DNA from: Vulcanimicrobiota bacterium
GTDB taxonomy: Bacteria; Vulcanimicrobiota; Vulcanimicrobiia; Vulcanimicrobiales; Vulcanimicrobiaceae
NCBI GenBank assembly: GCA_963820825.1
Contig: CAWGBN010000002.1
Span: 32,001 to 96,000, forward strand
Length of the DNA: 64,000 bases
Reading direction: 5' to 3'
Every line of letters starts with the position of its first letter. Positions within the stretch are counted from its first letter, which is position 1. Made by a program: the position numbers and the translations under genes. The notes beneath the pieces were generated by a model, which saw nothing but the letters and a program-made list of their open reading frames with translations, searched no databases and had not been told where the DNA came from. Shown piece after piece: positions 1 to 64,000 of the stretch.

Positions 1-262
1 CCGAACGGCCGGCGTTGGTGCTGACGACAGTCGCGCGCGCGCGAACAGCCTCCCCGCTCAAACCCTCGTTCACCGGCTGCGGACGATCGGGGGCCGAGCC
101 GGCGTGCGCGACGAGCGAGATCTCCTCGTCGCCGACGTCGTAAATACCAACCCAACGGTACGTACGCGCGCTGCGGATGATCTCGGCGCTCGCGCGAGCG
201 CGCTGCTCGCGCGGCGATTCGGTGTCGGCCGCACGCGCGAGGCTGCGCACGGTTTCGTTCAT
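1..262 (-). CDS. GAF-domain protein, 3' end outside window
   Basis: Manual translation MNETVRSLARAAD...IIRSARTYRWVGIYDVGDEEISLVAHAG...GLSGEAVRARATVV; WVGIY and GLSGEA are GAF-like; ATGA overlap with purM stop. Confidence 0.7.
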   Translation of the reverse strand, partial: MNETVRSLARAADTESPREQRARASAEIIRSARTYRWVGIYDVGDEEISLVAHAGSAPDRPQPVNEGLSGEAVRARATVVSTNAGRS

Positions 263-1326
263 CGGTCGTCGCGCGCCGGATGAACGATCACTTGCGGCTC
301 GTCGCCGGCTCTCGACTCGACCCAGCCGATCACCTTCGCTCCCGCAACGGCGGCGATGGCGGCCGGCGCGTCGGTAACCGGGACGATAAGCGTATAGCCG
401 ACGCCCATATTGAGAACGCGATACCGCTCCTCGATTCCGAGACTCCCACGGCGAACGAGCTCTTGCATAATCGGCGGGACGCTCCAACGCTGCTGCTCGA
501 AGACCGCCTTGCATTCGCGGGGCAGCGTCCGCGGCACGTTCTCGAGCAGACCGCCGCCGGTAATATGCGCCATCGTCTTGACCGTTGCGACGCTCTCGAT
601 CGCACGCACCTCGCGGTAGTACGACGGATGTGCGGCGAGCAGCGCATCGGCGAAGGTCGTACCGGCAAAAGGTTCCTGCCACTCGCTCTGGGGTACGAGC
701 GCGCGTGCGAGCGAGTAGCCGTTCGTGTGCAGGCCGATCGACGGCAGCCCAAGGATCGCATCGCCCGGCACCACGCGCTGCACGTCGGGAATCGCATCGA
801 CCGAAACGATGCCGACGATCGTTCCGGCCAAATCGAAGTGATCACGCGCGTAGAGACCGGGCATCTCGGCGGTCTCGCCGCCGAGCAGCGCACACTCGTG
901 CGCCCGGCATGCTTCGGCGCAGCCGGCGACGATATCGGCGGCCACGGCCGGGTCGAGCTTACCGACGGCGAGGTAATCTAAAAAGAAGAGCGGCGTCGCG
1001 GTACAGACCAAGATGTCGTTCACGCAGTGGTTGACGAGATCGCGCCCGACGCCGCCGTAGCGTTTGAGCTCGGCCGCAATCAGGATCTTCGTACCGACGC
1101 CGTCGGTCGACGCGACCAACGCGCGGCTGCCGTCGCCCGGAAGACGAAAGAGACCTGCGAATCCGCCGATCGCATCGATCTGGTCGGGATGACGCCACTG
1201 CGCGAGGAGGGTGCGATACCGCGCAACGGCATCGTTTCCGGCCGCTACGTCGACCCCGGCGTCGGCATAGCGGTCGGAAACCGCGGCTTTTTGGCCCGAA
1301 CGAGGATTCTCCCAGCTTTCCGCCAT
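259..1326 (-). CDS. purM: Phosphoribosylformylglycinamidine cyclo-ligase (AIR synthetase)
   Basis: YADAGVD, STDGVGTK, VNDI, GGETAEMPG, HTNGYSL, HITGGG, NMGVG motifs; start approximate. Confidence 0.96.
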   Translation of the reverse strand: MAESWENPRSGQKAAVSDRYADAGVDVAAGNDAVARYRTLLAQWRHPDQIDAIGGFAGLFRLPGDGSRALVASTDGVGTKILIAAELKRYGGVGRDLVNHCVNDILVCTATPLFFLDYLAVGKLDPAVAADIVAGCAEACRAHECALLGGETAEMPGLYARDHFDLAGTIVGIVSVDAIPDVQRVVPGDAILGLPSIGLHTNGYSLARALVPQSEWQEPFAGTTFADALLAAHPSYYREVRAIESVATVKTMAHITGGGLLENVPRTLPRECKAVFEQQRWSVPPIMQELVRRGSLGIEERYRVLNMGVGYTLIVPVTDAPAAIAAVAGAKVIGWVESRAGDEPQVIVHPARDDR

Positions 1327-1361
1327 AGGCTGGCAGTACTTCACCGTCCGAAAGGTCCACC

Positions 1362-2923
1362 ATGCAAGTCTATCTCACCGCTGACGCCGCGAGCGACGTC
1401 GGCGCCGGCGCCCTCGTCGTTCCATTCTTCTCCGAAAGCCCGCTCGAGGGCACCACCAAAGACATCGATGCGACAAATGGCGGCTTCATCGCCGAGGCGC
1501 TGGCCTCGGGTGAAATTCGCGGAAAGCTCGGCGAACACGTCCTCGGCTACGCGAAGGACCGCCCTTATCGCCGCGTTCTGGCGATCTCGCTCGGCGATCG
1601 CGTGAGCTTCGAACCGTATATGCTCGCCCGTTATGCCGGAAGCGCCGTTCGCTATCTCGGGCGGCGCAACGTCGAGAAAATTGCAATCGCGCTGCCGCAA
1701 CAGGCGCTCGGACGCGAAGCGATCTGTGCCTCATTCGTAGCCGAAGGCGCGATCACGGGAAGCTTCGACACGACGCTCTACCAAGGCAAGCCGGACCGCC
1801 GTTTGGCAACCAATGAAGTCGCCATCCTCAGCGCGGGATTCGATACCGGCGAGATCGATCGCGGCATCGCGCGCGGAACGGCGCTTGGTGAAGCGGTCAA
1901 CCTGGCCCGCCGCCTCGCGGTCACGCCGGCGAACGACATGACGCCGACGCATATGGCCGAAGAGGCGTCGAAGATGGCGAAGGCCACCAGCCTCGAGATC
2001 GACGTCCTCGACGAAGAACGCGCGCGCAGCGAAGGCATGGGATCCTTTCTCTCGGTCGCCGCCGGCAGCATTCAGCCGCCGAAGTTCATCGTGCTGCGCT
2101 ACGCCGGCGATCCGTCGAGCAAAGAGCTGCTCGCCCTCGTCGGCAAGGGCATCACGTTCGATACCGGCGGCATCTCGATCAAGCCGGCGGAGCGAATGGA
2201 GGAGATGAAGTACGACATGTCCGGCGGCGCGGGCGTCATCGCGGCAATGAGTGCGATCGGCCGGCTGAAGCCGAAGCTCAACGTCGTCGGCATCGTTCCC
2301 GCGACCGAGAACATGCCCGGCGGAAAAGCGACGAAGCCCGGCGACATCGTGACGGCGATGAACGGCAAGACGATCGAAGTGATCAACACCGATGCCGAGG
2401 GCCGGCTCATTCTCGCCGACGCGCTCTGTTATGCCAACAAGCTCGGCGCGACGAAGATCGTCGACGTCGCGACGCTCACCGGCGCCTGCGTCATCGCGCT
2501 CGGACACGCCGCGTCGGCGGCGATCACGAATAACGATGCGTTCGGCGACGCAATTCCTTGCCGCGGCGAAGCCGACCGGCGAACGCTACTGGCAGATGCC
2601 GTATTACGACGATTACACCACGCAGATGAAGAGCGACATCGCCGACCTCAAGAATACCGGCGGACGCGCCGCCGGAACGCTTACGGCCGCCGCATTCCTG
2701 CGCGAGTTCGTCGGAGACGACGCCGTGGGTTCACCTCGACATCGCCGGCACCGCCTATCTCGACAGCGAGTCCCCTTGGCAGGCAAAAGGCCCCACCGGA
2801 ACCCCGGTGCGCGCGTTCGTCGCCTTGGTGGAGTCTCTCGCCAACGCCGACCGCGGGCAGGAAGCGGCCGATTCGAAGGACGGGCACGGGAACGGCGCCC
2901 GAACGGAAGAGCTGCGCGTGTGA
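1362..2923 (+). CDS. pepA: Leucyl aminopeptidase (M17), two +1 frameshifts at ~2551 and ~2720
   Basis: VGKGITFDTGG, MKYDMSG, NTDAEGRL, DVATLTGA; continues in next frames as ERYWQMP...SDIADLKN and PWVHLDIAGTA to TGA 2921-2923. Confidence 0.92.
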
Positions 2924-3747
2924 CCCTTCGGCAGTCTCACGTCGAGAGCGCACGTCCGTACGAACCCGAGAAGAATCCCGCGATCCGCCGCGTCACTGCG
3001 GGTGCGATCAAACGGCGCAAGGGCAAGACGATTTTTCCGATCGCCACCGCCTACGATGCGCCGTTCGGGCAGTTCGTCGAGGCCGCCGGCATCGACGTCA
3101 TCTTGGTCGGCGATAGCGTCGGAAACGTCGTGCTCGGATTCGACGAGACGACGCCGGTAACGCTAGACAACATGATCCACCACACGCAGGCGGTCGTGCG
3201 CGGGACGACGCGCGCGCACATCATGGCCGACATGCCCTTCGGTTCATACCAGATCAGCAACGAAGAGGCTCTGCGCGCCGCGATCCGATTCGTTAAAGAG
3301 GGCGGAGCCTGTTCGGTGAAGCTCGAGGGCGGCCGCGAACAGGCCGAGCGCATTCGCGCGATTACCGGCGCCGGAATCCCGGTCGTCGGCCACATCGGCG
3401 TCACCCCGCAGACGGCGGGCCTCGGTCCGGGCTTCAAGATGCGAACCCACCGCGACCGTTTGACCGACGACGCGCGATCGGTCGAAGCGGCCGGCGCCTA
3501 CGCGATCGTCCTCGAGGTCGTCGATTTCGAGATCTCGCGCGAGATTACCGAACTGCTCTCGATTCCGACGATCGGCATCGGCGCGGGACCGCACTGCGAT
3601 GCGCAAGTTCTCGTTCTGCACGACATTCTCGGCATGTACCCGCACTCGCCGAGCTTTGCCAAACGCTATGCCGAGGTCGGGAGCCTCGCCACCCAAGCCC
3701 TCGAAGCCTACGCGCGCGACGTGCGCGACAGAAAGTTTCCGGGCTAA
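2920..3747 (+). CDS. panB: 3-methyl-2-oxobutanoate hydroxymethyltransferase
   Basis: TAYD, ILVGDSVG, ADMPFGSY, VKLEGG, GHIGVTPQ, TIGIGAG; GTGA overlap with pepA stop. Confidence 0.95.
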   Translation: MTLRQSHVESARPYEPEKNPAIRRVTAGAIKRRKGKTIFPIATAYDAPFGQFVEAAGIDVILVGDSVGNVVLGFDETTPVTLDNMIHHTQAVVRGTTRAHIMADMPFGSYQISNEEALRAAIRFVKEGGACSVKLEGGREQAERIRAITGAGIPVVGHIGVTPQTAGLGPGFKMRTHRDRLTDDARSVEAAGAYAIVLEVVDFEISREITELLSIPTIGIGAGPHCDAQVLVLHDILGMYPHSPSFAKRYAEVGSLATQALEAYARDVRDRKFPG

Positions 3748-3770
3748 ACCCGCTTGCACAAAGGAGCTTC

Positions 3771-4100
3771 ATGACCGAGTATCACGAGCACGCCGATCTC
3801 TCGCTTCTGCCCGAGCTGCGTAAACTCGACCAGGCCGGGTTCGACGGTTTCGTCGCGCTCGACAAAACCGTCGGGCGCACCGATGGAACGATCCCGCAGA
3901 AGTATCGCGAACTCATCGCGCTCGGCGTCGCTTTGACGACCCAGTGCCCCTACTGCCTTGACGTTCACACCGCCAACGCCAAGAAGGCCGGAGCGACGCG
4001 TGAAGAGCTCGCCGAGACGGTGCATATCGCGGCGGCGCTGCGCGCCGGTGCCGCGCTCACGCACGGCTTGCTCGCGCTCAAGCTATACGATAAGAGCTGA
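3771..4100 (+). CDS. Carboxymuconolactone decarboxylase/AhpD-like protein
   Basis: KYRELIALGVALTTQCPYCLDVH...AKKAGATREEL; SD aaggag upstream. Confidence 0.88.
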   Translation: MTEYHEHADLSLLPELRKLDQAGFDGFVALDKTVGRTDGTIPQKYRELIALGVALTTQCPYCLDVHTANAKKAGATREELAETVHIAAALRAGAALTHGLLALKLYDKS

Positions 4101-4164
4101 GCCGGCCGTCGCGGGTCGCGCTCCGTGCCTACCAGTTGGCACTCCGGAACGCTACCATCGCGGC

Positions 4165-4371
4165 ATGTTCGAAACCGCCGACTCTTCCGATCCGCTCCTT
4201 ATCGCGATGCGCGCTTTCGAGCGCGTCCTTCTTGCGTGCGACGCCACGCCTCGAGCGCATCGAGGCGCCGCCGCACGGCGTGAAGCTCGTCGATCAGTGC
4301 AAGGCCACCCGTCGCCAAGTGCCCCGCTTCCGGCGTCAAACGTGATTCCGCTTCCTCTTCGCCGGCGTTAG
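4165..4371 (+). CDS. Small hypothetical protein, possibly with internal indels
   Basis: MFETADSSDPLLIAMRAFERVLLACDAT...SNVIPLPLRRR; helical N-terminus and NVIPL tail. Confidence 0.4.
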   Translation: MFETADSSDPLLIAMRAFERVLLACDATPRAHRGAAARREARRSVQGHPSPSAPLPASNVIPLPLRRR

Positions 4372-4729
4372 GCGTCGCCTCGCGAACGCGGGCGCCGGCC
4401 CGCTCGAGCGCCGTCGTCACGAAGGCTTGGGCGCGCGAGCGCGCGGCTTCGCTGAGTTTGCGGCCGAGGAGGCGAACCTCGACGATCATCGCGGCCTTGT
4501 TCGCTTCGACGAGCAGCCGCGGTTCTTCGCGTTCGATCCCGTAGAGCGCCTCGGCGCTCGTCCCGAGCGCTCGAGCGATGCGAACGACGACGCTGATCGT
4601 GGGATTGAGACGCTGGTCGGCTTCGATTTTATAGAGCGTCGGGTGATTTACTTCGGCACGCCGAGCCAGCTCGTTCTGCGACCAGCCCAAGGCACGCCGC
4701 CGCGCGGCAATTCTCTTTCCCAGCGTCAC
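4199..4729 (-). CDS. XRE-family HTH regulator (true stop may be near 4368)
   Basis: LGKRIAARRRALGWSQNELARRAEVNHPTLYKIEADQRLNPTISVVVRIARALG. Confidence 0.8.
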   Translation of the reverse strand: MTLGKRIAARRRALGWSQNELARRAEVNHPTLYKIEADQRLNPTISVVVRIARALGTSAEALYGIEREEPRLLVEANKAAMIVEVRLLGRKLSEAARSRAQAFVTTALERAGARVREATPNAGEEEAESRLTPEAGHLATGGLALIDELHAVRRRLDALEAWRRTQEGRARKRASR

Positions 4730-4789
4730 GCATCTGGACTGTAGCAGCCGGGCGCGAAGGCCCTTGAACCAATCGGTCTTGGCGGACGG

Positions 4790-6154
4790 TTAGGCCTTTT
4801 GGAGCTGGTGCGCCGCCGGTAGATTCGGATATTCGCCGATCAGACAGCCGAGGCACATCTCTTCGCGCTTGCGGCCGACTGCGGCGATCAATCCGCCGAG
4901 GCTCAGATAGCCCAGCGAATCGGCACCGGTCTTCTGCCGAATCTCTTCGACCGAATGATTTGCCGCGATGAGCTCGCCGTAGGTCGCCATGTCGACGCCG
5001 AGATAGCACGGGTGCTTGATCGGCGGCGAGGTGATCCGCAGGTGAACCTCGTTCGCCCCCGCTTCGCGAAGCAACGCGACGATGCGAGGCGTCGTCGTTC
5101 CGCGGACGATCGAGTCGTCGACCACGATCACGCGTTGGCCTTCGAGGTTTTCGACGACCGGATTGAACTTCAAATGCACCCCGCGCGAACGCATGCGCTG
5201 GTCGGGGCTGATGAACGTGCGGCCGATGTAGCGATTCTTGATCAAGCCTTCGATATACGGTAATCCGCTCTCCGCGGCGTAGCCGATGCCGCCGGCAACG
5301 GCCGAGTCGGGAACCGCCATGACCACGTCGGCTTCGACCGGGTGCTCGCGGGCGAGCTCTCGTCCCATCGCGTAGCGCGCCATGTAGATGGAGCGCTCGC
5401 TGAACTTCGAATCGGGGCGCGCAAAGTAAATGTACTCGAACATGCAGAGCGCCGGCTTCGCGAACTCGACCTCCGTCTGGTGCGACTCCAGGCCGTCCGG
5501 CCCGATCCGGATGATCTCGCCGCGCTCGATCTCGCGCAGATATTGAGCGCCGACCGTTCCCAGCGCGCACGACTCCGAGGCGACGACGTATCCGTTGTCG
5601 CCGAGTCGGCCGAGGCAGAGCGGGCGAACGCCCCACGGATCGCGGAACGCGTAGAGTTCGCTCTGGGTGCAGAGGACGATTGAGTAGGCGCCGCGCGCCG
5701 ATGCGAGCACCGCCTTGATGCGGTCGAGCATCGTGCCCTTCGACTCGACGATCAGCTTCGCCATCACCTCGGAATCGGAGGTCGCCTGCAAAACCGTCGT
5801 CGGCGCGAGCCGATCGCGCAGCTCGTCGGTGTTGGTGAGGTTACCGTTATGCGCGAAGGCGAAGTCGCCGAGCTCGCTGCGTTCCAGCAGCGGCTGGGCG
5901 TTGACGACGATCGACGAGCCGGTCGTCGAATAGCGCGTGTGGCCGATCGCGATGTGGCCGCTCAGATCGCTGAGGATATCCTCGTCGAAGATGGCGCCCA
6001 AAAGCCCCATCTCCTTGTGCGAACGGATCGTCCCGCCGTCGGCGGCGGCGATGCCGGCCGATTCTTGCCCGCGATGCTGGAGCGCGTAGAGTGAAAAGAA
6101 CGCAAGGCGAGCCGCGTCGCGTCCGGGTGCGAAGACGCCCGTTATCCCGCACAT
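4790..6154 (-). CDS. purF: Amidophosphoribosyltransferase
   Basis: N-terminal MCG nucleophile, LQHRGQES, HTRYST, HNGNL, CMFEYIYFARPDS, VDDSIVRGTT. Confidence 0.97.
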   Translation of the reverse strand: MCGITGVFAPGRDAARLAFFSLYALQHRGQESAGIAAADGGTIRSHKEMGLLGAIFDEDILSDLSGHIAIGHTRYSTTGSSIVVNAQPLLERSELGDFAFAHNGNLTNTDELRDRLAPTTVLQATSDSEVMAKLIVESKGTMLDRIKAVLASARGAYSIVLCTQSELYAFRDPWGVRPLCLGRLGDNGYVVASESCALGTVGAQYLREIERGEIIRIGPDGLESHQTEVEFAKPALCMFEYIYFARPDSKFSERSIYMARYAMGRELAREHPVEADVVMAVPDSAVAGGIGYAAESGLPYIEGLIKNRYIGRTFISPDQRMRSRGVHLKFNPVVENLEGQRVIVVDDSIVRGTTTPRIVALLREAGANEVHLRITSPPIKHPCYLGVDMATYGELIAANHSVEEIRQKTGADSLGYLSLGGLIAAVGRKREEMCLGCLIGEYPNLPAAHQLQKA

Positions 6155-6162
6155 CCTAGCTC

Positions 6163-6171
6163 ATTATACCA
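6163..6171 (-). promoter_or_regulatory. Extended -10 promoter (TGGTATAAT) just upstream of purF
   Basis: Perfect TGnTATAAT on minus strand, 8 nt before the purF ATG. Confidence 0.6.
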
Positions 6172-6196
6172 GACTTACCGCTCGCGCAGGGCGCGA

Positions 6197-6868
6197 TTAG
6201 TCTGATGACCGCCTTCCGCCGAAAATTTGCAACAAGGCAAGGAAGATATTGATCGCATCGAGGTAGATGCTCATCGCCATCAAGACGGGGGTCAAGCCGT
6301 CGCCGCCGGCACGCAGCCGGGCGAAGTCGACCAGCACCAGCCCCGAAAAGATGACTAGCGTAATCCACGCATAGACCTCGGGATGAATGAACCGTACGAA
6401 GATCGAGATAATGCCGACGACGATCAAACCCAGCAGCGCGATTAACAAGATGCCCTGGAAGCGCCGCAGATCGAGGCCGGTGGCGTAAACAACCGCGGCG
6501 AGAGCGAACATACCCAGCCCCGTGGTGAGCGCCGCGTTGACCACGACGTCCGGCCCGAAGGCGCGAACGTACTGTCCGATCACCGGCGCGATGCCGACGC
6601 CTTCGCAAAAGGTGAACGCGTAGAAGAGCACCAGCGAGATCGCCTCGTTGCGCCGCGTCGCGTTGATGCAGAGCAAGAGGATGAAACCGGCGATCATGGC
6701 GATGAGCCCGACGCCGTACGGCAACCCTTGGAAGAACCAAGCCGCCACCGCGGTGACGCAGAGCCCGAGGGCGGTAATGCCGAGTACCTGCGCAAGCAGC
6801 GAATTCGTCGGTACGGCCGGCGCGAGCGGACCGCCGTATTGATTCTGCGGCTGGAAGCGATAAGCCAT
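6197..6868 (-). CDS. Bax inhibitor-1/YccA family membrane protein
   Basis: About 7 TM segments; C-terminal SIYLDAINIFLALLQIFG. Confidence 0.9.
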   Translation of the reverse strand: MAYRFQPQNQYGGPLAPAVPTNSLLAQVLGITALGLCVTAVAAWFFQGLPYGVGLIAMIAGFILLLCINATRRNEAISLVLFYAFTFCEGVGIAPVIGQYVRAFGPDVVVNAALTTGLGMFALAAVVYATGLDLRRFQGILLIALLGLIVVGIISIFVRFIHPEVYAWITLVIFSGLVLVDFARLRAGGDGLTPVLMAMSIYLDAINIFLALLQIFGGRRSSD

Positions 6869-6902
6869 GACGTTCTCTACTAACCTCCTTACGGGCGAGA
6901 GG

Positions 6903-8174
6903 TTACACCGGGCAGGCGGCGATATCCGTTCGGTAGGTCAGGGCGTCGGTTCCGAGGCGTCCCGCGAGCTGCTTCACTCCGGCGTAGGCTTTCGAGCGCG
7001 CCTCCGCGAGCGCGTCGCCGAGGGCGGTTACGGTGAGCACCCGGCCCCCGCCGGTGCTGACGCTTCCGTCGACGCGGCGCGACGCGCCCCAAAATGCGCG
7101 GCAGCCCTCACCGAGCGAGAGGTCGGGAGTCAATCCCTCGAGCGGCGTGTTGCTGCGCGGATAATCGGCCGTCGCTAAGACGACGCCGACGCAATGCTGT
7201 GCCGACGTGGACGCGAGCGAGAGATCCATCGCGCCGCGCGCGACCGAATCGAGCAGCAGCGCGAAGTCGCCGCCGATCCGCGGCAGCAGTACCTGCGTTT
7301 CGGGGTCGCCGAAGCGCGCGTTGAACTCGATGACGTGCGGACCCGCCTCGTTCCACATCAAGCCGCAGTAGACGACGCCGACGTAGTTCTCGCCTTCGGC
7401 GAGCAAGGCGCGCAGCAACGGCCCGAGGATGCGCTCGCGCACCCGATCCTCGAGATCGTCGGGAAATCGTGCCGGCGGCGAGTACGCGCCCATGCCGCCG
7501 GTATTGGGTCCGGTGTCGCCGTCGCCGGCGCGCTTATAATCGCAGGCTCCGCCGATGGGAACGATCGCCCGGCCGTCGCAGAGTGCGAAGATGCTCACCT
7601 CGCGACCCTCCAAACGCTCTTCGAGCACGACGTCGGAGCCGCCGCCCGGCAGGTGCGCGCCGTCGTACCATTCGTGCAGCACGGCGCGCGCCGATTCAAC
7701 GTCGGGCGCCACGACCACGCCCTTTCCGGCGGCAAGCCCGTCGGCTTTCACGACGACCGCGCCCTTCCAAACGTCGAGCGCTTTCTGTGCGGCGTCGAGC
7801 GAATGCGCGACCACGGCGCGAGCGGTCGGAATGCCGTGGCGTTCCATGAAACGCTTTGCAAAGATCTTGCTCGATTCGAGCCGTCCGCCCGAACGATTGG
7901 GGCCGAACACCGCGATTCCGGCGTCGCGCAGACGATCGCCGACGCCGGCCGCTATTGCGGTCTCCGGGCCGAGCACGACGAGATCGATGCGCTCGTCGAG
8001 GCAACGCTGCGTCAGGCTCTTGCCGTCGGTCGCGGCGATATCCCAGTTCTCGCCGCGCGACGCGGTGCCGGCATTGCCGGGCGCGGCGAAGACGGCCTCG
8101 CACGACGGCGACTCGGCGATTCGCCACGAGAGCGCATCCTCGCGCGCGCCGTTACCGACGACGAGGACGCGCAT
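6903..8174 (-). CDS. purD: Phosphoribosylamine--glycine ligase
   Basis: VLVVGNGARE, APGNAG, LESSKIFAK, VKADGLAAGKGV, GPNTGGMGAYSP, EFNARFGDPETQ. Confidence 0.97.
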   Translation of the reverse strand: MRVLVVGNGAREDALSWRIAESPSCEAVFAAPGNAGTASRGENWDIAATDGKSLTQRCLDERIDLVVLGPETAIAAGVGDRLRDAGIAVFGPNRSGGRLESSKIFAKRFMERHGIPTARAVVAHSLDAAQKALDVWKGAVVVKADGLAAGKGVVVAPDVESARAVLHEWYDGAHLPGGGSDVVLEERLEGREVSIFALCDGRAIVPIGGACDYKRAGDGDTGPNTGGMGAYSPPARFPDDLEDRVRERILGPLLRALLAEGENYVGVVYCGLMWNEAGPHVIEFNARFGDPETQVLLPRIGGDFALLLDSVARGAMDLSLASTSAQHCVGVVLATADYPRSNTPLEGLTPDLSLGEGCRAFWGASRRVDGSVSTGGGRVLTVTALGDALAEARSKAYAGVKQLAGRLGTDALTYRTDIAACPV

Positions 8175-8177
8175 CGG

Positions 8178-9719
8178 CTACTCCCACTCGACGGTCGCCG
8201 GCGGCTTCGTCGTGACGTCGTACGCGATCCGGTTGACGCCGCGCACTTCGTTGACGATGCGCGCAGAGATCCGCTCGAGCAGCTCGTGCGGAAGCCGTGC
8301 CCAGTCGGCCGTCATTCCGTCCTCGCTGGTAATCGCGCGAATCGCCACGAGATTCGCGTACGTACGTCCGTCGCCCATCACGCCGACGCTCTTAACCGGC
8401 GTCAGCACCGCGAAGTATTGCCAGGGGTGCGGATCGAGCGTCGCACCGTCTATCTCCTCGCGGACGATCGCATCGGCGGCGCGCACCACCGCGAGCCGCT
8501 CGGGCGTAACGTCTCCGATGATCCGAACCGCGAGCCCCGGGCCGGGAAAGGGTTGCCGGCCGACGATCCGCTCGGGAAGACCGAGCGCGCGGCCGAGCTC
8601 GCGCACCTCATCTTTGAAGAGCGTGCGCAGCGGCTCGATCAGCGCGAGCCCCATCTTCTCCGGCAGGCCGCCGACGTTGTGATGCGATTTGATCTTCTCG
8701 CCGGCCTTACTCCCGGGCGTCTTCGATTCGATCACGTCGGGGTAGAGCGTGCCTTGCACCAAGTACTTCACGCCCGGAATCTTTGCCGCTTCGCGTTCGA
8801 AGACGTCGATGAACTCGTGGCCGATGATTACCCGCTTGCGCTCCGGATCTTCGACCCCGCGCAGCTTGCTCAAGAACCCGTCGCTCGCATCGACCGCGAC
8901 GACGTTGAGGTGCAGCAGCTCGCGAAAGGCCCCGATTACCTCCTCCGCCTCACCCTGGCGCAGGAGTCCGTGGTCGACGAAGATGCAGGTGAGCTGCTCG
9001 CCGATCGCCCGTGCGACCAGCGTCGCCGCAACCGCCGAATCGACTCCGCCCGAAAGCGCGCAGATCACCTTGTCGTTGCCGACTTGAGCGCGGATCTCGC
9101 CGATAGACTGCTCGAGGAATGAGTCCATCTTCCAATCCCGGCCCAGCCCGGCGACCTCGTGGAGGAAGTTGTCGAGAATCGTTCGCCCGTGCTCGGTATG
9201 CACGACCTCGGGATGGAACTGCACCCCGTAGATCTTCCGCTCGGGATCGCCCATCGCCGCAACGTGACAACGCGCCGTCGACGCGAGCATGCGATACCCG
9301 TTGGGGAGCGAGACGACCGAATCGCCGTGCGACATCCAGACCCGCGACTCTTCCGGGACGCCATCGAAGAGCGGCGTCTCGCGATCGAGAACGACCAGCC
9401 TCGCCGGACCGTACTCTGCGTGATCGAGCTTGACCAGCTCCGCGCCGACGTCGCGCGCGACGAGCTGCATGCCGTAGCAGATGCCCAAAATCGGAACGCC
9501 CGATTCGACGATTGCCGCATCCATCTCCGGTGCGCCCTCGACCATCGTGCTTTCCGGTCCGCCCGAGAGAATCAACGCCGCGGGGTCGCGCGCCGCGAGC
9601 GTATTCCACGGCGTATCGTGCGGAACGATCTCGCAGTAGACGCCGAGCTCGCGGATTCGGCGCGCAATGAGCTGTCCGTACTGCGCGCCGAAGTCGAGAA
9701 CGAAGACGGTTGCGGGCAT
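8178..9719 (-). CDS. guaA: GMP synthase (glutamine-hydrolysing)
   Basis: [45 protein letters not shown]. Confidence 0.98.
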
Positions 9720-9722
9720 CGA

Positions 9723-10262
9723 CTATGCCGCGGCTGCGGCAGCTTTCAGTGCAGTGTCGTAGTCGGGCTCGCTGGCGACGTCGGGGACGATCTGCACGTA
9801 TTTGATCGTGCGGTCCTTGCCGATCACGACGATCGCGCGGGCGTGGAACCCGAGCTCCTCGATCAACAGACCGTAGTTCAACCCGAAACTATGATCGCGA
9901 TAATCCGAGAGCATCCCGAGCTTGATCCCGTCCTGTGCGCCGCACCAGCGCGCCTGCGCGAAGGGCAGGTCCATGCTCACCACGGCGACGCGAACGTTCT
10001 CGGGCAGCTCTCCTAACCGGGCGTTGAACTTCTGCGACTCCATCGAGCAGACGGGCGTATCGAGCGAGGGGACGACGATGAGCATCACCGCGTTCTTCCC
10101 CTCGTCGGTCAAGATCCTGGGCGAGACGGTGGAGAGATCGCCGGTCGTCAACGTAAACTCGGGCGCCGGATCGCCGGCGCGCAGCTCGGGTCCGAGCAGC
10201 GTCATCGGCTTTCCTTTAAATGTCGTAACTCCGGTGCGTGTTTGCACCCCATTGACGGTCAT
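9723..10262 (-). CDS. tpx: Thiol peroxidase (Tpx-type peroxiredoxin)
   Basis: VPSLDTPVC, SMDLPFAQARWC, EPDY; SD ggagg. Confidence 0.93.
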   Translation of the reverse strand: MTVNGVQTRTGVTTFKGKPMTLLGPELRAGDPAPEFTLTTGDLSTVSPRILTDEGKNAVMLIVVPSLDTPVCSMESQKFNARLGELPENVRVAVVSMDLPFAQARWCGAQDGIKLGMLSDYRDHSFGLNYGLLIEELGFHARAIVVIGKDRTIKYVQIVPDVASEPDYDTALKAAAAAA

Positions 10263-10291
10263 CGGTACCTCCATTAGCGGCTGTTGGTATG

Positions 10292-11428
10292 TTATGTCAA
10301 CACATCTTCGAGGCGATCGGTGTCGCGCGCCATGACGATCTCCATCGCGATGCGCTCGCCGACGGAAACGTCGCGTCCCCATCGGTAGGCGGAGTAGGGC
10401 GTGTAGCGCGTTCCGGGCGAGCCCGGGATGCGCAGCGAGACGTCGTAGCAGACGAGCTCCTTCGGCGGGCCCGCCGTCACGACGCACTGCAATGCGAAGG
10501 GGCCGATCACGCCGGGCGGCTGCGCCTCGCACGCCGCAGCGACGAAACGATCGCCCATCGCAAAGGCCGGTTCGAGCATCGACTCGAGAACGGTGGCCGC
10601 GATATGCCCCGCCTCCTCGAGACGCATCGGCACGTCGCGCACGGCCTCGAACGCAAAGGGCGGCAGGTTGCGAAAGCCTTCGAGATTCGTCTGACGCCGC
10701 GTATCGGTGCCGCTCAGCTCGAGCTCGCCGAGCAGCGGCGAGTAGAAGAAATTGAAGTTGACCGAAGGGCCGAGCGCATACTCCTCGATCCGCGCCGCCG
10801 CAAGCCCCTCCGCGGTCAGCACACCGGCTTCGATCAATCGGTCGCTCGTCGCGCGGTACTCCGCAGGCGACGATGCCAAGAAAAACGCGCGCTCGAAGCT
10901 GACTCGCGCGTGCGGCGCCTTCACCATCACGAGCCGGTCGATCTCCTCCGGTGAGGAAAACTCGCGCGGATGCCTGATCCCGGCCCACCGCAGCAACGCG
11001 TATTGGTTTCCCTCTCCTTCGCGCTCCTCGGCTTTGAGCAGTGCGCGATTGCCGAAAAACGGTACGAGCATCCGCCGTTCGATCTCGTCGTACTCGAACT
11101 TCTGGTGCAAGTAGACCTCGAACGACCGGTTTGCGACGAAGATCACGTTTTGATCGAGCAGCCGGCGCTGCACGTCCGCGCGCAGAATCTCCGTAAAGGC
11201 GTCGAGCTCCAGGGTCGCATCGACGCATCCCCGTCGCGGATTCTCTGCGACGGCAAAGTATCGCGCATACGTCTGCTCGCGTCCCTTTGCGGTCACGACG
11301 AGATTGCGGAGGCCCTGAGTCCGCGCTCCGTATGCCACCTCGAGCGCCGAATGGCTGCCGATCGAACACAGGGTCAAGGCAGAACGATCGTAGACCGCAA
11401 GCGCATCCGTGACGTGCTCCGTACTCAC
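10292..11428 (-). CDS. Archaeal PurP-like ATP-grasp protein (DUF1246/DUF1297), divergent paralogue
   Basis: GSHSALEV, FGNRALLKAEER, FERAFF, NFNFFYSPL, DTRRQTN, GPFALQ, DVSLRIPGSP, GERIAMEI. Confidence 0.88.
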   Translation of the reverse strand: MSTEHVTDALAVYDRSALTLCSIGSHSALEVAYGARTQGLRNLVVTAKGREQTYARYFAVAENPRRGCVDATLELDAFTEILRADVQRRLLDQNVIFVANRSFEVYLHQKFEYDEIERRMLVPFFGNRALLKAEEREGEGNQYALLRWAGIRHPREFSSPEEIDRLVMVKAPHARVSFERAFFLASSPAEYRATSDRLIEAGVLTAEGLAAARIEEYALGPSVNFNFFYSPLLGELELSGTDTRRQTNLEGFRNLPPFAFEAVRDVPMRLEEAGHIAATVLESMLEPAFAMGDRFVAAACEAQPPGVIGPFALQCVVTAGPPKELVCYDVSLRIPGSPGTRYTPYSAYRWGRDVSVGERIAMEIVMARDTDRLEDVLT

Positions 11429-11435
11429 GACCGCG

Positions 11436-12422
11436 TCATTCGACGCGAACCTTGCCGCCCATGCGCCGCCACACGATCGGCGCATAGATTGCGACGACGG
11501 CGATGCCGGCTACGTTGACGGCGAGCGCGCAGCTCAAGGCGATCGCTGAAGGAGCCGCCGCAAAGATCGAGATCCCTCCGCGTCCGAACGGAAGTCCCGG
11601 CAAAAGGTATGGAAAGATCGTTCCCGCAAACGCGACAAGCAGCGCGATGATAAATGCCGACGTCGCTAGGAAAGCCGTAGCCGGCCGCCCGCGCCGGGCG
11701 CTCCGCCACATCAGGAGGAGCGCCGAGACCGAGACCGCCGGCATCGCGAAGAGCCACGCCGCCCGAACCGGCCCGTGCGCTACGAACGTAAGCCCGGTTA
11801 CGACGAGATAAAGCGCACCGACGACCCAAACCCCGGCGCCCACAACACGCATCGCGCGGGCGCAGGGCTTGCCCTCGATCCGCATGGCCGCAAACGCGGC
11901 CCCGTGCGTTGAAAGCGTAACCAGTGCGAAGAGGGCCACCAGCAGCGCGTACGGATTCAACAAGAATGCAAACGTCCCGCGAAAGTACCCGGCCGCATCG
12001 AGCGGCAGACCGTGAAGTAAGTTCCCCAGCGCGAGCCCGAAGATGAAGATCAGCAGCGCACTCGAGAGCGCGAATGCCGTATCCCAAGCCTGATGCCAGA
12101 GCGCCGACGCAAAATGGTCGCGCAGCTCGATCGCGATGCCTCGAAACATGAGCAGCCAGAGACTGACGATGAACGGCAGATAAAAGCCGGAGAATGACGA
12201 GGCGTACGCCGCCGGAAAGAGCGCGAAGAGCGCCGCCGCCGCCGCAATGAGCCATACCTCGTTTCCGTTCCAGAACGGTCCGATGCTCGCCATCACCGCG
12301 CTGCGCTCCCGGTCGTCGCGCGCGATCAGCGGCGCAATCGCGGCGGCGCCGAGGTCGAACCCGTCGAGCACGACGTACGCCGTCAACATAAAGGCGATCA
12401 CGATAAAGGCCGCGACGCTCAC
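11436..12422 (-). CDS. cydB: Cytochrome bd ubiquinol oxidase subunit II
   Basis: YVVLDGFDLG, IGPFWNGNEVWL, FRGIAIELR; multi-TM. Confidence 0.95.
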   Translation of the reverse strand: MSVAAFIVIAFMLTAYVVLDGFDLGAAAIAPLIARDDRERSAVMASIGPFWNGNEVWLIAAAAALFALFPAAYASSFSGFYLPFIVSLWLLMFRGIAIELRDHFASALWHQAWDTAFALSSALLIFIFGLALGNLLHGLPLDAAGYFRGTFAFLLNPYALLVALFALVTLSTHGAAFAAMRIEGKPCARAMRVVGAGVWVVGALYLVVTGLTFVAHGPVRAAWLFAMPAVSVSALLLMWRSARRGRPATAFLATSAFIIALLVAFAGTIFPYLLPGLPFGRGGISIFAAAPSAIALSCALAVNVAGIAVVAIYAPIVWRRMGGKVRVE

Positions 12423-13747
12423 GCCACGCGCCCTCGGCGTGACGGGCCCTCACCGATCTCGCGCAGCATCGAGTATAGGAAGATCACGCCGATCAGGAAG
12501 TACATTCCGAGAAAGCCGATCAGGGTAAAGACCGTTTCGCCGGTCGCGACCGTGGGCGAGCCGCCTTGCGCGGTTTTCATGAGGCCGTAGATAATCCACG
12601 GCTGACGGCCGACTTCGGTAACGATCCAGCCCGCCTCGTTTGCGACGTACGGAAACGGCATCAGCAGCATCAAACACCACAACATTAATCGGGCGCGCCA
12701 GAGACGGCCGGCGAGCAGCAAGAATGCCGCGAGCCCCGACGCCGCCGCAAAGATCATGCCGAGTCCGACCATGACGTGATAGGCGTAGTACGTAAGTTCG
12801 ACCGGGGGCCAAAGGTCACGCGCGTACGCGCTCAGGCCGCCGACGTTCGCGTAACGGTTGCCGTAGGCCAGGAAGCTCAGGAACTCCGGCACGTAAATGG
12901 GATCGATCAGACGGGCGTTCGCAACGTCGGGCATGCCGACGATTGCCAGCGGCGCGCCGCGGGTCGTCTTAAAGAGTCCTTCCATGGCCGCCAGCTTCAC
13001 CGGCTGAAAACTCGTGACGCTCTTGCCGTTACGGTCCCCAGTCGGAAAGACCGCAAGCACGGCAAAGATTAGCCCAACGATCACCCCGGCACGCACGAAT
13101 CGCCGCCCGGCCGACTCGTCACGTTCCGAAAGAAGATAATACGCACCGATGCCCGCGACGATGAAGGCGCCGCAGAGAATCGCCCCGGCAAGGACGTGTG
13201 CGAACTGCCAGAACAAGAATGGCGACGAGAGCACGCGCCAGATGTTTTGCAGCTCGATCGTGCCGTCGGTCCGAATCGCGTAACCGACCGGATGCTGCAT
13301 CCAGGCCTCCGTCGCAATCACGAAAAAGCCGGAGAGCCACGAACCGAGGCACACGAAAACGGCCGACCACGCGGTGAACGCGTCCGGCGGTCCGCTGCGC
13401 CCGTAGAGCACCACGCCGAGAAAGATCGACTCCAGGAAGAACGCAAAGACGCTTTCCATCGCGAGCGGCTGCCCGACAACCGAGCCGGATCGTTGCGCAA
13501 AGGCAGCCCAGTTGGTACCGAACTGAAACTCCATGGGGATGCCGCTGACCACGCCGACGGCGAAGTTGATCGCGAAGATTCGCGTGAAAAACCTCGCGAT
13601 CCGCGCCGATTCTTCATCGCGGTCGCGGGCGGCTTTCCACGTATAGGCCGCGACAAACGGCGCCAACCCCATCGTTCCGATCGGAAAGAGGTAATGGAAC
13701 ATGACGGTAAACGCGAACTGCAGACGGTCGGCGAGTACCGGATCCAC
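12419..13747 (-). CDS. cydA: Cytochrome bd ubiquinol oxidase subunit I (short Q-loop)
   Basis: RLQFAFTVMFHYLF, MEFQFGTNW, AFFLES, WMQHP, QPVKLAAME, NEAGWIVTEVGRQPW. Confidence 0.96.
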   Translation of the reverse strand: MDPVLADRLQFAFTVMFHYLFPIGTMGLAPFVAAYTWKAARDRDEESARIARFFTRIFAINFAVGVVSGIPMEFQFGTNWAAFAQRSGSVVGQPLAMESVFAFFLESIFLGVVLYGRSGPPDAFTAWSAVFVCLGSWLSGFFVIATEAWMQHPVGYAIRTDGTIELQNIWRVLSSPFLFWQFAHVLAGAILCGAFIVAGIGAYYLLSERDESAGRRFVRAGVIVGLIFAVLAVFPTGDRNGKSVTSFQPVKLAAMEGLFKTTRGAPLAIVGMPDVANARLIDPIYVPEFLSFLAYGNRYANVGGLSAYARDLWPPVELTYYAYHVMVGLGMIFAAASGLAAFLLLAGRLWRARLMLWCLMLLMPFPYVANEAGWIVTEVGRQPWIIYGLMKTAQGGSPTVATGETVFTLIGFLGMYFLIGVIFLYSMLREIGEGPSRRGRVA

Positions 13748-13762
13748 GGCAAAACCGCGAGG

Positions 13763-14878
13763 CTACGTTCCCAGCAGCTTGCGCGCTTGGGCGCTGTCTT
13801 GATATTCTACGGTGAGAATCGCCTTGATCTCCGACGCGGCACCGCGCGACTGCCGGTCGGTCATGCGCTGCAGCGTCGTGTAACACCAGTAGAGCAGCAT
13901 CGGAAGATCGCGATCGCGGGGATAGACCCGCTGCATCGCAACGATTGCCTTGGCAACGTCCATCGCCGGGTCGCTCTCGGCGTTGCCGTAGTTGTAATCG
14001 AGCATGAAATTGATGTGCTTGAGCCGGTTCTCGATCTCGAGAATCGACATGCCCATCGGCCCGAAGTATTCGTCGGCCGGAGCGAGCGTCGACAGGTAGG
14101 CGTCGTGCGGCATGGAGCTGACGGTGGCGATCACGCGAAGCGGATCGACGGCTTTCAGCCGCGCGAGAAAGCGCTGCGCGTTGGCGACCTCCGCTCCGCT
14201 ATATCCACGATCGGTCGAGGCGCCGCTCGCGGCGTTCACCAGCTCGTTGCCCCAGGTCGTCGGCAGATGCGCGACCGGAAAGTTCGGCGCCGCGGCGCGC
14301 GAAAACGCAAGCGCTCGCCACGACGGATTGTGCGTCAAGAGCCACCCGCGCCAATCGGCCTCGACTTGGATCAGCAGCGCGTCGATATCCCCGGGGTAGG
14401 CTTTGACGTTCGCCGTCGCATCGGCATCGGCGAAACGAGCGAGCTGGGCCGGATCGTCCTCGGAGTTCACGCGCTGCAGTAGGTTCTGCGCCTGCGAGAG
14501 CAGTTGCAGATCCTCCGAGTGCTTCGAGACCCAATCGGCGGCCTCGCGCACCCACCAGACGGCGGCGTCGTGATTGGTCAACGGATTGTAATGCAAGCCC
14601 TGACCGATGCGGACGGTGAGCGTGGCCAGCTCGCCGTAGTTCGTATCGTCCGGATACTGCAGCGAATAGGCCCGGCCGGCATTGAAAATCGTCGAAAGAT
14701 AGAGCTCCTGCGAGCGAAAGTCCCAGCCGGCCGCCGAGCCTTTCGCGTACGCGTCCTTCATTTGCGCGTAAAGGACGGCCGGATCGACCTCGAGCGTCGC
14801 TAGCGCCGGCGTCGGTGCGACGACCGTCACGAGCAGCGCGAATACGAGCGCAGCGCCACTACAGAATGCTCGAGTCAT
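13763..14878 (-). CDS. Exported alpha-helical hypothetical protein
   Basis: 371 aa, signal peptide, host-like codon usage, APADEYFG segment; overlaps the purP stop. Confidence 0.75.
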   Translation of the reverse strand: MTRAFCSGAALVFALLVTVVAPTPALATLEVDPAVLYAQMKDAYAKGSAAGWDFRSQELYLSTIFNAGRAYSLQYPDDTNYGELATLTVRIGQGLHYNPLTNHDAAVWWVREAADWVSKHSEDLQLLSQAQNLLQRVNSEDDPAQLARFADADATANVKAYPGDIDALLIQVEADWRGWLLTHNPSWRALAFSRAAAPNFPVAHLPTTWGNELVNAASGASTDRGYSGAEVANAQRFLARLKAVDPLRVIATVSSMPHDAYLSTLAPADEYFGPMGMSILEIENRLKHINFMLDYNYGNAESDPAMDVAKAIVAMQRVYPRDRDLPMLLYWCYTTLQRMTDRQSRGAASEIKAILTVEYQDSAQARKLLGT

Positions 14879-15881
14879 CCAAAACCAAATGTAAATTATT
14901 GGTCAGCAGCGCGTTCTTGATCTCGCGTGCGATCCGCCGTCCCGTCGACATCGGCTCCGAATAGTTGAGATACGAATAGGGCGAGCCGTCGATGAAGAGA
15001 TTCGTCCCGGCGACGATCCGCGCTGAGATCTCCATCACGTAGAATTGAATGTCGGGTGTAATGATCGTCTCGATGCAGAACGCGCCGAAGAGACCTTTCG
15101 GGCCGCAGATCTCCTTGCTCACGCGCACCACGTCGTCACCCATGCGCAGCGCCTCGGCGAGCATCGATTCACGCAACGAGACCGGCTGATTGCCGACGAC
15201 CACGTACGAGGGGCTGACGTCCATGCCTTCCTGCGCCGCGGCCGGAATGCGGCCGAGCGAATCGACGTTCGTCTCGTAGCGGCGATCCATCGACATGATC
15301 TCGAGCTTGTGCTGCAGCGGCGAGTAGAAGTAGTGAATGTAGAGCGGTACCCCGATGATGTACTCTTGGATCGTATAGGCTTCTTTCAGATGCGCCGCGC
15401 GGACTTCGAAGTCGTGCGTATCTTGAATGAACATGTAACCCTTGCCGCCCGCCGCCCCGTAGAGCTTGACGATGACCGGCCGGTCAATCTCGGCGCCGCT
15501 GCGAAACTGGCGCGGCAGCTTCAGGCCCGCGCGCGAGAGCCACTCGCGCTGCAGCTCGCGGCTCGCCTCCCAATCGAGAACCGCCTTATTACCGAAGTAG
15601 GGTATCGTCATCTTCTTATGTTCGTCGAGCGAGAGGTACGCGACGAACGAGCCGTGCGGAACGATGATGACCTTGCGCTTCTGGAGCTCCGCGATCTGGG
15701 ACATGAACTCGGAGTAATCGTTGAGCGCGATCACCCCGTCCACGAAGGCGAACGACTTATAGAGGCGCTCCGTGTCGCGATTCGAGACGGCGAGGGTGCG
15801 AAAACCCTCGTCGTGCGCGCCTTTTAATATCTGCAGCGCCGAGTGCGAGCCGAGCGTCGCGATCGTGTACGGGCGGTCCAT
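14859..15881 (-). CDS. purP: Formate--AICAR ligase (FAICAR synthetase), archaeal PurP type
   Basis: TLGSHSALQILKGAHDEGF, VPHGSFVAY, HYFYSPL, MDRRYETN, VVGNQP..LRESML, EISARIVAGTN, MSTGRRIAREIK. Confidence 0.92.
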   Translation of the reverse strand: MDRPYTIATLGSHSALQILKGAHDEGFRTLAVSNRDTERLYKSFAFVDGVIALNDYSEFMSQIAELQKRKVIIVPHGSFVAYLSLDEHKKMTIPYFGNKAVLDWEASRELQREWLSRAGLKLPRQFRSGAEIDRPVIVKLYGAAGGKGYMFIQDTHDFEVRAAHLKEAYTIQEYIIGVPLYIHYFYSPLQHKLEIMSMDRRYETNVDSLGRIPAAAQEGMDVSPSYVVVGNQPVSLRESMLAEALRMGDDVVRVSKEICGPKGLFGAFCIETIITPDIQFYVMEISARIVAGTNLFIDGSPYSYLNYSEPMSTGRRIAREIKNALLTNNLHLVLDDSSIL

Positions 15882-15891
15882 GCGCTCCTAG

Positions 15892-16320
15892 TTACTCGCC
15901 CTCGCCGCGATTGTCCCGGTCGCGCTCATGCTGCGACGTAACCGCGCGGTCGATCGCCGGATTGCACAAAAGTCGCTCGATCGCCGCGTCGAGCACGGCG
16001 CGCCCCGCCGGCGCACCGCTCTCGTCGAAGAGGCGCCAGGCGGTCACGGCATGCCGTTCGTGCGCGGCGAGCGGTTCGATCCAGACTTCGCCGGCACGCG
16101 GGCGCGTTTCGTCGAGGACGGCGAGGCGGTGCTTGTTGGGATTGAAGATCGTCTCGTCGGCGCGAACGCGCGCCGCGAGCGCGGCGGCGTCGTCCGATTC
16201 GTAGAAATAGACCTCGCTGCGTTCGAGCCGCGCGACGTCGACGCAGAGGCGGCGCAGCGTCACGAGCGCCGTATACGCGGTGTTGTCGGGGATCTTGAGC
16301 GAGATCGCGACCGCGCGCAT
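15892..16320 (-). CDS. purS: PurS-like protein (apparent tandem domain)
   Basis: Directly downstream of purQ; SLKIPDNTA, IFNPNKH and LLCNPAID resemble two PurS NP motifs. Confidence 0.6.
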   Translation of the reverse strand: MRAVAISLKIPDNTAYTALVTLRRLCVDVARLERSEVYFYESDDAAALAARVRADETIFNPNKHRLAVLDETRPRAGEVWIEPLAAHERHAVTAWRLFDESGAPAGRAVLDAAIERLLCNPAIDRAVTSQHERDRDNRGEGE

Positions 16321-17084
16321 TATGCCGATACCGCCGCAACGAAGCTTTTAAAGAGCGTTGCCCCGCCCGAGGGCGCGAGCACCTCGCCGTCGCGACGGTC
16401 GAGATGATTGAAATTCCACCCGTCGCGTTCGGGATGCGGCATGATCGCCAGCACGTTCCCCTCCGGATTGACGAGCCCGGCACAGCCGAGCGCCGAGGCG
16501 TTGGGGATTGCCGCCTCGTCGACGCGGCCGTCGGCGTGCGCGTACACGAAGAGCAAGTGCCCGCCGGCACGGATCTCGTCGAGGTGTTCCGGTGTGGCGG
16601 CAAGACGCCCCTCGGCATGCGCCGCCCACGCCGGAACGAGCGCCTCCTCGGGCAAGGCCGCGGTGATCGCGCTGCGCGACGGAGCGGCCGCGAGCTTCAT
16701 GTAGACGTGACGGCAGACAAAGTGCGGCTCCGGACCGTTGCGGGCAAATGCCGCCGTGGGTTTGCGAATCGCTCCGGTACCCGGCACGAGGCCCGCCTCG
16801 AGCAGAATCTGCGCGCCGTTGCAGATGCCGAAGACGAGCCGTCCGCGCTGCACCCCCTCGATCACGAAATCCATCATGCGGTCGTGCGCGGCGATCGCGC
16901 CGGCGCGAACGCGATCCTCGTAGGCGAAGCCTCCGGAGAGAACGTACGCGTCGTACTCGCGCAGCCGCTCCGCCTGCGTCCAGTGCACCAGCGCCGCCTC
17001 GCCGCCGCAGTCGCGCAGCAGACGCAGCGTTTCGTCCTCCGAGTTCGTTCCGGGAAAGACGAGCACCGCAATGCGCGCGCTCAT
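16320..17084 (-). CDS. purQ: FGAM synthase glutaminase subunit
   Basis: VFPGTN, GGFAYED, GICNGAQIL, MPHPER; ATGA overlap with purL stop. Confidence 0.95.
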   Translation of the reverse strand: MSARIAVLVFPGTNSEDETLRLLRDCGGEAALVHWTQAERLREYDAYVLSGGFAYEDRVRAGAIAAHDRMMDFVIEGVQRGRLVFGICNGAQILLEAGLVPGTGAIRKPTAAFARNGPEPHFVCRHVYMKLAAAPSRSAITAALPEEALVPAWAAHAEGRLAATPEHLDEIRAGGHLLFVYAHADGRVDEAAIPNASALGCAGLVNPEGNVLAIMPHPERDGWNFNHLDRRDGEVLAPSGGATLFKSFVAAVSA

Positions 17085-19294
17085 GGGTAGATCCCCGCCA
17101 AGGGCTGCGACCATATCGCGTAGAGACGCGCTAGGTCGAAGCGAATCCCGTTTACGATCAGCTCGCGCCCCGCGATCGTCCGGCCGATGCGAAGCGCACC
17201 GGTGAGATCGATCTCGCGTTCGTCGCTCACCTCGCAGATGAACCCGCCGGCTTCGCAGAGCGGGTTGCCGAAGTCGATCTCGGCGCCGATCTCGCGTCCG
17301 CGCAGCGTCGCGTCGAATGCGAGCCGCGCGAGCGCGGTGAGCATGCCGCCGTTGCCGATCGCGCGACACGAGAGCAAGGCGCCGCGCATATTTGCGTCGT
17401 GAACGATTCCCAGCGCGGCGCGTTCGCCGGCGTAGGAGATTGCCGGCAGTGCGCCTTCAATGCCGAGCAGTTCGGCGAGGACCGATCCCCCGACGGCGAG
17501 CTCGCGGCTTCCGATCCAGAGCAAGGTCGAATCGGACGCCTTCAACCCCGGCGTCACCACGCGCGAAACGTCGTCGAGCGCACCGATGCAGGCGACGATC
17601 GCCGAGGCGGGGACGGCGCGGCCAGTGCTCGATTCGTTGTAGAAGCTGACGTTGCCGGAGACGAAGGGCAGATCGAGCTCGGTTGCCGCTCGCGCCAAGC
17701 CGTCGACCGCGGCGACGAACTCGCCGTATTGATCGGGCTTGCGCGGATTTCCGAAGTTCAGGCAATCGGTCAGGCCGATCGGTCGCGCGCCGACCGCCGC
17801 AACGTTACGCATCGCTTCAACGACGGCGTGTTCGGCGGCGTACCCCGGATCGATCCGCCCGTAACGCGGATTTCCGGCCACGGCGAGTGCGACGCCGAGC
17901 GTCGAGCCGGGGACGGGCGCGAGCACGCCGGCATCGGCAACGCCGCGCGCAAGGACGGTGCAACCGCGCACGACCGCATCGTAGCGGCGGTAGAGCGGCT
18001 CGCGCGAGGCGACGTCGCGATGGGCGAGGATGCGTGGAAAGAGCCGCTCGACGTCGACGGCTGCGAGTTCTTCGACCGCGCCCTCGTGGCGAATGACCTC
18101 GGTATAGGGCAGCTCGTCGCGGATGGAGCCGGCGAGAAAATCGCTCTCGACGTCCATCACGACCTCGCCGCGGTAGCGCAGAACGTAACGCGGCTCGGAG
18201 GTAACGCGCCCGACGATCGTCGCACAGGCGTTGAAGGCGATCTCCGGCAGCGTAAACTCTTCGTTATAGATGCGCACCGCCTCGCGGGCGATCTCCGGCG
18301 GGAGAATCCAGAGCAGGCGCTCTTGGGTCTCGCCGACGGCGATCACCTCCGGCGGCATACCCTCGACGGCAACGTTGACCCGATCGAGATCGATCTCCGC
18401 GCCGTAACCGCCTTGCGCCGCTATCTCGGCCGAACACCCAACGATGCCGCCCGCGCCGAGATCTTTGAACCCCGCGCAGATCTTCTTCTCCCGCAGCAAC
18501 GCGAAGAGCCGATAGCTCGCGCGCATCAGCACGTTCTTCAAGAACGGATCGGGGACTTGAACCGCGCCCTTATTGAGCTCCGCCTCCTGCGCATCGAGCG
18601 TCAGCGATGAGAACGACGCGCCGCCGAAGCCGCTCGGATCGGTTGCTTTGCCGACGAGCACGATCGCCCAATCGTCGGCGCCCTTTGGTGCCGACGAATG
18701 GACGATCTCCGACTCTTTGACGATGCCCATCGCCACGACGTTGACCAGCGCGTTCTCGTCGAAGCCTTCGTCGAAATACACGTCGCCCGCGAGGTTAGGA
18801 ACGCCGATCGCGTTGCCGTACGATCCGATGCCGTCGACGACGCCCTGCGCGACGTGGCGCGCGTGCGTTCCGCTCTCCTCCACCCGTCCGAAGCGCAGCG
18901 GATCGGCGACGCCGATGACTTCGGCGCCCATGCAGAGCACGTCGCGCACGATGCCGCCGATTCCGGTCGCCGCGCCCTCGAAGGGAACGATCTGCGAGGG
19001 ATGGTTATGCGACTCGTGAGCGACGACCACGGCGTACCGCTCGCCCTCGTGGACGCCCAGGTGGAGCGCTCCGGCGTCCTCTCCAGGACCGAGGACGACG
19101 CTGCCGCCGCTGGTCGGAAGCCGCTTTAAGTGATGGCGGCTCGATTTGTAGCTGCAATGTTCGCTCCACTGCGCGTCAAAGGCGTGCAGCTCGACGATCG
19201 TAGGTTCGCGTCCGAGCCGCTGCTTGATGCGCTGCAACTCGTCGTCGCGCAGTGCGACGTTCGGAGCTCCATAGAGCCCACTAACCAAGGGCAT
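17081..19294 (-). CDS. purL: FGAM synthase synthetase subunit (small PurL)
   Basis: WSEHCSYKS, ESHNHPS, GAATGIGG, DLGAGG, ETQER, DCLNFGNP, SGNVSFYN. Confidence 0.97.
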   Translation of the reverse strand: MPLVSGLYGAPNVALRDDELQRIKQRLGREPTIVELHAFDAQWSEHCSYKSSRHHLKRLPTSGGSVVLGPGEDAGALHLGVHEGERYAVVVAHESHNHPSQIVPFEGAATGIGGIVRDVLCMGAEVIGVADPLRFGRVEESGTHARHVAQGVVDGIGSYGNAIGVPNLAGDVYFDEGFDENALVNVVAMGIVKESEIVHSSAPKGADDWAIVLVGKATDPSGFGGASFSSLTLDAQEAELNKGAVQVPDPFLKNVLMRASYRLFALLREKKICAGFKDLGAGGIVGCSAEIAAQGGYGAEIDLDRVNVAVEGMPPEVIAVGETQERLLWILPPEIAREAVRIYNEEFTLPEIAFNACATIVGRVTSEPRYVLRYRGEVVMDVESDFLAGSIRDELPYTEVIRHEGAVEELAAVDVERLFPRILAHRDVASREPLYRRYDAVVRGCTVLARGVADAGVLAPVPGSTLGVALAVAGNPRYGRIDPGYAAEHAVVEAMRNVAAVGARPIGLTDCLNFGNPRKPDQYGEFVAAVDGLARAATELDLPFVSGNVSFYNESSTGRAVPASAIVACIGALDDVSRVVTPGLKASDSTLLWIGSRELAVGGSVLAELLGIEGALPAISYAGERAALGIVHDANMRGALLSCRAIGNGGMLTALARLAFDATLRGREIGAEIDFGNPLCEAGGFICEVSDEREIDLTGALRIGRTIAGRELIVNGIRFDLARLYAIWSQPLAGIYP

Positions 19295-20480
19295 TTCCTT
19301 GCGCGACCGGAGCCTGCTGCTGTAACGCGGCGTCGGCGTGGAGCACGCTCGAGCGAGCGTTGGCCTGCATGAGCAGCGTTCGTCCGAAGAGCACCGTGTC
19401 TTCGAGGCCGAGCAGTTTGGCGCACTGCATCGCCAGTTGCTGCGGCGCGATCGCCCCGTCGAGCACCGGAGCCGACGAGGTCTCCTCGAGCATCGAGCGC
19501 AGCAAATCGTTCTCGCCCACCGCGATCAGGATCAACCGCCCGAAACTCGTCTCGAGCTGTTGGACGAGTTGCAAGACGTAGGCGGGGGTCGAGGACGGGC
19601 TGGCGACGTGACGGACCGTCGGAAGTCCGAGTTGCCCGAGCATCTTGACGACCTCGTTCGCCCGCTCGATCTGCGCCGGCGAGTCGGCGATGACGGCGCC
19701 CATCCCCGGACGCATGACCGGGAAGGTTCCGACGAAATCGGCGACGCGTTCGTACGCGCGCTTCACCCGCTCGAGCGCTTCGTCGTCGACGCTCTCCAAA
19801 TTCCGGTAGATCTGCTTGTCGAGCATCAGCTCTTCGCGGCCCTGCGGCCAGAGACGCCACGAATCGTTGTCGATCACGTCGGCGATGACGAGCTGGCCTT
19901 GGTTCTCGCCGCCGGCCAGGCGCCCGAACTCGATCTTCAAATCGACGAGCAGCACGTCGCGCCGTCGCCAGGCGTGCGAGAGAATCTCGAAGGTCAAGCG
20001 CGCGAGCTCGGTCATCACGCCGACCTCTTGCGGCGACGCGAGGTTGCGGGCGATGATTTGATCCGGAGTAATCAGCGGATCGTGGTTGGCATCGTCTTTG
20101 AAAAAGAACTCGATGACCCGCGGGACGAGCAGCGTGCCGCGCTGCAGACTTGGATTGCGCTTGATAAACGAACCGGCCGCAACGCCGCGTGTGACGACCT
20201 CGAGCGGAATCATGTTGCAGCGCCGCACGACCATCTCGTTGTCGTCGTCATCCTCGCCGCCGTTGAGATAGTGGGTCGGCAAGCCGCACAAGTTGAGCAA
20301 GCGAAAGACTCGTGCGGTCGTCTGGGCGGCGAGCCGCCCCTTACCGGAGATCTCGTTGCGGCGCGCGCCGTCGCCGGCCGAGATATTATCCATCTGGTCG
20401 ACGACGAGCTGATGCGGCTGACCGGGATTCTCGTAGAGAACCTTGGTCTTGCCGCGCGCGATCTCGATGCCCTTATTCAT
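19281..20480 (-). CDS. purC: PAICS-type SAICAR synthetase fused to a degenerate PurE domain
   Basis: GKTKVLY, KDDANHDP, LVDLKIEFG, ADVIDNDSWRLWP, LDKQIYR; C-terminal ~140 aa follows the PurE pattern without its catalytic motifs. Confidence 0.92.
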   Translation of the reverse strand: MNKGIEIARGKTKVLYENPGQPHQLVVDQMDNISAGDGARRNEISGKGRLAAQTTARVFRLLNLCGLPTHYLNGGEDDDDNEMVVRRCNMIPLEVVTRGVAAGSFIKRNPSLQRGTLLVPRVIEFFFKDDANHDPLITPDQIIARNLASPQEVGVMTELARLTFEILSHAWRRRDVLLVDLKIEFGRLAGGENQGQLVIADVIDNDSWRLWPQGREELMLDKQIYRNLESVDDEALERVKRAYERVADFVGTFPVMRPGMGAVIADSPAQIERANEVVKMLGQLGLPTVRHVASPSSTPAYVLQLVQQLETSFGRLILIAVGENDLLRSMLEETSSAPVLDGAIAPQQLAMQCAKLLGLEDTVLFGRTLLMQANARSSVLHADAALQQQAPVAQGNALG

Positions 20481-21895
20481 GAGACGCGCACCTCGATCTG
20501 GCGCGGAAACGGCTCGAGATGCTCGATGCGGCCGGCGAGCAGCCGGGCCCGCTGCGGTGCGGTTCCTACCTGCGTGCTCGGATCGAGCAGGCGCCTGATC
20601 TCGGCGGGGTCGAGCAACGCGGTCAACTCGGGATCTTCGGCAAGCAGGCGCGAGAGCGGATTATCCTCGCCGCGACCAACCGCCGCCCACGCCTCCATCG
20701 ATGCACTGCGCAGTCTTTCGTGGAGCTGCTGGCGGTCTCCGCCGGCGCGGACCGCCTCGAGCATGACGGCCTGCGTGCCGGCAAACGGCGCGTAGGTTCG
20801 CAAGTTCGCGGCGATTCGGCGCTCGTCGACCCGCATGCCGTCGACGACGGTGCGCGCCAGCGTTACGATCTCGTCGGCGCAGAGCAGCGCTTCGGGAAGC
20901 ACCACGCGTCGGTTCGCGCTATCGTCCAACGTTCGTTCCAGGAAGTTCGTCGCGGCGTTCTGCCAAGTGACGTCGGCGTATGCGGGAAGGAGCCGCGCGA
21001 GCGAGCCGATGCGCTCGCTCAAAATTGGATTGCGCTTGAACGGCATCGCGGAGCTGCCGACTTGCCCCTTGCCGAACGGCTCCGAGATCTCGCCGAAGCC
21101 GGGGCTCGCGAGCACGCGTACGTCTGCGGCGAACTTCGAGAGCGATGCTCCCAGACCGGCGAGCGCCGAGAGCAGCAGGTAATCGAGCTTGCGCGGATAG
21201 GTCTGCGTGCTGATCTCGCGCGCCATCAGACCGAATCGCTCGAGGACGAAGGCCTCGATCTCGCTCGAGCGCCCGCTGTGTTGAAGGAGGCGTTCGTACG
21301 ACGCCGCGGTGCCGACCGCACCGCGTAATCCCTTGGTCGTCAAGTTCTCGAAGACGAAGCGCAGCGTCCGGTCGTCAACGAGCAGATCCTGTGCGTAGGC
21401 CGCGAGCCGGTAGCCGACCGTCGTCGGCTCCGCAGGCTGCAGATGCGTGTAGGCCATGCAGATGAGATCCGCGTGCTCGCGAATCTTCGCGGCGAAGGTA
21501 ACGAGCAGTTCGTCGAGGTTCCGGCCGACGTACGAGAGCGCGAGGCGCAAGCGATAGGTCTCGACGGTGTCTTCGATATCCATCGACGTCGCGCCAAGAT
21601 GCAGCTTTCCGCCACCGCGCCGCGCTTGCTGCGCGAAGACCCGAATCTCCGCCATGAGATCGTGGTGGATCTCCCGCTCGATCTCGACGGCGGCTTCGAC
21701 GTCGATTTCGCCCGCGTGCGCGCGCAGGTCGGCGACCTCGCCTTCCTCTATGAGACCGTGGACCGACTGCGCCTCGGCGAGAGCGACCCAGGCCGCACGC
21801 CAGAGCCGGCGGCGCATCTTCTCCGAAAAGAGCACGCGCAGCGGCGCGCGTCCGTATCTCCACGAGAACGGAGAGGCGTAGGATTCGTAATCCAT
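20477..21895 (-). CDS. purB: Adenylosuccinate lyase
   Basis: YASPFSWRY, HDLMA, LHLGATS, THLQPA, GSSAMPFKRNP, ERTLDDSA. Confidence 0.96.
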   Translation of the reverse strand: MDYESYASPFSWRYGRAPLRVLFSEKMRRRLWRAAWVALAEAQSVHGLIEEGEVADLRAHAGEIDVEAAVEIEREIHHDLMAEIRVFAQQARRGGGKLHLGATSMDIEDTVETYRLRLALSYVGRNLDELLVTFAAKIREHADLICMAYTHLQPAEPTTVGYRLAAYAQDLLVDDRTLRFVFENLTTKGLRGAVGTAASYERLLQHSGRSSEIEAFVLERFGLMAREISTQTYPRKLDYLLLSALAGLGASLSKFAADVRVLASPGFGEISEPFGKGQVGSSAMPFKRNPILSERIGSLARLLPAYADVTWQNAATNFLERTLDDSANRRVVLPEALLCADEIVTLARTVVDGMRVDERRIAANLRTYAPFAGTQAVMLEAVRAGGDRQQLHERLRSASMEAWAAVGRGEDNPLSRLLAEDPELTALLDPAEIRRLLDPSTQVGTAPQRARLLAGRIEHLEPFPRQIEVRVS

Positions 21896-21954
21896 GGACG
21901 AGGTTGCCCTTCGCCTCACGGGAAGCCGCCGCCTCGTCACCGTACTGCACGAAA

Positions 21955-23583
21955 ATGAGGAGTACGGCGGCACGCGTGATCGCCGCCGCGATCGCCCTTG
22001 CCGCCTGCACGAAGACCGGAGACGTAACCGCCGGCCGCCACCCATGGACGGTACCGGGACTGCTGCGCGTCGCGGTCCCCGAAGAGCCGAAGAATCTCAA
22101 TCCGCTGCTTGCCGGAACGACGATCGAGATCTTCATCGATCGACTGATGTTCGAACCGTTGCTCTCGGCCGATCCCCGCGGAAATCCGGTGCCGATGTTG
22201 GCGGCGAAGGTGCCGACGCAGGATAACGGCGGCGTTTCGCGCGACGGCCTAACGATCGTCTATCGCCTGCGCGACGACGCGCGCTGGAGCGACGGGACGC
22301 CGGTCACCGCCCACGACGTCGCCTGGTCGTGGCAGGCGATCGAGAATACGCGCAACAACGTCGTCTCGCGCCACGGCTACGACGACGTCCGCGCGATCGA
22401 TACGCCCGATCCGCATACCCTGGTCGTTCACCTGAAGCAGCCCTTCTCGCCGTTCGTGAACACCTTTTTCGCTGAGAGCGACCAGCCGTACGAAATCGTG
22501 CCGGCGCACGTGCTCGGCCGCTATCCCGACATCAATCAAATTCCGTTCAACGACCGGCCGCTGGTCAGTGACGGCCCCTTTCGCTTCACCTCGTGGCAGC
22601 GCGGCGATCGCATTCTGCTCGATGCCAATCCGTCGTTCTTCAACGGTCCGCCGCGATTGAAGCACGTCGAGATTCACTTCGTTCCAAACGAAGAGACGGC
22701 GGTGAATCTCTTGCGGACGCACACGATCGACTACATCCAGCAGCCGTCGATCGGAACCTACCCCGCACTGCGAGGACTGCCCGATACGCAGATCGTTTGG
22801 GTGAACGTCAACGGCTTCGAGGGGATGGAGATGAATCTCTCGCATCCGCCCTTGGACGACGTTCGCGTACGCCGGGCAGTCGCGGCCGCGCTCGACAAGG
22901 CCGCCTTCACTCGTGAGGTGACGCACGGCCAGACCATCACCGCAACCGAGGATCTGCCCAACTGGATCTGGGCCTTCGATCCGTTCGTGCGCTCGGTGCC
23001 GTTCGATCCTACTGCCGCCGCCGCATCGCTCGCGCGCTTAGGCTGGATCGCGGGCTCCGATGGCATCGCGCGCAAGAACGGCCGGGCGCTCGAGCTCACC
23101 CTCACGACCGATTCGGTCACCGCAGCCCATCGCGCCGAGAGCCTTCTCGTGCAAGCGGCGTTACGCCGAATCGGCATCGCGGTGCAGGTGAAGTACTATC
23201 CGCTCGACATCCTCTACGCACCGGCGGGGATGGGCGGCATTCAGCACGGCGGAAAGTTCGATCTGCTCGTCTACGGCTGGTATGCGGGAATCGATCCCGA
23301 CAATTCGTCGGAACTCACCTGCGAGAACTTCCCGCCGCACGGCTACAACGATCCGCGCTACTGCAGCCGCGAGATGGACGCGCTGCAGGCCGCCGCGCTA
23401 ACGCACTACGATCGCCGCACGCGTAAGGGCGCCTATTCGAAGATCGAGCACCTGCTCTCGATCGACAATCCGATTCTCTACTTTTGGTGGCAGCGACAAC
23501 AGGAGGCGATCAGCGTCGACTTCCACGGTTTCGCACCGAATCCGGTGACCGAATCGTGGAACGCCTGGCAATGGAGTACTTAG
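21955..23583 (+). CDS. Family 5 (peptide/nickel) ABC substrate-binding lipoprotein
   Basis: Lipobox LAAC; LRDDARWSDGTPVTAHDV, GPFRF, DVRVRRAV. Confidence 0.9.
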   Translation: MRSTAARVIAAAIALAACTKTGDVTAGRHPWTVPGLLRVAVPEEPKNLNPLLAGTTIEIFIDRLMFEPLLSADPRGNPVPMLAAKVPTQDNGGVSRDGLTIVYRLRDDARWSDGTPVTAHDVAWSWQAIENTRNNVVSRHGYDDVRAIDTPDPHTLVVHLKQPFSPFVNTFFAESDQPYEIVPAHVLGRYPDINQIPFNDRPLVSDGPFRFTSWQRGDRILLDANPSFFNGPPRLKHVEIHFVPNEETAVNLLRTHTIDYIQQPSIGTYPALRGLPDTQIVWVNVNGFEGMEMNLSHPPLDDVRVRRAVAAALDKAAFTREVTHGQTITATEDLPNWIWAFDPFVRSVPFDPTAAAASLARLGWIAGSDGIARKNGRALELTLTTDSVTAAHRAESLLVQAALRRIGIAVQVKYYPLDILYAPAGMGGIQHGGKFDLLVYGWYAGIDPDNSSELTCENFPPHGYNDPRYCSREMDALQAAALTHYDRRTRKGAYSKIEHLLSIDNPILYFWWQRQQEAISVDFHGFAPNPVTESWNAWQWST

Positions 23584-23601
23584 CAAGGAATAAGGGCGAA
23601 A

Positions 23602-24831
23602 CTAGCGCGTTTCGTTACGGATTGCGGGTGAAGCGACGGCGATCGCCGCGATAATAACGTAACCAACTGCGGAGAGCACCATCGCCGTGTGGGGCGAGCG
23701 ATGATCGGCGACCCAGCCGAAGAGCAGAACGCCGGGAGCGATGCCGGCGAGCACCAAGAGACGCACCGCACCCATGACGCGGCCGACCATATCGGGAGGC
23801 GTGACGCGCATTCGAAAACCGAGAATCTGCGCGACCTCGAAGTTGGCCAGTGCGTTCGCACTCGCCCAGAAGAACGCCGCAACCCAAATGTTCGAAGCGA
23901 GGACGACGGGGATGAAGAGCACCGCGTCGAGCGTATACGCGACGGCGAGGGCGCGCCCGAAGGGCCACCGGTTCGGATAGCGTGCGGCGAGCGACGCACC
24001 CCCGACCGAGCCCAGCGCGGAGATTGCGAAAAAGATGCCGACCTGTTGATCCGTTGCCTCGAAGCCTTTCTTGAGAAACGGAATCAAGATCGCGTATCCG
24101 CCGACTCCGAAGATGTTGAGCGAGAACGCGGCAAAGGCTTGGGCGCGCATGCCGAGATCACCCCAGAGGTGACGGTATCCAAGCGCGACGTCGTCGATCA
24201 AGTGCCGCAGCGACGGAAGGCCCGCGACCTTCTCTGGACCGAGCGACGGAATCCATATGAGCGAAAGCTGCGAGGCAAGGTAGGTGAGCGCGTTGATCGT
24301 CAGCGCGGGCAGCGGACCGAAATAGGCAAAGAGCGCGCCGCCGATGGCCGGAGTCATCAGATCCGACGTGTTCTCGGCAGTCATGAGCACCGCGACTCCC
24401 TTCGTCGCCTGATCCCGGCCGAGCAGATAGGGAATGCTCGGCGCCTGACCGCCGAGAAACCCGGCCGCGCAGACCGAGATGAGGATCAGACCGCCGTAGA
24501 TCATCGGAAGGGTCAGCACGTGCAGCGCGTAGGTGATCGCAAAGCCGCTCATCACCAGGAAGCGCACCGCATCGCAGCCGAGCATGAGCCGTCGCCGGTC
24601 GACGCGATCCGCGAGCGAGCCGCCGACCAGCGCGAAGAGCGAGAAGGGCGCGATCTCGCAGATCAGCGCCGTGCCGGTGGAGAGCGCGGAGTGGGTGAGG
24701 TGATAGGCGAGCAGCGGAACGGAGAGCGTACGCAATCCGTCGCCGATGAAGCTGAGAGATTGACCGGCGAAGTATCGCCGAAAGGCGCGCGACGCAAAAA
24801 TGCCCGGCGCGCCGCTCGCACCGGCGCTCAC
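23602..24831 (-). CDS. MFS transporter (DHA3/EntS-like)
   Basis: FRRYFAGQSLS, GGSLADRVDRRRLM, MVGRV; about 12 TM. Confidence 0.88.
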   Translation of the reverse strand: MSAGASGAPGIFASRAFRRYFAGQSLSFIGDGLRTLSVPLLAYHLTHSALSTGTALICEIAPFSLFALVGGSLADRVDRRRLMLGCDAVRFLVMSGFAITYALHVLTLPMIYGGLILISVCAAGFLGGQAPSIPYLLGRDQATKGVAVLMTAENTSDLMTPAIGGALFAYFGPLPALTINALTYLASQLSLIWIPSLGPEKVAGLPSLRHLIDDVALGYRHLWGDLGMRAQAFAAFSLNIFGVGGYAILIPFLKKGFEATDQQVGIFFAISALGSVGGASLAARYPNRWPFGRALAVAYTLDAVLFIPVVLASNIWVAAFFWASANALANFEVAQILGFRMRVTPPDMVGRVMGAVRLLVLAGIAPGVLLFGWVADHRSPHTAMVLSAVGYVIIAAIAVASPAIRNETR

Positions 24832-24832
24832 G

Positions 24833-25816
24833 TTAGCGCCGCGAGAGCCCGGCGAGCTCGACGGTGATCCGGTCGACGAGCGTGCGCTGATCGTCGGGAT
24901 CGCTCCCGGCGCGGCCGGTCACAATCGCTTCGATTCCACGAACGGCTCGCTCGTACGCGACGCGCGCCCGGCGTTCTCCGACTCGCTGCGCGACCGGGCG
25001 CAAGGCGCGCTCCCGCCAGCGAGCGCGGGCGGGCAGCTCGCCGCCGGGGCGGGCCAGTTCCCACAGGCTCATGCATTCGGTGGCGAGCGCCGAGAGCAGT
25101 GCGATCCCGGCGCGAGAATCGTTGGCGAACGACTCGTGCGCGATCGCCAGCGCTTCGTCGACTCTGCCTTCCGCGAGTGCGCTGGCGTAGCGATAGGCCT
25201 TCGGATCCTCGATCGAGATCGCTTCGCGTTCCAGATCCTTCAGCGTGATCTTCTTCCCCGCCAACGCGAGCTTTTCGAGATCGTTTCGCACGGCAGCCAG
25301 CTCGGCGCTGCTTCGCGCAAGCTCGTCGACTGCGCGCGGTTCGGCCGTTGTGTTCAAACGGGTCAGCAGCTCCTCGACGAACCGCGCGCGCGTCTCTTCG
25401 CCCGCGGTCGTGTCGATGCGCATCGCCGCGCGTCCCGCCATGACGCCGAACGATTGCGGACCCTTGCCGCGCGGTGCGAGCAGGTCGATTAGCACTAGCG
25501 TACTTCCTTCGGGGACGTTCTGCGCGACCTCCCAGAGATCGCGGCGCGGCTGCGCGCGCATCGTCTGCGTCTCCGAGACGACGACGACGCGCCGCTCGGC
25601 GAGAAAGGGCATCGCCTGCAGCGCCTCGGCGACGCGACCCGCATCGCCGGCATCCTCGGCCGGGAAACGCTCGAGGTTGAGATCGCGAACGTCGGGCGGC
25701 AGCAGCCGATCGAGCAATATCTCGAGCGCGCGCTCGGCCAGCGCACGTTCGGTCCCCTCGATGACGACGAGCTTGCCGATCGCCGGCTCGCGGTCGAGAA
25801 AATCGTAAAACTTCAC
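24833..25816 (-). CDS. holA: DNA polymerase III delta subunit
   Basis: LVVIEGTE, DLNLERF, MPFLAERRVVVV, NDLEKLAL. Confidence 0.85.
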   Translation of the reverse strand: MKFYDFLDREPAIGKLVVIEGTERALAERALEILLDRLLPPDVRDLNLERFPAEDAGDAGRVAEALQAMPFLAERRVVVVSETQTMRAQPRRDLWEVAQNVPEGSTLVLIDLLAPRGKGPQSFGVMAGRAAMRIDTTAGEETRARFVEELLTRLNTTAEPRAVDELARSSAELAAVRNDLEKLALAGKKITLKDLEREAISIEDPKAYRYASALAEGRVDEALAIAHESFANDSRAGIALLSALATECMSLWELARPGGELPARARWRERALRPVAQRVGERRARVAYERAVRGIEAIVTGRAGSDPDDQRTLVDRITVELAGLSRR

Positions 25817-25820
25817 GCGG

Positions 25821-26822
25821 CTAGACGCCGGCGCTCAAGATGCGCGGTGCGAACTCCAACGCCGGAATCGATTCGACGTAGGGCGGCCTCAGAATGCCGT
25901 ACTCCGTGACGAATGCGGTCACGAGTCGCCCCGGCGTAACGTCGAAGGCCGGATTATAGACGGCGGCGCCGTCGGGGGCGGTCCGATTGCCGGCGAAGGC
26001 GGCGACTTCAGCGGCATCGCGTTGCTCGATCGGAATCTCCGCCCCGCTCTCGCTGCGCAGATCGAACGTCGAACGCGGAGCGGCGACGTAGAACGGTATG
26101 CCGTGGTGTGCCGCGAGTATCGCGAGGCCATAGGTTCCGATCTTATTTGCGGTGTCGCCGTTACGTACGACCCGATCGGCGCCGACGATCACCAAGTCGA
26201 TCCGCTCTTCTTTCATCGCGAGTGCCGCGGCGGAATCGACGAGCAGCACCGCATCGACCCCGGCGTCGCGCAGCTCCATATAGTTCAGCCGCGCCCCCTG
26301 CAGCAGCGGACGCGTCTCGTCGACGAAGGCGCGCGGCTTCTTCCCGCCGAGCTGCGCGGCGATGATCACGCCGGCCGCCGTCCCGCCGCCGGCCGTGGCG
26401 AGCGGTCCGGTGTTGCAGTGGGTGAGGATTCGCGCGCCCTTCGGAACGAGCTCAAGGCCGTTGCGCGCGATGGCCGCGTCGATCGCGATCTGCTCGTCGT
26501 GGATCGTGCGAGCCTCGTCGAGCGGATCGCCGGCGGCCAGAACGCGATCGACCGCCCAGGCGAGATTGACCGCGGTCGGGCGCGCCGCTCGTACGCGCTG
26601 CGCCGCCGCCGCGAATGCCGCGTCGTCGGAGATCGTGCGCCGAAGCAGCGCGACGCCGTACGCGGCGAAGACCCCGATGCAGGGCGCGCCGCGGACCGCG
26701 AGGCTCTTGATCGCATCGACGAGCTCGTCGGCGCTCTGTGCGCGAACGTACCGAACCTCGTGGGGAAGCAGACGCTGATCGAGATAGCAAACGGCGTCGC
26801 CGTCCCATTCGATTACCGTTAT
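25821..26822 (-). CDS. mtnA: S-methyl-5-thioribose-1-phosphate isomerase; apparent ATA start
   Basis: One continuous frame ITVIEWDGDAVCYLDQRLLP, VRGAPCIG, RPTAVNL, THCNTGPLAT, DETRPLLQGARL, ANKIGTY, NPAFDVTP. Confidence 0.93.
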   Translation of the reverse strand: MTVIEWDGDAVCYLDQRLLPHEVRYVRAQSADELVDAIKSLAVRGAPCIGVFAAYGVALLRRTISDDAAFAAAAQRVRAARPTAVNLAWAVDRVLAAGDPLDEARTIHDEQIAIDAAIARNGLELVPKGARILTHCNTGPLATAGGGTAAGVIIAAQLGGKKPRAFVDETRPLLQGARLNYMELRDAGVDAVLLVDSAAALAMKEERIDLVIVGADRVVRNGDTANKIGTYGLAILAAHHGIPFYVAAPRSTFDLRSESGAEIPIEQRDAAEVAAFAGNRTAPDGAAVYNPAFDVTPGRLVTAFVTEYGILRPPYVESIPALEFAPRILSAGV

Positions 26823-26861
26823 GGCGTGTTCACCCCGCTGCGCGCCGGCGCAGGGAACGGC

Positions 26862-27158
26862 TCAGACCCCGGCCGGTACCTTCGACGAATAGCACGACCG
26901 GCAGTAGACGGGCCGGTCGCCGCGCGGACGGAACGGGACCGTCGTCTCCACGCCGCAGGCCGCGCAGACCGCACCGTAGCTCGGACGGCTCTGCGCGCTC
27001 GCGCTCCTCTCCCCGCCCTGGGCCCTCCGAGCCTGGCGGCACTCGCGACAGCGCAGCGGCTGGTTCGCGAAGCCCTTCTCGGCGAAGAACACCTGCTCTC
27101 GCTCGGTGAAGATGAACTCGTTCCCGCAGTCCTTACAGCTAAGAATCTTATCTTCCAA
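26862..27158 (-). CDS. Zinc-ribbon protein with CxxC-x17-CxxC domain
   Basis: CKDCG..F.FT..EQ.FF..KGF...P.RC..CR plus CAACG...VPF.P...RPVYC..CY. Confidence 0.9.
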   Translation of the reverse strand: MEDKILSCKDCGNEFIFTEREQVFFAEKGFANQPLRCRECRQARRAQGGERSASAQSRPSYGAVCAACGVETTVPFRPRGDRPVYCRSCYSSKVPAGV

Positions 27159-27208
27159 CGCTCTACTCCCCGTGCAGCTCGAACTGCGCTACATGCGACT
27201 AAGGTCAC

Positions 27209-27703
27209 TTAGTTCCTGCGGGCCCCTGCACGGGTGACGGACGCGGCGGCGCTCAGTAGCGCAGCGGCGGCAAGAGCGGCTCCGTAGCCCTTGTCGCCGC
27301 CCTGCGGCGAGGCACGCTCCGTCGCCTGCGCGAGCGTCTCGGTCGTCAAGACGCCGAACCCGATCGGGGTCCCCGTCGCGAGCTGAACGTCCATAATCCC
27401 TCTGGCGCACTCGCCGGCGACGTACTCGAAGTGGGGCGTCTCGCCTCGCACGACAACCCCCAGCGCGACGACCGCGTCGAAGCGATCCGAGGCGATGAGA
27501 TTGCGGCACGCCAGCGGGAGTTCGAAGCAGCCCGGCACCTCGAAGAGCGCGACGTCGTCGTCGCCGACGTTGCAGTCGCGCAACGCGCGTTTGGCGCCAT
27601 CGACCAGCATATCGGCCAAGTCGCCGTAGAATCGCGCGGCGACGATCGCGAAACGCCGGCCCGCGCAGTCGGGCGCCGGCAGCACTCCGCCGCCGCCCTT
27701 CAC
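27209..27703 (-). CDS. ribH: 6,7-dimethyl-8-ribityllumazine synthase
   Basis: ARFY, VPGCFELP, RGETPHFEY, FGVLTT, QATERA, DKG. Confidence 0.95.
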   Translation of the reverse strand: MKGGGGVLPAPDCAGRRFAIVAARFYGDLADMLVDGAKRALRDCNVGDDDVALFEVPGCFELPLACRNLIASDRFDAVVALGVVVRGETPHFEYVAGECARGIMDVQLATGTPIGFGVLTTETLAQATERASPQGGDKGYGAALAAAALLSAAASVTRAGARRN

Positions 27704-29109
27704 GATGCCGCGACTTCGTCGATCATATGACCGAGCTTCGAGCGCTTGGTGTCGATGTAGTGTTTGTTATGCGCCGTCGGCGTCGTCTGCAATGGGACGC
27801 GGCCGACGATGCGCAGACCGTATCCCTCCAGCCCGAAGATCTTCTTCGGATTGTTGGTAATGAGCCGCATTTCGCGCACGCCGAGATCGGCGAGGATCTG
27901 CGAGCCGATGCCGTAGTCGCGTTTATCGATCGGAAGTCCCAACGCAATATTCGCCTCGACCGTATCGGCGCCGCGGTCTTGCAGCTCGTAGGCGCGCAGC
28001 TTATCGGCCAGGCCGATGCCGCGCCCTTCCTGGCGCAGATAGAGTAAGACGCCGCGCCCCTCGCGAGCGATCATCTCCATCGCGCCGTCGCGCTGGGCGG
28101 CGCAGTCGCAGCGTACGGAGTGCAGAGCATCGCCGGTCATGCATTCGGAGTGAACGCGAACGAGCAGCTCCTTGCCGCTGCCGATCTCGCCCATGACCAG
28201 TGCGACGTGCGTGTTCTCGTCGATCGTGGTGGTGTAGGCTACGCCCCTCCACTTGCCGATCGTCGTCGGCAGATCGAATTCCGCGATCCGCTCGACCAGC
28301 TTCTCCGTGCGCATCCGGTACGCAATCAGGTCCTTAACGGTGATCAGCTTGAGTGAATGCCGATCGGCGTAGCTGCGCAAACCCTCGAGGCGTTCCATCG
28401 TGCCGTCGTCGGCCATGATCTCGCAGATGACGCCGGCGGGATAGAGGCCCGCCAGTCGCGCTAAGTCGACCGCCGCCTCGGTCTGCCCGGCGCGCACAAG
28501 CACGCCGCCGTCGCGCGCGCGCAGCGGAAACGTATGTCCGGGGCGCAGGAAATCGGCCGCGCGCGCTTCGGGATCGAGCAGTTTGGTAATCGTCGCGGCG
28601 CGGTCGTGCGCCGAGATGCCGGTCGTCGTGATGTCGCGCGCCTCAACCGAAACGGTGAAGGCTGTTTCGTGGAGGGCGGTGTTGTCGCGAACCATCGGCG
28701 GGATGTGGAGATCGTCTAGCCGCGCGCCGACCATCGGCACGCAAATCAACCCGCCCGCGTGTTTGCGCATGAAGTTGATCGCTTCGGGCGTGACCATCTG
28801 CGCCGCCATGACGAGGTCGCCTTCGTTCTCACGATCCTCGTCGTCGAGCACCACGACCATCTTCCCGGCACGAACATCGGCGATCGCCTCCGCGATCGAA
28901 TCGAAGGGCCCGTCCTCCTCGGTCAGCTGCTCGCCGAGCGAGGGAAAGAGCTGGGTCAGCCGCTGCAGCGTGCGATAGGACGGCTCCCGCCGCCCGGCGC
29001 GCAGCAGAGAGATCGCGGATTCGGTGAGGCCGGCGGTCTCGGCCACCTCGGCGGCACTGAGACCGGCCGCATTCATCGCCTCGTTCAGCAGATCGGCAAA
29101 AGCACTCAC
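27700..29109 (-). CDS. ribBA: XRE-HTH fused to bifunctional DHBP synthase/GTP cyclohydrolase II
   Basis: N-terminal 58-aa HTH (GLSAAEVAETAGLTESAISLLRAGRREPS), then DDEDRENEGD, RPGHTFPL, RVHSEC, RCDC, RQEGRGIG in one frame. Confidence 0.94.
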   Translation of the reverse strand: MSAFADLLNEAMNAAGLSAAEVAETAGLTESAISLLRAGRREPSYRTLQRLTQLFPSLGEQLTEEDGPFDSIAEAIADVRAGKMVVVLDDEDRENEGDLVMAAQMVTPEAINFMRKHAGGLICVPMVGARLDDLHIPPMVRDNTALHETAFTVSVEARDITTTGISAHDRAATITKLLDPEARAADFLRPGHTFPLRARDGGVLVRAGQTEAAVDLARLAGLYPAGVICEIMADDGTMERLEGLRSYADRHSLKLITVKDLIAYRMRTEKLVERIAEFDLPTTIGKWRGVAYTTTIDENTHVALVMGEIGSGKELLVRVHSECMTGDALHSVRCDCAAQRDGAMEMIAREGRGVLLYLRQEGRGIGLADKLRAYELQDRGADTVEANIALGLPIDKRDYGIGSQILADLGVREMRLITNNPKKIFGLEGYGLRIVGRVPLQTTPTAHNKHYIDTKRSKLGHMIDEVAAS

Positions 29110-29115
29110 CCATCC

Positions 29116-29145
29116 AGCCTAGGGGCTACTTTACAAATGTCAAGT
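29116..29145 (-). promoter_or_regulatory. sigma70-like promoter with overlapping palindromic operator for HTH-ribBA
   Basis: TTGACA (29143-29138), 16 bp, TAGGCT (29121-29116); palindrome ACTTTACA-AA-TGTCAAGT at 29128-29145. Confidence 0.6.
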
Positions 29146-29164
29146 CGCGGAGCCCGGGAACACG

Positions 29165-29841
29165 CTAGCGCGAATATGCGGAATCAACTCCGACCGCTTG
29201 CGGCCCGTGAACGACCATCGCCTTGACGCGGCTCTTGCCGCGTCCGTTGCGCTCGGCCATGCCGAACACCAACGTCTTGCCTTCGGTCGGCCCGTGCTTC
29301 ATCTTGCGGAACCCGAGGCCCGTGGTCATCGTGGCCTTGCGGCGACCGCCGACGAAGGTTTCGTCCGCTTCGATCTCTCCGTCGAACATACGGTCATCGG
29401 TCGGAGCCATCGCCTCGCGGATGCGATGCAGCATGAACCAAGCCGTCTTTTGCGTGTACGCCAAGGGCGCGGCCTAGCTCATGCGAGGACGTTCCGTTCT
29501 TCGTGTTGGCGAGGAACCAAACGGCGGGGAGCCACTTGCTCAGCGGAAGCGGGCTGTCCTCAAAGATCGAGTTGACCTTGACCGAGAACTGCCGCTTGCA
29601 GTCCTTGCAGCGCCAAATCTTGCGGTCTTGATAAACTGGACGCTAGCCGACCCGCAGCCCAAGCGCGGGCAAGCCACGCCGTGCGGCCACCGGATTTTGA
29701 TCGCGTAGGCGTGAGCTCGGTCGGGGTCCGCAAAGTAGGTGACGGCTTCGAGCAGGGTGGTCGGCGTCGTTTCCATGCACCAAGCGTATACTCGCCGAGT
29801 GCCAACTGGGTGGCATTTGGTGCGTCAGCTATATCATTCCC
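29165..29841 (-). mobile_element. Truncated IS1595-family element (frameshifted transposase, one end visible)
   Basis: Zn-ribbon RWPHGVACPRLGC, CKDCKRQFSV, QKTAWFMLHRIREAM, EADETFVGG; probable left end GGGAATGATATAGCTGACGCACC at 29841-29819; C-terminal half absent. Confidence 0.85.
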
Positions 29842-29937
29842 ACAAATGTCAAGCCACCGAACGCGCAGGGCTGGTACAGGTTCGATGACCCAGCGCACTA
29901 AAATTAGCCGTCGTTCCCCCAAGAAAGTTTGGGCACC

Positions 29938-30921
29938 ATGCGCACTTTTCTGTCGATCCTAAAGGCGTCGCCCGGGTTCGCCGCGCTCCTTTTCGGTGCG
30001 GGCTGCAGCGGAGGAACGACCTCAACTCCGGCCGTGCCGGCCGCCTCGCGGCGCGCAGCGCAGGCGTCGCCCTCCGGCTTCAAAGAACCGGCGCTGATCG
30101 CTTTCAACACCGAGAACGGCACGCTCGAGTACTGGCCGATCAAACACGGCGGCGGAGAGACGCTGCAGCCGCTTTCCGGTTCGCTCGGGATCAACGAAGG
30201 GTACGCGCTCGCTTCGGTTGGCCATACGGTGGTCATCGCAAACTATTCGCCGGCCGAAGTCGTCACGTACAACCTCAAAACGAAAGCCGAAGCGACGATG
30301 AGCGATCCGTACGGCAATCCCTACGACATTGCCGTCGATACAACGGGTAATTTCTACGCCCTCTCTTCGAAGAACGTCGCCGTCTATAAGGTTGGATCGT
30401 CGCAGCCGACGGAGTTGACGTGCTCGAAGATTGACGAGGCTGAAGCGATCGCAGTCGATCGGGAAAGCGACGTCTTCGTCGCCGGCTACGGTCCAAGCTT
30501 CCAAGGCGTCGTGGAGTTTCGCGAGCGCTCGACGCAGTGCATCGTGCCGCATCTGCGAAAGTCGCGCGGATACATCGGCGGCATCGGCGTCGAGCCGACA
30601 ACCGATAATCTCATCGTCGTCGACGATCCCGATCTCTGCGCCGGCGGCATCGAAGGCCGAATGGTCATCTATCCAAAGCCCTACGAGCAGCGCACGTCTG
30701 TACGGCGGATCCTGTATGCCAACTATTGCTCCGGAACGATCCGTCTCGATGGCGGCGCATCGCACATCTTCTACGGCGACGCGACGGTAAGCGACGGTTT
30801 TCCACTCATAGAGCAAGCTCGATACCCGTCGGGCAAGTGGGAGGGCACTTACGAAGACGGTTATTACTCGGGCGGCAATTTCGCGGGCTTCACCGTGATG
30901 TCGAACGGGGCGCCCAACTAG
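29938..30921 (+). CDS. Lipoprotein with beta-propeller-like repeats
   Basis: Lipobox GAGC; repeats PYDIAVDTTGNFY, AIAVDRESDVFV, GIGVEPTTDNLIV. Confidence 0.75.
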   Translation: MRTFLSILKASPGFAALLFGAGCSGGTTSTPAVPAASRRAAQASPSGFKEPALIAFNTENGTLEYWPIKHGGGETLQPLSGSLGINEGYALASVGHTVVIANYSPAEVVTYNLKTKAEATMSDPYGNPYDIAVDTTGNFYALSSKNVAVYKVGSSQPTELTCSKIDEAEAIAVDRESDVFVAGYGPSFQGVVEFRERSTQCIVPHLRKSRGYIGGIGVEPTTDNLIVVDDPDLCAGGIEGRMVIYPKPYEQRTSVRRILYANYCSGTIRLDGGASHIFYGDATVSDGFPLIEQARYPSGKWEGTYEDGYYSGGNFAGFTVMSNGAPN

Positions 30922-30923
30922 GT

Positions 30924-30996
30924 CGTCCGTCGTCCTTCGTCCTTCGTACTTCGTCCTTCGACACGAGCCACTGATGCGGCTCGGCTCAGGATGACA
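30924..30996 (-). repeat. REP-like dispersed repeat (TGTCATCCTGAGC...GTCGAAGGA) with adjacent 7-bp tandem units
   Basis: Reverse complement of 30954-30996 matches 49071-49113; CGTCCTT-like units precede it. Confidence 0.65.
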
Positions 30997-31058
30997 TCCG
31001 GGTAGCAACACCGGCCCGGCGACCCCCGCCAAAACGTCGCTGCGCATAGCGCATAGCG

Positions 31059-31086
31059 CATACTTGAAACGAGTGTTTCAAGTATG
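31059..31086. promoter_or_regulatory. TetR operator palindrome overlapping promoter
   Basis: CATACTTGAAAC-GAGT-GTTTCAAGTATG, perfect 12-bp arms; TTGAAA at 31064 and TGnTAGGAT at 31085-31093. Confidence 0.8.
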
Positions 31087-31098
31087 TTAGGATAGGCC

Positions 31099-31635
31099 GT
31101 GTCGCGAACCGCGGACGAGGCCCGGCGCGCCGAGCTGCTCGACCGGGCCGTCGATTACGTCTGCCGGCACGGTTTGGCCGAGCTGTCGCTTCGGCCGCTG
31201 GCCAAAGCCGTCGGCTCGAGTCCCCGAGTCTTGCTCTATTACTTCGGATCGAAGGAGGCGTTGGTTGTCGAGATCGTCCGGCGCGGCCGCGAACGCCAGC
31301 GCGCCATGATGATGCAACTCAAGCTGCGCGGCCATTCGCCTCGCGAGGTCGCGCGGGCGCTCTGGCGCGAGTGGAGCAAGCCGGAGTGGGAACCGTTGAC
31401 GCGACTTGCCTTTGAAGTCTACACGCTCGCATTGCAAGACCGTTCGCGTTTTCCCGGCTATCTCGACGGTTCGATTAACGAGTGGCTCGACGCGCTCAAG
31501 GGATGCACGGCGACGCAAGCGACGCTCTTGATCGCCGGCTTCCGCGGCTTCTTACTCGATCTCTTGGCAACGCACGATCGCGCGCGCATCGACCGGGCAG
31601 TCGATCTCTGGCTCGAGGCGGTTTACGATGCGTGA
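31099..31635 (+). CDS. TetR/AcrR family regulator
   Basis: LSLRPLAKAVGSSPRVLLYYFGSKEAL. Confidence 0.92.
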   Translation: MSRTADEARRAELLDRAVDYVCRHGLAELSLRPLAKAVGSSPRVLLYYFGSKEALVVEIVRRGRERQRAMMMQLKLRGHSPREVARALWREWSKPEWEPLTRLAFEVYTLALQDRSRFPGYLDGSINEWLDALKGCTATQATLLIAGFRGFLLDLLATHDRARIDRAVDLWLEAVYDA

Positions 31636-32890
31636 TCCAAGCCGTCGCGCCGCGACGACGTTCATCTTCGTCACCGTGCTAATCGACATGATGACCTTCG
31701 GTATGATCGGACCGGTGCTGCCCAAACTCATCGCGAGCTTCGTGGGCAACGATTATGCGTGGGCCGCCGAGATCATCGGGCTCTTTGCGACGGCCTGGGC
31801 GTTGATGCAGTTCTTCTGCTCGCCGCTGCTTGGCATGCTCTCCGATCGCATCGGCCGCCGGCCGGTGATCCTCGTTTCCAACGCCGTCACCGTCGTCGAT
31901 TACGCGATCATGGCGCTGGCACCGAACCTGTGGTGGCTCTTCGCCGGGCGAATTCTTTCGGGGATCGCAACGTCGAACATGAGCGCGGCAAGCGCGTACA
32001 TCGCCGACGTAACCCCGCCCGAGAAGCGCGCGGCGGCCTTCGGCATCCTCGGCAGCGCCTTTGGGCTCGGCTTCGTTCTCGGTCCCGCGATCGGCGGTAT
32101 CGTCGGCAACGTCAATCCGCGGCTGACGTTCTGGGCCGCGGCACTCTTCGCGCTGATCAACACGCTCTACGGACTCTTCGTGCTGCCCGAGTCGCTGCCG
32201 CGCGAACGGCGCACGCCGAAGCTGCAATGGCGGCGCGCAAATCCGATCGGATCGCTGCGCCTGCTGCGCTCGCACCACGAACTCTGGGGCCTCGCCTGCG
32301 TCAACTTCATCACCTACCTGGCGCACGAAGTTCTTCCCAACGTCTGGGTGATCTACTGCATCGCCGCGTTCGGATGGAGCACCGGCAGCATCGGACTCAC
32401 GCTCGCGCTCGTGGGGACGATCGCCGCGATCAATCAAGCGACGATGATCGGCCCGGTCGTCAAACGGCTGGGCGAACGGCGCCTGCTGCTGGCGAGCCTC
32501 GCCGTCGCCGCGATCGGACTCGCGCTGATGGGAGCCGATAACGGAATTCTCTTCCTCGTCGCCGCGGTCATCATATCGCTGCCGATGTATCAAGCCTCGT
32601 CGCAGGCGCTGATGACGCGCCGCGTCGGGCCGGCCGAACAAGGCGAGCTCCAAGGCGCGCTCGGCTCCGTTCGCGGCATCTCGATGTTGATCGGACCCTC
32701 GCTCTTCACGTTGGTCTTCGCGCAGTTCGCCGGACCGTGGCGGTCGCTCGGATTGATGGGCGCGCCGTGGTTCTTGGCGGCGCTGCTCTATGGCGTCTCG
32801 CTCTTACTCGCCTGGCGCGTTACCTCGCACGCCGACGACGTCGTGCTGCCGATTCCCGAACCGGCACCGCCGCTGTACGCCGAGAGTTAA
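31628..32890 (+). CDS. TetA-like (DHA1) MFS efflux transporter
   Basis: LMQFFCSPLLGMLSDRIGRRPVIL, AYIADVTPPEKRA, GFVLGPAIGG, LPESL, QGELQG. Confidence 0.9.
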   Translation: MRDPSRRAATTFIFVTVLIDMMTFGMIGPVLPKLIASFVGNDYAWAAEIIGLFATAWALMQFFCSPLLGMLSDRIGRRPVILVSNAVTVVDYAIMALAPNLWWLFAGRILSGIATSNMSAASAYIADVTPPEKRAAAFGILGSAFGLGFVLGPAIGGIVGNVNPRLTFWAAALFALINTLYGLFVLPESLPRERRTPKLQWRRANPIGSLRLLRSHHELWGLACVNFITYLAHEVLPNVWVIYCIAAFGWSTGSIGLTLALVGTIAAINQATMIGPVVKRLGERRLLLASLAVAAIGLALMGADNGILFLVAAVIISLPMYQASSQALMTRRVGPAEQGELQGALGSVRGISMLIGPSLFTLVFAQFAGPWRSLGLMGAPWFLAALLYGVSLLLAWRVTSHADDVVLPIPEPAPPLYAES

Positions 32891-33876
32891 GCAAAGACGA
32901 CGATCGGCTTGATGATCTGCGCCTCCGCGAGTTGCCGGTAGGCCCGGGGAACTTCATCGAGCGCAACGAGATCGGCGCCGAGCTTCGCGGCGGTGACGAC
33001 GCCCCCTGCTACCAGCTCGAGCGCCGCGCGCGTGTCGTCGGGGCCGCACGAATAGCTCGCGACGACGCGCAGATCGCCGAAGTATAATCGCTGTGAATCG
33101 ATCGTCACCGGTAGCTCGGGGGGAAACGGCGTAAACATCACCACGGTTGCGGCCGGCGCGGCGGCCTCGACCGCGGCCTGCATCGCCGCAGCCGTGCCGG
33201 GGCCGCAGATCACCACGTCGGCACCGTCGGGTAGCGCCGGTCGAACGTCATCGGGGTGAAATGCGATGGCGCCGTTGCGTTCCGCGACGGCTCGCCGCGT
33301 GGCGAGGAAGTCGCCGCCGAAGACCTCGGCGCCGAGCGCGCGCGCGGCGAGCACGTGCAGCAAGCCCATCACCCCGAGTCCGATGACGTAGCAACGGTCG
33401 CCCACACGCAGGCCGCTGCGGCGCAACGACTTCACTACGCAAGCGAGCGGCTCGACCAGCGACGCATCGGGAAAGCCGACGTTCGACGGCAAGCGGAGCG
33501 TGTCGCGCAAGTTTGCCGCACTAACGCGAAAGTACTCGGCGATGCCGCCGGGATCGATCTTGGTCGCGCGCCAGGTCGCACACTGCACGTACTCGCCGCG
33601 CCCGCAGGCACGACACTCAAAGCACGGTGCGTGATGGTGCACGAAGACCCGATCGCCGACGGCAAACGGCACGTCCCCGCGGGTCTCGGCAACGACGCCG
33701 GCCGGTTCGTGACCCAGCACGAGCGGCGCCTTTCGTCGAATATACCAGGGCATGACGTCGCCGCTGCAGATGCCGCTCGCCATGGTGCGCACCAGGATCT
33801 CGCCCTCGCCGAGCGGTGGAATCGCGCGCTCTTCGATACGGATGTCGTCGACGTCGTAGAGCACGCCCGCCCGCAT
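32887..33876 (-). CDS. Zinc-binding medium-chain dehydrogenase (polyol DH-like)
   Basis: GICSGD, GHEPAG, CFECRAC...C, EPLAC, GLGVMG. Confidence 0.88.
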   Translation of the reverse strand: MRAGVLYDVDDIRIEERAIPPLGEGEILVRTMASGICSGDVMPWYIRRKAPLVLGHEPAGVVAETRGDVPFAVGDRVFVHHHAPCFECRACGRGEYVQCATWRATKIDPGGIAEYFRVSAANLRDTLRLPSNVGFPDASLVEPLACVVKSLRRSGLRVGDRCYVIGLGVMGLLHVLAARALGAEVFGGDFLATRRAVAERNGAIAFHPDDVRPALPDGADVVICGPGTAAAMQAAVEAAAPAATVVMFTPFPPELPVTIDSQRLYFGDLRVVASYSCGPDDTRAALELVAGGVVTAAKLGADLVALDEVPRAYRQLAEAQIIKPIVVFA

Positions 33877-33887
33877 CGTACCCCCGC

Positions 33888-34907
33888 TCATGGCTCGATC
33901 AATACTTTGAGCCCGACGCCGGAATCGAGATCGTGAAAGGCCGCTGCAATCTCGCCGAGCGGATACTGCCGCGAGATGAGCTGCGCGAGCGGAAGCGCGT
34001 GCGCGGCGATCAGCGCGTAGGCCTCCCGCACGTCTGCCGGCGAGAAATGAAAGGGCGCGAGCAGCCGGATTTCGTCGTAGTGCAGCCGTGCGGCGAGAAA
34101 CGAGACGCGCGCCTCGCCTGGCAGTCCGGCAAAGAACGAGACCGTTCCACCACGCCGCGCAAACGACGGCGCACTCTCCCACATCTCGATCGTGCCGGTG
34201 CATTCGACGACCGTGTCGGCACCGCGGCCCTCCGTTCGCTCGAGGATCGTTTCGTGGATCGGCATAACGCGCGTATCGAAGCTCTGTAGTCCGAGCGCGC
34301 GCGCCAACTCCAGACGCGCCGTGTTTCGTCCGAAGAGCATCGCGTCGACCCCCAGGCGCTCGAGCACGAGTGCGTGGAGTATGCCGAAGCCCCCATTGCC
34401 GATAATTGCAACGCTTGCACCGGGCACTGGTGAGAGCATTGCAATCGAGTGAACGACGCAGGCCAGCGGTTCGAGGAAGGCGGCTTCGGAGTAGCTCACG
34501 TCGGCCGGCTTGAGGAAGCAGTTTTGCTCGACGATCCGCTTTGGAACGGCGATGCAGTCGGAGTAGGCGCCCAAGAGCATCGCCGGCATCAGCTCCTCGC
34601 AGAGCTCCTCCTGACCGTGTGTGCACCAGAAACACTCGCCGCACGGTGCCGTGTGCACGCACATGATCGCATCGCCGGCCGAGAATGCGGTGACGCCCGC
34701 TCCGACCGCGGCGACGTCGCCGGAGAACTCGTGTCCGAAGCGCGTCGGCATCGGCATCTTGGGATGCCCGCGCCGATAGGTCTTGAGATCGGTTCCGTCG
34801 GTCAGCGCCGCGCGCACGCGCACGACGATGCCGCCTTCCGGTGCGGCCGGCGCCGGCTCGTCGCGCAGCTCGATCGTGCGCGGTGCAACGAGGACTGCTA
34901 CACGCAC
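33888..34907 (-). CDS. Zinc-binding medium-chain dehydrogenase, Asp at the usual catalytic Cys
   Basis: ALTDGTD, GHEFSG, CGECFWC...C, EPLAC, GNGGFG. Confidence 0.88.
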   Translation of the reverse strand: MRVAVLVAPRTIELRDEPAPAAPEGGIVVRVRAALTDGTDLKTYRRGHPKMPMPTRFGHEFSGDVAAVGAGVTAFSAGDAIMCVHTAPCGECFWCTHGQEELCEELMPAMLLGAYSDCIAVPKRIVEQNCFLKPADVSYSEAAFLEPLACVVHSIAMLSPVPGASVAIIGNGGFGILHALVLERLGVDAMLFGRNTARLELARALGLQSFDTRVMPIHETILERTEGRGADTVVECTGTIEMWESAPSFARRGGTVSFFAGLPGEARVSFLAARLHYDEIRLLAPFHFSPADVREAYALIAAHALPLAQLISRQYPLGEIAAAFHDLDSGVGLKVLIEP

Positions 34908-35341
34908 GAAATCAACGCAGAGCGAATCGGTTCGGGGAGCGGCCGGCTCTTCTTGGTGGTACCGTCCATCGCCGCAACGATCAGCTTCATCGCGGCTCCC
35001 GGTTCGCCGGTACGCTCGTTGAAAAAAACCGTCAGCCAGCGGAGGCTCGACGCGCCGACGTGCTCGACGTGCGTACGCATCCGCAGCCAATCGCTCATCA
35101 ATGCCGGAGCGTGGTACTCGGCCTCGACCCGTACCCGCGGCAGCCAAAAATTGTAATCGGTAAAGACGCTTTCATACGGAAAGCCAAGCTCGCCGAAGAG
35201 CTGCATCTCGGCGTACTCCGCGAAGCGCGAATAGGCGGCGAAGTACATGATGCCGGCGATGTCGATGTCGGCCCACTGCACTTGCAGCCTCGCTTCGAAG
35301 ATTCGAGCGCTCGAGGGAATCGGGTCGCGGAACTTGCTCAC
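34898..35341 (-). CDS. Acyl-CoA thioesterase (hot-dog fold, YbgC/4HBT-like)
   Basis: VQWADIDIAGIMYFAAY, EYHAPA. Confidence 0.85.
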   Translation of the reverse strand: MSKFRDPIPSSARIFEARLQVQWADIDIAGIMYFAAYSRFAEYAEMQLFGELGFPYESVFTDYNFWLPRVRVEAEYHAPALMSDWLRMRTHVEHVGASSLRWLTVFFNERTGEPGAAMKLIVAAMDGTTKKSRPLPEPIRSALISCV

Positions 35342-35937
35342 TCCGCGACCCCCAGTGCGTTGGCGGCGTACCGCGCGAGCGGGTCGGCCTCGAGGTTGAC
35401 GCTGCTGCCCGGCGAGCGCGATCCGAGCGTCGTGCGCGCGAGCGTCTCGGGAATGAGGGCGACTTCAAACGACTCGCCATTTGCCGCCGCAACGGTGAGG
35501 CTCACGCCGTCGACCGCAACGAAACCCTTGGGAGCGATCAATGCCGCGAGCGATTGCGGCCGCTCGATTCGCATGCGTTCTCCCGATCCTTCGCGCGTCC
35601 GGTCGAGCACGCGCGCTGCGACATCGACGTGTCCGTAGACCATGTGTCCTCCGATTCGATCGTTGAGACGCAGCGCGTACTCGACGTTCACGCAATCGCC
35701 GGTTGCCCGTTCGCCTAGCGTGCTGCACGCGAGCGTCTCAGGCACCACGTCAAAGGTAACGACCTCGCCGTCGATCGCCGTCGCCGTGAGACAGACGCCG
35801 TCGATCGCAATAGAATCCTTCGTCTCGGGCCGTTCGTGCGCGATGCCGTCGCAACGCACCTTGAGCGTGGCGCCGCCGCCGGCACGCGGCTCGTACACAA
35901 CCACGGTGCCGCGATAGGCGATGATCCCGCTAAACAC
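35338..35937 (-). CDS. ribE: Riboflavin synthase (alpha)
   Basis: MFSGII, SIAIDGVCLT, GGHMVYGHVD, KGFVAVDGVSLT, VNLEAD. Confidence 0.95.
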   Translation of the reverse strand: MFSGIIAYRGTVVVYEPRAGGGATLKVRCDGIAHERPETKDSIAIDGVCLTATAIDGEVVTFDVVPETLACSTLGERATGDCVNVEYALRLNDRIGGHMVYGHVDVAARVLDRTREGSGERMRIERPQSLAALIAPKGFVAVDGVSLTVAAANGESFEVALIPETLARTTLGSRSPGSSVNLEADPLARYAANALGVAE

Positions 35938-37051
35938 GCGACGTGCCTTCGATCGGGTTTAGTACGCCGGAGATGATGACGTCGGCGCCGGCGCGCTCGA
36001 CGCGATCGATGCGAACCTCGACGCCGGCGAGGTTGCTGCCCGAGAGCACCGGGACCGCGGTCGCTCCGCTCAAAAACCGCGGCGCGATCGCCCAGTAGAC
36101 GCGGTCGACCATCCCGGCGGCAAGAAGGCTTGCGGCAAGCTTCGGGCCGCCCTCGCAGAGCACGCTGAAGATTCCGCGAGCGCGCAACGTTGTCATCGCG
36201 GCGCGCAGATCGAGCGCATCGTCGCCATTGGTTTCGACCTCAACGACGTCGGCAACGGCACGCAACGCTTCGAACCGATCGCCGCGGCCGGCCGGCACCA
36301 GCGCGATCGTCGTCGTGTAACCGTCGGCTTCGGCGAAGACGCGGCTGCTCGCCGATACCGGATCGCTGCCGCATACGACGACGCGCACGTACGGACGCAG
36401 CCGGCTGTGCGGCGGCCGAATCGTCAATTGCGAATCGTCGACGCGAATCGTTCCCGCGCCGGCCATGACCGCATCGTACCGGGTGCGCAGGTCGCGGACG
36501 TAGCGCTCTTCTTCCGCGGAGCCGAGCCGCTCTTGCACGCCGGGCCGCGCGGCGACGACGCCGTCGAGCGACATGGCCATCTTCACGGCGACGTACGGGC
36601 GCGCGCTCGCGTTGGCGCGCGCGAAGATCTCGATGAGCTCGCGCGCCGCCGGATCGTCGGCGATCGTCACCTCGATGCCGCACTCGCGCAGCTCCGCGGC
36701 GCCGCCGCGTCCGCTCGGATCGACCGTTCCGGCGACGACGCGCGCAACGCCGGCCGCGGCCAGCGCCTGCGTGCAGGGCGGAGTTCGCCCGACGTGGCGG
36801 CAGGGTTCCAGCGAGACGTAGAGCGTCGAACCGCGCGCCTGCGCGCCCGCTTGTGCGAGCGCGTCGGTCTCGGCATGCGCCGCACCGGCCCGGTGGTGAT
36901 ATCCCTCGCCGACGCGACGTCCGCCGTGCACCACGACCGCGCCGACCGGCGGGTTCGGCGCGGTGTTGCCGATACCGCGAGCGGCGAGCTCGTAGGCACG
37001 CTGGAGGTAGAGCTCGTCGAGCGACGTCAGCTCACGATCGGTAGACCCCAC
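35930..37051 (-). CDS. ribD: Bifunctional pyrimidine deaminase/reductase
   Basis: PNPPVG, HAE, LEPCRHVGRTPPC, KMAMSLDG, EGG. Confidence 0.95.
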   Translation of the reverse strand: MGSTDRELTSLDELYLQRAYELAARGIGNTAPNPPVGAVVVHGGRRVGEGYHHRAGAAHAETDALAQAGAQARGSTLYVSLEPCRHVGRTPPCTQALAAAGVARVVAGTVDPSGRGGAAELRECGIEVTIADDPAARELIEIFARANASARPYVAVKMAMSLDGVVAARPGVQERLGSAEEERYVRDLRTRYDAVMAGAGTIRVDDSQLTIRPPHSRLRPYVRVVVCGSDPVSASSRVFAEADGYTTTIALVPAGRGDRFEALRAVADVVEVETNGDDALDLRAAMTTLRARGIFSVLCEGGPKLAASLLAAGMVDRVYWAIAPRFLSGATAVPVLSGSNLAGVEVRIDRVERAGADVIISGVLNPIEGTSRV

Positions 37052-37650
37052 GGGGTTCCGCTCTTCGTCACCGCGACGACCACGGCATCCTCAACCCGGC
37101 CTCCCGCCTCCCGCACGGCGCCGGCGCAGTCGCGCAGCGTCGAACCGGTCGTACAGACGTCGTCGAAGAGGGTGACGCGCCGTCCGGCCACGACCGCCGG
37201 ATCGCAGGCGAATCGTCCCGCGGCGGCGAGCCGCTGCGCCCTTGACCGTCCGCGCTGCGCGTCGCCGGCGCACTGTTCCAACGCAATCGCGACCCGCGCG
37301 CCGGCAATCGCCGCAGCGTGTTGCGCAACCAGGGCCACGCCGTCGCAGCCGCGAGCGCGGCGGCGGCGCAGGGTCGTCGGGATCGGCACGAGGAGCGAGC
37401 CGGGGACGACGAGCGCTGCGACGTTACGTCCGAGCGCTTCGGCAACGTCCCGTCGCCCGTCTTTGAGCGCGAGCACGGCCGCACGCAGATTCCCTTCATA
37501 CGCGCCGAATGCGGTGACCCGCAGCATTGGAAAGCGAACGCGTATGCGCTCGCACGCGCTCGCGCACGGCTCGCAGAGCCCCGAACCGAGCGCGTTACAC
37601 CCCGCACACTGCGCGGGAAAGAGTAGGTCGAGAATCCGCCGCCATACCAC
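37027..37650 (-). CDS. comF: ComF-family protein (Zn ribbon + PRTase)
   Basis: LLFPAQCAGC...LCEPC, FDDVCTTGSTL. Confidence 0.85.
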   Translation of the reverse strand: MVWRRILDLLFPAQCAGCNALGSGLCEPCASACERIRVRFPMLRVTAFGAYEGNLRAAVLALKDGRRDVAEALGRNVAALVVPGSLLVPIPTTLRRRRARGCDGVALVAQHAAAIAGARVAIALEQCAGDAQRGRSRAQRLAAAGRFACDPAVVAGRRVTLFDDVCTTGSTLRDCAGAVREAGGRVEDAVVVAVTKSGTPWGLPIVS

Positions 37651-37689
37651 GCCGCTCGATCACGACGGCGATGGTGAGTAGCTAGGGCG

Positions 37690-38709
37690 CTAGGCGCCGC
37701 CGGCAACGAGTGCGTTGGTCATCACGCTCGCGGGTTCGACGATATAGCCGTTACCGACGATCGTATCGCAGAGCTCGGCGTGCGCTCCGATCCGCGCACC
37801 CTGCCAGCAGATCGTTCGTTCGAGGAGCACGCCGTCTTCGACGCATACGCCGTCGTCGAGAATGCTCGGACCGACGATGCGAACGCCCTCGGCGACGACG
37901 ACTCCGGCGCCGACCCGGACCGGTCCCTCGAGGCGAACGCCGGCGGCGATCTTCGCGGAGGGATCGATTCCATTCGGCGTCGTTTGCGGAATTCGCATGA
38001 CGCCGCGCACCACGTCGTAGCTCGCCCGCCGGTACTCGCGCGGCGTGCCGATGTCGGCCCAGTACGCACCGGCCGCTTCGAAACCGTAGAAAGGTTCGCC
38101 CGCGCCCTGCAGCGCGGGAAAGACTTGATTGCCGAAATCGTAGAATTCGTTCGCCGGGATATGCTCGAAGATCGCCGGCGAGAAGGCGTAGACGCCGGTG
38201 TTGGCGAGTTTGCTCAGCTCGGTCCCCCTCTTCGGCTTCTCTTGGAAGCCGACGATCTTGCCGCGCTCGTCGAGCACGACGACGCCGTATTGATCCACCT
38301 CGTCGCACTCGACCAACCCGATCGTCGCAATCGCGTTGCGGTCGCGATGGAAATCGAAGAGCTTGTCGAGACGCATGTCGGTGACCTCGTCGCAACCGAT
38401 GACGAGAAAGGGCCCGTCGTCGAAGAACTCTTCGATCTTCTTCACGCCGCCCGCGCTGCCCAGGAGCTGCGGCTCGTACGAGTAGTGGAGCTTGACGCCG
38501 AAGCGCGAGCCGTCGCCAAGCGTCGAAACAATGGCATCGGCGAGGTAGTGCGTGTTGATCGCGATCTCGTCGAATCCGTACGCCTTGAGATAATGCAGCA
38601 GATGCGCGGCGTTGGGAACGCCGGCAACGGGGACGAGCGGCTTTGGAACGAGTTTGGTAAGCGGATAGAGGCGCGTCGAAAGACCGCCGGCCAAGATCAT
38701 CGCTTTCAC
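37690..38709 (-). CDS. NDP-sugar synthase (mannose-1-P guanylyltransferase-like)
   Basis: AMILAGGLSTRLYPLT..PKPL, GSAGGVK, FQEKP, WADIG; left-handed beta-helix C-terminus. Confidence 0.9.
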   Translation of the reverse strand: MKAMILAGGLSTRLYPLTKLVPKPLVPVAGVPNAAHLLHYLKAYGFDEIAINTHYLADAIVSTLGDGSRFGVKLHYSYEPQLLGSAGGVKKIEEFFDDGPFLVIGCDEVTDMRLDKLFDFHRDRNAIATIGLVECDEVDQYGVVVLDERGKIVGFQEKPKRGTELSKLANTGVYAFSPAIFEHIPANEFYDFGNQVFPALQGAGEPFYGFEAAGAYWADIGTPREYRRASYDVVRGVMRIPQTTPNGIDPSAKIAAGVRLEGPVRVGAGVVVAEGVRIVGPSILDDGVCVEDGVLLERTICWQGARIGAHAELCDTIVGNGYIVEPASVMTNALVAGGA

Positions 38710-39455
38710 AAGCTGACCATTCCCTTTCGAGCGGAGCGAATACCGAACTCGTCGAGCGCGACGAGCCAAACGAAGCGCGGCAGCGCGAGCTGACGCCGCC
38801 ATCGCCAGGGTTCTTTAGCCAGCCGGTAGAGCCATTCCAAACCGAACCGCCGGATGACTCCCGGCGCCCGTTCGATCCGTCCGGCGACCACGTCGAACGA
38901 TCCGCCGACGCCGATGCCGGCGCCGCATCCCGTCGACGTAAGGTTCTCCGCGAGCCAATACTCCTGACGCGGCGATCCCATGCCGGCGAAGAGCAGGCGT
39001 GCGCCGCTCTCGGCAATGGCCCTCACGACCGCCGGCGTTTCGTCGTCGCGAAAGTATCCGCTTCGCGCGCCCGCGACGCGGAGCGCGGGAAGCTGCGATT
39101 GGAGCTTCGCCGCGGCCTCGGCGGCGACGCCGTCGGCACCTCCGAGAAAATAGACCGACACGCCCTGCGCCGCCGCGCCGGCGCAGAGGTGTTCGATCAA
39201 CTCGACGCCGGTCACGCGCTCGCGCAAGGACGCTCCGCGACGCTTCGCGACCGCAAGCAGGCCGACGGTGTCGCAGAGCGAGAGTGCCGACGCGTTGACG
39301 ATCGCGCGAAAGCGCGCGTCGCGCTGCGCGTGCACGACCATCTCGGTACCGAGCGTGACGATCTGCGCGCCCGCATCGCTTCGCGCGAGCTCCAAGATGC
39401 GCGCGGTCGCCTCATCCGCATCGATCGGATCGAGCCGGCAGCCCAGAATCTGCAC
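38706..39455 (-). CDS. WecB/TagA/CpsF glycosyltransferase
   Basis: RVTGVEL, GMGSPRQE, GVGGSFD, RAP, GLEWLYRL..EPWR. Confidence 0.92.
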   Translation of the reverse strand: MQILGCRLDPIDADEATARILELARSDAGAQIVTLGTEMVVHAQRDARFRAIVNASALSLCDTVGLLAVAKRRGASLRERVTGVELIEHLCAGAAAQGVSVYFLGGADGVAAEAAAKLQSQLPALRVAGARSGYFRDDETPAVVRAIAESGARLLFAGMGSPRQEYWLAENLTSTGCGAGIGVGGSFDVVAGRIERAPGVIRRFGLEWLYRLAKEPWRWRRQLALPRFVWLVALDEFGIRSARKGMVSL

Positions 39456-39459
39456 GACG

Positions 39460-40353
39460 TTACCCCGACTCCGAGCCCGCGATCAACGGCCGCAGCCGAT
39501 CGGCGATCGCTTGCGGGAGCGAATCGAGCGGCAACCGGCACTCTCCGACGTTAAAACCTAACTGACGCATCGCCCACTTCACCGGTATCGGACTCGCCGT
39601 TGCAAAGAGCGCGTCGATCAGCGGTAAGAGCGAGGCATGAATGCGCGCCGCTTCGTCGACGCGTCCTTCCCGATAGGCGTCGAGCATGCGACGATACTCC
39701 GGCGAGCAGAGGTGCGACGCGACGCCGACGACGCCGTCGGCACCGAGCGCCAGACAGGGCAGGAAGAGATGATCGTCACCGGCCCAAACGACGAACTCCT
39801 CGGCGCGATCGCGCAGCACCGTGCCGATCTGTTTGAGATCGCCGCTCGATTCTTTGACGCCGGCGACGTTACGGTGGCGGCGCGCGAGTTCGAGAAGCGT
39901 CTCGGGCAGCATATTCACGCCGGTACGCCCGGGAATGTTGTAGATCACGACCGGCAGCGCTGTCGCATCGGCGATCGCACCAAAATGCGCGAGCATCCCG
40001 CTCTGCGTCGGCTTGTTGTAATAGGGCACGACCGCGAGAAGCGCGTCGACGCCGGCGGCGGTCGCGGCTTCCACGGCGCCGACCGACTCGCGGGTGGAGT
40101 TCGTGCCGGCGTTCGCCACGACGACTGCCGAATCGCCGACGGCCTCTTTGACGGCGCGCCAGAGCGCGACGCGCTCGCCGGCGTCGAGCGTCTGGCCCTC
40201 GCCGGTCGAACCGGCAACCACGAGGCCGTCGTTTCCGCGCTCGACGAGCCAGCGCGCGAGCCGTTGCGCTTCGCGCGCGTCGAGCTCGCCGCGATCGTCG
40301 AACGGCGTCACCATCGCCGTGAGGATCGTTCCTAGTCCGGTACGCGGCGTCAT
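39460..40353 (-). CDS. dapA: 4-hydroxy-tetrahydrodipicolinate synthase
   Basis: TAMVTPF, GSTGE, PYYNKP, YNIPGRT, GVKES. Confidence 0.96.
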   Translation of the reverse strand: MTPRTGLGTILTAMVTPFDDRGELDAREAQRLARWLVERGNDGLVVAGSTGEGQTLDAGERVALWRAVKEAVGDSAVVVANAGTNSTRESVGAVEAATAAGVDALLAVVPYYNKPTQSGMLAHFGAIADATALPVVIYNIPGRTGVNMLPETLLELARRHRNVAGVKESSGDLKQIGTVLRDRAEEFVVWAGDDHLFLPCLALGADGVVGVASHLCSPEYRRMLDAYREGRVDEAARIHASLLPLIDALFATASPIPVKWAMRQLGFNVGECRLPLDSLPQAIADRLRPLIAGSESG

Positions 40354-41570
40354 ACGACGGTCTCTCCCTTATCGAGGCCAAACTTCTCGTGGACCGCGCG
40401 CTCGGCGCGGGTGACGTGATCGGCCGGAACCAGAACCGAGATCGTCATGTTGCTGTCGGTGCAGTGAATGATCTCGACGTCGGCTTGCGAGAGCACGTCG
40501 ACGATCCGATGCACGACGCCGGGCGTCCCGCGCATGCCGCTGCCGACGATCGAGAGCTTCGAGCACCCCTCGCGTACGCGCACCGCAAGATTCAAATCGC
40601 CGAGCCGCTCCCGGATCTCGTTTCCGCGGTCGCCGGCGACCACGAAGGCGACGCCGGCCTGATTGATCGTAACCTGATCGATCGAAACTCCGGCCTCGGC
40701 GAGACGGCGAAACATTTCGAGCTCGGTCTCCATACGGCGCTTCGGCGATTCGATGTCGCCGCGAATGATCCTGACCCAGGTCACCCGGCCGGTCGAAGTC
40801 ACGCCGGTAATCGGGCGTTCGTGAGTGCGATCCTCGACAAGTGTACCGCGATCGGTCCGAAGCCCCTTGACGGAGTAGCGCGTTCCGGTGCGATGCGCGT
40901 ACTCGGCGGCCTTGTCGTGCACGACCGTCGCTCCGTGATTGGCCAGCTCGGTCATCTCGCCCAGGGACGCGCGCGGGATCGTCTGCGCTTCGGGAACGCG
41001 GCGCGGATCGGCGGTCATCGCGCCGCTGACGTCGGTATAGATGTCGACGCGCTCTGCATCCAAGGCGTGTCCGATCGCGAGCGCGGAGAGATCGGTGCCG
41101 CCGCGGCCCAGCGTCGTCACGACTCCCGCGCCGGTCGCACCTTGAAATCCGGCAACGACCGGAACGATGCCGCGATCGAGCGCTTCGTGAATCGCGCGAG
41201 GCTCGACGCGCAGAATTCGCGCGTCGCCATGACGCGCATCGGTGACGATGCCGGCCTGCGCGCCGGAGAGTGCGACTGCTTCGATACCGCCGGCGGTGAG
41301 CTCGTCGGCGAAGATCGCCGCCGAGATCAGCTCGCCGGCCGAGAGTAGCAGATCGGCATTCGCGCTGCCGCTTCGCTCGCCGACGAGCCCGAGCAGCGTA
41401 TCGGTTGCGTAGGGATCGGGAGGACGGCCGATCGCCGAAACGACCGCGACCGTCGCGAAGCCCGCCTCGCGCGCGTCGCGAATGCGCTGATAGGCGATCG
41501 CGCGCTCCGCCCGGTTGGCAACCGAGGTTCCGCCGAACTTGAGCACGGCGATTCGCTGCGTCGCGCTCAT
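40350..41570 (-). CDS. Aspartate kinase
   Basis: KFGGTSV, VVSAIG, VAGFQG, TLGRGGTD, TADPR; ACT domains. Confidence 0.94.
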   Translation of the reverse strand: MSATQRIAVLKFGGTSVANRAERAIAYQRIRDAREAGFATVAVVSAIGRPPDPYATDTLLGLVGERSGSANADLLLSAGELISAAIFADELTAGGIEAVALSGAQAGIVTDARHGDARILRVEPRAIHEALDRGIVPVVAGFQGATGAGVVTTLGRGGTDLSALAIGHALDAERVDIYTDVSGAMTADPRRVPEAQTIPRASLGEMTELANHGATVVHDKAAEYAHRTGTRYSVKGLRTDRGTLVEDRTHERPITGVTSTGRVTWVRIIRGDIESPKRRMETELEMFRRLAEAGVSIDQVTINQAGVAFVVAGDRGNEIRERLGDLNLAVRVREGCSKLSIVGSGMRGTPGVVHRIVDVLSQADVEIIHCTDSNMTISVLVPADHVTRAERAVHEKFGLDKGETVV

Positions 41571-42562
41571 GCCGCGACGTACCCTTTTCGAAGCAATAGC
41601 TCGAGGATCTGCACGGCATTCGTCGCCGCGCCGCGGCGCAGTTGATCGCCCACGCACCAGAGCGCGAAGTGCCGCTCGTCGCCGTCGCGGCGAAGACGCG
41701 CGACGTGAACGTCGTCGCTTCCCTCGACCTCGCGCGGCGTCACGATGCCGTCGGAATGAAAGACGATCCCCGGCGCGGCCGCGAATGCCGCCGCCAACTC
41801 CGCGACGCTCGTAGGACGCTGCGTTTCGAGAAAGACCGCTTCGCTATGGGCGGTGAGAACGGGAACGCGCACGGCCGTGACGCTTACGTGCAACTCGGGA
41901 AGGTCGAGCAGCTTCCGGGTCTCGTCGCGCACCTTGCGCTCTTCGCCGCTCCAGCCCGATTCATCGAAAGCACCGATCTGCGGAACGACGTTGCGCGCCA
42001 GCGGACGCGAGAAGACCGCGGCCGGCGGCTCCGGTTCACCGCGCGCGAGCGCGCCTTCACCGGCCCAGAGCTCCTCGAGTCCCGGGCGACCGGCACCGCT
42101 TGCGGCCTGATAGGTCGCCACGCGAACCGATCGTAATCCGGCGACGTCGCGAACCGGACGCAGTGCCGTGCAGAGCACGATCGCGGTACAATTCGCGACC
42201 GGAAAGAGGCGATGCTCGGCGCGAAGCACGCCCGCGTTCACGTCGGGCACGATCAGCGGCACGTCCCGGCGCATGCGGAAGGTCGCGCTATTATCGATCA
42301 CGATCGATCCGCCTTGAAGCAGCGCCGGCGCGTAGCGCTCGCTGGCGTCCTCACCGCCGGCAAAGAAGACGACGTCGAATCCGCGTAGCGCATCGTCGGA
42401 GGCAGCGCGAACCTCGAGCGGTGCACCGCGAAAGCGAATCGCTTCCGCGCGGGCGCGCGATGCAAACGGGGCGAGCTGCACGATCGGCAGATCGCGTTCT
42501 TCGAGCAGGCGTAGAATCGTTTCGCCGACCGCGCCCGTCGCGCCGACGACGGCGACGTTCAC
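41567..42562 (-). CDS. asd: Aspartate-semialdehyde dehydrogenase
   Basis: VGATGAVG, DNSATFR, ANCT, TYQAASGAG, RVPV..AHS, DQLRRGAA. Confidence 0.95.
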   Translation of the reverse strand: MNVAVVGATGAVGETILRLLEERDLPIVQLAPFASRARAEAIRFRGAPLEVRAASDDALRGFDVVFFAGGEDASERYAPALLQGGSIVIDNSATFRMRRDVPLIVPDVNAGVLRAEHRLFPVANCTAIVLCTALRPVRDVAGLRSVRVATYQAASGAGRPGLEELWAGEGALARGEPEPPAAVFSRPLARNVVPQIGAFDESGWSGEERKVRDETRKLLDLPELHVSVTAVRVPVLTAHSEAVFLETQRPTSVAELAAAFAAAPGIVFHSDGIVTPREVEGSDDVHVARLRRDGDERHFALWCVGDQLRRGAATNAVQILELLLRKGYVAA

Positions 42563-43263
42563 GTGCCGGTCTCCAGAATCGACTCGAGCCCGATCGTCAA
42601 ACCGCGCCGTTGCACCGCGGCGCGCACCGCGGCGAGCATTCCGGCAACGAACGATTCGCGAGTGAACGAATCGTGGCGAATGGTCAGCAGCTCGCCCGGT
42701 CCGCCGAAGAGCACCTCGTGATGCGCGAGCAGGCCGGTCAGCCGCACGCTATGAATCGCCGGCGCTGCGCCGGTGACGCGCTCGATTCGCGCCTCGAGCT
42801 CGCGCGCCGTTCCCGACGGTTTGTCTTTCTTTGCGGCGTGATGGAGCTCGACGATCTCCGCATCGGGAAAGAACCGCGCCGCCTCTTGGGCGAAGCGCAT
42901 CATCAACATCGCGCCGAGCGAGAAGTTCGGTACCAGGATCGCGCCGACGCCGCGATCTTCGGCGATCGTACGCAGGGCGTCGCGCTGCTCGTCGCTCCAC
43001 CCGCTTGCGCCGATCACGACGCAGCAGCCGCGTTCCACCGCGGCAAGCGAAATCTCGTAACTTGCCGGCTGCGTCGTCAGATCGAGAATGACGTCGGGCT
43101 TACGCGCGAGCACCGCATCGAGCGAATCGAGGACGTCGAGCTCGGGAACGCTTGCACGCGCGAGACCGCAACAATACTCCCCGCTGCCTTGCAACGCTTC
43201 GCGTGCGACCGTACCCATACGGCCGAGCGCACCCGCAACCGCAACTCGTAATTGTTGAGCCAC
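42559..43263 (-). CDS. dapB: 4-hydroxy-tetrahydrodipicolinate reductase
   Basis: GALGRMG, PNFSLG, ELHH..KKDKPSGTA, HSVR. Confidence 0.95.
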   Translation of the reverse strand: MAQQLRVAVAGALGRMGTVAREALQGSGEYCCGLARASVPELDVLDSLDAVLARKPDVILDLTTQPASYEISLAAVERGCCVVIGASGWSDEQRDALRTIAEDRGVGAILVPNFSLGAMLMMRFAQEAARFFPDAEIVELHHAAKKDKPSGTARELEARIERVTGAAPAIHSVRLTGLLAHHEVLFGGPGELLTIRHDSFTRESFVAGMLAAVRAAVQRRGLTIGLESILETGT

Positions 43264-43290
43264 CCTGTTCCTTAGCCGGGGATGACGGCG

Positions 43291-45453
43291 CTAAATTTTC
43301 TCGAGCGGCGCGTACTTGAGCATGAGCATTTTCTGCCCAACGTTCGGAAAGTCGATCGTCACGAGCCCGTCGCCGCCCGCCCCGACGATGCCGTCGATCC
43401 GTCCTTCGCCCCATTTTGGATGGCGTACGCGATCGCCGGCCTTGAGGCCGAGATGAACGCCCGCGCCGGCCGATTCGTGGATCGCGACCTCGCGCCAGCG
43501 ACCGCCCGAGGGTCGCGGAAGCGGCACGCTCCCGCTCTCGAGGATCTCGAGCGAGGGAATCTCTTCGAGAAAGCGCGACTTCGGATAGGCGTACGTGTTT
43601 CCGAAGAGCGCGCGCCGCGCCGCGTAGGTCAGGAAGATCCGCTCGATGGCGCGGGTGATGCCGACGTAGGCGAGCCGGCGTTCCTCTTCCAACTCGGCGG
43701 GCTCGGTGAGCGTGCGGCTGTGCGGGAAGACGCCCTCTTCGAGTCCGGTGAGAAAGACGCTCGGGAACTCCAAGCCCTTGGCACTGTGCAGCGTCATGAG
43801 CGTGACGTACGATGCGTCGTCGTCGAGCGAATCGAGATCGCTGACGAGCGCGATGTTGGCAAGAAATCCGGCGAGCGAGGGCGCGTCGTCGTTCGCTTCG
43901 TATTCGCGCGCCACGCCGACGAGCTCGGAGAGATTCTCGAGCCGCGCGCGGGCTTCGTGCGTATCCTCGGCTTGCAGTTCGCGGACGTATCCGGAGCGTT
44001 CCATCACCGCGACGAGCACGTCGGCGACGCCGCCGGTCTCGGCGATGCGGCGCAGCTCGTTGATGAGCTCGGCGAAACGCTCGAGCTCCTTGAGCTTCTT
44101 CGGCACCGCCGCGCGCAAGAGGTCGCTGCTGAAGATTGCCTCGCCCACGGAGACGCGCGACGCATTTGCCGCCTGCACTAACGCTGCGAGGGTCTGCTGC
44201 CCGATGCCGCGGCGCGGCACGTTGACGATTCGCTTGAAAGCGAGTGCGTCGGACGAGTTCACGATATAGCGCAGATAGGCGACGACGTCTTTGATTTCGG
44301 TTCGCGCGTAGAACCCGACGCCGCCGACGACGCGGTAGGGAATACCTTCGGCGAGCAGCGCCTCTTCGAAGACGCGCGATTGGGCGTTGGTGCGATAGAG
44401 GACGACGAAGTCGCGATAGGCCGCGCCGTCGCGAACCATGCTCTTGACCTTCTCGACGACGTAGCGTGCTTCGTCGCGCTCGGTCGCAGCCGGATAGACC
44501 GTGATCGCCTCGCCCTCACCGCGCGAGGTGAAGAGGCGCTTGGGCGCGCGAGAACGATTGTTGGCGACCAGACTATTCGCCGCTTCGAGAATGCGTCCGG
44601 TGCTGCGATAGTTCTCTTCGAGCTTGAAGGTCTTGGCGCCGGGGAAGTCCTCCTCGAAGCGCAGGATCATCCGGTAGTCGCTGCCGCGCCACGAATAGAT
44701 CGACTGGTCGTCGTCGCCGACGACGGTCACGTTGCCGTGATAGCCGCCGAGCAACGCGATTAGCCGGTATTGGGCCGCGTTGACGTCCTGATACTCGTCG
44801 ACCAGCACGTATTCGAAGCGGTGCTGGTATTTTTCGCGGGTCTCTTTGTCGCGCTCGAGCAGATCGATCGTGCGAACGATCAGATCGTCGAAGTCCAGTG
44901 AGTTCGACTCGGCGAGACGGCGCTGATATTCGGTGTAGACGTTGGCGATGCGCTCGCCGGCGAAGGACGTTTGGCTCTCGGCGTATTGCTCCGGCCAGAT
45001 CAAAGCGTTCTTGGCTTTGTCGATCTCGGCCAGACAGGCGCTGGGCGCAAGATGGCGCTCGTCGTAGTCGAGATCGTCGAGGATCTCTTTGACGAGTTGG
45101 CGCTGATCGGTGTCGTCGATGATCGCAAAGCTACGTCCGATGCCGATGCGCGATCCGTCGCGGCGCAGAATGCGCACGCACATCGAATGAAACGTTCCAA
45201 CCCAAAGATCGCGCGCGACCGCTCCTACCATCGTCTGCAAGCGCGATTTCATTTCGCCGGCCGCTTTGTTCGTAAAGGTTACGGCGAGAATGCGCTCGGG
45301 CGCGACGCGCAAATCGTCGAGAAGGTGGGCGATGCGATGCGTTAAAACTCGCGTCTTCCCGCTCCCGGCACCGGCAAAAATCAACACCGGACCATCGGTC
45401 TGCCGAACGGCGGCGGATTGCGCGTCGTTGAGAATTTCCGTTTCCAGGAGCAT
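43291..45453 (-). CDS. pcrA: ATP-dependent DNA helicase PcrA/UvrD
   Basis: AGAGSGKT, TFTNKAA, DEYQD, GDDDQSIY, NYRS, HSAKGLEF, EERRLAYVGITRA; C-terminal Tudor-like domain. Confidence 0.96.
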   Translation of the reverse strand: MLLETEILNDAQSAAVRQTDGPVLIFAGAGSGKTRVLTHRIAHLLDDLRVAPERILAVTFTNKAAGEMKSRLQTMVGAVARDLWVGTFHSMCVRILRRDGSRIGIGRSFAIIDDTDQRQLVKEILDDLDYDERHLAPSACLAEIDKAKNALIWPEQYAESQTSFAGERIANVYTEYQRRLAESNSLDFDDLIVRTIDLLERDKETREKYQHRFEYVLVDEYQDVNAAQYRLIALLGGYHGNVTVVGDDDQSIYSWRGSDYRMILRFEEDFPGAKTFKLEENYRSTGRILEAANSLVANNRSRAPKRLFTSRGEGEAITVYPAATERDEARYVVEKVKSMVRDGAAYRDFVVLYRTNAQSRVFEEALLAEGIPYRVVGGVGFYARTEIKDVVAYLRYIVNSSDALAFKRIVNVPRRGIGQQTLAALVQAANASRVSVGEAIFSSDLLRAAVPKKLKELERFAELINELRRIAETGGVADVLVAVMERSGYVRELQAEDTHEARARLENLSELVGVAREYEANDDAPSLAGFLANIALVSDLDSLDDDASYVTLMTLHSAKGLEFPSVFLTGLEEGVFPHSRTLTEPAELEEERRLAYVGITRAIERIFLTYAARRALFGNTYAYPKSRFLEEIPSLEILESGSVPLPRPSGGRWREVAIHESAGAGVHLGLKAGDRVRHPKWGEGRIDGIVGAGGDGLVTIDFPNVGQKMLMLKYAPLEKI

Positions 45454-45513
45454 TTCATAGCGTTTCGCCGAGGGGCTCGCCCCGGCCTGTGCTCGGCGTG
45501 CATCCGAACCGGA

Positions 45514-45546
45514 GCCTGTCCTGAGCGAGCGGAGCGAGCCGAAGGA
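45514..45546 (+). repeat. Variant copy of the REP-like repeat
   Basis: GCCTGTCCTGAGCGAGCGGAGCGAGCCGAAGGA resembles the 49071 copy. Confidence 0.5.
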
Positions 45547-45567
45547 TGCGACGTTTGGCGCAGGTGC

Positions 45568-46640
45568 TTAGCGCACGGCGCGAAGCACCCGAGCTCGGCG
45601 AGCGGCCATCGCATAGGCTGCCGCGAGCAGCGCCAGCGTCGATTCGGCGCCCATATTGCGATTGACGGCCGCTTCGTCCAGGCCGTCGTAGCATCCGCCG
45701 CCGTTGCGCCATCATCTCGCGCCCGCGAGTTCTTGCCGTAGTACCAATGCCAGGCCAAGCTCGGCCATAGCCACGTGGCCGGCTTCGCCGGTCGCGATCG
45801 AAGGCGGCGAGCTCGGCGTCGACCAGCGCGCACGCCTCGAGCGGCTGCTGCGTGTACCGCGCACGCGTGGCCGCCGCGTGGTACCAGCCGTCGTTCCCGA
45901 TCGGTACGAAGATGCCGTCTTCGATCGTCACGCCCTCGTAAAATGCGCAGCGTCGCGATTCCGGCGTCGCCGTAGCGCGGCGTCTCCGAGGACGTGCCCG
46001 GCCCGAATCAGCGCTTCGGGCAGGCGCGCGTTGTCGTAGGTCATGACGTTCTCGAACCATCGCCACTCGTCGGGTCGCCGTCGCTTCGTAGGCGCCGAGC
46101 GAATCTCATCGGCGAGGTAACGCAGCGACTCGGCGTACTTCGGTTCGTCGAGCGCCCCCTGCGCGTGCGCGAAGCCGATCGCGGCGTAGGCGCGCGAGCG
46201 AATGTACTCAAGTTCCGTCAGCGAGGGTACCGATCGATCGAGCAGCGTGCGCGCAGACGCGCCGCCACGTCTCGGTCGGCGCGTTGGCGGCGCCGTACCC
46301 GAGCGCCCACATCGCCCGTCCGCAGCTATCGTGCGTTCCGACCTCGTCGAGCCAGGTGCGGTCGTAACTCATGAAGTTGTGGAAGCGGCCGTCGTCGAGC
46401 TGCGCGTGCTGCAGGAATGCGAGATACGTTGAGGCCAGCCGCTGACCCACGCTTGTCGCGAGGGATTCAGGCGCGCAGTGTGCGAGCACGACCATAAAGG
46501 CGCGCGCTACGTCGTCGGTGCAGTATCCGAATCGCGCGATTGGGCACGTTCTCGCTGCGCGTGCTGCATGATGCCGATGTCGTCGGACAGCACGGCGACG
46601 TGATCGAGCGGCGGCAGCGGCGCGCCGTGCGGGCTTTGGA
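45568..46640 (-). CDS. Glycosidase-like partner of the GT4 gene (multiple frameshifts; start uncertain)
   Basis: Fragments LDHVAVLSDDIGIMQHA, GYCTDDVARA, GRFHNFMSY, DSCGRAMWALG, FVPIGNDGWY, QQPLEA, GAESTLA. Confidence 0.7.
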
Positions 46641-46646
46641 AGTTCC

Positions 46647-47828
46647 CTAGGCAGACGACACCAGTTCGAGCGAGTCCGGCGGCGACAGAGCTCGTCGAAC
46701 AGCGTTGCCGTATTCGACGGCGACGTGCGGCCACGTCATTTGCCGGCCGAAACGATACGCGCGGCGTTCGGTCGCGCGCCGCAGGGCCGGATCGTCGAGC
46801 AGCATGTTCAGTCCCGCCGCGATCGAGGCCGCGTCGCGGAACTCGCACAGGAATCCGCGGTTGTGCGCGAGCAGTTCCTGCGCGTAGAGGTACGGCGTCG
46901 AAACGATCGCCTTGCCGCAGCCGACGGCATACGCCAGCGTGCCGCTGACGATCTGCGCCGGGTTGAGGTACGGCGTGAGGTAGATGTCGGTTGCGGCGAG
47001 ATAGCTCACGAGTTCGTCGAAGTCGAGGTATTTGTCGACGAGCTGCACGTTGTAGTGCAGGCCGTACTCGCGGACCATCTGCTTGCAGCGATTCGCGATA
47101 CGACTCGCCTTCCCGCCGGCGCACGACCGGATGCGTCTCGCCTAAAATGAGGTAGAGCGCTTCGGGATGACGCTTGACGACGCTCGCGCATCGCTTCGAT
47201 CGCGTATTCCAGACCCTTGCCGCGGCTGATCAGCCCGAAGGTCGAGATCACGGTTCGCTGACCGATGCCGAACGACGCTTTCGCTGCGTGACGGTGTCTT
47301 GAAACGGCACGTCGGGCACACCGTGATGGATCGTCTCGAAGCGTCGCGGGTCGATGCCGTAGACGCTTTCGAGCAGACCGCGTCCGGTTTCGGAAAGCGC
47401 GACGACCTTGCGCCGCGTTTTCGCAGAGCTCGCGGGTGACGCGCAGCATGGTTTCGTCGGGCTCGGGCAGCACGGTGTGCATCGTCACGACGACCGGCTT
47501 TTCGAGCGCGCGCATGAAATCGACGAGCCACTCGCCGCGTTCGCCGCCGAAGAGCCCGTACTCGTGCTGAACGTTGACGAGATCGACCGGATTCCGTTGA
47601 CGAAGTCGCGCGGCTGCCGTAGCTGGAGCGATCTTCTTCCGCGATGCGGCCGACGACTTCGGGACCGATAGCGGCGCATCTCGGCGCCCGGCTCGTCGAT
47701 GGCGATGACCTGGACTCGAGACGCCGAAGGCGCGATCGTACGAGTCGACGACGTCCTTGGTAAACGTGGCAATCCCGCACTCACGCGGGTGGATACGAAC
47801 CCAAGAATAACGCGCGCGGCGGCAACAT
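46647..47828 (-). CDS. GT4-family glycosyltransferase (frameshifted)
   Basis: LGSYPPRECGIATFT, QHEYGLFGG, TFGLISRGKGLEY, TPYLNPAQIVSGTL, STPY. Confidence 0.85.
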
Positions 47829-47908
47829 GTCGGCGATGGACTCCCTTCCACTTATTGAACTTCAGTGTACCCGCCGCAAAGATGCGAGGTAAACCGAACG
47901 TCCGCTTG

Positions 47909-49002
47909 CTAGCCTGCGTGCTTTTTCGGCGGCGAGGGCCCAGGCGAGCCCCTGCTTCCAAGACCGGCGCCCGGATCGATGGTTACGTCGTGCCCGATTA
48001 CGCTGCCCTTGGCGACGTGCGCCTTCCGGGCCGATGGTCACTCCGCTGGCGACGATCGCTTCTCTATATGGCGCCGGCGCCGACGCTGACGCGCTCCCAC
48101 AGCACCGATTCGCGGACGACGGCGCTCGCGCCGACGCTGCAGCCCTGCCCGAGGACGACGTTCGGCCCGATCTGTGGCGCTCGCATCGACGACGACGTCG
48201 TCGGCGGCGTGGACCGGCGGGATCACGCCGGGATGGCCGCTGCAGGGCCGTCGCCGCCGTCGCCGGTGAGCCCCGGCTCGAGCTTGAGCGGCATCGCGCC
48301 GCTGAGCATGTCGCGGTGGGCGGCAAGATACTGTTCGGGCCGGCCGAGATCGATCCAGTAGTCGCTGGTGGTGTAGGCGTAGAGCGCTTTCCCGTCTGCG
48401 ATGACCTCGCGGAAACGTTCGCGCTCGATCGAGACGTTGCGTCCCGGCGGGATGCCTTCGAGGATCTCGAGTTCGAGCAGGTACGTGCCGGCGTTGATTT
48501 CGTTGGTCGGCTCCTGCCTTCCGGCGGCTTCTCGACGAACGCGCTGACTGCGGCCGTTGGCGTCGTGGACGACGCAGCCGAACGCCGACGGATCGTCGAC
48601 CGGGATGAGATGCAGCGTGCCGATGCCGCCCTTCTCTTCGTGGATACTCGCAGCATCGCGCGCAGGTCGAGGCTCGTGAGCATGTCGCCGTTGAGCACGA
48701 AGAATGGTCCGGTAATGTGCTGCTCGACGTTCTTGATCGCGCCGGCCGTGCCGAGCGGCGTCTCCTCGATCACGTAGGTGATCTTCATGTCGAGCCGCGA
48801 CGCCGTCGCCGAAGTAATCGACGATCGCCTGCGGCATGTAGCCGGCCGGCAGAATCACGTCGCGGATCCCCGCCTCGTACAGCCGCTCCATCGTGCGGGC
48901 GAGGAACGGCACGTTCATGATCGGCACCATCGGCTTCGGCGTGCCGTAGGTCAGCGGCCGCAGCCGCGTCCCCTCGCCGCCGACCAGAACGATCGCCTGC
49001 AT
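47909..49002 (-). CDS. NDP-sugar synthase/mannose-1-P guanylyltransferase (frameshifted)
   Basis: LVGGEGTRLRPLT..PKP, PLGTAGAIKN, NGDML, FVEKP, INAGTY, WIDLG spread over three frames. Confidence 0.85.
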
Positions 49003-49070
49003 CTCGCAATAGGTTTTCTACGGCATTGCCGGCCGCCTTTCGCCGCCACGGCGCCCTGGGCCGAACGTGG

Positions 49071-49130
49071 TGTCATCCTGAGCGAAGCGAGCGCAGCGAG
49101 CGGAGTCGAAGGACCGAGCTTGTCGAAGGA
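49071..49130 (+). repeat. REP-like dispersed repeat
   Basis: TGTCATCCTGAGCGAAGCGAGCGCAGCGAGCGGAGTCGAAGGA plus a second GTCGAAGGA at 49122-49130. Confidence 0.65.
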
Positions 49131-49191
49131 TGCGCATCGCGTCTATGCACGGTGCCATACAGTTGGCACCGCGTTTCCTTAGCATTAGCGC

Positions 49192-49788
49192 ATGGCAAAG
49201 AAACGATACGATTGGAACGCGGTGCAAGCATATCACGATGCCGGGCACGGCTTTGTCGAGTGCTCAAAGCAGTTTGGATTCACGCATACGGCTTGGATCA
49301 AGGCGATTAGACGCGGCGCGTTGAGCCTCGAGCCGTCGCTGTTCCGTGATCGCCGTAGGAAATATAACTGGTCGGACGTGCAAGCGTACTACGATGCCGG
49401 CTTCAGTTACCAACAGACCAAGAATCGATTTGGATTCTGTAATGCGGCATGGACAAAGGCCGTGCTACGCCGCGAAATTAGACCGCGTAACGCAGCAAAG
49501 TCGATCGACGCAGTATTAGGCTCGAGATCTTCGCGATGGCTCAAGAAGGCAAAGCTGCTTCGAGAAAGGCACCTTTCGAACGAGTGCTCCGTTTGTGGGA
49601 TAACCGAGTGGCGCGGCCAGCGTCTAGCAATCCAAATCGATCACATTAACGGCGTCAAGAATGATTGGCGCATCGAAAACCTCCGAATGCTATGCCCCAA
49701 CTGCCATAGCCAGACTCCAACATACGGCGGGCTCAATGCCAGGCGGGTCCGGCTGGTTGCAAGAACCGACGCGCTCATTGTAGTATAA
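49192..49788 (+). CDS. HNH endonuclease with duplicated N-terminal helical repeat
   Basis: CSVCG..EW.G..L.IQIDHING..ND.RIENLRMLCPNCHSQT; two ~40-aa N-terminal repeats. Confidence 0.9.
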   Translation: MAKKRYDWNAVQAYHDAGHGFVECSKQFGFTHTAWIKAIRRGALSLEPSLFRDRRRKYNWSDVQAYYDAGFSYQQTKNRFGFCNAAWTKAVLRREIRPRNAAKSIDAVLGSRSSRWLKKAKLLRERHLSNECSVCGITEWRGQRLAIQIDHINGVKNDWRIENLRMLCPNCHSQTPTYGGLNARRVRLVARTDALIVV

Positions 49789-49800
49789 CGGTCGCTACGA

Positions 49801-49876
49801 TCCCGGGTAGTTCAGCTGGAAGAACGGCGGCCTCTGAAGCCGCATGTCGGTGGTTCGAGCCCATCCCCGGGAGCCA
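49801..49876 (+). tRNA. tRNA-Gln(CTG)
   Basis: Acceptor TCCCGGG/CCCGGGA, anticodon arm GCGGC-ctCTGaa-GCCGC, GGTTCGAGCCC, encoded CCA. Confidence 0.96.
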
Positions 49877-49878
49877 GC

Positions 49879-49954
49879 GGCCCCATCATCTAGAGGCCTA
49901 GGATGCCGCCCTCTCACGGCGGTAACGCGGGTTCGAATCCCGCTGGGGCTACCA
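49879..49954 (+). tRNA. tRNA-Glu(CTC)
   Basis: GGCCCCA...TGGGGCT, anticodon arm CCGCC-ctCTCac-GGCGG, GGTTCGAATCC, encoded CCA. Confidence 0.96.
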
Positions 49955-49998
49955 TCAAACCCTTTTGCTAGCAGGTTGTTGCGCTCCTATGAAAGCAC

Positions 49999-50020
49999 CG
50001 GTTGCCATTCGGTTGCCGTC
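49999..50020 (+). promoter_or_regulatory. Putative integrase arm-type sites, left
   Basis: CGGTTGCCAttCGGTTGCCGTC, matched at 56740-56761. Confidence 0.7.
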
Positions 50021-50028
50021 TCGCGCCA

Positions 50029-50555
50029 TTAAGGGACCTGTCCGATGCGTCCCGGCGCGATTCGCCTGTAGATGTCAGCCTGAACGCGATCCGGTAGTTC
50101 TCCTGGAACGAGCCATCCCGCTTCATAGCCTGCTAGCACGAGGTTCTTTATTTCCCCTAGGGTAAAGCGAACTGCGGTCCCTCGCTTCGCAAATTGATAT
50201 GCCAAGGTCTGGGCCTCCACAATACCTACACCGCTAATCCCTCGGTGCCAATCCGCGCCCGAAGGATCCGGCACATCGGCGCGGGTCGCTTCGATCGCTG
50301 TCGCCGAGCTCTACAGCTCTGAAACTGCGAGCAACTGCCGTGCCTTTAGTCCCTCATAGTCTGCGGCCGCTTGCGCGCACGCGGCCCTTGCGATATCCGA
50401 TTCACCTCAAGGGCGAAATCGGTAACTTCGTGATCTTATTCTTGAAACGACGATAGGCCTCGCGACGCACGTCATCTGCGGATGTCGAAGACGCGCTATG
50501 CTCAAAGTCGCTCGACCTGAGGATCCGTATCTGAGAGGCACGTTTGCGGTTCATC
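50029..50555 (-). CDS. Island hypothetical protein (broken frame; 5' end uncertain)
   Basis: C-terminal frame AIEATRADVPDPSGADWHRGISG...RFTLGEIKNLVLAGYEAGWL; upstream fragments in other frames. Confidence 0.45.
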
Positions 50556-50571
50556 AAGGCCTGCGGCGTCC

Positions 50572-51070
50572 CTAATCGGGGGCTGCCCTAAACTCGATCA
50601 GCTCCTGGGCTTCTTTTGCTGCCTTGCGTAACCTATTGTTTGCGCTGTTCTGCGCAAGTTCGCCGAGGAAGGAAGTTACCGACCTCGCCCCGCCACCGAG
50701 GGGCGTAACGGAAAGCGCCTATATCAAGTCTTCAAACGATGCACGATTGTCCTCCTCCGGGACGACAGCACGGAGAACTTCGCGGATATGTTCGCTACTC
50801 AGGCTACCAAAACGCCAGCAAGCGACTGTGCGAAGTCGTGCGACTCCTGATAACTATCCTTCGCCCAATCAGCGCAGCCCGGCTGAAGCCAATGAAAGCT
50901 ATTGTTATTTCTACATTGGGCGACGACGAAAAGCAATACTCTCCGAGCAGTTTAGTCTTCGTGGTTACGAAATAACCAGGATCGGCAAAAGTTCGCGCCG
51001 GCTCAGGCTGTTCCCCGCCACGTAGACCGGGGTAGCGTAACCTGTGAACGAGGCGTCAGGCGAAACTCAT
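50572..51070 (-). CDS. Island hypothetical helical protein (broken frame)
   Basis: ATG at 51070; fragments SLSSEHIREVLRAVV...FLGELAQNSANNRLRKAAKEAQELIEF* with an internal stop and indels. Confidence 0.4.
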
Positions 51071-51087
51071 TGATCGTGAGCGTCATC

Positions 51088-51690
51088 TTATGTGGACCTA
51101 TTTGTGATCAGGTACGGTGTCATCGGCTGCAAGCTGGCTTTTCTGGCTTCTGGTTTTTCGAGACTCCGTTGCAGCGCAGAAATAAGAGCTCTAACTTCGT
51201 ACTCATCAAGACGACTAGAAGTTGCGGTGCTCGCGGCTACCTTTTCACGCTGATATTCGAGCTGTAATTGGTGCAGTATGACGTAGGCCGAGGGCCCTAG
51301 CGCGATGTTGTCCCCGATCCCCGGACGGAGGTCCGTGATCGTTTGAGCCGAGATGAAGTTTCGCTCGTTACTTATCAGTAGTGCGAGCGCTTTTCCAAGG
51401 GTCGCAAGCGGGCCAATCGCTTGCGCGGCGGCAAGCCGCGCCCGAAAAGTCTCCTGGCTCTGATCACGCAACTCCGAGAGTGCTCCAGAAAAGGCGAGCG
51501 TTTCTACGAGGTTGTCGATCAAGGCGCTTTTGGCAGCCGGATCAGGAGCCTGTAATGCATATAATGCGTGAAACACTTGGACCGCCTCGGGCCCGGTGGT
51601 TACAAGCGACTTCACGATCCTAGTCACTAGGGGGTGACTAAGAAGGTCGGGCTATATTGTTTTTCGAATGCGTTGAAACGGCGCTGACAT
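51088..51690 (-). CDS. Island hypothetical protein, helical N-terminus plus beta-beta-beta-alpha C-terminus
   Basis: 179-aa ORF 51088-51627 plus upstream MSAPFQRIRKQY at 51690 across an indel; ERNFISAQTITDLRP...VILHQLQLEY...LDEYEVRALISALQR. Confidence 0.65.
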
Positions 51691-51839
51691 AGGCGGCACT
51701 TAGGTTCCCGAACCCAAGCAAACCAGCGCGTACCGATCGTCAATATTTAGAAGAGCCAAACGCCGCCCCCACGCCTATCGGAGGTCCCCAAACCAAAGCA
51801 CACCTCTCAATATTGAGGCTCCGAGCGACATTTCCTACT

Positions 51840-52995
51840 CTAGCGAGCCGAGGCTCGGCTTAAGCGCTCGTCGATCGAGCGCGACCGCGCGCGACTCCGC
51901 GGCCGGCAACGCGTGAGCGTAAATGCCGAGCGTCGTCGTCGGCGTTGTGTGCCGAGGACGCGCGCGACGGAAGCAACGTCAACGCCCGCGGCGAGCATCC
52001 ACGTCGCGGCGGTATGGCGTAGATCGTGGAGCGTCGCCTTCACCTTCGAGCGAGCGCGCAGCGAACGGAACGCTTCGGTTGCCAAGAAGGCGCTACCGGG
52101 CCTCCGAGCGGCGTTCTGAAAGACGTGGCCGGTGTCTGCATAGCATCTGCCCGCTTCGCGGCGCTCCTGAGCCTGCGACGCCCATTGCGATCGCAGCGCT
52201 TCGATCGCGAGCGCGCCGAGCGGAATCGTGCGAACGCGGTCGGTCTTGGTGCCCTTCTCAACGATGCGCGAGTCCTTGCCCTTGCCTTCGACGAACGCGC
52301 GCCGCACGGTAAGCGTTGCTTGCCCTACCTCGGGGAGCATAACGTCATCCCAGCGCAGCGCGAGAAGCTCGCCGCGCCGCGCTCCTGTACCGAGCGCGAG
52401 CCGGAAGAACGGTCCCCAGCGCGTCGCATCGGCGGCTCTGAAGAAGCGCGCTGCTTCGTGCTCGTCGAGCGCCCGCGCTTGCGAGCGCGGAGCGGTTGGC
52501 GCATCGACGGCATCGGCGACGTTACGCCAGGCGAGATCGTGCCGAACCGCCCAGCGCAACGCGGAGCGGAGGAGCGCGAATGCATGGCTCACCGACTTTG
52601 GCGCGAGCGGCTTCTTCTGCCGCGCTCCGCGCTCTTTAATCGTCGCGAGCCAAGATGATAGGTGCGCCGGCGAGAGCTTCGCAAGCGCGATGCCGCCGAT
52701 ATGCGGCGCGATCGTGAACTTCGCAAGCTCGTCGTAGCGCATGACCGTGCGCAAGCGCGCGCCCTTTGGCGCGACGGTCTGCGATGAAACGATCGAGAAG
52801 CTGCGCGACCGTCACCGTCTTTGGCGACAAGTCGATCCCGCGATCGCGTGCTTCAAGCGCCTTGCGTTCTGCGGCTTCGGCCTCTTTACGCGTGCGATAC
52901 GTGCCGATGCTCTTGCGACGGCGCAGGCCGGTTGCGCTTGATTCGAGATCAATGAGAACGGCGTAGCGGCCGCTCTTTCTGCGATAGATGCTCAC
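51840..52995 (-). CDS. int: Tyrosine integrase with N-terminal arm-binding domain (frameshifted)
   Basis: GTG start with SD gagg; TGARRGELLALRW, KT, LHDLRH; VLG[H]TTPTTTLGIYAH after one indel. Confidence 0.93.
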
Positions 52996-52999
52996 AAGA

Positions 53000-53770
53000 T
53001 ATTCCTCTTTATGTTTTTCTTGCTGCGAGTCAGCGTAGAAAGCTGCTTGGACGAAGTGCTCGGGTTCTCTTGAATTGCGGCCGCGGCGCTGTACGCGGCT
53101 AAGAATGCCAGCGATAATTTCCTGACGTGAAAGGGGCGCAATGTCGGCCGCGTGCCTTTGGAGCACTCGCTGGACGAGCGAGTTGAAAGCGATCACGAGC
53201 GCGCCTCCCTTCAAGTTCCGCGTCCGAACGCAACCACGGCTTCACGTTGAGGCCGATGGCCTTCAGCAAAGAAAGAAGCTCTTCGGCCAGCGGGCGCTCC
53301 GGGACGCGCCCCTGCAGTCGCCCCAACAAGAGCTTTCCCCGAGCACATTGGCAGACACTAAAGCTAAACCGGCGACCTTCATCCTTGGGAGTCTTGCTCG
53401 TCTCATGGAGTCCCGTAGAACGTCGCGCGGGTCGGCGACGAAGTAGCCTAGTCGAGCTCACGCAGCATTCCCTCAAAGCCGAATTCCGACTTGCGAGGCG
53501 AGCTCGCTTACACTTGGGTCTTTGAGGTTTGCGGCCTTCCCAAAGAGCGATCGCGAGAAGGTAGTGCTCGACTTGAGGATCCTTTAGGAGACGCGTCATC
53601 GCGCGGTTTACGTCTCGTATGCTGCCTGCGGTCGGCTTTTTAACTGCGCCGCTAAGCCACCGCGTGATATTTGGACGCGGGAGGCCGACTTGGGCCGCCA
53701 AGTCCCCGTGTGAAAGTTCGGCCGCGGCCAGTAGCTCAGTAACGGCTTCTCGCCAACGCTGCTGACGCAT
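53000..53770 (-). CDS. XRE/CI-like repressor (3' part frameshifted, end uncertain)
   Basis: LSHGDLAAQVGLPRPNITRWLSGAVKKPT. Confidence 0.7.
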
Positions 53771-53826
53771 GGTACCGTCCACGTCTTACACGGTACCGTT
53801 ACACTTTGGTATGGTCAAGGTGCCAT
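53769..53826. promoter_or_regulatory. Divergent switch region with three related operator-like boxes
   Basis: ATGGTACCGT 53769-78, ACGGTACCGT 53790-99 (perfect palindrome), AAGGTGCCAT 53817-26. Confidence 0.55.
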
Positions 53827-54053
53827 GCGTACGAACACGCTGCCACCTGCGGCCAGCAACCCCGCGGCACTCCTCGACTACGCCGAAACTCAGCGTTATC
53901 TCGGGAGGGCTATCGCGCAGCACGGTTAAGACGCTCGCTGGAAGACGGGGAGATGCAGGCGGTCATCAGCATCGGATCGCGGACGCTTTTTTTGCGCTCC
54001 CTCCCTCGACGCCTACATCAAGCGGAATTGCCGAGGGCGCTTCAGCGAAATGA
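53825..54053 (+). CDS. Excisionase-like winged HTH (frameshifted)
   Basis: Joined frames give ALLDYAETQRYLG-GLSRSTVKTLA...GEMQAVISIGSRTLF. Confidence 0.7.
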
Positions 54054-54126
54054 CAAGCGCCGTTCATGAAACGAACGGCGCGCGCACTTTGAGCGGCCCT
54101 CGCCAATTCAACGACGAGACAAACCA

Positions 54127-54857
54127 ATGATGGATAGCGGGCGCAAGGCGTGAAAACCCCGACAGAGCACCTTCGCAATGATCCCCATCGCGCTTCTGGA
54201 TGACAAGGGGCTCCAGGCCCTCGATGTTCGCGTCTTTCTGGCATTTTGCGCGCCGTCGATGTCAATAATGACGACGTATCCCGTATTTCCCTTGAGCGAA
54301 TTGGCGAGCGCGTGGGCCGAAAGGAGGACGCGGCACAGCGTAGCATTGGTACGGCTAGAAAAGGCCGGTTGGATTCAAACAGATACGACAACGGAAACGG
54401 CCTTTGCCGAAGCTATCGGCGACTGACCCCTGTCACCCAGGCTGGGGGTCACGAGAACCGACCCCCTGTCAGGGATGACGGGGGTACGATGACGGACCCC
54501 TGCCATTGGTGACACCGAACCCCTGTCATCCGTGACTAAAACCCCCCGCCACGGCTGCCCCCGGCTACCTAGCAATCGTTACCTAGATTCTTGTTCTAGA
54601 TAGGGCACGGATGAACAAAGAGACGACGGAGAACGCGCGCAAACGACTCCTGGCACTCTTCAGCCGATCGCCAATTCGATCCGACAATCGCTGAGAAGGA
54701 AGTGGACCGCCTTCTTCAGTTTTTTCCGCACGCTCCGAAGTCTCTTGTCGAACACCTCGAATACACGGTCCATGCGAAGCTCGAGGATCCGATCGCTTAC
54801 GTGATCCGTCAGACGCAACGGGGCGAACCCCCGCAGCCGATTCAAGCCGGCACATAG
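54127..54857 (+). CDS. Phage-type replication initiator (wHTH; frameshifted)
   Basis: FAMIPIALLDDKGLQALDVRVFLA, SLERIGERVG, RLEKAGWI, central repeats, C-terminal LEDPIAYVIR. Confidence 0.7.
54425..54559 (+). repeat. Iteron array/putative origin inside rep
   Basis: ACCCC(C)TGTCA-like units at 54425, 54460, 54495, 54518, 54540; the middle three are followed by N4-TGAC. Confidence 0.7.
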
Positions 54858-55026
54858 CAGCGCGCCCTTGCGACGAGGTCTACTTCTTAGGCGCACACCC
54901 GACGTAAGCCGTCACGCTCCCACCGCCGAGAAAACCCCTTGTCGAACTGCGATTGCAAGGCCCCGTCTGGGACGTTTTTTGAATAGCTGCACGAGTCCCA
55001 GGCGAATCTTTTGGAGGCCAGCCCCC

Positions 55027-56278
55027 ATGCGTATAGTCGTCTTGGTTTTTTGCGGTGTCGTGCTCGCAAGCTGCTCGCGCGTGACCGGATCGTCGCCGCT
55101 CCCAGCCGGCCTGCCGAGTGACACCTCGGCGTTTCCGCTCAGACGACGAGCGGCTCGAGTCCTCTCTACAGCTTCAAGAGCTATAAGGACGGCGCAGACC
55201 CGTATGCGGGCTTAACCGCCTTGAATGGCACGCTTTATGGCACGACGCTCGATGGCGGGTCCGTTTGCCCCCGCCTGTGGGACAGTCTTCGAGGCGAGCC
55301 TGTCGGGGATAGCGTACGTAATCTTTCGCTTCAACGGCAGGGACGGTGTTCACCCCACGGCTGGTTTACTCGCCCTAAACGGCACGCTCTACGGTACCAC
55401 CACGGAAGGCACCGACGGTCCAGAATGTGGCGGCTCTAGCGATGAGTGCGGCGTCGTCTTCGCGATAAGCACGAGCGGCAAGGAGCATATACTTCCACCG
55501 CTTCAAGAGCGCCACGGACGGCGCATATCCGTGGGCACCGTTGATAGTTGTGAAGGGAGTGCTCTTTAGCGGCACTACGCCCTTGGAGGAACAAACAACG
55601 ATGGCACCGTCTTCAAAGTCAGCAAGACCGGCGAGGAGAGCGTAATCTATCGCTTCAAAGGCGGCATGGACGGCGCTGGCTCGTGGGCACCCCTTGTCGC
55701 CAAAAACGGCACGCTGTACGGCATCGCGGGCGGTGGCACGCGATGTTCCGGCCGCGGATGCGGGGTCGTTTTCTCGAGATGAGCACTTCGGGCACGGAGC
55801 ATATACTTTATCACTTCAAAGGCGGCTCGGACGGCGCATCCCCTGGCGGTCGAATTGATCCTCGTCAACGGTACGCTGTATGGCATCACGGGCGCTGGTG
55901 GCGGTTCGCATGGTTGCCACGACGGATGCGGCACCGTCTTCAAAGTCAGCACGATCGGCGAGGAGCACGTCCTGTATCGTTTCAAGGGACCACCCGACGG
56001 CGCATACCCGTCTGCACCTTTGAGTCGCAATTCGGGGCACGCTCTACGGGACGACGTCTTCCGGTGGCATGGGGTGTAGCAGCAGCGGCGGCCTCGGTTG
56101 CGGAACCGTCTTTGCGGTGAGCTTGACCGGCAAGGAGCGCGTGCTTTACCGGTTCAAAGGCAGACCTGATGGCAGCGTGCCGTATGCTGGCCTGCTCGGC
56201 GTCAACGGCACCCTCTACGGTACTACTTCCCAAGGCGGCACAAACAATGGGGGAACAATCTTTCGGATCTCACCGTGA
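55027..56278 (+). CDS. Lipoprotein with GxLYGTT..GG...GTVF tandem repeats (frameshifted)
   Basis: Lipobox LASC; about 6-7 units of LY.FKG..DGA.P.A.L..VNGTLYGTT..GG. Confidence 0.8.
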
Positions 56279-56739
56279 GTTGGGAGCTTGTCTCGTTTGT
56301 TCAGTCTTCGTCGCGCGCACTTTCACTCGCTAAAATCCCCTCGGAGAGAACGCACAGGTAAGACGGCAGGCTCGTGAGCGGCCGCCACGGGGGAAGCCCC
56401 CGCCGCCAGCCCGATCTCGCGAGGAAATGCCGTTGCCGCGGTACGGAACGGCGCGATTCGCCTGAGATCGCGACACCCTTCGACGGCTTTCATAGCGTTT
56501 TCCGACGGAGTGCGCGCAGGGTATGCTGCTGGACGCCCGCTTCGAGAGTACGCGGCGGTTTGATTGGGTTGACGGTGCCGGACGCTAGCGGGTCGCGACG
56601 CATTCGATTTCGGCCGCTCCTTAAGGAAGGCACGGCGACTTACGCTGAAGGTTGACGCTAAAGCGTGCGGCGCGAGTTACTATCGAACCGCGGTTCCGCA
56701 GCACCGTTGCGCTAGAGAGGGCGAACGAGCCTTTAGCGA

Positions 56740-56772
56740 CGGTTGCCAAACGGTTGCCGTCGATGGCAACCG
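56740..56772 (+). promoter_or_regulatory. Putative integrase arm-type sites, right
   Basis: CGGTTGCCAaaCGGTTGCCGTC plus inverted TGGCAACCG at 56764-56772. Confidence 0.7.
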
Positions 56773-57187
56773 CTCTTGCCCATCGACGACCGGGTGCCGG
56801 GTCGAAAACCCATATTTTACGCGGTCTTTTGCCCATCCGCGACCAGCGCTCGGCCACGCGCGGGCGGATTCGAATCCCGCTGGGGCTAAAATTTCTTCCC
56901 TTATTTTATAACGGATTTTGCTTTTGGCTCGTCCGTCTTGGGTAACGGATGGGTAACGGTCGCATGGCGTCAGGAACTTCTGGTCACGCCTCACTGCCTC
57001 TCCCCGGTCCTCCGCTTATTCGATCTCCAGCAGCTCCACTAAGATTGCTTCGATGTATCCGCGAATGTTCAGGACTTCCGCTTTTCCCTTCGCAGAATAA
57101 GCAGCGGCTCACCCACGGTTACACAATGAACGCAATGATCCGTCTGCGCCGGCGAGCGCGTCTTCCGCCGTACCCTCACTTGAACCC

Positions 57188-57360
57188 ATCGCCGACGCGG
57201 TACGCCCGATGGGGTCCTACCTCGAAGTCAAGTATAACCAAGGGCGTTTGCACTCGGCGCTCGACTACCGGCCGCCGGCACAGTTCGAGTACCTCTATCT
57301 CGAAGCCCAATCCTTACCTACCCAAGCTTAACTTCTTGTATCAAAATGGGGTCCATACCC
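57188..57360 (+). mobile_element. IS3-family remnant (transposase C-terminus)
   Basis: YLEVKYNQGRLHSALDYRPPAQFE matches the IS3 YN..R.HS.L.Y..P pattern. Confidence 0.65.
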
Positions 57361-57562
57361 GAAGACGCGTAGGGACTTGAGGCGGTTCCCCTGCCTGTTG
57401 CCGAATCTCGGCTGCAGGTGCAGCTTGACGAGTACCTCGCAGCGCTTCGAAAGGCGTCCTGAGGTAACCCCTCGCGTCGCAAATCGCCCGACCCACAGCC
57501 TTTTTCCCCGTCACTTGTCGAACCCGGAGGGTTACGCTGTCTCGCCGCGCAAGGGCGGAGTG

Positions 57563-58210
57563 ATGGCGGGTTTCTTCGGCGCCGGGCTGCAGGTCATTGC
57601 GTTCGTCGTCGGGGTCGTTTGCCTAATCTCGACGATACTTGGGAAACCCTATGGTATAGGGCCGGTGACGGTCCCCGCGCCGTCATTGTTGCTGCAGCGA
57701 GTCGCACTTGGGCTCCTTGGTGCTGTGTTCGTCTTTCTTGCCACGTGGCCGTTGTTTTCTCCCACGACGTCGATCTCTGATGCGATTACCCCGTTTTTTG
57801 CGAAGCCGTCTACGCCCGCAACCCTTGGTCCACCTGACATCTCCGGCACAAACGTGCAGCCCTGGTTTGCGGTGCAGAGTGAGAGAATAGCGATTGTTGC
57901 CGTGCAATCGCGGGGTCAGAGCGGATATTATTTCCGAAACGTGGGGACGCGCAGCATCCACGTCCAATTCGACGCCCTCACTGAGTGCGCCCAGGCCAGC
58001 TGCCACAGCGAGTTTGATGTGCCACCAATCGACAACAAAAGTGCGGCCGCTCAAGACACAACAATCAAATGCGGTGCAGAATGGACACTTGAGCTTCGAC
58101 ATGCCCGCGAGCCCCCAGTTCACCTGGAAGATCTGGGTGGGGTCTACGGCATCTCCGGCAAGTTGCTGATACAGTGCGAGGCAAGCACCTTCCTTGATAT
58201 TCGTAATTAA
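57563..58210 (+). CDS. Membrane-anchored hypothetical protein
   Basis: Two N-terminal hydrophobic segments, then a Cys-containing beta-rich domain. Confidence 0.6.
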   Translation: MAGFFGAGLQVIAFVVGVVCLISTILGKPYGIGPVTVPAPSLLLQRVALGLLGAVFVFLATWPLFSPTTSISDAITPFFAKPSTPATLGPPDISGTNVQPWFAVQSERIAIVAVQSRGQSGYYFRNVGTRSIHVQFDALTECAQASCHSEFDVPPIDNKSAAAQDTTIKCGAEWTLELRHAREPPVHLEDLGGVYGISGKLLIQCEASTFLDIRN

Positions 58211-58225
58211 AGGAAAGATCTCACT

Positions 58226-58668
58226 ATGAGCAGCCCGAGCGATCCGGTTCACACCCCGCTTCCAATTGCTGAACTTGAAACCGTGTACTACGGACGTATC
58301 GTAACGATGGACGAGGCCGGAGTCATAGATGATGGTGCACTGTACGTTTCGGCTGGAGTTATCCGCGCCGTCCAAAACCGCAACCTAGCGGCACCCAACG
58401 ACTTTAATATGTATGGGGCGACGAGGGTGGAAACCGGGGGGACGATTTTTCCCGGACTGATTGAGTTGCACAATCATAAGGCGTTTAACGTGCTGTCCAT
58501 GGCGGTCATGGACCAAAAGTATACTAATCGCGATCAGTGGCGACCGTCCCCAGTAAACGGCCCAAACGGTTCGGAAATGTACGCCGCGTTGGTAGGCGCG
58601 CCAATGCTGAGGCTGATAAATGCGGTGCCGGCCGTTTCAACATACGTTGATACGAAAGCAGTTGTCGC
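58226..58668 (+). pseudogene. Amidohydrolase 5' fragment truncated by IS3
   Basis: GRIVTMD, DGALYV, TGGTIFPGLIELHNH; frame runs into the IS end. Confidence 0.75.
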
Positions 58669-58853
58669 GGGTTTGAGCCGATTTCTTTAGTCCACTGGCG
58701 ATTGTGGGATGGCGTAGAAAAGTTTTCGACGAACTCCTTGGGCGTAAGATAGTTTAGCGACGGGTTTGAGCCCATTTCTTAGTCCACCGGCGATTGTGGG
58801 ATTGGTGTAGAAAAGTTTTCGACGAACTCCTTGGGCGTAAGATAGTTTAGCGA
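58668..58853 (+). repeat. 93-bp tandem duplication of the IS end
   Basis: 58668-58760 and 58761-58853 are near-identical. Confidence 0.9.
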
Positions 58854-59953
58854 CGAGTGCGGCCGAACCTCGTTGTAATCCACGAGCCATGCATCGGCCT
58901 CTTCGCGGATCTGCAGGAGAGTCCTGAAGACTTGCACGTTGAGGAACTCGTCGCGCACGCGAGCGTTGAAGGACTCGATCCAGGCGTTCTGTGCGGGTTT
59001 CCCGGGATCAATGAAGTGCAGCAGCAGTACATTGTGATCGATCGACCACTGCAGCATCGCGCCGGCGACGTTTTCCGGACCGTTATCAACGCGAAGGCGC
59101 GTGGGATAACCGCGGATCTCGGCAATGTCATCGAGCGTTCGACGACGCGGCGGCTGGTGATCGAAAAGTCTGGGTCTACTGCGAGACCTTCGCGGCTGAA
59201 GCGGTCCTCGATCGTCAGCAACCGCACTTTGCGCTTGGTCATGAGGATTTCGTGCATGAAATCCAGTCCCCATTCTTCATTGAGCTTTGTCGGAGCCGGT
59301 GAAACGTTGCCGCGCACCAATCGCACGCGTCGCTTCTTGCGCGGTCGCACCTGCAATCGCTCATCGCAATACAGGCGGCGCAGGCGTTTGTGGTTCATCA
59401 CGAGGCCTTCACGCTTGAGCAGGATCTTAAGCCGGCGCCATCCGAATCTCGGCCGCTCTTGCGCAATGCAACGCAACCGATCGCGGACGTGCTCGTCGCC
59501 GGGGCGTTTGCGTGGTTTGTATCGTACGGTCGGTCGGGGGCAGGTCGCGAGGCGGACGCTTGCCGCTGGCTCATCCCCTCGGCCTCTAACGCCTCACCGC
59601 TTCCTTGCGCGCTGAGGGCCCCACCCGTTTTTTCGAATCACCTCGGACATCGCGCGGATCCGAGGGCTCGACGCGCGATAATGCGCTCCATCTGCGAGTT
59701 TTCGGATTCGAGCTCTTTCAGACGGGTGAGATCGCTGATGTCGAGCCCGGCGTATTTGCTTCGCCACAGTCGCAGCGTGTTGACGTGAACGCCGTGTTTG
59801 CGAGCGAGCTCAGCTGCGGATCGGCCGGCGTCTGAAGGATCGCGACGATTTGCGCTTCGGGGTAGCGTCGCTTGCGCATGCGGGTCTCCTTTGCAGGCCA
59901 TCTTGGCCGGAAACCCACAATTCCCATTGGACTAGATTCCGGGGCTCAAACCC
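58669..59953 (-). mobile_element. IS3-family element with duplicated right end
   Basis: IRs GGGTTTGAGCCC...TAGTCCA at both ends; OrfA (ATG 59879) LARKHGV...WRSKYAG; Orf[31 protein letters not shown]. Confidence 0.92.
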
Positions 59954-60071
59954 CTGGAAGCACAGTCAACCGAAGTTCCAAGCGACGAAAATCATCTTGG
60001 GGCCTGATGGCAATCTCTGGTTTGCCGAGGCCAACCGCAATAAGATCGGCGAGTTTCGCTTCGGTACCTAG
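59954..60071 (+). pseudogene. 3' fragment of a Vgb/beta-propeller protein
   Basis: IILGPDGNLWFAEANRNKIGEF*. Confidence 0.7.
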
Positions 60072-61033
60072 GGTTTGAGCTTGCGGAAGCCGGTGTAATC
60101 TTCGATCGCGAGGCCGGCGAAAGAGGCGTTGGAGGCCTCAACGCTCGCAACGTTTGCGAGTTGTGCCTCCATGTAGGCCGTACCGCTGCTGGTGGAGGAG
60201 TTGCAATACGAGGTCTGCGGGGGATGCTGGTGGCACGACGTCAAGGCGCCGATCACGACTGCTTTACCCGCGATGCCGTTAGCGTAGGTGAGATCGGTCG
60301 TTGCCTGGCTCTCCATGCGGGATGCGGTGTCCCAATAATCCATGATCACGTAGTCGTCGACGGCCCGGATGACGAGCTGGTTGAGCCGTGTCGTGACCGA
60401 GCCGCGCTTCACCCGAATGGTGGAGTACCAATAGGGTACGTCGACCGACACTTTCAATCCGATCGTATGCGCCGCCCTCGCAAGCTTGGTCACGAGATCG
60501 ACGTAATCTAAAGCCAGCGCATTGCGCCGGGTCTTCCATTGCGGAAGCCCGTACGGCTCGACGTCGAAATGGACGGCTACGGGCTGCCCCGTCGTCATTT
60601 TGCTCAAGAGCTGCGCCACGTATCTCGACACGAGCGAAACGGCGTAGCCTTGACGCGGATATCCGGAGCCGGGCAGCACCCATCTGTCGTCGCCGAACAG
60701 CAGCTCGGTCGTAATTCGGTGCGAGGCGGCCTTCTGCAGGAAGGCGATCAGCGCCGGCTGATTCCTCTGGATCGATCCTTCGCTCTCGATGTAGAGACGT
60801 TTGACGCCGTGCGAGGTCGCAAAGGCAAAGAACGCGGCTTCATCGGAAGCATTGGTTATAACGTTCTCCTGCCACGTCCACAGCGCCGCCGGTTGATACG
60901 TTCGGGCTTGACCGCCCACCGGCGCAACGGTGGGCGTCGCCATCGATTGACAGGCCGCAAGCGTCATCGTCGCGAGCGCAACGGCCCAACATCTCGGCCG
61001 CAGCCAAAGTCGGGACCTGCGGCTCAAGCGCAA
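60068..61033 (-). CDS. Lipoprotein, putative TIM-barrel glycoside hydrolase-like
   Basis: Lipobox LAAC; ALWTW, VHFDVEPY, VDVPYW, VIMDY. Confidence 0.65.
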   Translation of the reverse strand: MRLSRRSRLWLRPRCWAVALATMTLAACQSMATPTVAPVGGQARTYQPAALWTWQENVITNASDEAAFFAFATSHGVKRLYIESEGSIQRNQPALIAFLQKAASHRITTELLFGDDRWVLPGSGYPRQGYAVSLVSRYVAQLLSKMTTGQPVAVHFDVEPYGLPQWKTRRNALALDYVDLVTKLARAAHTIGLKVSVDVPYWYSTIRVKRGSVTTRLNQLVIRAVDDYVIMDYWDTASRMESQATTDLTYANGIAGKAVVIGALTSCHQHPPQTSYCNSSTSSGTAYMEAQLANVASVEASNASFAGLAIEDYTGFRKLKP

Positions 61034-61055
61034 GGAGGATGCTCGCCCGCGGGTC

Positions 61056-62198
61056 TCAGTGCCGTTCCGCGAGCATATCGCCCGATTCGATGTGCAGATC
61101 CGCGTCGCGCCAGCGGACCGCGTTTCCGCCCAGCCCGCAAGCCCATACGGTTATCCCGAAGAGATCGCGTGCCGGCACGAGCCATGCCGGGGCGGGTACG
61201 ACGCCGAGCGCGCGCGCGGCGACGCGTTGCAAGGCGATGCGTGCGAGCACCGCAACGAAGAGCGCCGTTAATCGCCTCGGCCGTGGCGCGAGCAAGAGCG
61301 CTAGAAGCGCAAGCGGGACGGGGTAGGTTAGGAACATGCCGGCGTAACCAGCGGGCTGCACTCCGCGAATCGTTCGGTGCCAGCGCAACTCGTGGTTCCA
61401 AAGGGTCGCGAGACTAGAGTCCGACACCATCGTTCGTACGACGTAACCTGAGATTACGACGCGGAGGCCTTGGGCAGCGATGAAATTTCCCAGCATGAAG
61501 TCGTCAGCGAGATGCGGTGCGAGTGCCTCGAAGCCCCCGACCGAGGAGAGGACTGCTGAGCGTACCGCATTCGTCGGGCCTAGGCAGTGTCGCGGGGGGC
61601 CGAAGAGTCGATTGACGAGCACCGATGGGATAAACTGCTCGTTCATGAACATCGCCCCGAGTTTGGATGAAAACGAACCGTCAGGAACGCCGGCGAAAAG
61701 ACAGGTCACCACGCCGACGCCCGGCTTGTGTAAGGGCGCCGTAACGGCGCGGATGTACGCCGGGTTGACCCGAGTGTCGCTGTCAGCCAAGATCAACACG
61801 TTGTGGCGCACGAGCCGCATCATGGACAGCACGTTCGCGATCTTGGGGTTGCGCGAGCTGCGAACTTCACCAACGTCAATCTCGATATTCCGATCGGGGA
61901 GGTCCGCCGCCACCCGCTGCGCAATTGCCAACGCGCTATCGTCGGCGCGCGCGACGCCGAGGACGAGCTGGTAAACAGGATAGTCCTGCAACGCGAACGC
62001 CCGCAGGTTATCCTCGAGGCCGGGTTCGGCGCCATGCAAGGGCACCAGCAGACTGACGTCCGGCAGGTGGTCGCCCGGATCCGGCTCAGGTTCGCGCAGC
62101 GCGAACCGCCCAACGGATACGATCGCGACGACCGCATAACCAATCGCTGCGACCGTCGCGACATCAAAGGCCGCGGCGAGGATACGCGCAAACTTCAC
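61056..62198 (-). CDS. hpnI: HpnI/ceramide glucosyltransferase-like glycosyltransferase
   Basis: VSLLVPLHG, QDYP, NPKIANV, ADSD, LADDFMLG, HELRWHRTIR. Confidence 0.85.
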   Translation of the reverse strand: MKFARILAAAFDVATVAAIGYAVVAIVSVGRFALREPEPDPGDHLPDVSLLVPLHGAEPGLEDNLRAFALQDYPVYQLVLGVARADDSALAIAQRVAADLPDRNIEIDVGEVRSSRNPKIANVLSMMRLVRHNVLILADSDTRVNPAYIRAVTAPLHKPGVGVVTCLFAGVPDGSFSSKLGAMFMNEQFIPSVLVNRLFGPPRHCLGPTNAVRSAVLSSVGGFEALAPHLADDFMLGNFIAAQGLRVVISGYVVRTMVSDSSLATLWNHELRWHRTIRGVQPAGYAGMFLTYPVPLALLALLLAPRPRRLTALFVAVLARIALQRVAARALGVVPAPAWLVPARDLFGITVWACGLGGNAVRWRDADLHIESGDMLAERH

Positions 62199-62253
62199 GC
62201 GACGCGGTTCGCTAACCGAGAAGGCGGCCCTTGCTTCTGTATGGGAAGAGATC

Positions 62254-63465
62254 TTGACCGAGATGAACGGGGATGGAACGATTTCGACGCGCGACCACGT
62301 AGCGATCAACGCGCTGTGGGTAGGCGTGCACTTCCAAGACGCGGCGTTGATGTCGATCATCGTGCCGGCGCTGTTGCTGCAGCTGGCCCCGGGCAACCAC
62401 ACCTACGTCCTGGCGGTACTCTCGACGCTCGTCGCAATCGGGACCGCAATCGTGCCTCCGTTGGCGGGTGCGCACTCCGACCGCCTTCGCCGGCGCGGCG
62501 GGGACCGGCGCCGCCAGACGGCGATCGTGCTCGCGATCGACGCCCTCGCGCTCGTCGCGATGGCCTATGCCTCGTCGGTTGTTAACCTGGGCGCTGCCAC
62601 CGTCGTCGCTACTGTCGCATTGATGAGCGGCTCGGTCGTCTATCAGGTGCTCGTGCCGGAGATCGTTCCGCGCAGGTTTTGGGGAACCGCGGCCGGCCAT
62701 CGCGGAGCAATGACGCTGGTCGGAACCATCATCGGCCTCATGCTGGGCGCGCTATTGCCCCCGCGCGAGGCGCTTTTGGCCGCGGCAGGGGGCGTTGTCG
62801 TCAGCGCGTTGACGCTGGTGTTCGTCCCAGCATCTCCGGCGTTCGTAGCGACGGAGCGCCACGAGGGCGCGCACGTCCGCGATCGCCACGATCTCATCGT
62901 CACGCTGATCGCCCGCGCCTGGATCATCATGGGAATGACCTTGCTCAATACCTACGTGCTGTACTTCTTTCACGACGTGCTACGCATCCGCAACGCGTCG
63001 TTGAACACGGGGCTCGTCGCCGGGGCTGCGATGGGTGGGGCAGTCGTGTCCAGTGTCGCGGCCGGAATCCTCTCCGATAAATTCGACCGCCGGCTGGTCG
63101 TTTGTTTCTCGGGGCTGCCGATGACGCTGGCCGCGGTCGGCTTCGCCGTTTATCCGGATTTGCACGTGATCTTCGTGTATGCTGCGCTGTTTGGCCTCGG
63201 TTACGGCGGCGTGTTCGCGGTCGGCTGGGCGCTCGCCATGGACTCGGTTCCCGAACTGGGCGACGTCGCGCGCGACCTCGGCATTTGGGGAACGCTCTCC
63301 AATCTCCCCATGGTCATCGCGCCGGCGATCGGCGCCGCGATCATCACCGGCGGGGCTAACCTGAGCGACGGCTACCGCTGGCTCTTCGCCTGCGCCGGCG
63401 CATGCTTTCTGGTTGGCTCCCTGACCGTGCTTGCGGTGCGCAAGCCGAATGCAGCGTCCCGATGA
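62254..63465 (+). CDS. MFS transporter
   Basis: GAHSDRLRRR, GILSDKFDRR, ARDLGIW; about 12 TM. Confidence 0.88.
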   Translation: MTEMNGDGTISTRDHVAINALWVGVHFQDAALMSIIVPALLLQLAPGNHTYVLAVLSTLVAIGTAIVPPLAGAHSDRLRRRGGDRRRQTAIVLAIDALALVAMAYASSVVNLGAATVVATVALMSGSVVYQVLVPEIVPRRFWGTAAGHRGAMTLVGTIIGLMLGALLPPREALLAAAGGVVVSALTLVFVPASPAFVATERHEGAHVRDRHDLIVTLIARAWIIMGMTLLNTYVLYFFHDVLRIRNASLNTGLVAGAAMGGAVVSSVAAGILSDKFDRRLVVCFSGLPMTLAAVGFAVYPDLHVIFVYAALFGLGYGGVFAVGWALAMDSVPELGDVARDLGIWGTLSNLPMVIAPAIGAAIITGGANLSDGYRWLFACAGACFLVGSLTVLAVRKPNAASR

Positions 63466-64000
63466 AGCCCAACTGGACGATTACGGCAGTCACCTACGGC
63501 ATTCGCCAGACCTATCTTTTCTTCAAGATTCGCGTCCGCCAATGGGGTCATTTGCCGGCAAAACGTGGGGCAACGGTGCTGATCACAAATCACCAGCACA
63601 TAGACGAAGGCGAAATGGTCACGGCGCGCACGTTTCTTCGGCACCCGTGGAAGCCGCTGTCCATGTGCAATTCCCGCCGCACCTTCGAGACGGGATTTAT
63701 CGCGGCGGAATTGCCTTGGACCGCGTGGTTTACGCGCGGCGTCAATCTGAGCGGACTATGGGGGGCCTACGGCATCCTGCCTATCGAGAACCACCTCTTC
63801 TCGCGGCCTCTCATCAGCGTGGCGGAAGAGTTGCGCGCTGCACATGGCGATCTTCCGCTCGAAGCAATCTTCCCGACCGAAACGCTTGAGCCATTAGATC
63901 TCGAAGGGCGCGTTCTGAGCGACCTATGGAAGGCTGCCAACTTCATGCGGGCTCGCGCTTGGGTGAGAGTGGCGAAGCTCAAGCAACCTTACCGGCGCGA
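63462..64000 (+). CDS. PlsC-like acyltransferase, partial (not in the ORF track)
   Basis: ATGA overlap with MFS stop; open to the window end; LPAKRGATVLITNHQHIDEG. Confidence 0.6.
   Translation, partial: MKPNWTITAVTYGIRQTYLFFKIRVRQWGHLPAKRGATVLITNHQHIDEGEMVTARTFLRHPWKPLSMCNSRRTFETGFIAAELPWTAWFTRGVNLSGLWGAYGILPIENHLFSRPLISVAEELRAAHGDLPLEAIFPTETLEPLDLEGRVLSDLWKAANFMRARAWVRVAKLKQPYRR

Follow-up and report, generated by a model that had tools for sequence, protein, structure and literature searches.

The locus described here raises the question of why a bacterium should carry two PurP genes among its purine genes, and what the two proteins do there. In the literature searched, PurP is called an archaea-only family, and no bacterial PurP turned up when 1,266 bacterial genomes were surveyed (PMC6486802); NCBI, however, already assigns names automatically to these proteins. 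Many archaea depend on a pair of PurP II and PurP III as their sole candidate AICAR formyltransferase, having no other gene for this activity. The two P. furiosus proteins, PurP II and III, were each reported to be inactive, while formate does enter IMP in Sulfolobus extracts (PMC3261824); to account for these findings, a heterohexamer of II and III has been put forward (PMC6486802). For the window (the whole stretch of 64,000 nucleotides analysed), an earlier note had proposed a folate-independent purine pathway, with the second paralogue as a GAR formyltransferase or as a heteromeric partner.

Identity of the two PurP genes

Both paralogues announced in that note were confirmed as open reading frames that carry DUF1246 (PF06849) and DUF1297 (PF06973) above the Pfam cut-offs. 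The gene purP-A (14859..15881, minus strand) encodes a PurP II / cluster Ib ATP-grasp protein of 340 aa with a glycine P-loop and Asn258 (M. jannaschii numbering), and purP-B (10292..11428, minus strand) encodes a PurP III / cluster II protein of 378 aa with a loop two residues longer and His258 in the same numbering. The purP-B frame is open from 11485; a start at the GTG at 11428 gives the 378 aa, in agreement with homologs of about 379-380 aa. M. jannaschii PurP (2r7k) matches purP-A with E 8e-88 and purP-B with E 2e-63, while P. furiosus PF1517 (2r84) matches them with E 2e-98 and E 8e-38; neither protein matches the PurT model TIGR01142. Neither belongs to PurP I / cluster Ia by NCBIfam PRK13278, whose cut-offs are 482-603 bits: purP-A reaches at best 385 bits against 590, and purP-B 247 against 556. 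That group is also defined by a single purP without PurH transformylase, and the host has two purP genes together with purH. The label "canonical PurP" once given to purP-A was therefore too strong for a cluster Ib member.

The subfamily markers are Asn or His at position 258 and the loop length, and the PurP II P-loop follows the consensus (K/R)GG(K/R)G (PMC3261824). Asn258 occurs in 143/143 A-type sequences of the class and His258 in 134/134 B-type sequences. The B-type loop has 15 residues against 13 in the A-type, is basic and lacks the P-loop glycines. In the short P-loop of purP-A, which has the length of archaeal A-types, four glycines are invariant in 43/43 aligned sequences, and the first consensus position in the A-types of the class is mostly Ala, Gln or Gly instead of K/R. 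The host thus has one gene of each type, purP-A being PurP II and purP-B being PurP III.

Residue numbers were taken from alignments to the M. jannaschii and P. furiosus structures. The formyl contacts of PurP, His27 and Arg314 (PMC3261824), are preserved in both groups: His27 in 143/143 A-types and 133/134 B-types (one gap), and Arg314 in 143/143 and 134/134. Both paralogues likewise retain Ser94 and Ser266, which contact the AICAR phosphate. PurP-B, however, has no glycine P-loop, and carries Gln and Asp where PurP-A and the M. jannaschii protein have Glu230 and Glu310, which we take to be ATP/metal binding positions. Arg264 is gone from the B copies in 134/134 class sequences (Leu, Val or Thr instead), whereas Arg or Lys stands at this position in 79/79 sequences from archaeal/CPR loci; the bacterial copy may therefore have drifted from the archaeal function.

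Purine gene run

The minus-strand run of purB, purC, purL, purQ, a purS-like gene, purP, guaA, purD and purF, in which both paralogues had been placed, is present. It is, however, broken by a 371-aa protein of no known family, cydA, cydB, tpx and yccA, and purM had been missed. The run, all on the minus strand, starts with purB for adenylosuccinate lyase (20477..22045; TIGR00928, 351.8 bits > 326.2, match from residue 62), given as the longest ORF, with the real start probably 55-60 codons in. It continues with purC fused to a degenerate PurE-like domain, an architecture like that of animal PAICS (19281..20480), purL of the small type (17081..19294; TIGR01736, 633.6 > 525.75) and purQ (16320..17090; TIGR01737, 185.4 > 177.8). 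The next gene (15892..16320) has no Pfam, NCBIfam or PDB match and is considered probably purS-like solely because of its position and conserved synteny, being found in the same place in 6/6 relatives examined.

After purP-A, the 371-aa protein (13763..14878) was inserted in the host genus, and cydA-cydB for cytochrome bd oxidase (11436..13747) stands between the two purP genes. The cydA-cydB genes occur at this place in G022 and are absent in G006, G037, G044, G047 and G049; in G037, G044, G047 and G049 purP-A and purP-B are directly adjacent. Thus, cydA-cydB is a later insertion. Downstream of purP-B lie tpx for thiol peroxidase (9723..10280; PRK00522, 167.2 > 123), guaA for GMP synthase (8178..9719), purD (6903..8174), purF (4790..6154) and purM (259..1344), followed over the left edge of the window by a small GAF gene and a GNAT-PurN fusion. 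Junctions in the de novo operon around the purP genes are short or overlapping. Rfam found two tRNAs and no riboswitch in the window, and the promoter and terminator scan gave nothing above chance.

PurH, PurN and folate genes

The window itself contains no purH, purN or purT, as had been stated; purN, however, lies just outside it and purH on another contig. The GNAT-PurN fusion begins about 150 bp past the left edge (about G000:C2:30743-31850) and a full purH is found on contig C6, both with their catalytic motifs; PurN retains the GAR-binding loop and the equivalents of Asn106, His108 and Asp144. Intact copies of these two genes elsewhere in the genome had been named in advance as the genomic half of a refutation of the folate-independent pathway, and both proved intact and near-universal in the class, with purH in 60/61 relatives and purN in 61/61 genomes by protein query. 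TIGR00639 at E 1e-30 recovers purN in 10/61 only, a 17-residue insertion splitting the match; PurN of the class is divergent, with 0/61 above the cut-off of that model.

The host genome also contains folE2, folK, folP, folC and folD. Folate synthesis at first seemed incomplete, with folE type I in 0/5 genomes, but folE2, present in 31/31, fills this gap. Searches in five genomes detected folA, purO and fhs in none (0/5 each); PurH can supply the ring closure in the absence of purO, and without fhs, formate cannot enter the folate pool through Fhs. No purT scored above the TIGR01142 cut-off in the same number of genomes (0/5): the best match, with 154 bits against 502, adjoins purE and is most likely purK. 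A purU-like gene of the formyltransferase family, a possible source of formate for the PurP pair, was not found in the host genome (85% complete).

A degenerate PurH that serves ring closure alone was ruled out by its transformylase domain, which is intact and better conserved than the cyclohydrolase domain (56% against 49% identity between families) and has the catalytic Lys-His in 21/21 sequences; the cyclohydrolase motifs are largely retained in 21 class sequences. A folate-independent pathway of the PurT, PurP and PurO type is characterized by other genes than those found here, where purN, purH and folate genes are present and purO is absent. These genes, in the host genome and in the class, refute PurP as a replacement folate-free pathway. 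The PurP pair supplements the usual folate-dependent pathway and does not take its place, and no new folate-free pathway is demonstrated in a host that keeps PurH, PurN and folate synthesis.

Distribution and ancestry

PurP was found in 243/243 sampled Vulcanimicrobiia genomes (class assigned by homolog names) and in 0/58 genomes sampled elsewhere in the phylum. Within the class, 60/61 and 238/243 genomes have two or more PF06973 matches, so that the genes go together. Both genes are under purifying selection. The dN/dS of purP-A (0.04-0.08) is the lowest among 11 genes of the run, and that of purP-B (0.15-0.16) resembles purD and purL.

In the trees, purP-A and purP-B fall in separate ancient archaeal clades, and forcing them together costs 248 log-likelihood units. 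Duplication inside bacteria was ruled out by the KH, SH and AU tests, the AU test with 2000 replicates, flagged as too few by the program. These results suggest that the two genes were most likely acquired as a pair. GC3 values of 0.83 and 0.80, like those of the neighbours (0.80-0.86), together with class-wide synteny rule out recent transfer or contamination. Among the best 80 of at least 574 matches, a sample centred on a Micrarchaeota query and including two CPR loci only, purP-A is sister to the Micrarchaeota copy L057 (FastTree 0.98, UFBoot 99), and support for the placement of purP-B is weak (UFBoot 50). Loci L057, L067, L077, L080, L086 and L090 have purH as well as the pair.

Possible function of the pair

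The explanation that we favour by a narrow balance is a heteromeric AICAR formyltransferase that uses formate and ATP in parallel with PurH. The class ancestor would have taken up an ancient archaeal pair of PurP II and PurP III as a unit, inserted between purS and guaA of its purine operon. PurP-A and PurP-B would form one heteromeric ATP-grasp enzyme, with a standard ATP site in PurP-A and a remodelled one in PurP-B; this enzyme would use ATP and free formate to turn AICAR into FAICAR. This activity would run beside the folate-dependent PurH transformylase; ring closure would fall to the PurH cyclohydrolase domain, and the GAR step would remain folate-dependent via PurN. For the stricter form, the scales are even: an obligate two-subunit enzyme, in which the functions of the M. 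jannaschii enzyme are split between subunits, may have been kept class-wide in soil-type bacteria as an additional route, fed by formate and next to PurH, into the final steps of purine synthesis.

The family assignment of the two genes, the question of what the second paralogue does, and the idea of a heteromeric partner, already printed for archaea (PMC6486802), survive the check. Complex prediction gave A and B together a score of 0.54 against 0.00 for the best control, which solved PurP homo-oligomers could explain; at least 80% of contacts agree between runs, and the partner pLDDT is at least 84. The mark used is reached by 116/157 solved pairs and 2/215 mismatches, with only 18/157 solved pairs but both mismatches at 0.60 or under. 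The model thus lends weak support to heteromer formation. Several points weigh against the heteromeric formyltransferase: an intact PurH transformylase would make its activity redundant, and the conservation of purP-A, higher than that of any other gene in the run, better fits a non-redundant job; the loss of Arg264 from PurP-B and the failure to find a purU-like gene also count against it.

Labour may instead be divided without an obligate heteromer, PurP-A formylating AICAR by itself, possibly from a different formyl donor, and PurP-B acting as IMP cyclohydrolase or as a non-catalytic nucleotide-binding regulator. This is unlikely. The remodelled ATP site of PurP-B and the far stronger conservation of A would suit it, and the cyclohydrolase idea comes from Brown 2011, since many pair-carrying archaea lack purO/purH2; that study, however, deems the phyletic pattern imperfect, Archaeoglobus has the pair and PurH2/PurJ, the cluster Ib protein of known structure, PF1517, is reported to be inactive, and the retained PurH cyclohydrolase motifs would make PurP-B redundant.

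Slightly less probable again is a job other than bulk de novo formylation, such as AICAR/ZMP clearance (histidine synthesis, salvage), use under folate limitation, or some other ATP-grasp chemistry with a purine intermediate as substrate. The position of the genes inside the de novo operon, with its tight junctions, and the conserved AICAR- and formyl-contact residues argue against it, and a role in AICAR clearance or folate stress would be the same chemistry as the heteromeric formyltransferase, with physiology alone differing. It would fit the retention of the pair in every class genome sampled although PurH is intact, the presence of pair and purH together in 10 archaeal genomes of PMC6486802 as in the six loci above, and the case of Korarchaeum, where the pair occurs but the remaining de novo steps are missing.

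That PurP stands in for PurH, with the second paralogue as a formate-dependent GAR formyltransferase, is very improbable: the lack of a purT orthologue, the Archaeoglobi with the pair and neither purN nor purT, and the divergent PurN, fused to GNAT in the host, speak for it, but purN, with its GAR-site residues, purH and the folate genes are retained, the majority of archaea without purN and purT lack the pair, the majority of pair carriers have purN or purT, PurP-B keeps AICAR-site residues, and an archaeon in Brown 2011 has the pair without other de novo purine genes, so that a GAR role is unlikely and found no support.

If the heteromeric formyltransferase is real, an obligate heteromer would explain the inactive single archaeal proteins, and PurP would no longer be an archaea-only signature. 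Because the pair is fixed across a bacterial class, copies from non-hyperthermophiles are available, which could be examined in E. coli pur mutants one at a time or in combination; lineages without purH would give a cleaner genetic test than the host.

Comparison with known systems

The archaeal pair of PurP II and III (Brown 2011 clusters Ib and II; PF1517, PDB 2r84-2r87, and PF0421) shares its subfamily signatures with the genes described here. It likewise has one gene per type per genome, is linked to pur genes, often guaA, and coexists with purH in Methanosarcinales, as here. In contrast, the present host is a bacterial class with the pair fixed in a bacterial-type operon, and its copies differ at Arg264 of B and at the first P-loop position of A.

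M. jannaschii PurP (MJ0136, PurP I / cluster Ia), a FAICAR synthetase using formate and ATP, belongs to the same fold family and has His27, Ser94, Ser266 and Arg314 in common with both paralogues. Its other features are split, the P-loop, Asn258, Glu230, Glu310 and Arg264 being found in A, and Arg51 and Gln297 in B. Unlike the host, methanogens with this single-gene enzyme have no PurH transformylase. E. coli PurT acts on GAR, belongs to another ATP-grasp family and is supplied by PurU; no orthologue of PurT or PurU was found in the host. Standing beside PurN, E. coli PurT nevertheless provides a precedent for an ATP-grasp formyltransferase that uses formate and ATP in parallel with a folate-dependent enzyme.

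Purine genes around the two purP copies

The earlier note had described two PurP reading frames in a minus-strand run of purine genes, and both proved to be real: purP-A (14859-15881, minus strand; 340 aa) and purP-B (10292-11428, minus strand; 378 aa counted from a GTG at 11428) each contain DUF1246 and DUF1297. Their only relatives in a PDB search were three archaeal PurP sequences. A family scan covered 30 chosen ORFs within the first 33 kb of the window. Along the minus strand lie purB, purC with a PurE-like tail, purL, purQ, a purS-like gene, purP-A, a gene for a 371-aa protein, cydA, cydB, purP-B, tpx, guaA, purD, yccA and purF; past purF, panB and pepA occupy the plus strand, and purM comes next. 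The 371-aa protein (13763-14878, minus strand) has a hydrophobic N-terminus, overlaps the end of purP-A, and gave no match in Pfam or NCBIfam; its counterparts from two host-genus genomes are 74-77% identical. The cytochrome bd oxidase pair cydAB (11436-13747, minus strand) also sits within the run.

In four relatives (G037, G044, G047 and G049), purP-A adjoins purP-B directly 3' of the purS-like gene, and guaA follows the tandem pair where the fetched region reaches that far. Among the loci compared, the 371-aa gene is also inserted in G006 and G022, and the cydAB insertion is found only in the host genome and G022, being missing from G006 of the same genus. Thus, the tandem pair is the older state.

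The purC gene fused to a PurE-like domain (19281-20480, minus strand; at homolog locus L112, 10538-11998) has the same layout as animal PAICS. Its orthologue in G049, where no purK-like gene was found, matched two structures of full-length bifunctional PAICS/ADE2 (4ja0, 2h31) with an E of 5e-91, versus 1e-34 for stand-alone PurC. The PurE domain of the host fusion is degenerate (22 bits versus 115), and a separate purE-purK pair is located on host contig C6. This fusion, of which no report was among the literature search results, is possibly a greater surprise than the PurP pair.

The host assembly (G000) comprises 2.98 Mb in 9 contigs and is 85% complete. The pepA frame (window 1362-3116, plus strand) shifts past about residue 400, and glyA (G000:C6:256956-258083) is in four pieces, being intact in relatives; both breaks are probably indel errors.

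Folate-dependent enzymes of the host class

A folate-independent purine pathway, proposed in the earlier note, did not hold up, because PurH, PurN and folate genes are present and the PurH transformylase pair is kept. The whole-genome search that it suggested recovered purH, purN and folate genes but not purO; no purT match exceeded its cut-off in the genomes searched. The 527-aa PurH on contig C6 aligned end to end with solved PurH and scored 583 bits with PRK00881 (cut-off 402) and 510 bits with TIGR00355, just below a cut-off of 528 that no purH in 61 class genomes exceeded. The gene was found in 60 of these 61 (a single full-length frame in 53, a split or partial gene in 7); the unmatched genome is 59% complete. 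The transformylase Lys-His pair is kept in 21/21 class PurH sequences, in which conservation is stronger across the transformylase domain than across the cyclohydrolase domain.

The purN gene, found in 61/61 class genomes, lies about 150 bp outside the left edge of the window, beyond purM and a small GAF gene. Its product (136 bits with TIGR00639, cut-off 150) retains the GAR-binding loop and has catalytic residues equivalent to E. coli Asn106, His108 and Asp144. It is a fusion with an N-terminal GNAT domain (G000:C2, about 30743-31850, minus strand; L005:8744-9889), shared with G006 and G022, and 17 residues are inserted in the PurN domain past the catalytic His; stand-alone PurN occurs in G044, G047 and G049. 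PMC3261824 gives His108 and Asp144 as catalytic and supplies part of the PurH motif roles. Both folE2 and folK were found in 31/31 genomes, and folP, folC, folD and glyA in 5/5. Across five genomes, fhs, purO and type I folE were not found; folA-type dihydrofolate reductase was found in 0/5 (G000, G018, G022, G037, G049), in which other folate genes occur.

Distribution and origin of the pair

Matches to PF06973, which are not copy numbers and come from kin genomes that are not independent, were found in 61/61 relatives (two or more in 60). In a draw of 301 phylum genomes they occurred in 243/243 of the host class (two or more in 238) and in 0/58 outside it. These tallies, and no other claim, take in seven unpublished genomes (G048, G059, G223, G246, G254, G256 and G269). 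Among 20 phylum genomes outside the class, 4 had a full purH, 16 had not, and none had PurP. Among close homologs with names, the labels are Eremiobacterota, Vulcanimicrobiaceae, Baltobacteraceae, Cybelea or Tumulicola, plus one Verrucomicrobiae; the host class was taken to be Vulcanimicrobiia.

In the DUF1246/DUF1297 tree that had been suggested (FastTree, 194 sequences), the class A copies (1.0) and B copies (0.999) form one clade each, on opposite sides. The sister of the A clade is a Micrarchaeota copy, L057 (support 0.98), and the group around them includes Nanoarchaeota/Woesearchaeota, Methanosarcinales-labelled and Peribacteria sequences; the neighbours of the B clade are weakly supported. 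Constraining A and B together was 248 log-likelihood units worse (IQ-TREE, 26 sequences). The pair predates its arrival in the host class, and its donor, judged from a biased sequence sample, was probably archaeal or CPR. At six loci labelled Micrarchaeota, Nanoarchaeota/Woesearchaeota or Peribacteria (L057, L080, L086, L090, L067, L077), the pair adjoins purH, with purN also at five, so the pair and folate enzymes commonly occur together.

GC3 of both genes resembles that of their neighbours. In comparisons with two same-genus genomes, at dS of about 0.7-1.2, purP-A gave dN/dS values of 0.04 and 0.08, the lowest among 11 genes; purP-B gave 0.16 and 0.15.

Residue patterns and possible function

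Residues were tallied in 454 distinct near-full-length sequences (455/577 matches passed an 85% coverage filter), with class membership of database proteins set by identity and the tallied class sequences being close kin. Asn258 is present in 143/143 A-types and His258 in 134/134 B-types; the glycine loop of A-types is short, and the B-type loop is longer by two residues. His27, Ser94, Ser266 and Arg314 are common to both. A-types keep Glu230, Arg264 and Glu310, lack Arg51 and have Glu at 297; B-types keep Arg51 and Gln297, add Arg93, and have Gln230 and Asp310. Arg264 is lost in 134/134 B-types of the class, and position 264 is Arg or Lys in 79/79 archaeal and CPR locus sequences. Positions 51, 230, 264, 297 and 310 reportedly have roles in the PurP structure. 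In this class, the features that M. jannaschii PurP combines in one enzyme are divided between purP-A and purP-B. Subfamily markers came from PMC3261824, and M. jannaschii numbering from alignments with PDB relatives.

Activity is reported only for the M. jannaschii cluster Ia enzyme; according to PMC3261824 and PMC6486802, P. furiosus PF1517 (PurP II) and PF0421 (PurP III) were reported inactive, with ATP and AICAR binding for PF1517, and PMC6486802 proposes a II/III heterohexamer for archaea. Complex prediction for A with B scored 0.54 versus 0.00 for the best control, a pass that may stem from the solved homo-oligomers of PurP; the runs shared 80% or more of their contacts, and partner pLDDT was at least 84. 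The mark applied is reached by 116/157 solved pairs and 2/215 mismatches; scores of 0.60 or less account for only 18 of these solved pairs and for the two mismatches alike. The prediction hints at a heteromer.

On balance we lean slightly towards PurP-A and PurP-B together forming a heteromeric AICAR formyltransferase that would use formate and ATP and run parallel to PurH. What weighs most against this reading is the rank of purP-A as the most conserved gene of the run, which is not obviously what one would expect of a redundant enzyme. Split labour between the two proteins is unlikely. Another purine-related role is slightly less likely again. A GAR formyltransferase or a replacement pathway, beside the PurN and PurH kept in the class, is highly improbable.

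Comparison with the archaeal pair

PMC6486802 lists PurP in 0/1,266 bacterial genomes, and in 10 archaea it lists the II/III pair together with purH; the passages covered of PMC9758169 do not mention purine, folate or formate. By title or abstract start, no report of PurP in bacteria appeared among search results that were mostly listings with noisy matches, subscription papers lying outside the coverage. Automatic annotation at NCBI and JGI already names these proteins. The pair described here is a bacterial instance of a known archaeal gene pair, real, well conserved and kept beside the standard pathway.

Follow-up and report, generated by a model that had tools for sequence, protein, structure and literature searches.

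Why should RibBA, an enzyme of riboflavin synthesis, carry a helix-turn-helix (HTH) domain of the XRE type at its N terminus? This question is raised by a gene on the minus strand of the window, i.e., the whole stretch of 64,000 nucleotides of Vulcanimicrobiota DNA that was analysed. The sequence comparisons presented here suggest that the fusion protein, HTH-RibBA, is probably an autogenous repressor-enzyme of the ribBA-ribH transcript.

A preliminary description of this DNA, made from the sequence alone, had reported an XRE-type HTH in frame with a complete RibBA, and this was borne out by profile searches. HTH_3 (PF01381) matched residues 10-55 with 30.4 bits against a cut-off of 23, DHBP_synthase matched residues 74-264 and GTP_cyclohydro2 residues 273-439 (all Pfam), and the RibBA equivalog PRK09311 reached 621.9 bits against a cut-off of 569 (NCBIfam). 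TIGR00506 and TIGR00505 both exceeded their cut-offs, and both enzyme domains are complete. The AlphaFold model of the source protein (mean pLDDT 83) comprises a helical head, an ill-defined linker and two enzyme folds; by analogy with the family, the helix formed by residues 30-37 is the predicted recognition helix. We considered the possibility that the head was an annotation artefact and that translation started internally. This was rejected, as the source gene has no in-frame ATG, GTG or TTG in codons 56-73; an in-frame start codon in codons 58-72 was present in 14 of the 45 genus sequences.

The fusion is the sole RibBA that we found in the source genome (G000, 85% complete), and it is likely co-transcribed with ribH (Table 1). 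About 6 kb upstream of ribBA lie ribD-ribE, behind a gene that we read from its sequence as ComF-like. The nearest Atlas cluster is largely Vulcanimicrobiota, a close homologue of the HTH carries the name Candidatus Eremiobacteraeota, and the fusion proteins present in public databases are labelled plain RibBA. Here and in many relatives, ribH is followed by the gene of a small double zinc-finger protein (zf_Tbcl, zf_Tbcl_2; 26862..27158, minus strand), which has four paralogous matches elsewhere in the source genome; an IF-2B-family (MtnA-like) gene comes next. Two adjacent tRNA genes (49801..49951, plus strand) were the only Rfam matches in the window.

Table 1. Features of the hth-ribBA locus in the window, and the consensus of the candidate operator
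Feature	Position	Strand	Remarks
hth-ribBA fusion gene	27700..29109	-	GTG start, 469 aa, no internal stop
XRE/HTH_3 domain	28939..29109	-	aa 1-57; from Pfam, model, alignment and dN/dS
Predicted helices of the HTH	aa 2-15, 19-26, 30-37, 45-54		
Variable linker	28906..28938	-	aa 58-68
RibB (DHBP synthase) domain	28315..28905	-	Gln209 where the GHTE histidine is usual
RibA (GTP cyclohydrolase II) domain	27721..28293	-	C323, C334 and C336 invariant in 50 aligned sequences
ribH (lumazine synthase)	27209..27703	-	start overlaps the ribBA stop (GTGA)
Predicted -10, TAGGCT	29116..29121	-	16-nt spacer after the -35; 6 nt before the GTG
Predicted -35, TTGACA	29138..29143	-	from sequence
Candidate operator, ACTTGACA-TT-TGTAAAGT	29128..29145	-	18 bp; coding-strand reading; left arm is the -35
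Candidate operator, family consensus			C-TTGACA-NN-TGTHAA-G
Broken IS1595 element	29165..29841	-	zinc-ribbon and DDE fragments; one recognisable end, 29818..29841
Second partial operator copy, CTTGACATTTGT	29842..29853	-	8-bp core ACATTTGT repeats 29133..29140

The preliminary description had also placed a promoter, TTGACA-16-TAGGCT, immediately ahead of the GTG, and an 18-bp palindrome over its -35. The promoter can indeed be read in the sequence, though it is a weak consensus and was not called by a promoter scanner; the ribBA transcript would be leaderless. The palindrome is present too, but it pairs imperfectly, at 7 of its 8 arm positions, and stands at chance level when taken alone: when the 120 nt upstream were base-shuffled 300 times, 7/8 was reached in 49 cases. 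We therefore rejected any significance drawn from the single genome; the palindrome is significant because it is conserved across genomes.

This conservation was assessed at 84 HTH-bearing loci, that of the source genome included. In all 84, the best match to TTGACA-NN-TGTCAA lay 29-39 bp before the start codon, with 0, 1, 2 and 3 mismatches in 13, 57, 11 and 3 loci, respectively (81 within 2). Twelve of these loci came from genomes failing an exact operator pattern, while L024 (no upstream DNA), L061 of G058 (contig ending in the linker), L062 of G111 and same-genome duplicate loci were left out of the count. The left arm coincides with the -35, for which conservation is expected in any case, so that only the right arm, which falls in the promoter spacer, counts as independent evidence. 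Five of its six positions were 92-100% conserved, as compared with only 41-51% for spacer positions 17-22. A TANNNT hexamer followed at 16-18 nt in 68 of the 84 loci, always 6-9 nt ahead of the start codon, and the palindrome is kept in G221, G100, G229, G084 and G154 though off a well-placed -35. Within the source genome, the right arm accompanied 1 of 25 promoter-like TTGACW..TANNNT sites, and a matrix scan gave 29.0 bits for the ribBA site and 19.3 bits for the next match. The exact pattern TTGACANNTGTHAA occurred once per genome, at ribBA, in the source genome and in 28 of 29 fusion-bearing relatives, the pattern being present there with one base changed in the 29th; the reversed-pattern control gave 5 matches in 41 genomes.

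Loci without the HTH gave the opposite picture, all 14 HTH-less ribBA loci examined having at least 4 mismatches to the operator. The clearest loss control is G111, in which the HTH is absent, TTGACA-17-TAGCCT is kept and the right arm is lost. Unrelated ribB loci, i.e., ordinary ribB loci from the scan for the Chloroflexota fusion described below, served as a negative control: 71 of 78 had at least 4 mismatches and none had fewer than 3. Most HTH-less ribBA genes are operon-internal, so that a promoter is not expected there. The genomes are related, and the HTH-less set represents few independent events. In a quick tree, G181, G168 and the second copy of G029 fall among HTH-bearing sequences, which forces at least three changes; G111 forms a long branch. 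The palindrome thus likely behaves as the candidate operator of the HTH and, since it is present with the HTH and missing without it, the enzyme likely shuts off its own gene.

No wider regulon emerged from the 19 of 20 second-site regions that were inspected (16 in this phylum and three alphaproteobacterial; the region of the unpublished G036 was skipped). As judged from ORF sequences, these sites lie in coding sequence, precede genes of ArsR or Fur-like type, or are unassigned. In this phylum, no recognisable riboflavin gene stood behind the second site in any of the 16 regions inspected. The alphaproteobacterial palindrome described below, searched for with one mismatch allowed, gave 14 matches, fewer than the 37 of its reversed control. 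No candidate operator was found at ribD-ribE in the source genome. ArsR-family genes, so labelled by resemblance, have TTGAC-N4-GTCAA upstream in G033, G037, G135 and G162, and an operator-like ATATTGAC-N4-GTCAAT, the core of which resembles that of the ribBA site, precedes ArsR-family genes at L070, L072, L295 and L296 and, in the source genome, at C6:671073.

The preliminary description had overlooked the broken IS1595 element directly upstream and, beyond it, the second partial operator copy, whose repeated core ACATTTGT is likely a target-site duplication. IS1595 inserts at the middle of the operator and duplicates 8 bp (ACA-NN-TGT), as seen in the source window (29133..29853) and at L086, L090, L093 and L037; in G217, G170 and G092, an element of 2.1-2.3 kb is flanked on either side by a copy of the 8-bp core. 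The promoter-side end of IS1595 reads ...TATATCATCTTG and rebuilds the -35 and the left arm. The right arm is native, so that the insertion does not account for it. An IS end abuts the operator in 17 of the 84 loci and transposase sequence occurs in the upstream DNA of 7. Judged by these sequences, the candidate operator is a target of IS1595, and the remnant in the source genome fits this pattern. The far IS end of the source genome and of G088 begins GGGAAT/GGGGAT instead, indicating either that there are two end types or that the near end was altered after insertion.

The distribution of the fusion was then compared across genomes. Retention of the HTH in orthologues had been put forward as a check, together with conservation of the palindrome, which held in all 84 loci as described above. 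The HTH was likewise kept: the fusion was found in all 24 same-genus genomes and in all 5 genomes of the order's second family, in some of these genomes split over contigs. G029 has, beside the HTH-bearing gene, an additional HTH-less ribBA (L027, 864..2093), which stands directly behind another gene, the end of which we take to resemble a flavin oxidoreductase. The first 110 residues were also used as a query against 251 genomes drawn from the phylum, 160 of which belong to the family. Matches were obtained in 153 of these 160, in 148 at fusion-level E-values and in 5 at the RibB-only level. Among the 148, the 146 listed were stop-free from residue 1-4 to residue 107-110, i.e., over HTH and RibB; in G058, one of the five RibB-only matches, the contig ends within the linker. 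The 18 genomes of the class's other family, 10 of which were confirmed as HTH-less by reading their loci, gave RibB-level scores only, as did all matches in other classes. Among the genomes searched, the fusion therefore looks like a trait of one order and not of the whole phylum. These tallies include the unpublished genomes G036, G227, G247, G252, G260 and G262, and no claim hangs on any of them singly. In the 45 genus sequences, dN/dS amounted to 0.074 for residues 18-45, 0.074 for RibA, 0.056 for RibB and 0.42 for the linker. The recognition region of the HTH is thus under purifying selection as strong as that on the enzyme.

Distant HTH-RibB fusions were retrieved when 1.84 billion representatives were searched with a profile. 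An HTH-RibBX fusion of 425 residues is present in Aestuariivirga and related Hyphomicrobiales (L110-L189), among them a named strain, Aestuariivirga litoralis KCTC 52945, whose genome carries this parallel system. The palindrome TATTAGC-N3-GCTAATA was found within 2 mismatches in 75 of 80 alphaproteobacterial loci. It mostly starts 23-25 nt before the ATG, over the predicted -10, and is doubled or shifted upstream of the -35 in a few loci. Neither lineage has the motif of the other. The HSEC zinc motif of the cyclohydrolase is absent from all alphaproteobacterial HTH-RibBX loci. An internal Met is present in 72 of 78 of these genes, with a Shine-Dalgarno-like motif at 71 of the 72, so that they may also yield a head-free enzyme and give two products from one gene. 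In L180, a stop codon follows the HTH. A third fusion, of HTH_3 with a full RibBA, is represented by three proteins (P0176, P0406 and P0407), two of which are labelled Dehalococcoidia or Chloroflexota. The heads of the fusions are detectably related as XRE domains. From the differing heads, enzyme subtypes and phyla, we infer that the fusions apparently originated independently in the three lineages. In two of the profile matches (P0165 and P0203), the domain order is the reverse, RibA preceding RibB.

HTH-RibBA is assumed here to be enzymatically active. The acidic RENEGD loop of RibB, C123, H192, R206 and E230 are invariant in the aligned class sequences. A point against the reading proposed below is that residue 209 (28483..28485, minus strand) is Gln in place of the histidine of GHTE, the metal/substrate histidine of RibB, in at least 90% of 50 aligned class sequences; it is His in G025. 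However, HTH-less relatives share this Gln, as do 26 of the 72 unrelated ribB that were parsed. C323, C334 and C336 of the cyclohydrolase align with 4I14; we take the zinc cysteines to be the feature that separates RibBA from RibBX.

In the mechanism that we propose, the conserved palindrome, which covers the predicted -35 of the gene itself, would be bound by the N-terminal XRE-type HTH, and the bound protein would repress the ribBA-ribH transcript. A protein lying across the -35 would block RNA polymerase, which makes autogenous repression the best reading. As a dimer, the enzyme body would bring two HTHs to the two half-sites. It likely supplies this dimer because RibB enzymes are homodimeric, with active sites at the subunit interface built from both subunits (according to PMC5228156). 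Such a dimer could couple DNA binding to the state of the enzyme, and binding may be tuned by the state of the RibB active site, through ribulose 5-phosphate, DHBP or metal.

How much of the effector proposal stands? The preliminary description had suggested self-repression in response to GTP, ribulose 5-phosphate or flavin. Autogenous control is strongly supported by the comparative data, but the guess at an effector is not. If autogenous repression is granted, the chances that an effector tunes binding appear evenly balanced, and for ligand-tuned binding overall we put them just short of even. We somewhat favour the RibB active site over flavin as the origin of such tuning. RibB is the only catalytically plausible domain common to all three fusions. 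Flavin sensing is unsupported: no flavin-binding domain was found in the source HTH-RibBA, a review (PMC13151069) states that riboflavin does not act directly on the enzymes of its pathway, and, with no site at ribD-ribE in the source genome and none of the inspected second sites at a recognisable rib gene, no pathway-wide regulon indicates a flavin signal. GTP turnover as a shared signal is weakened by the alphaproteobacterial fusion, which is devoid of the cyclohydrolase zinc motif. Furthermore, the variable linker, for which the prediction is poor, gives no indication of tight allosteric coupling. It is conceivable, though somewhat less likely than not, that a small XRE/Cro head turned RibB at least three times into a metabolite-sensing transcription factor, with its own operator and a leaderless promoter in each lineage studied.

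We considered the possibility that the HTH represses simply according to the level of the protein, the enzyme acting as a dimer scaffold and no metabolite being sensed. This sub-case of autogenous repression, which has perhaps a one-in-three chance of being right, accords with the single site and absent regulon, with the variable linker and with the reported lack of regulation of the enzymes by riboflavin (PMC13151069, in the part cited above). If dosage were all that mattered, the fusion would not be expected to stay in frame in nearly all genomes, despite the internal Met with its Shine-Dalgarno-like motif in the alphaproteobacterial genes, nor to arise on RibB in three lineages. Yet dependence on the dimer fits both observations equally well, so that pure dosage control keeps these odds.

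Other readings would detach the palindrome from repression by HTH-RibBA. The palindrome might be bound by another factor, for example a CRP/FNR-type protein or an ArsR recognising a similar core, and the HTH might have another role; we take the ribBA palindrome to resemble an FNR box. The four ArsR-associated TTGAC-N4-GTCAA sites and the ArsR orthologue encoded in the source genome point in this direction. However, the best site upstream of this orthologue differs at 3 positions, the ribBA site is normally single-copy and lost together with the HTH, and a different palindrome is found where the HTH differs, which leaves this explanation improbable. It is slightly less probable still that HTH-RibBA binds but activates transcription, in the manner of the archaeal activator RbkR (PMC5397151), although XRE-like factors of Wolbachia also activate a ribA reporter (PMC3518464). 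Under this reading, one would have to explain why the -35 is itself part of the site here, and why the alphaproteobacterial palindrome overlaps a -10. Occupied core promoter elements usually block RNA polymerase. As a further reading, the palindrome might derive from IS1595 ends or be a quirk of the promoter, with the HTH as a passenger. This could be argued from the IS-end-like sequence abutting the left arm and the transposase found upstream, in the proportions given above, and from the insignificance of the palindrome in one genome. This explanation is largely refuted and very improbable: the 8-bp core alone is duplicated on insertion, the right arm on the promoter side is native and is conserved whether or not an IS is present, and the HTH is under strong purifying selection.

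Autogenous repression by HTH-RibBA finds its closest described counterpart in archaeal RbkR, which links a winged HTH to a CTP-dependent riboflavin kinase (PMC5397151). The HTH is of another class, and a kinase is found there where the first pathway steps are found here. From what this source reports, RbkR is moreover an activator that is released by FMN and acts at several loci, including transporters, whereas HTH-RibBA has one site, over its own -35. Its domains (HTH_3, DHBP_synthase and GTP_cyclohydro2) do not form the RbkR architecture, a flavokinase-family gene lying on another contig, and one site per genome does not make an RbkR-like multi-locus regulon. Like the trigger enzymes BirA, NadR and PutA (listed in PMC5397151), HTH-RibBA combines an enzyme with a DNA-binding domain that would regulate its own pathway. 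A conserved cognate operator at a pathway gene, a trait of such enzymes, was found in 84 of 84 HTH-bearing loci versus 0 of 14 HTH-less ones. For BirA, NadR and PutA, ligand control is demonstrated. They are unrelated enzymes, whereas HTH-RibBA apparently arose three times on one enzyme family. By analogy, HTH-RibBA would thus work like RbkR, BirA and NadR and shows the testable features of a trigger enzyme, yet it belongs to none of these systems.

Both enzyme domains align with ordinary RibBA (M. tuberculosis RibA2, PDB 4I14; E-value 8e-143) and RibBX (A. baumannii, PDB 6MNZ), in agreement with the best Foldseek match; the source protein differs from them by the Gln that replaces the GHTE histidine. 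No solved chain was found to match HTH and enzyme together. In Wolbachia, the XRE-like proteins wBmxR1 and wBmxR2 bind the promoter of a bifunctional ribA (PMC3518464), as is proposed here for the HTH. Unlike HTH-RibBA, they are described in this source as unfused, stand-alone activators, which also act on type IV secretion genes.

The FMN riboswitch (RF00050), an RNA that senses FMN, controls rib genes in many bacteria, whereas HTH-RibBA is a protein. Reviews name it as the mechanism of bacterial riboflavin control, in the parts available to us (PMC13151069, PMC12542839), and whole groups carrying rib genes without it have long been noted (PMC545781). The window has no RF00050 match. The contrast with riboswitch control drawn in the preliminary description is softened by the result that none of 41 genomes had one, including G000 and 11 of the HTH-less family (the control matched in 7 of 14). 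No match was found either in 5 alphaproteobacterial fusion-bearing genomes. Since HTH-less genomes also lack the riboswitch, the fusion would have added control and not replaced it; the idea of a riboswitch replacement is unsupported.

These data provide a concrete candidate, HTH-RibBA, for control of the entry steps of riboflavin synthesis in some groups without an FMN riboswitch. No HTH-RibB(A) regulator is described in the parts of three reviews that were available (PMC13028884, PMC13151069, PMC12542839), and we found no description of the fusion in the open literature searched. A first enzyme of vitamin B2 synthesis bearing its own DNA-binding head would represent a protein-based control that we did not find described for bacteria. 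The protein, the candidate operator and natural loss controls are all defined. If the wider proposal is true, bacteria would possess a protein-based riboflavin control that reads the entry to the pathway (ribulose 5-phosphate, DHBP or the state of the RibB dimer) and not FMN. If binding is controlled by a ligand, RibB, which has been studied with a view to vitamin production and as a target for antibacterials, would have a new role in regulation.
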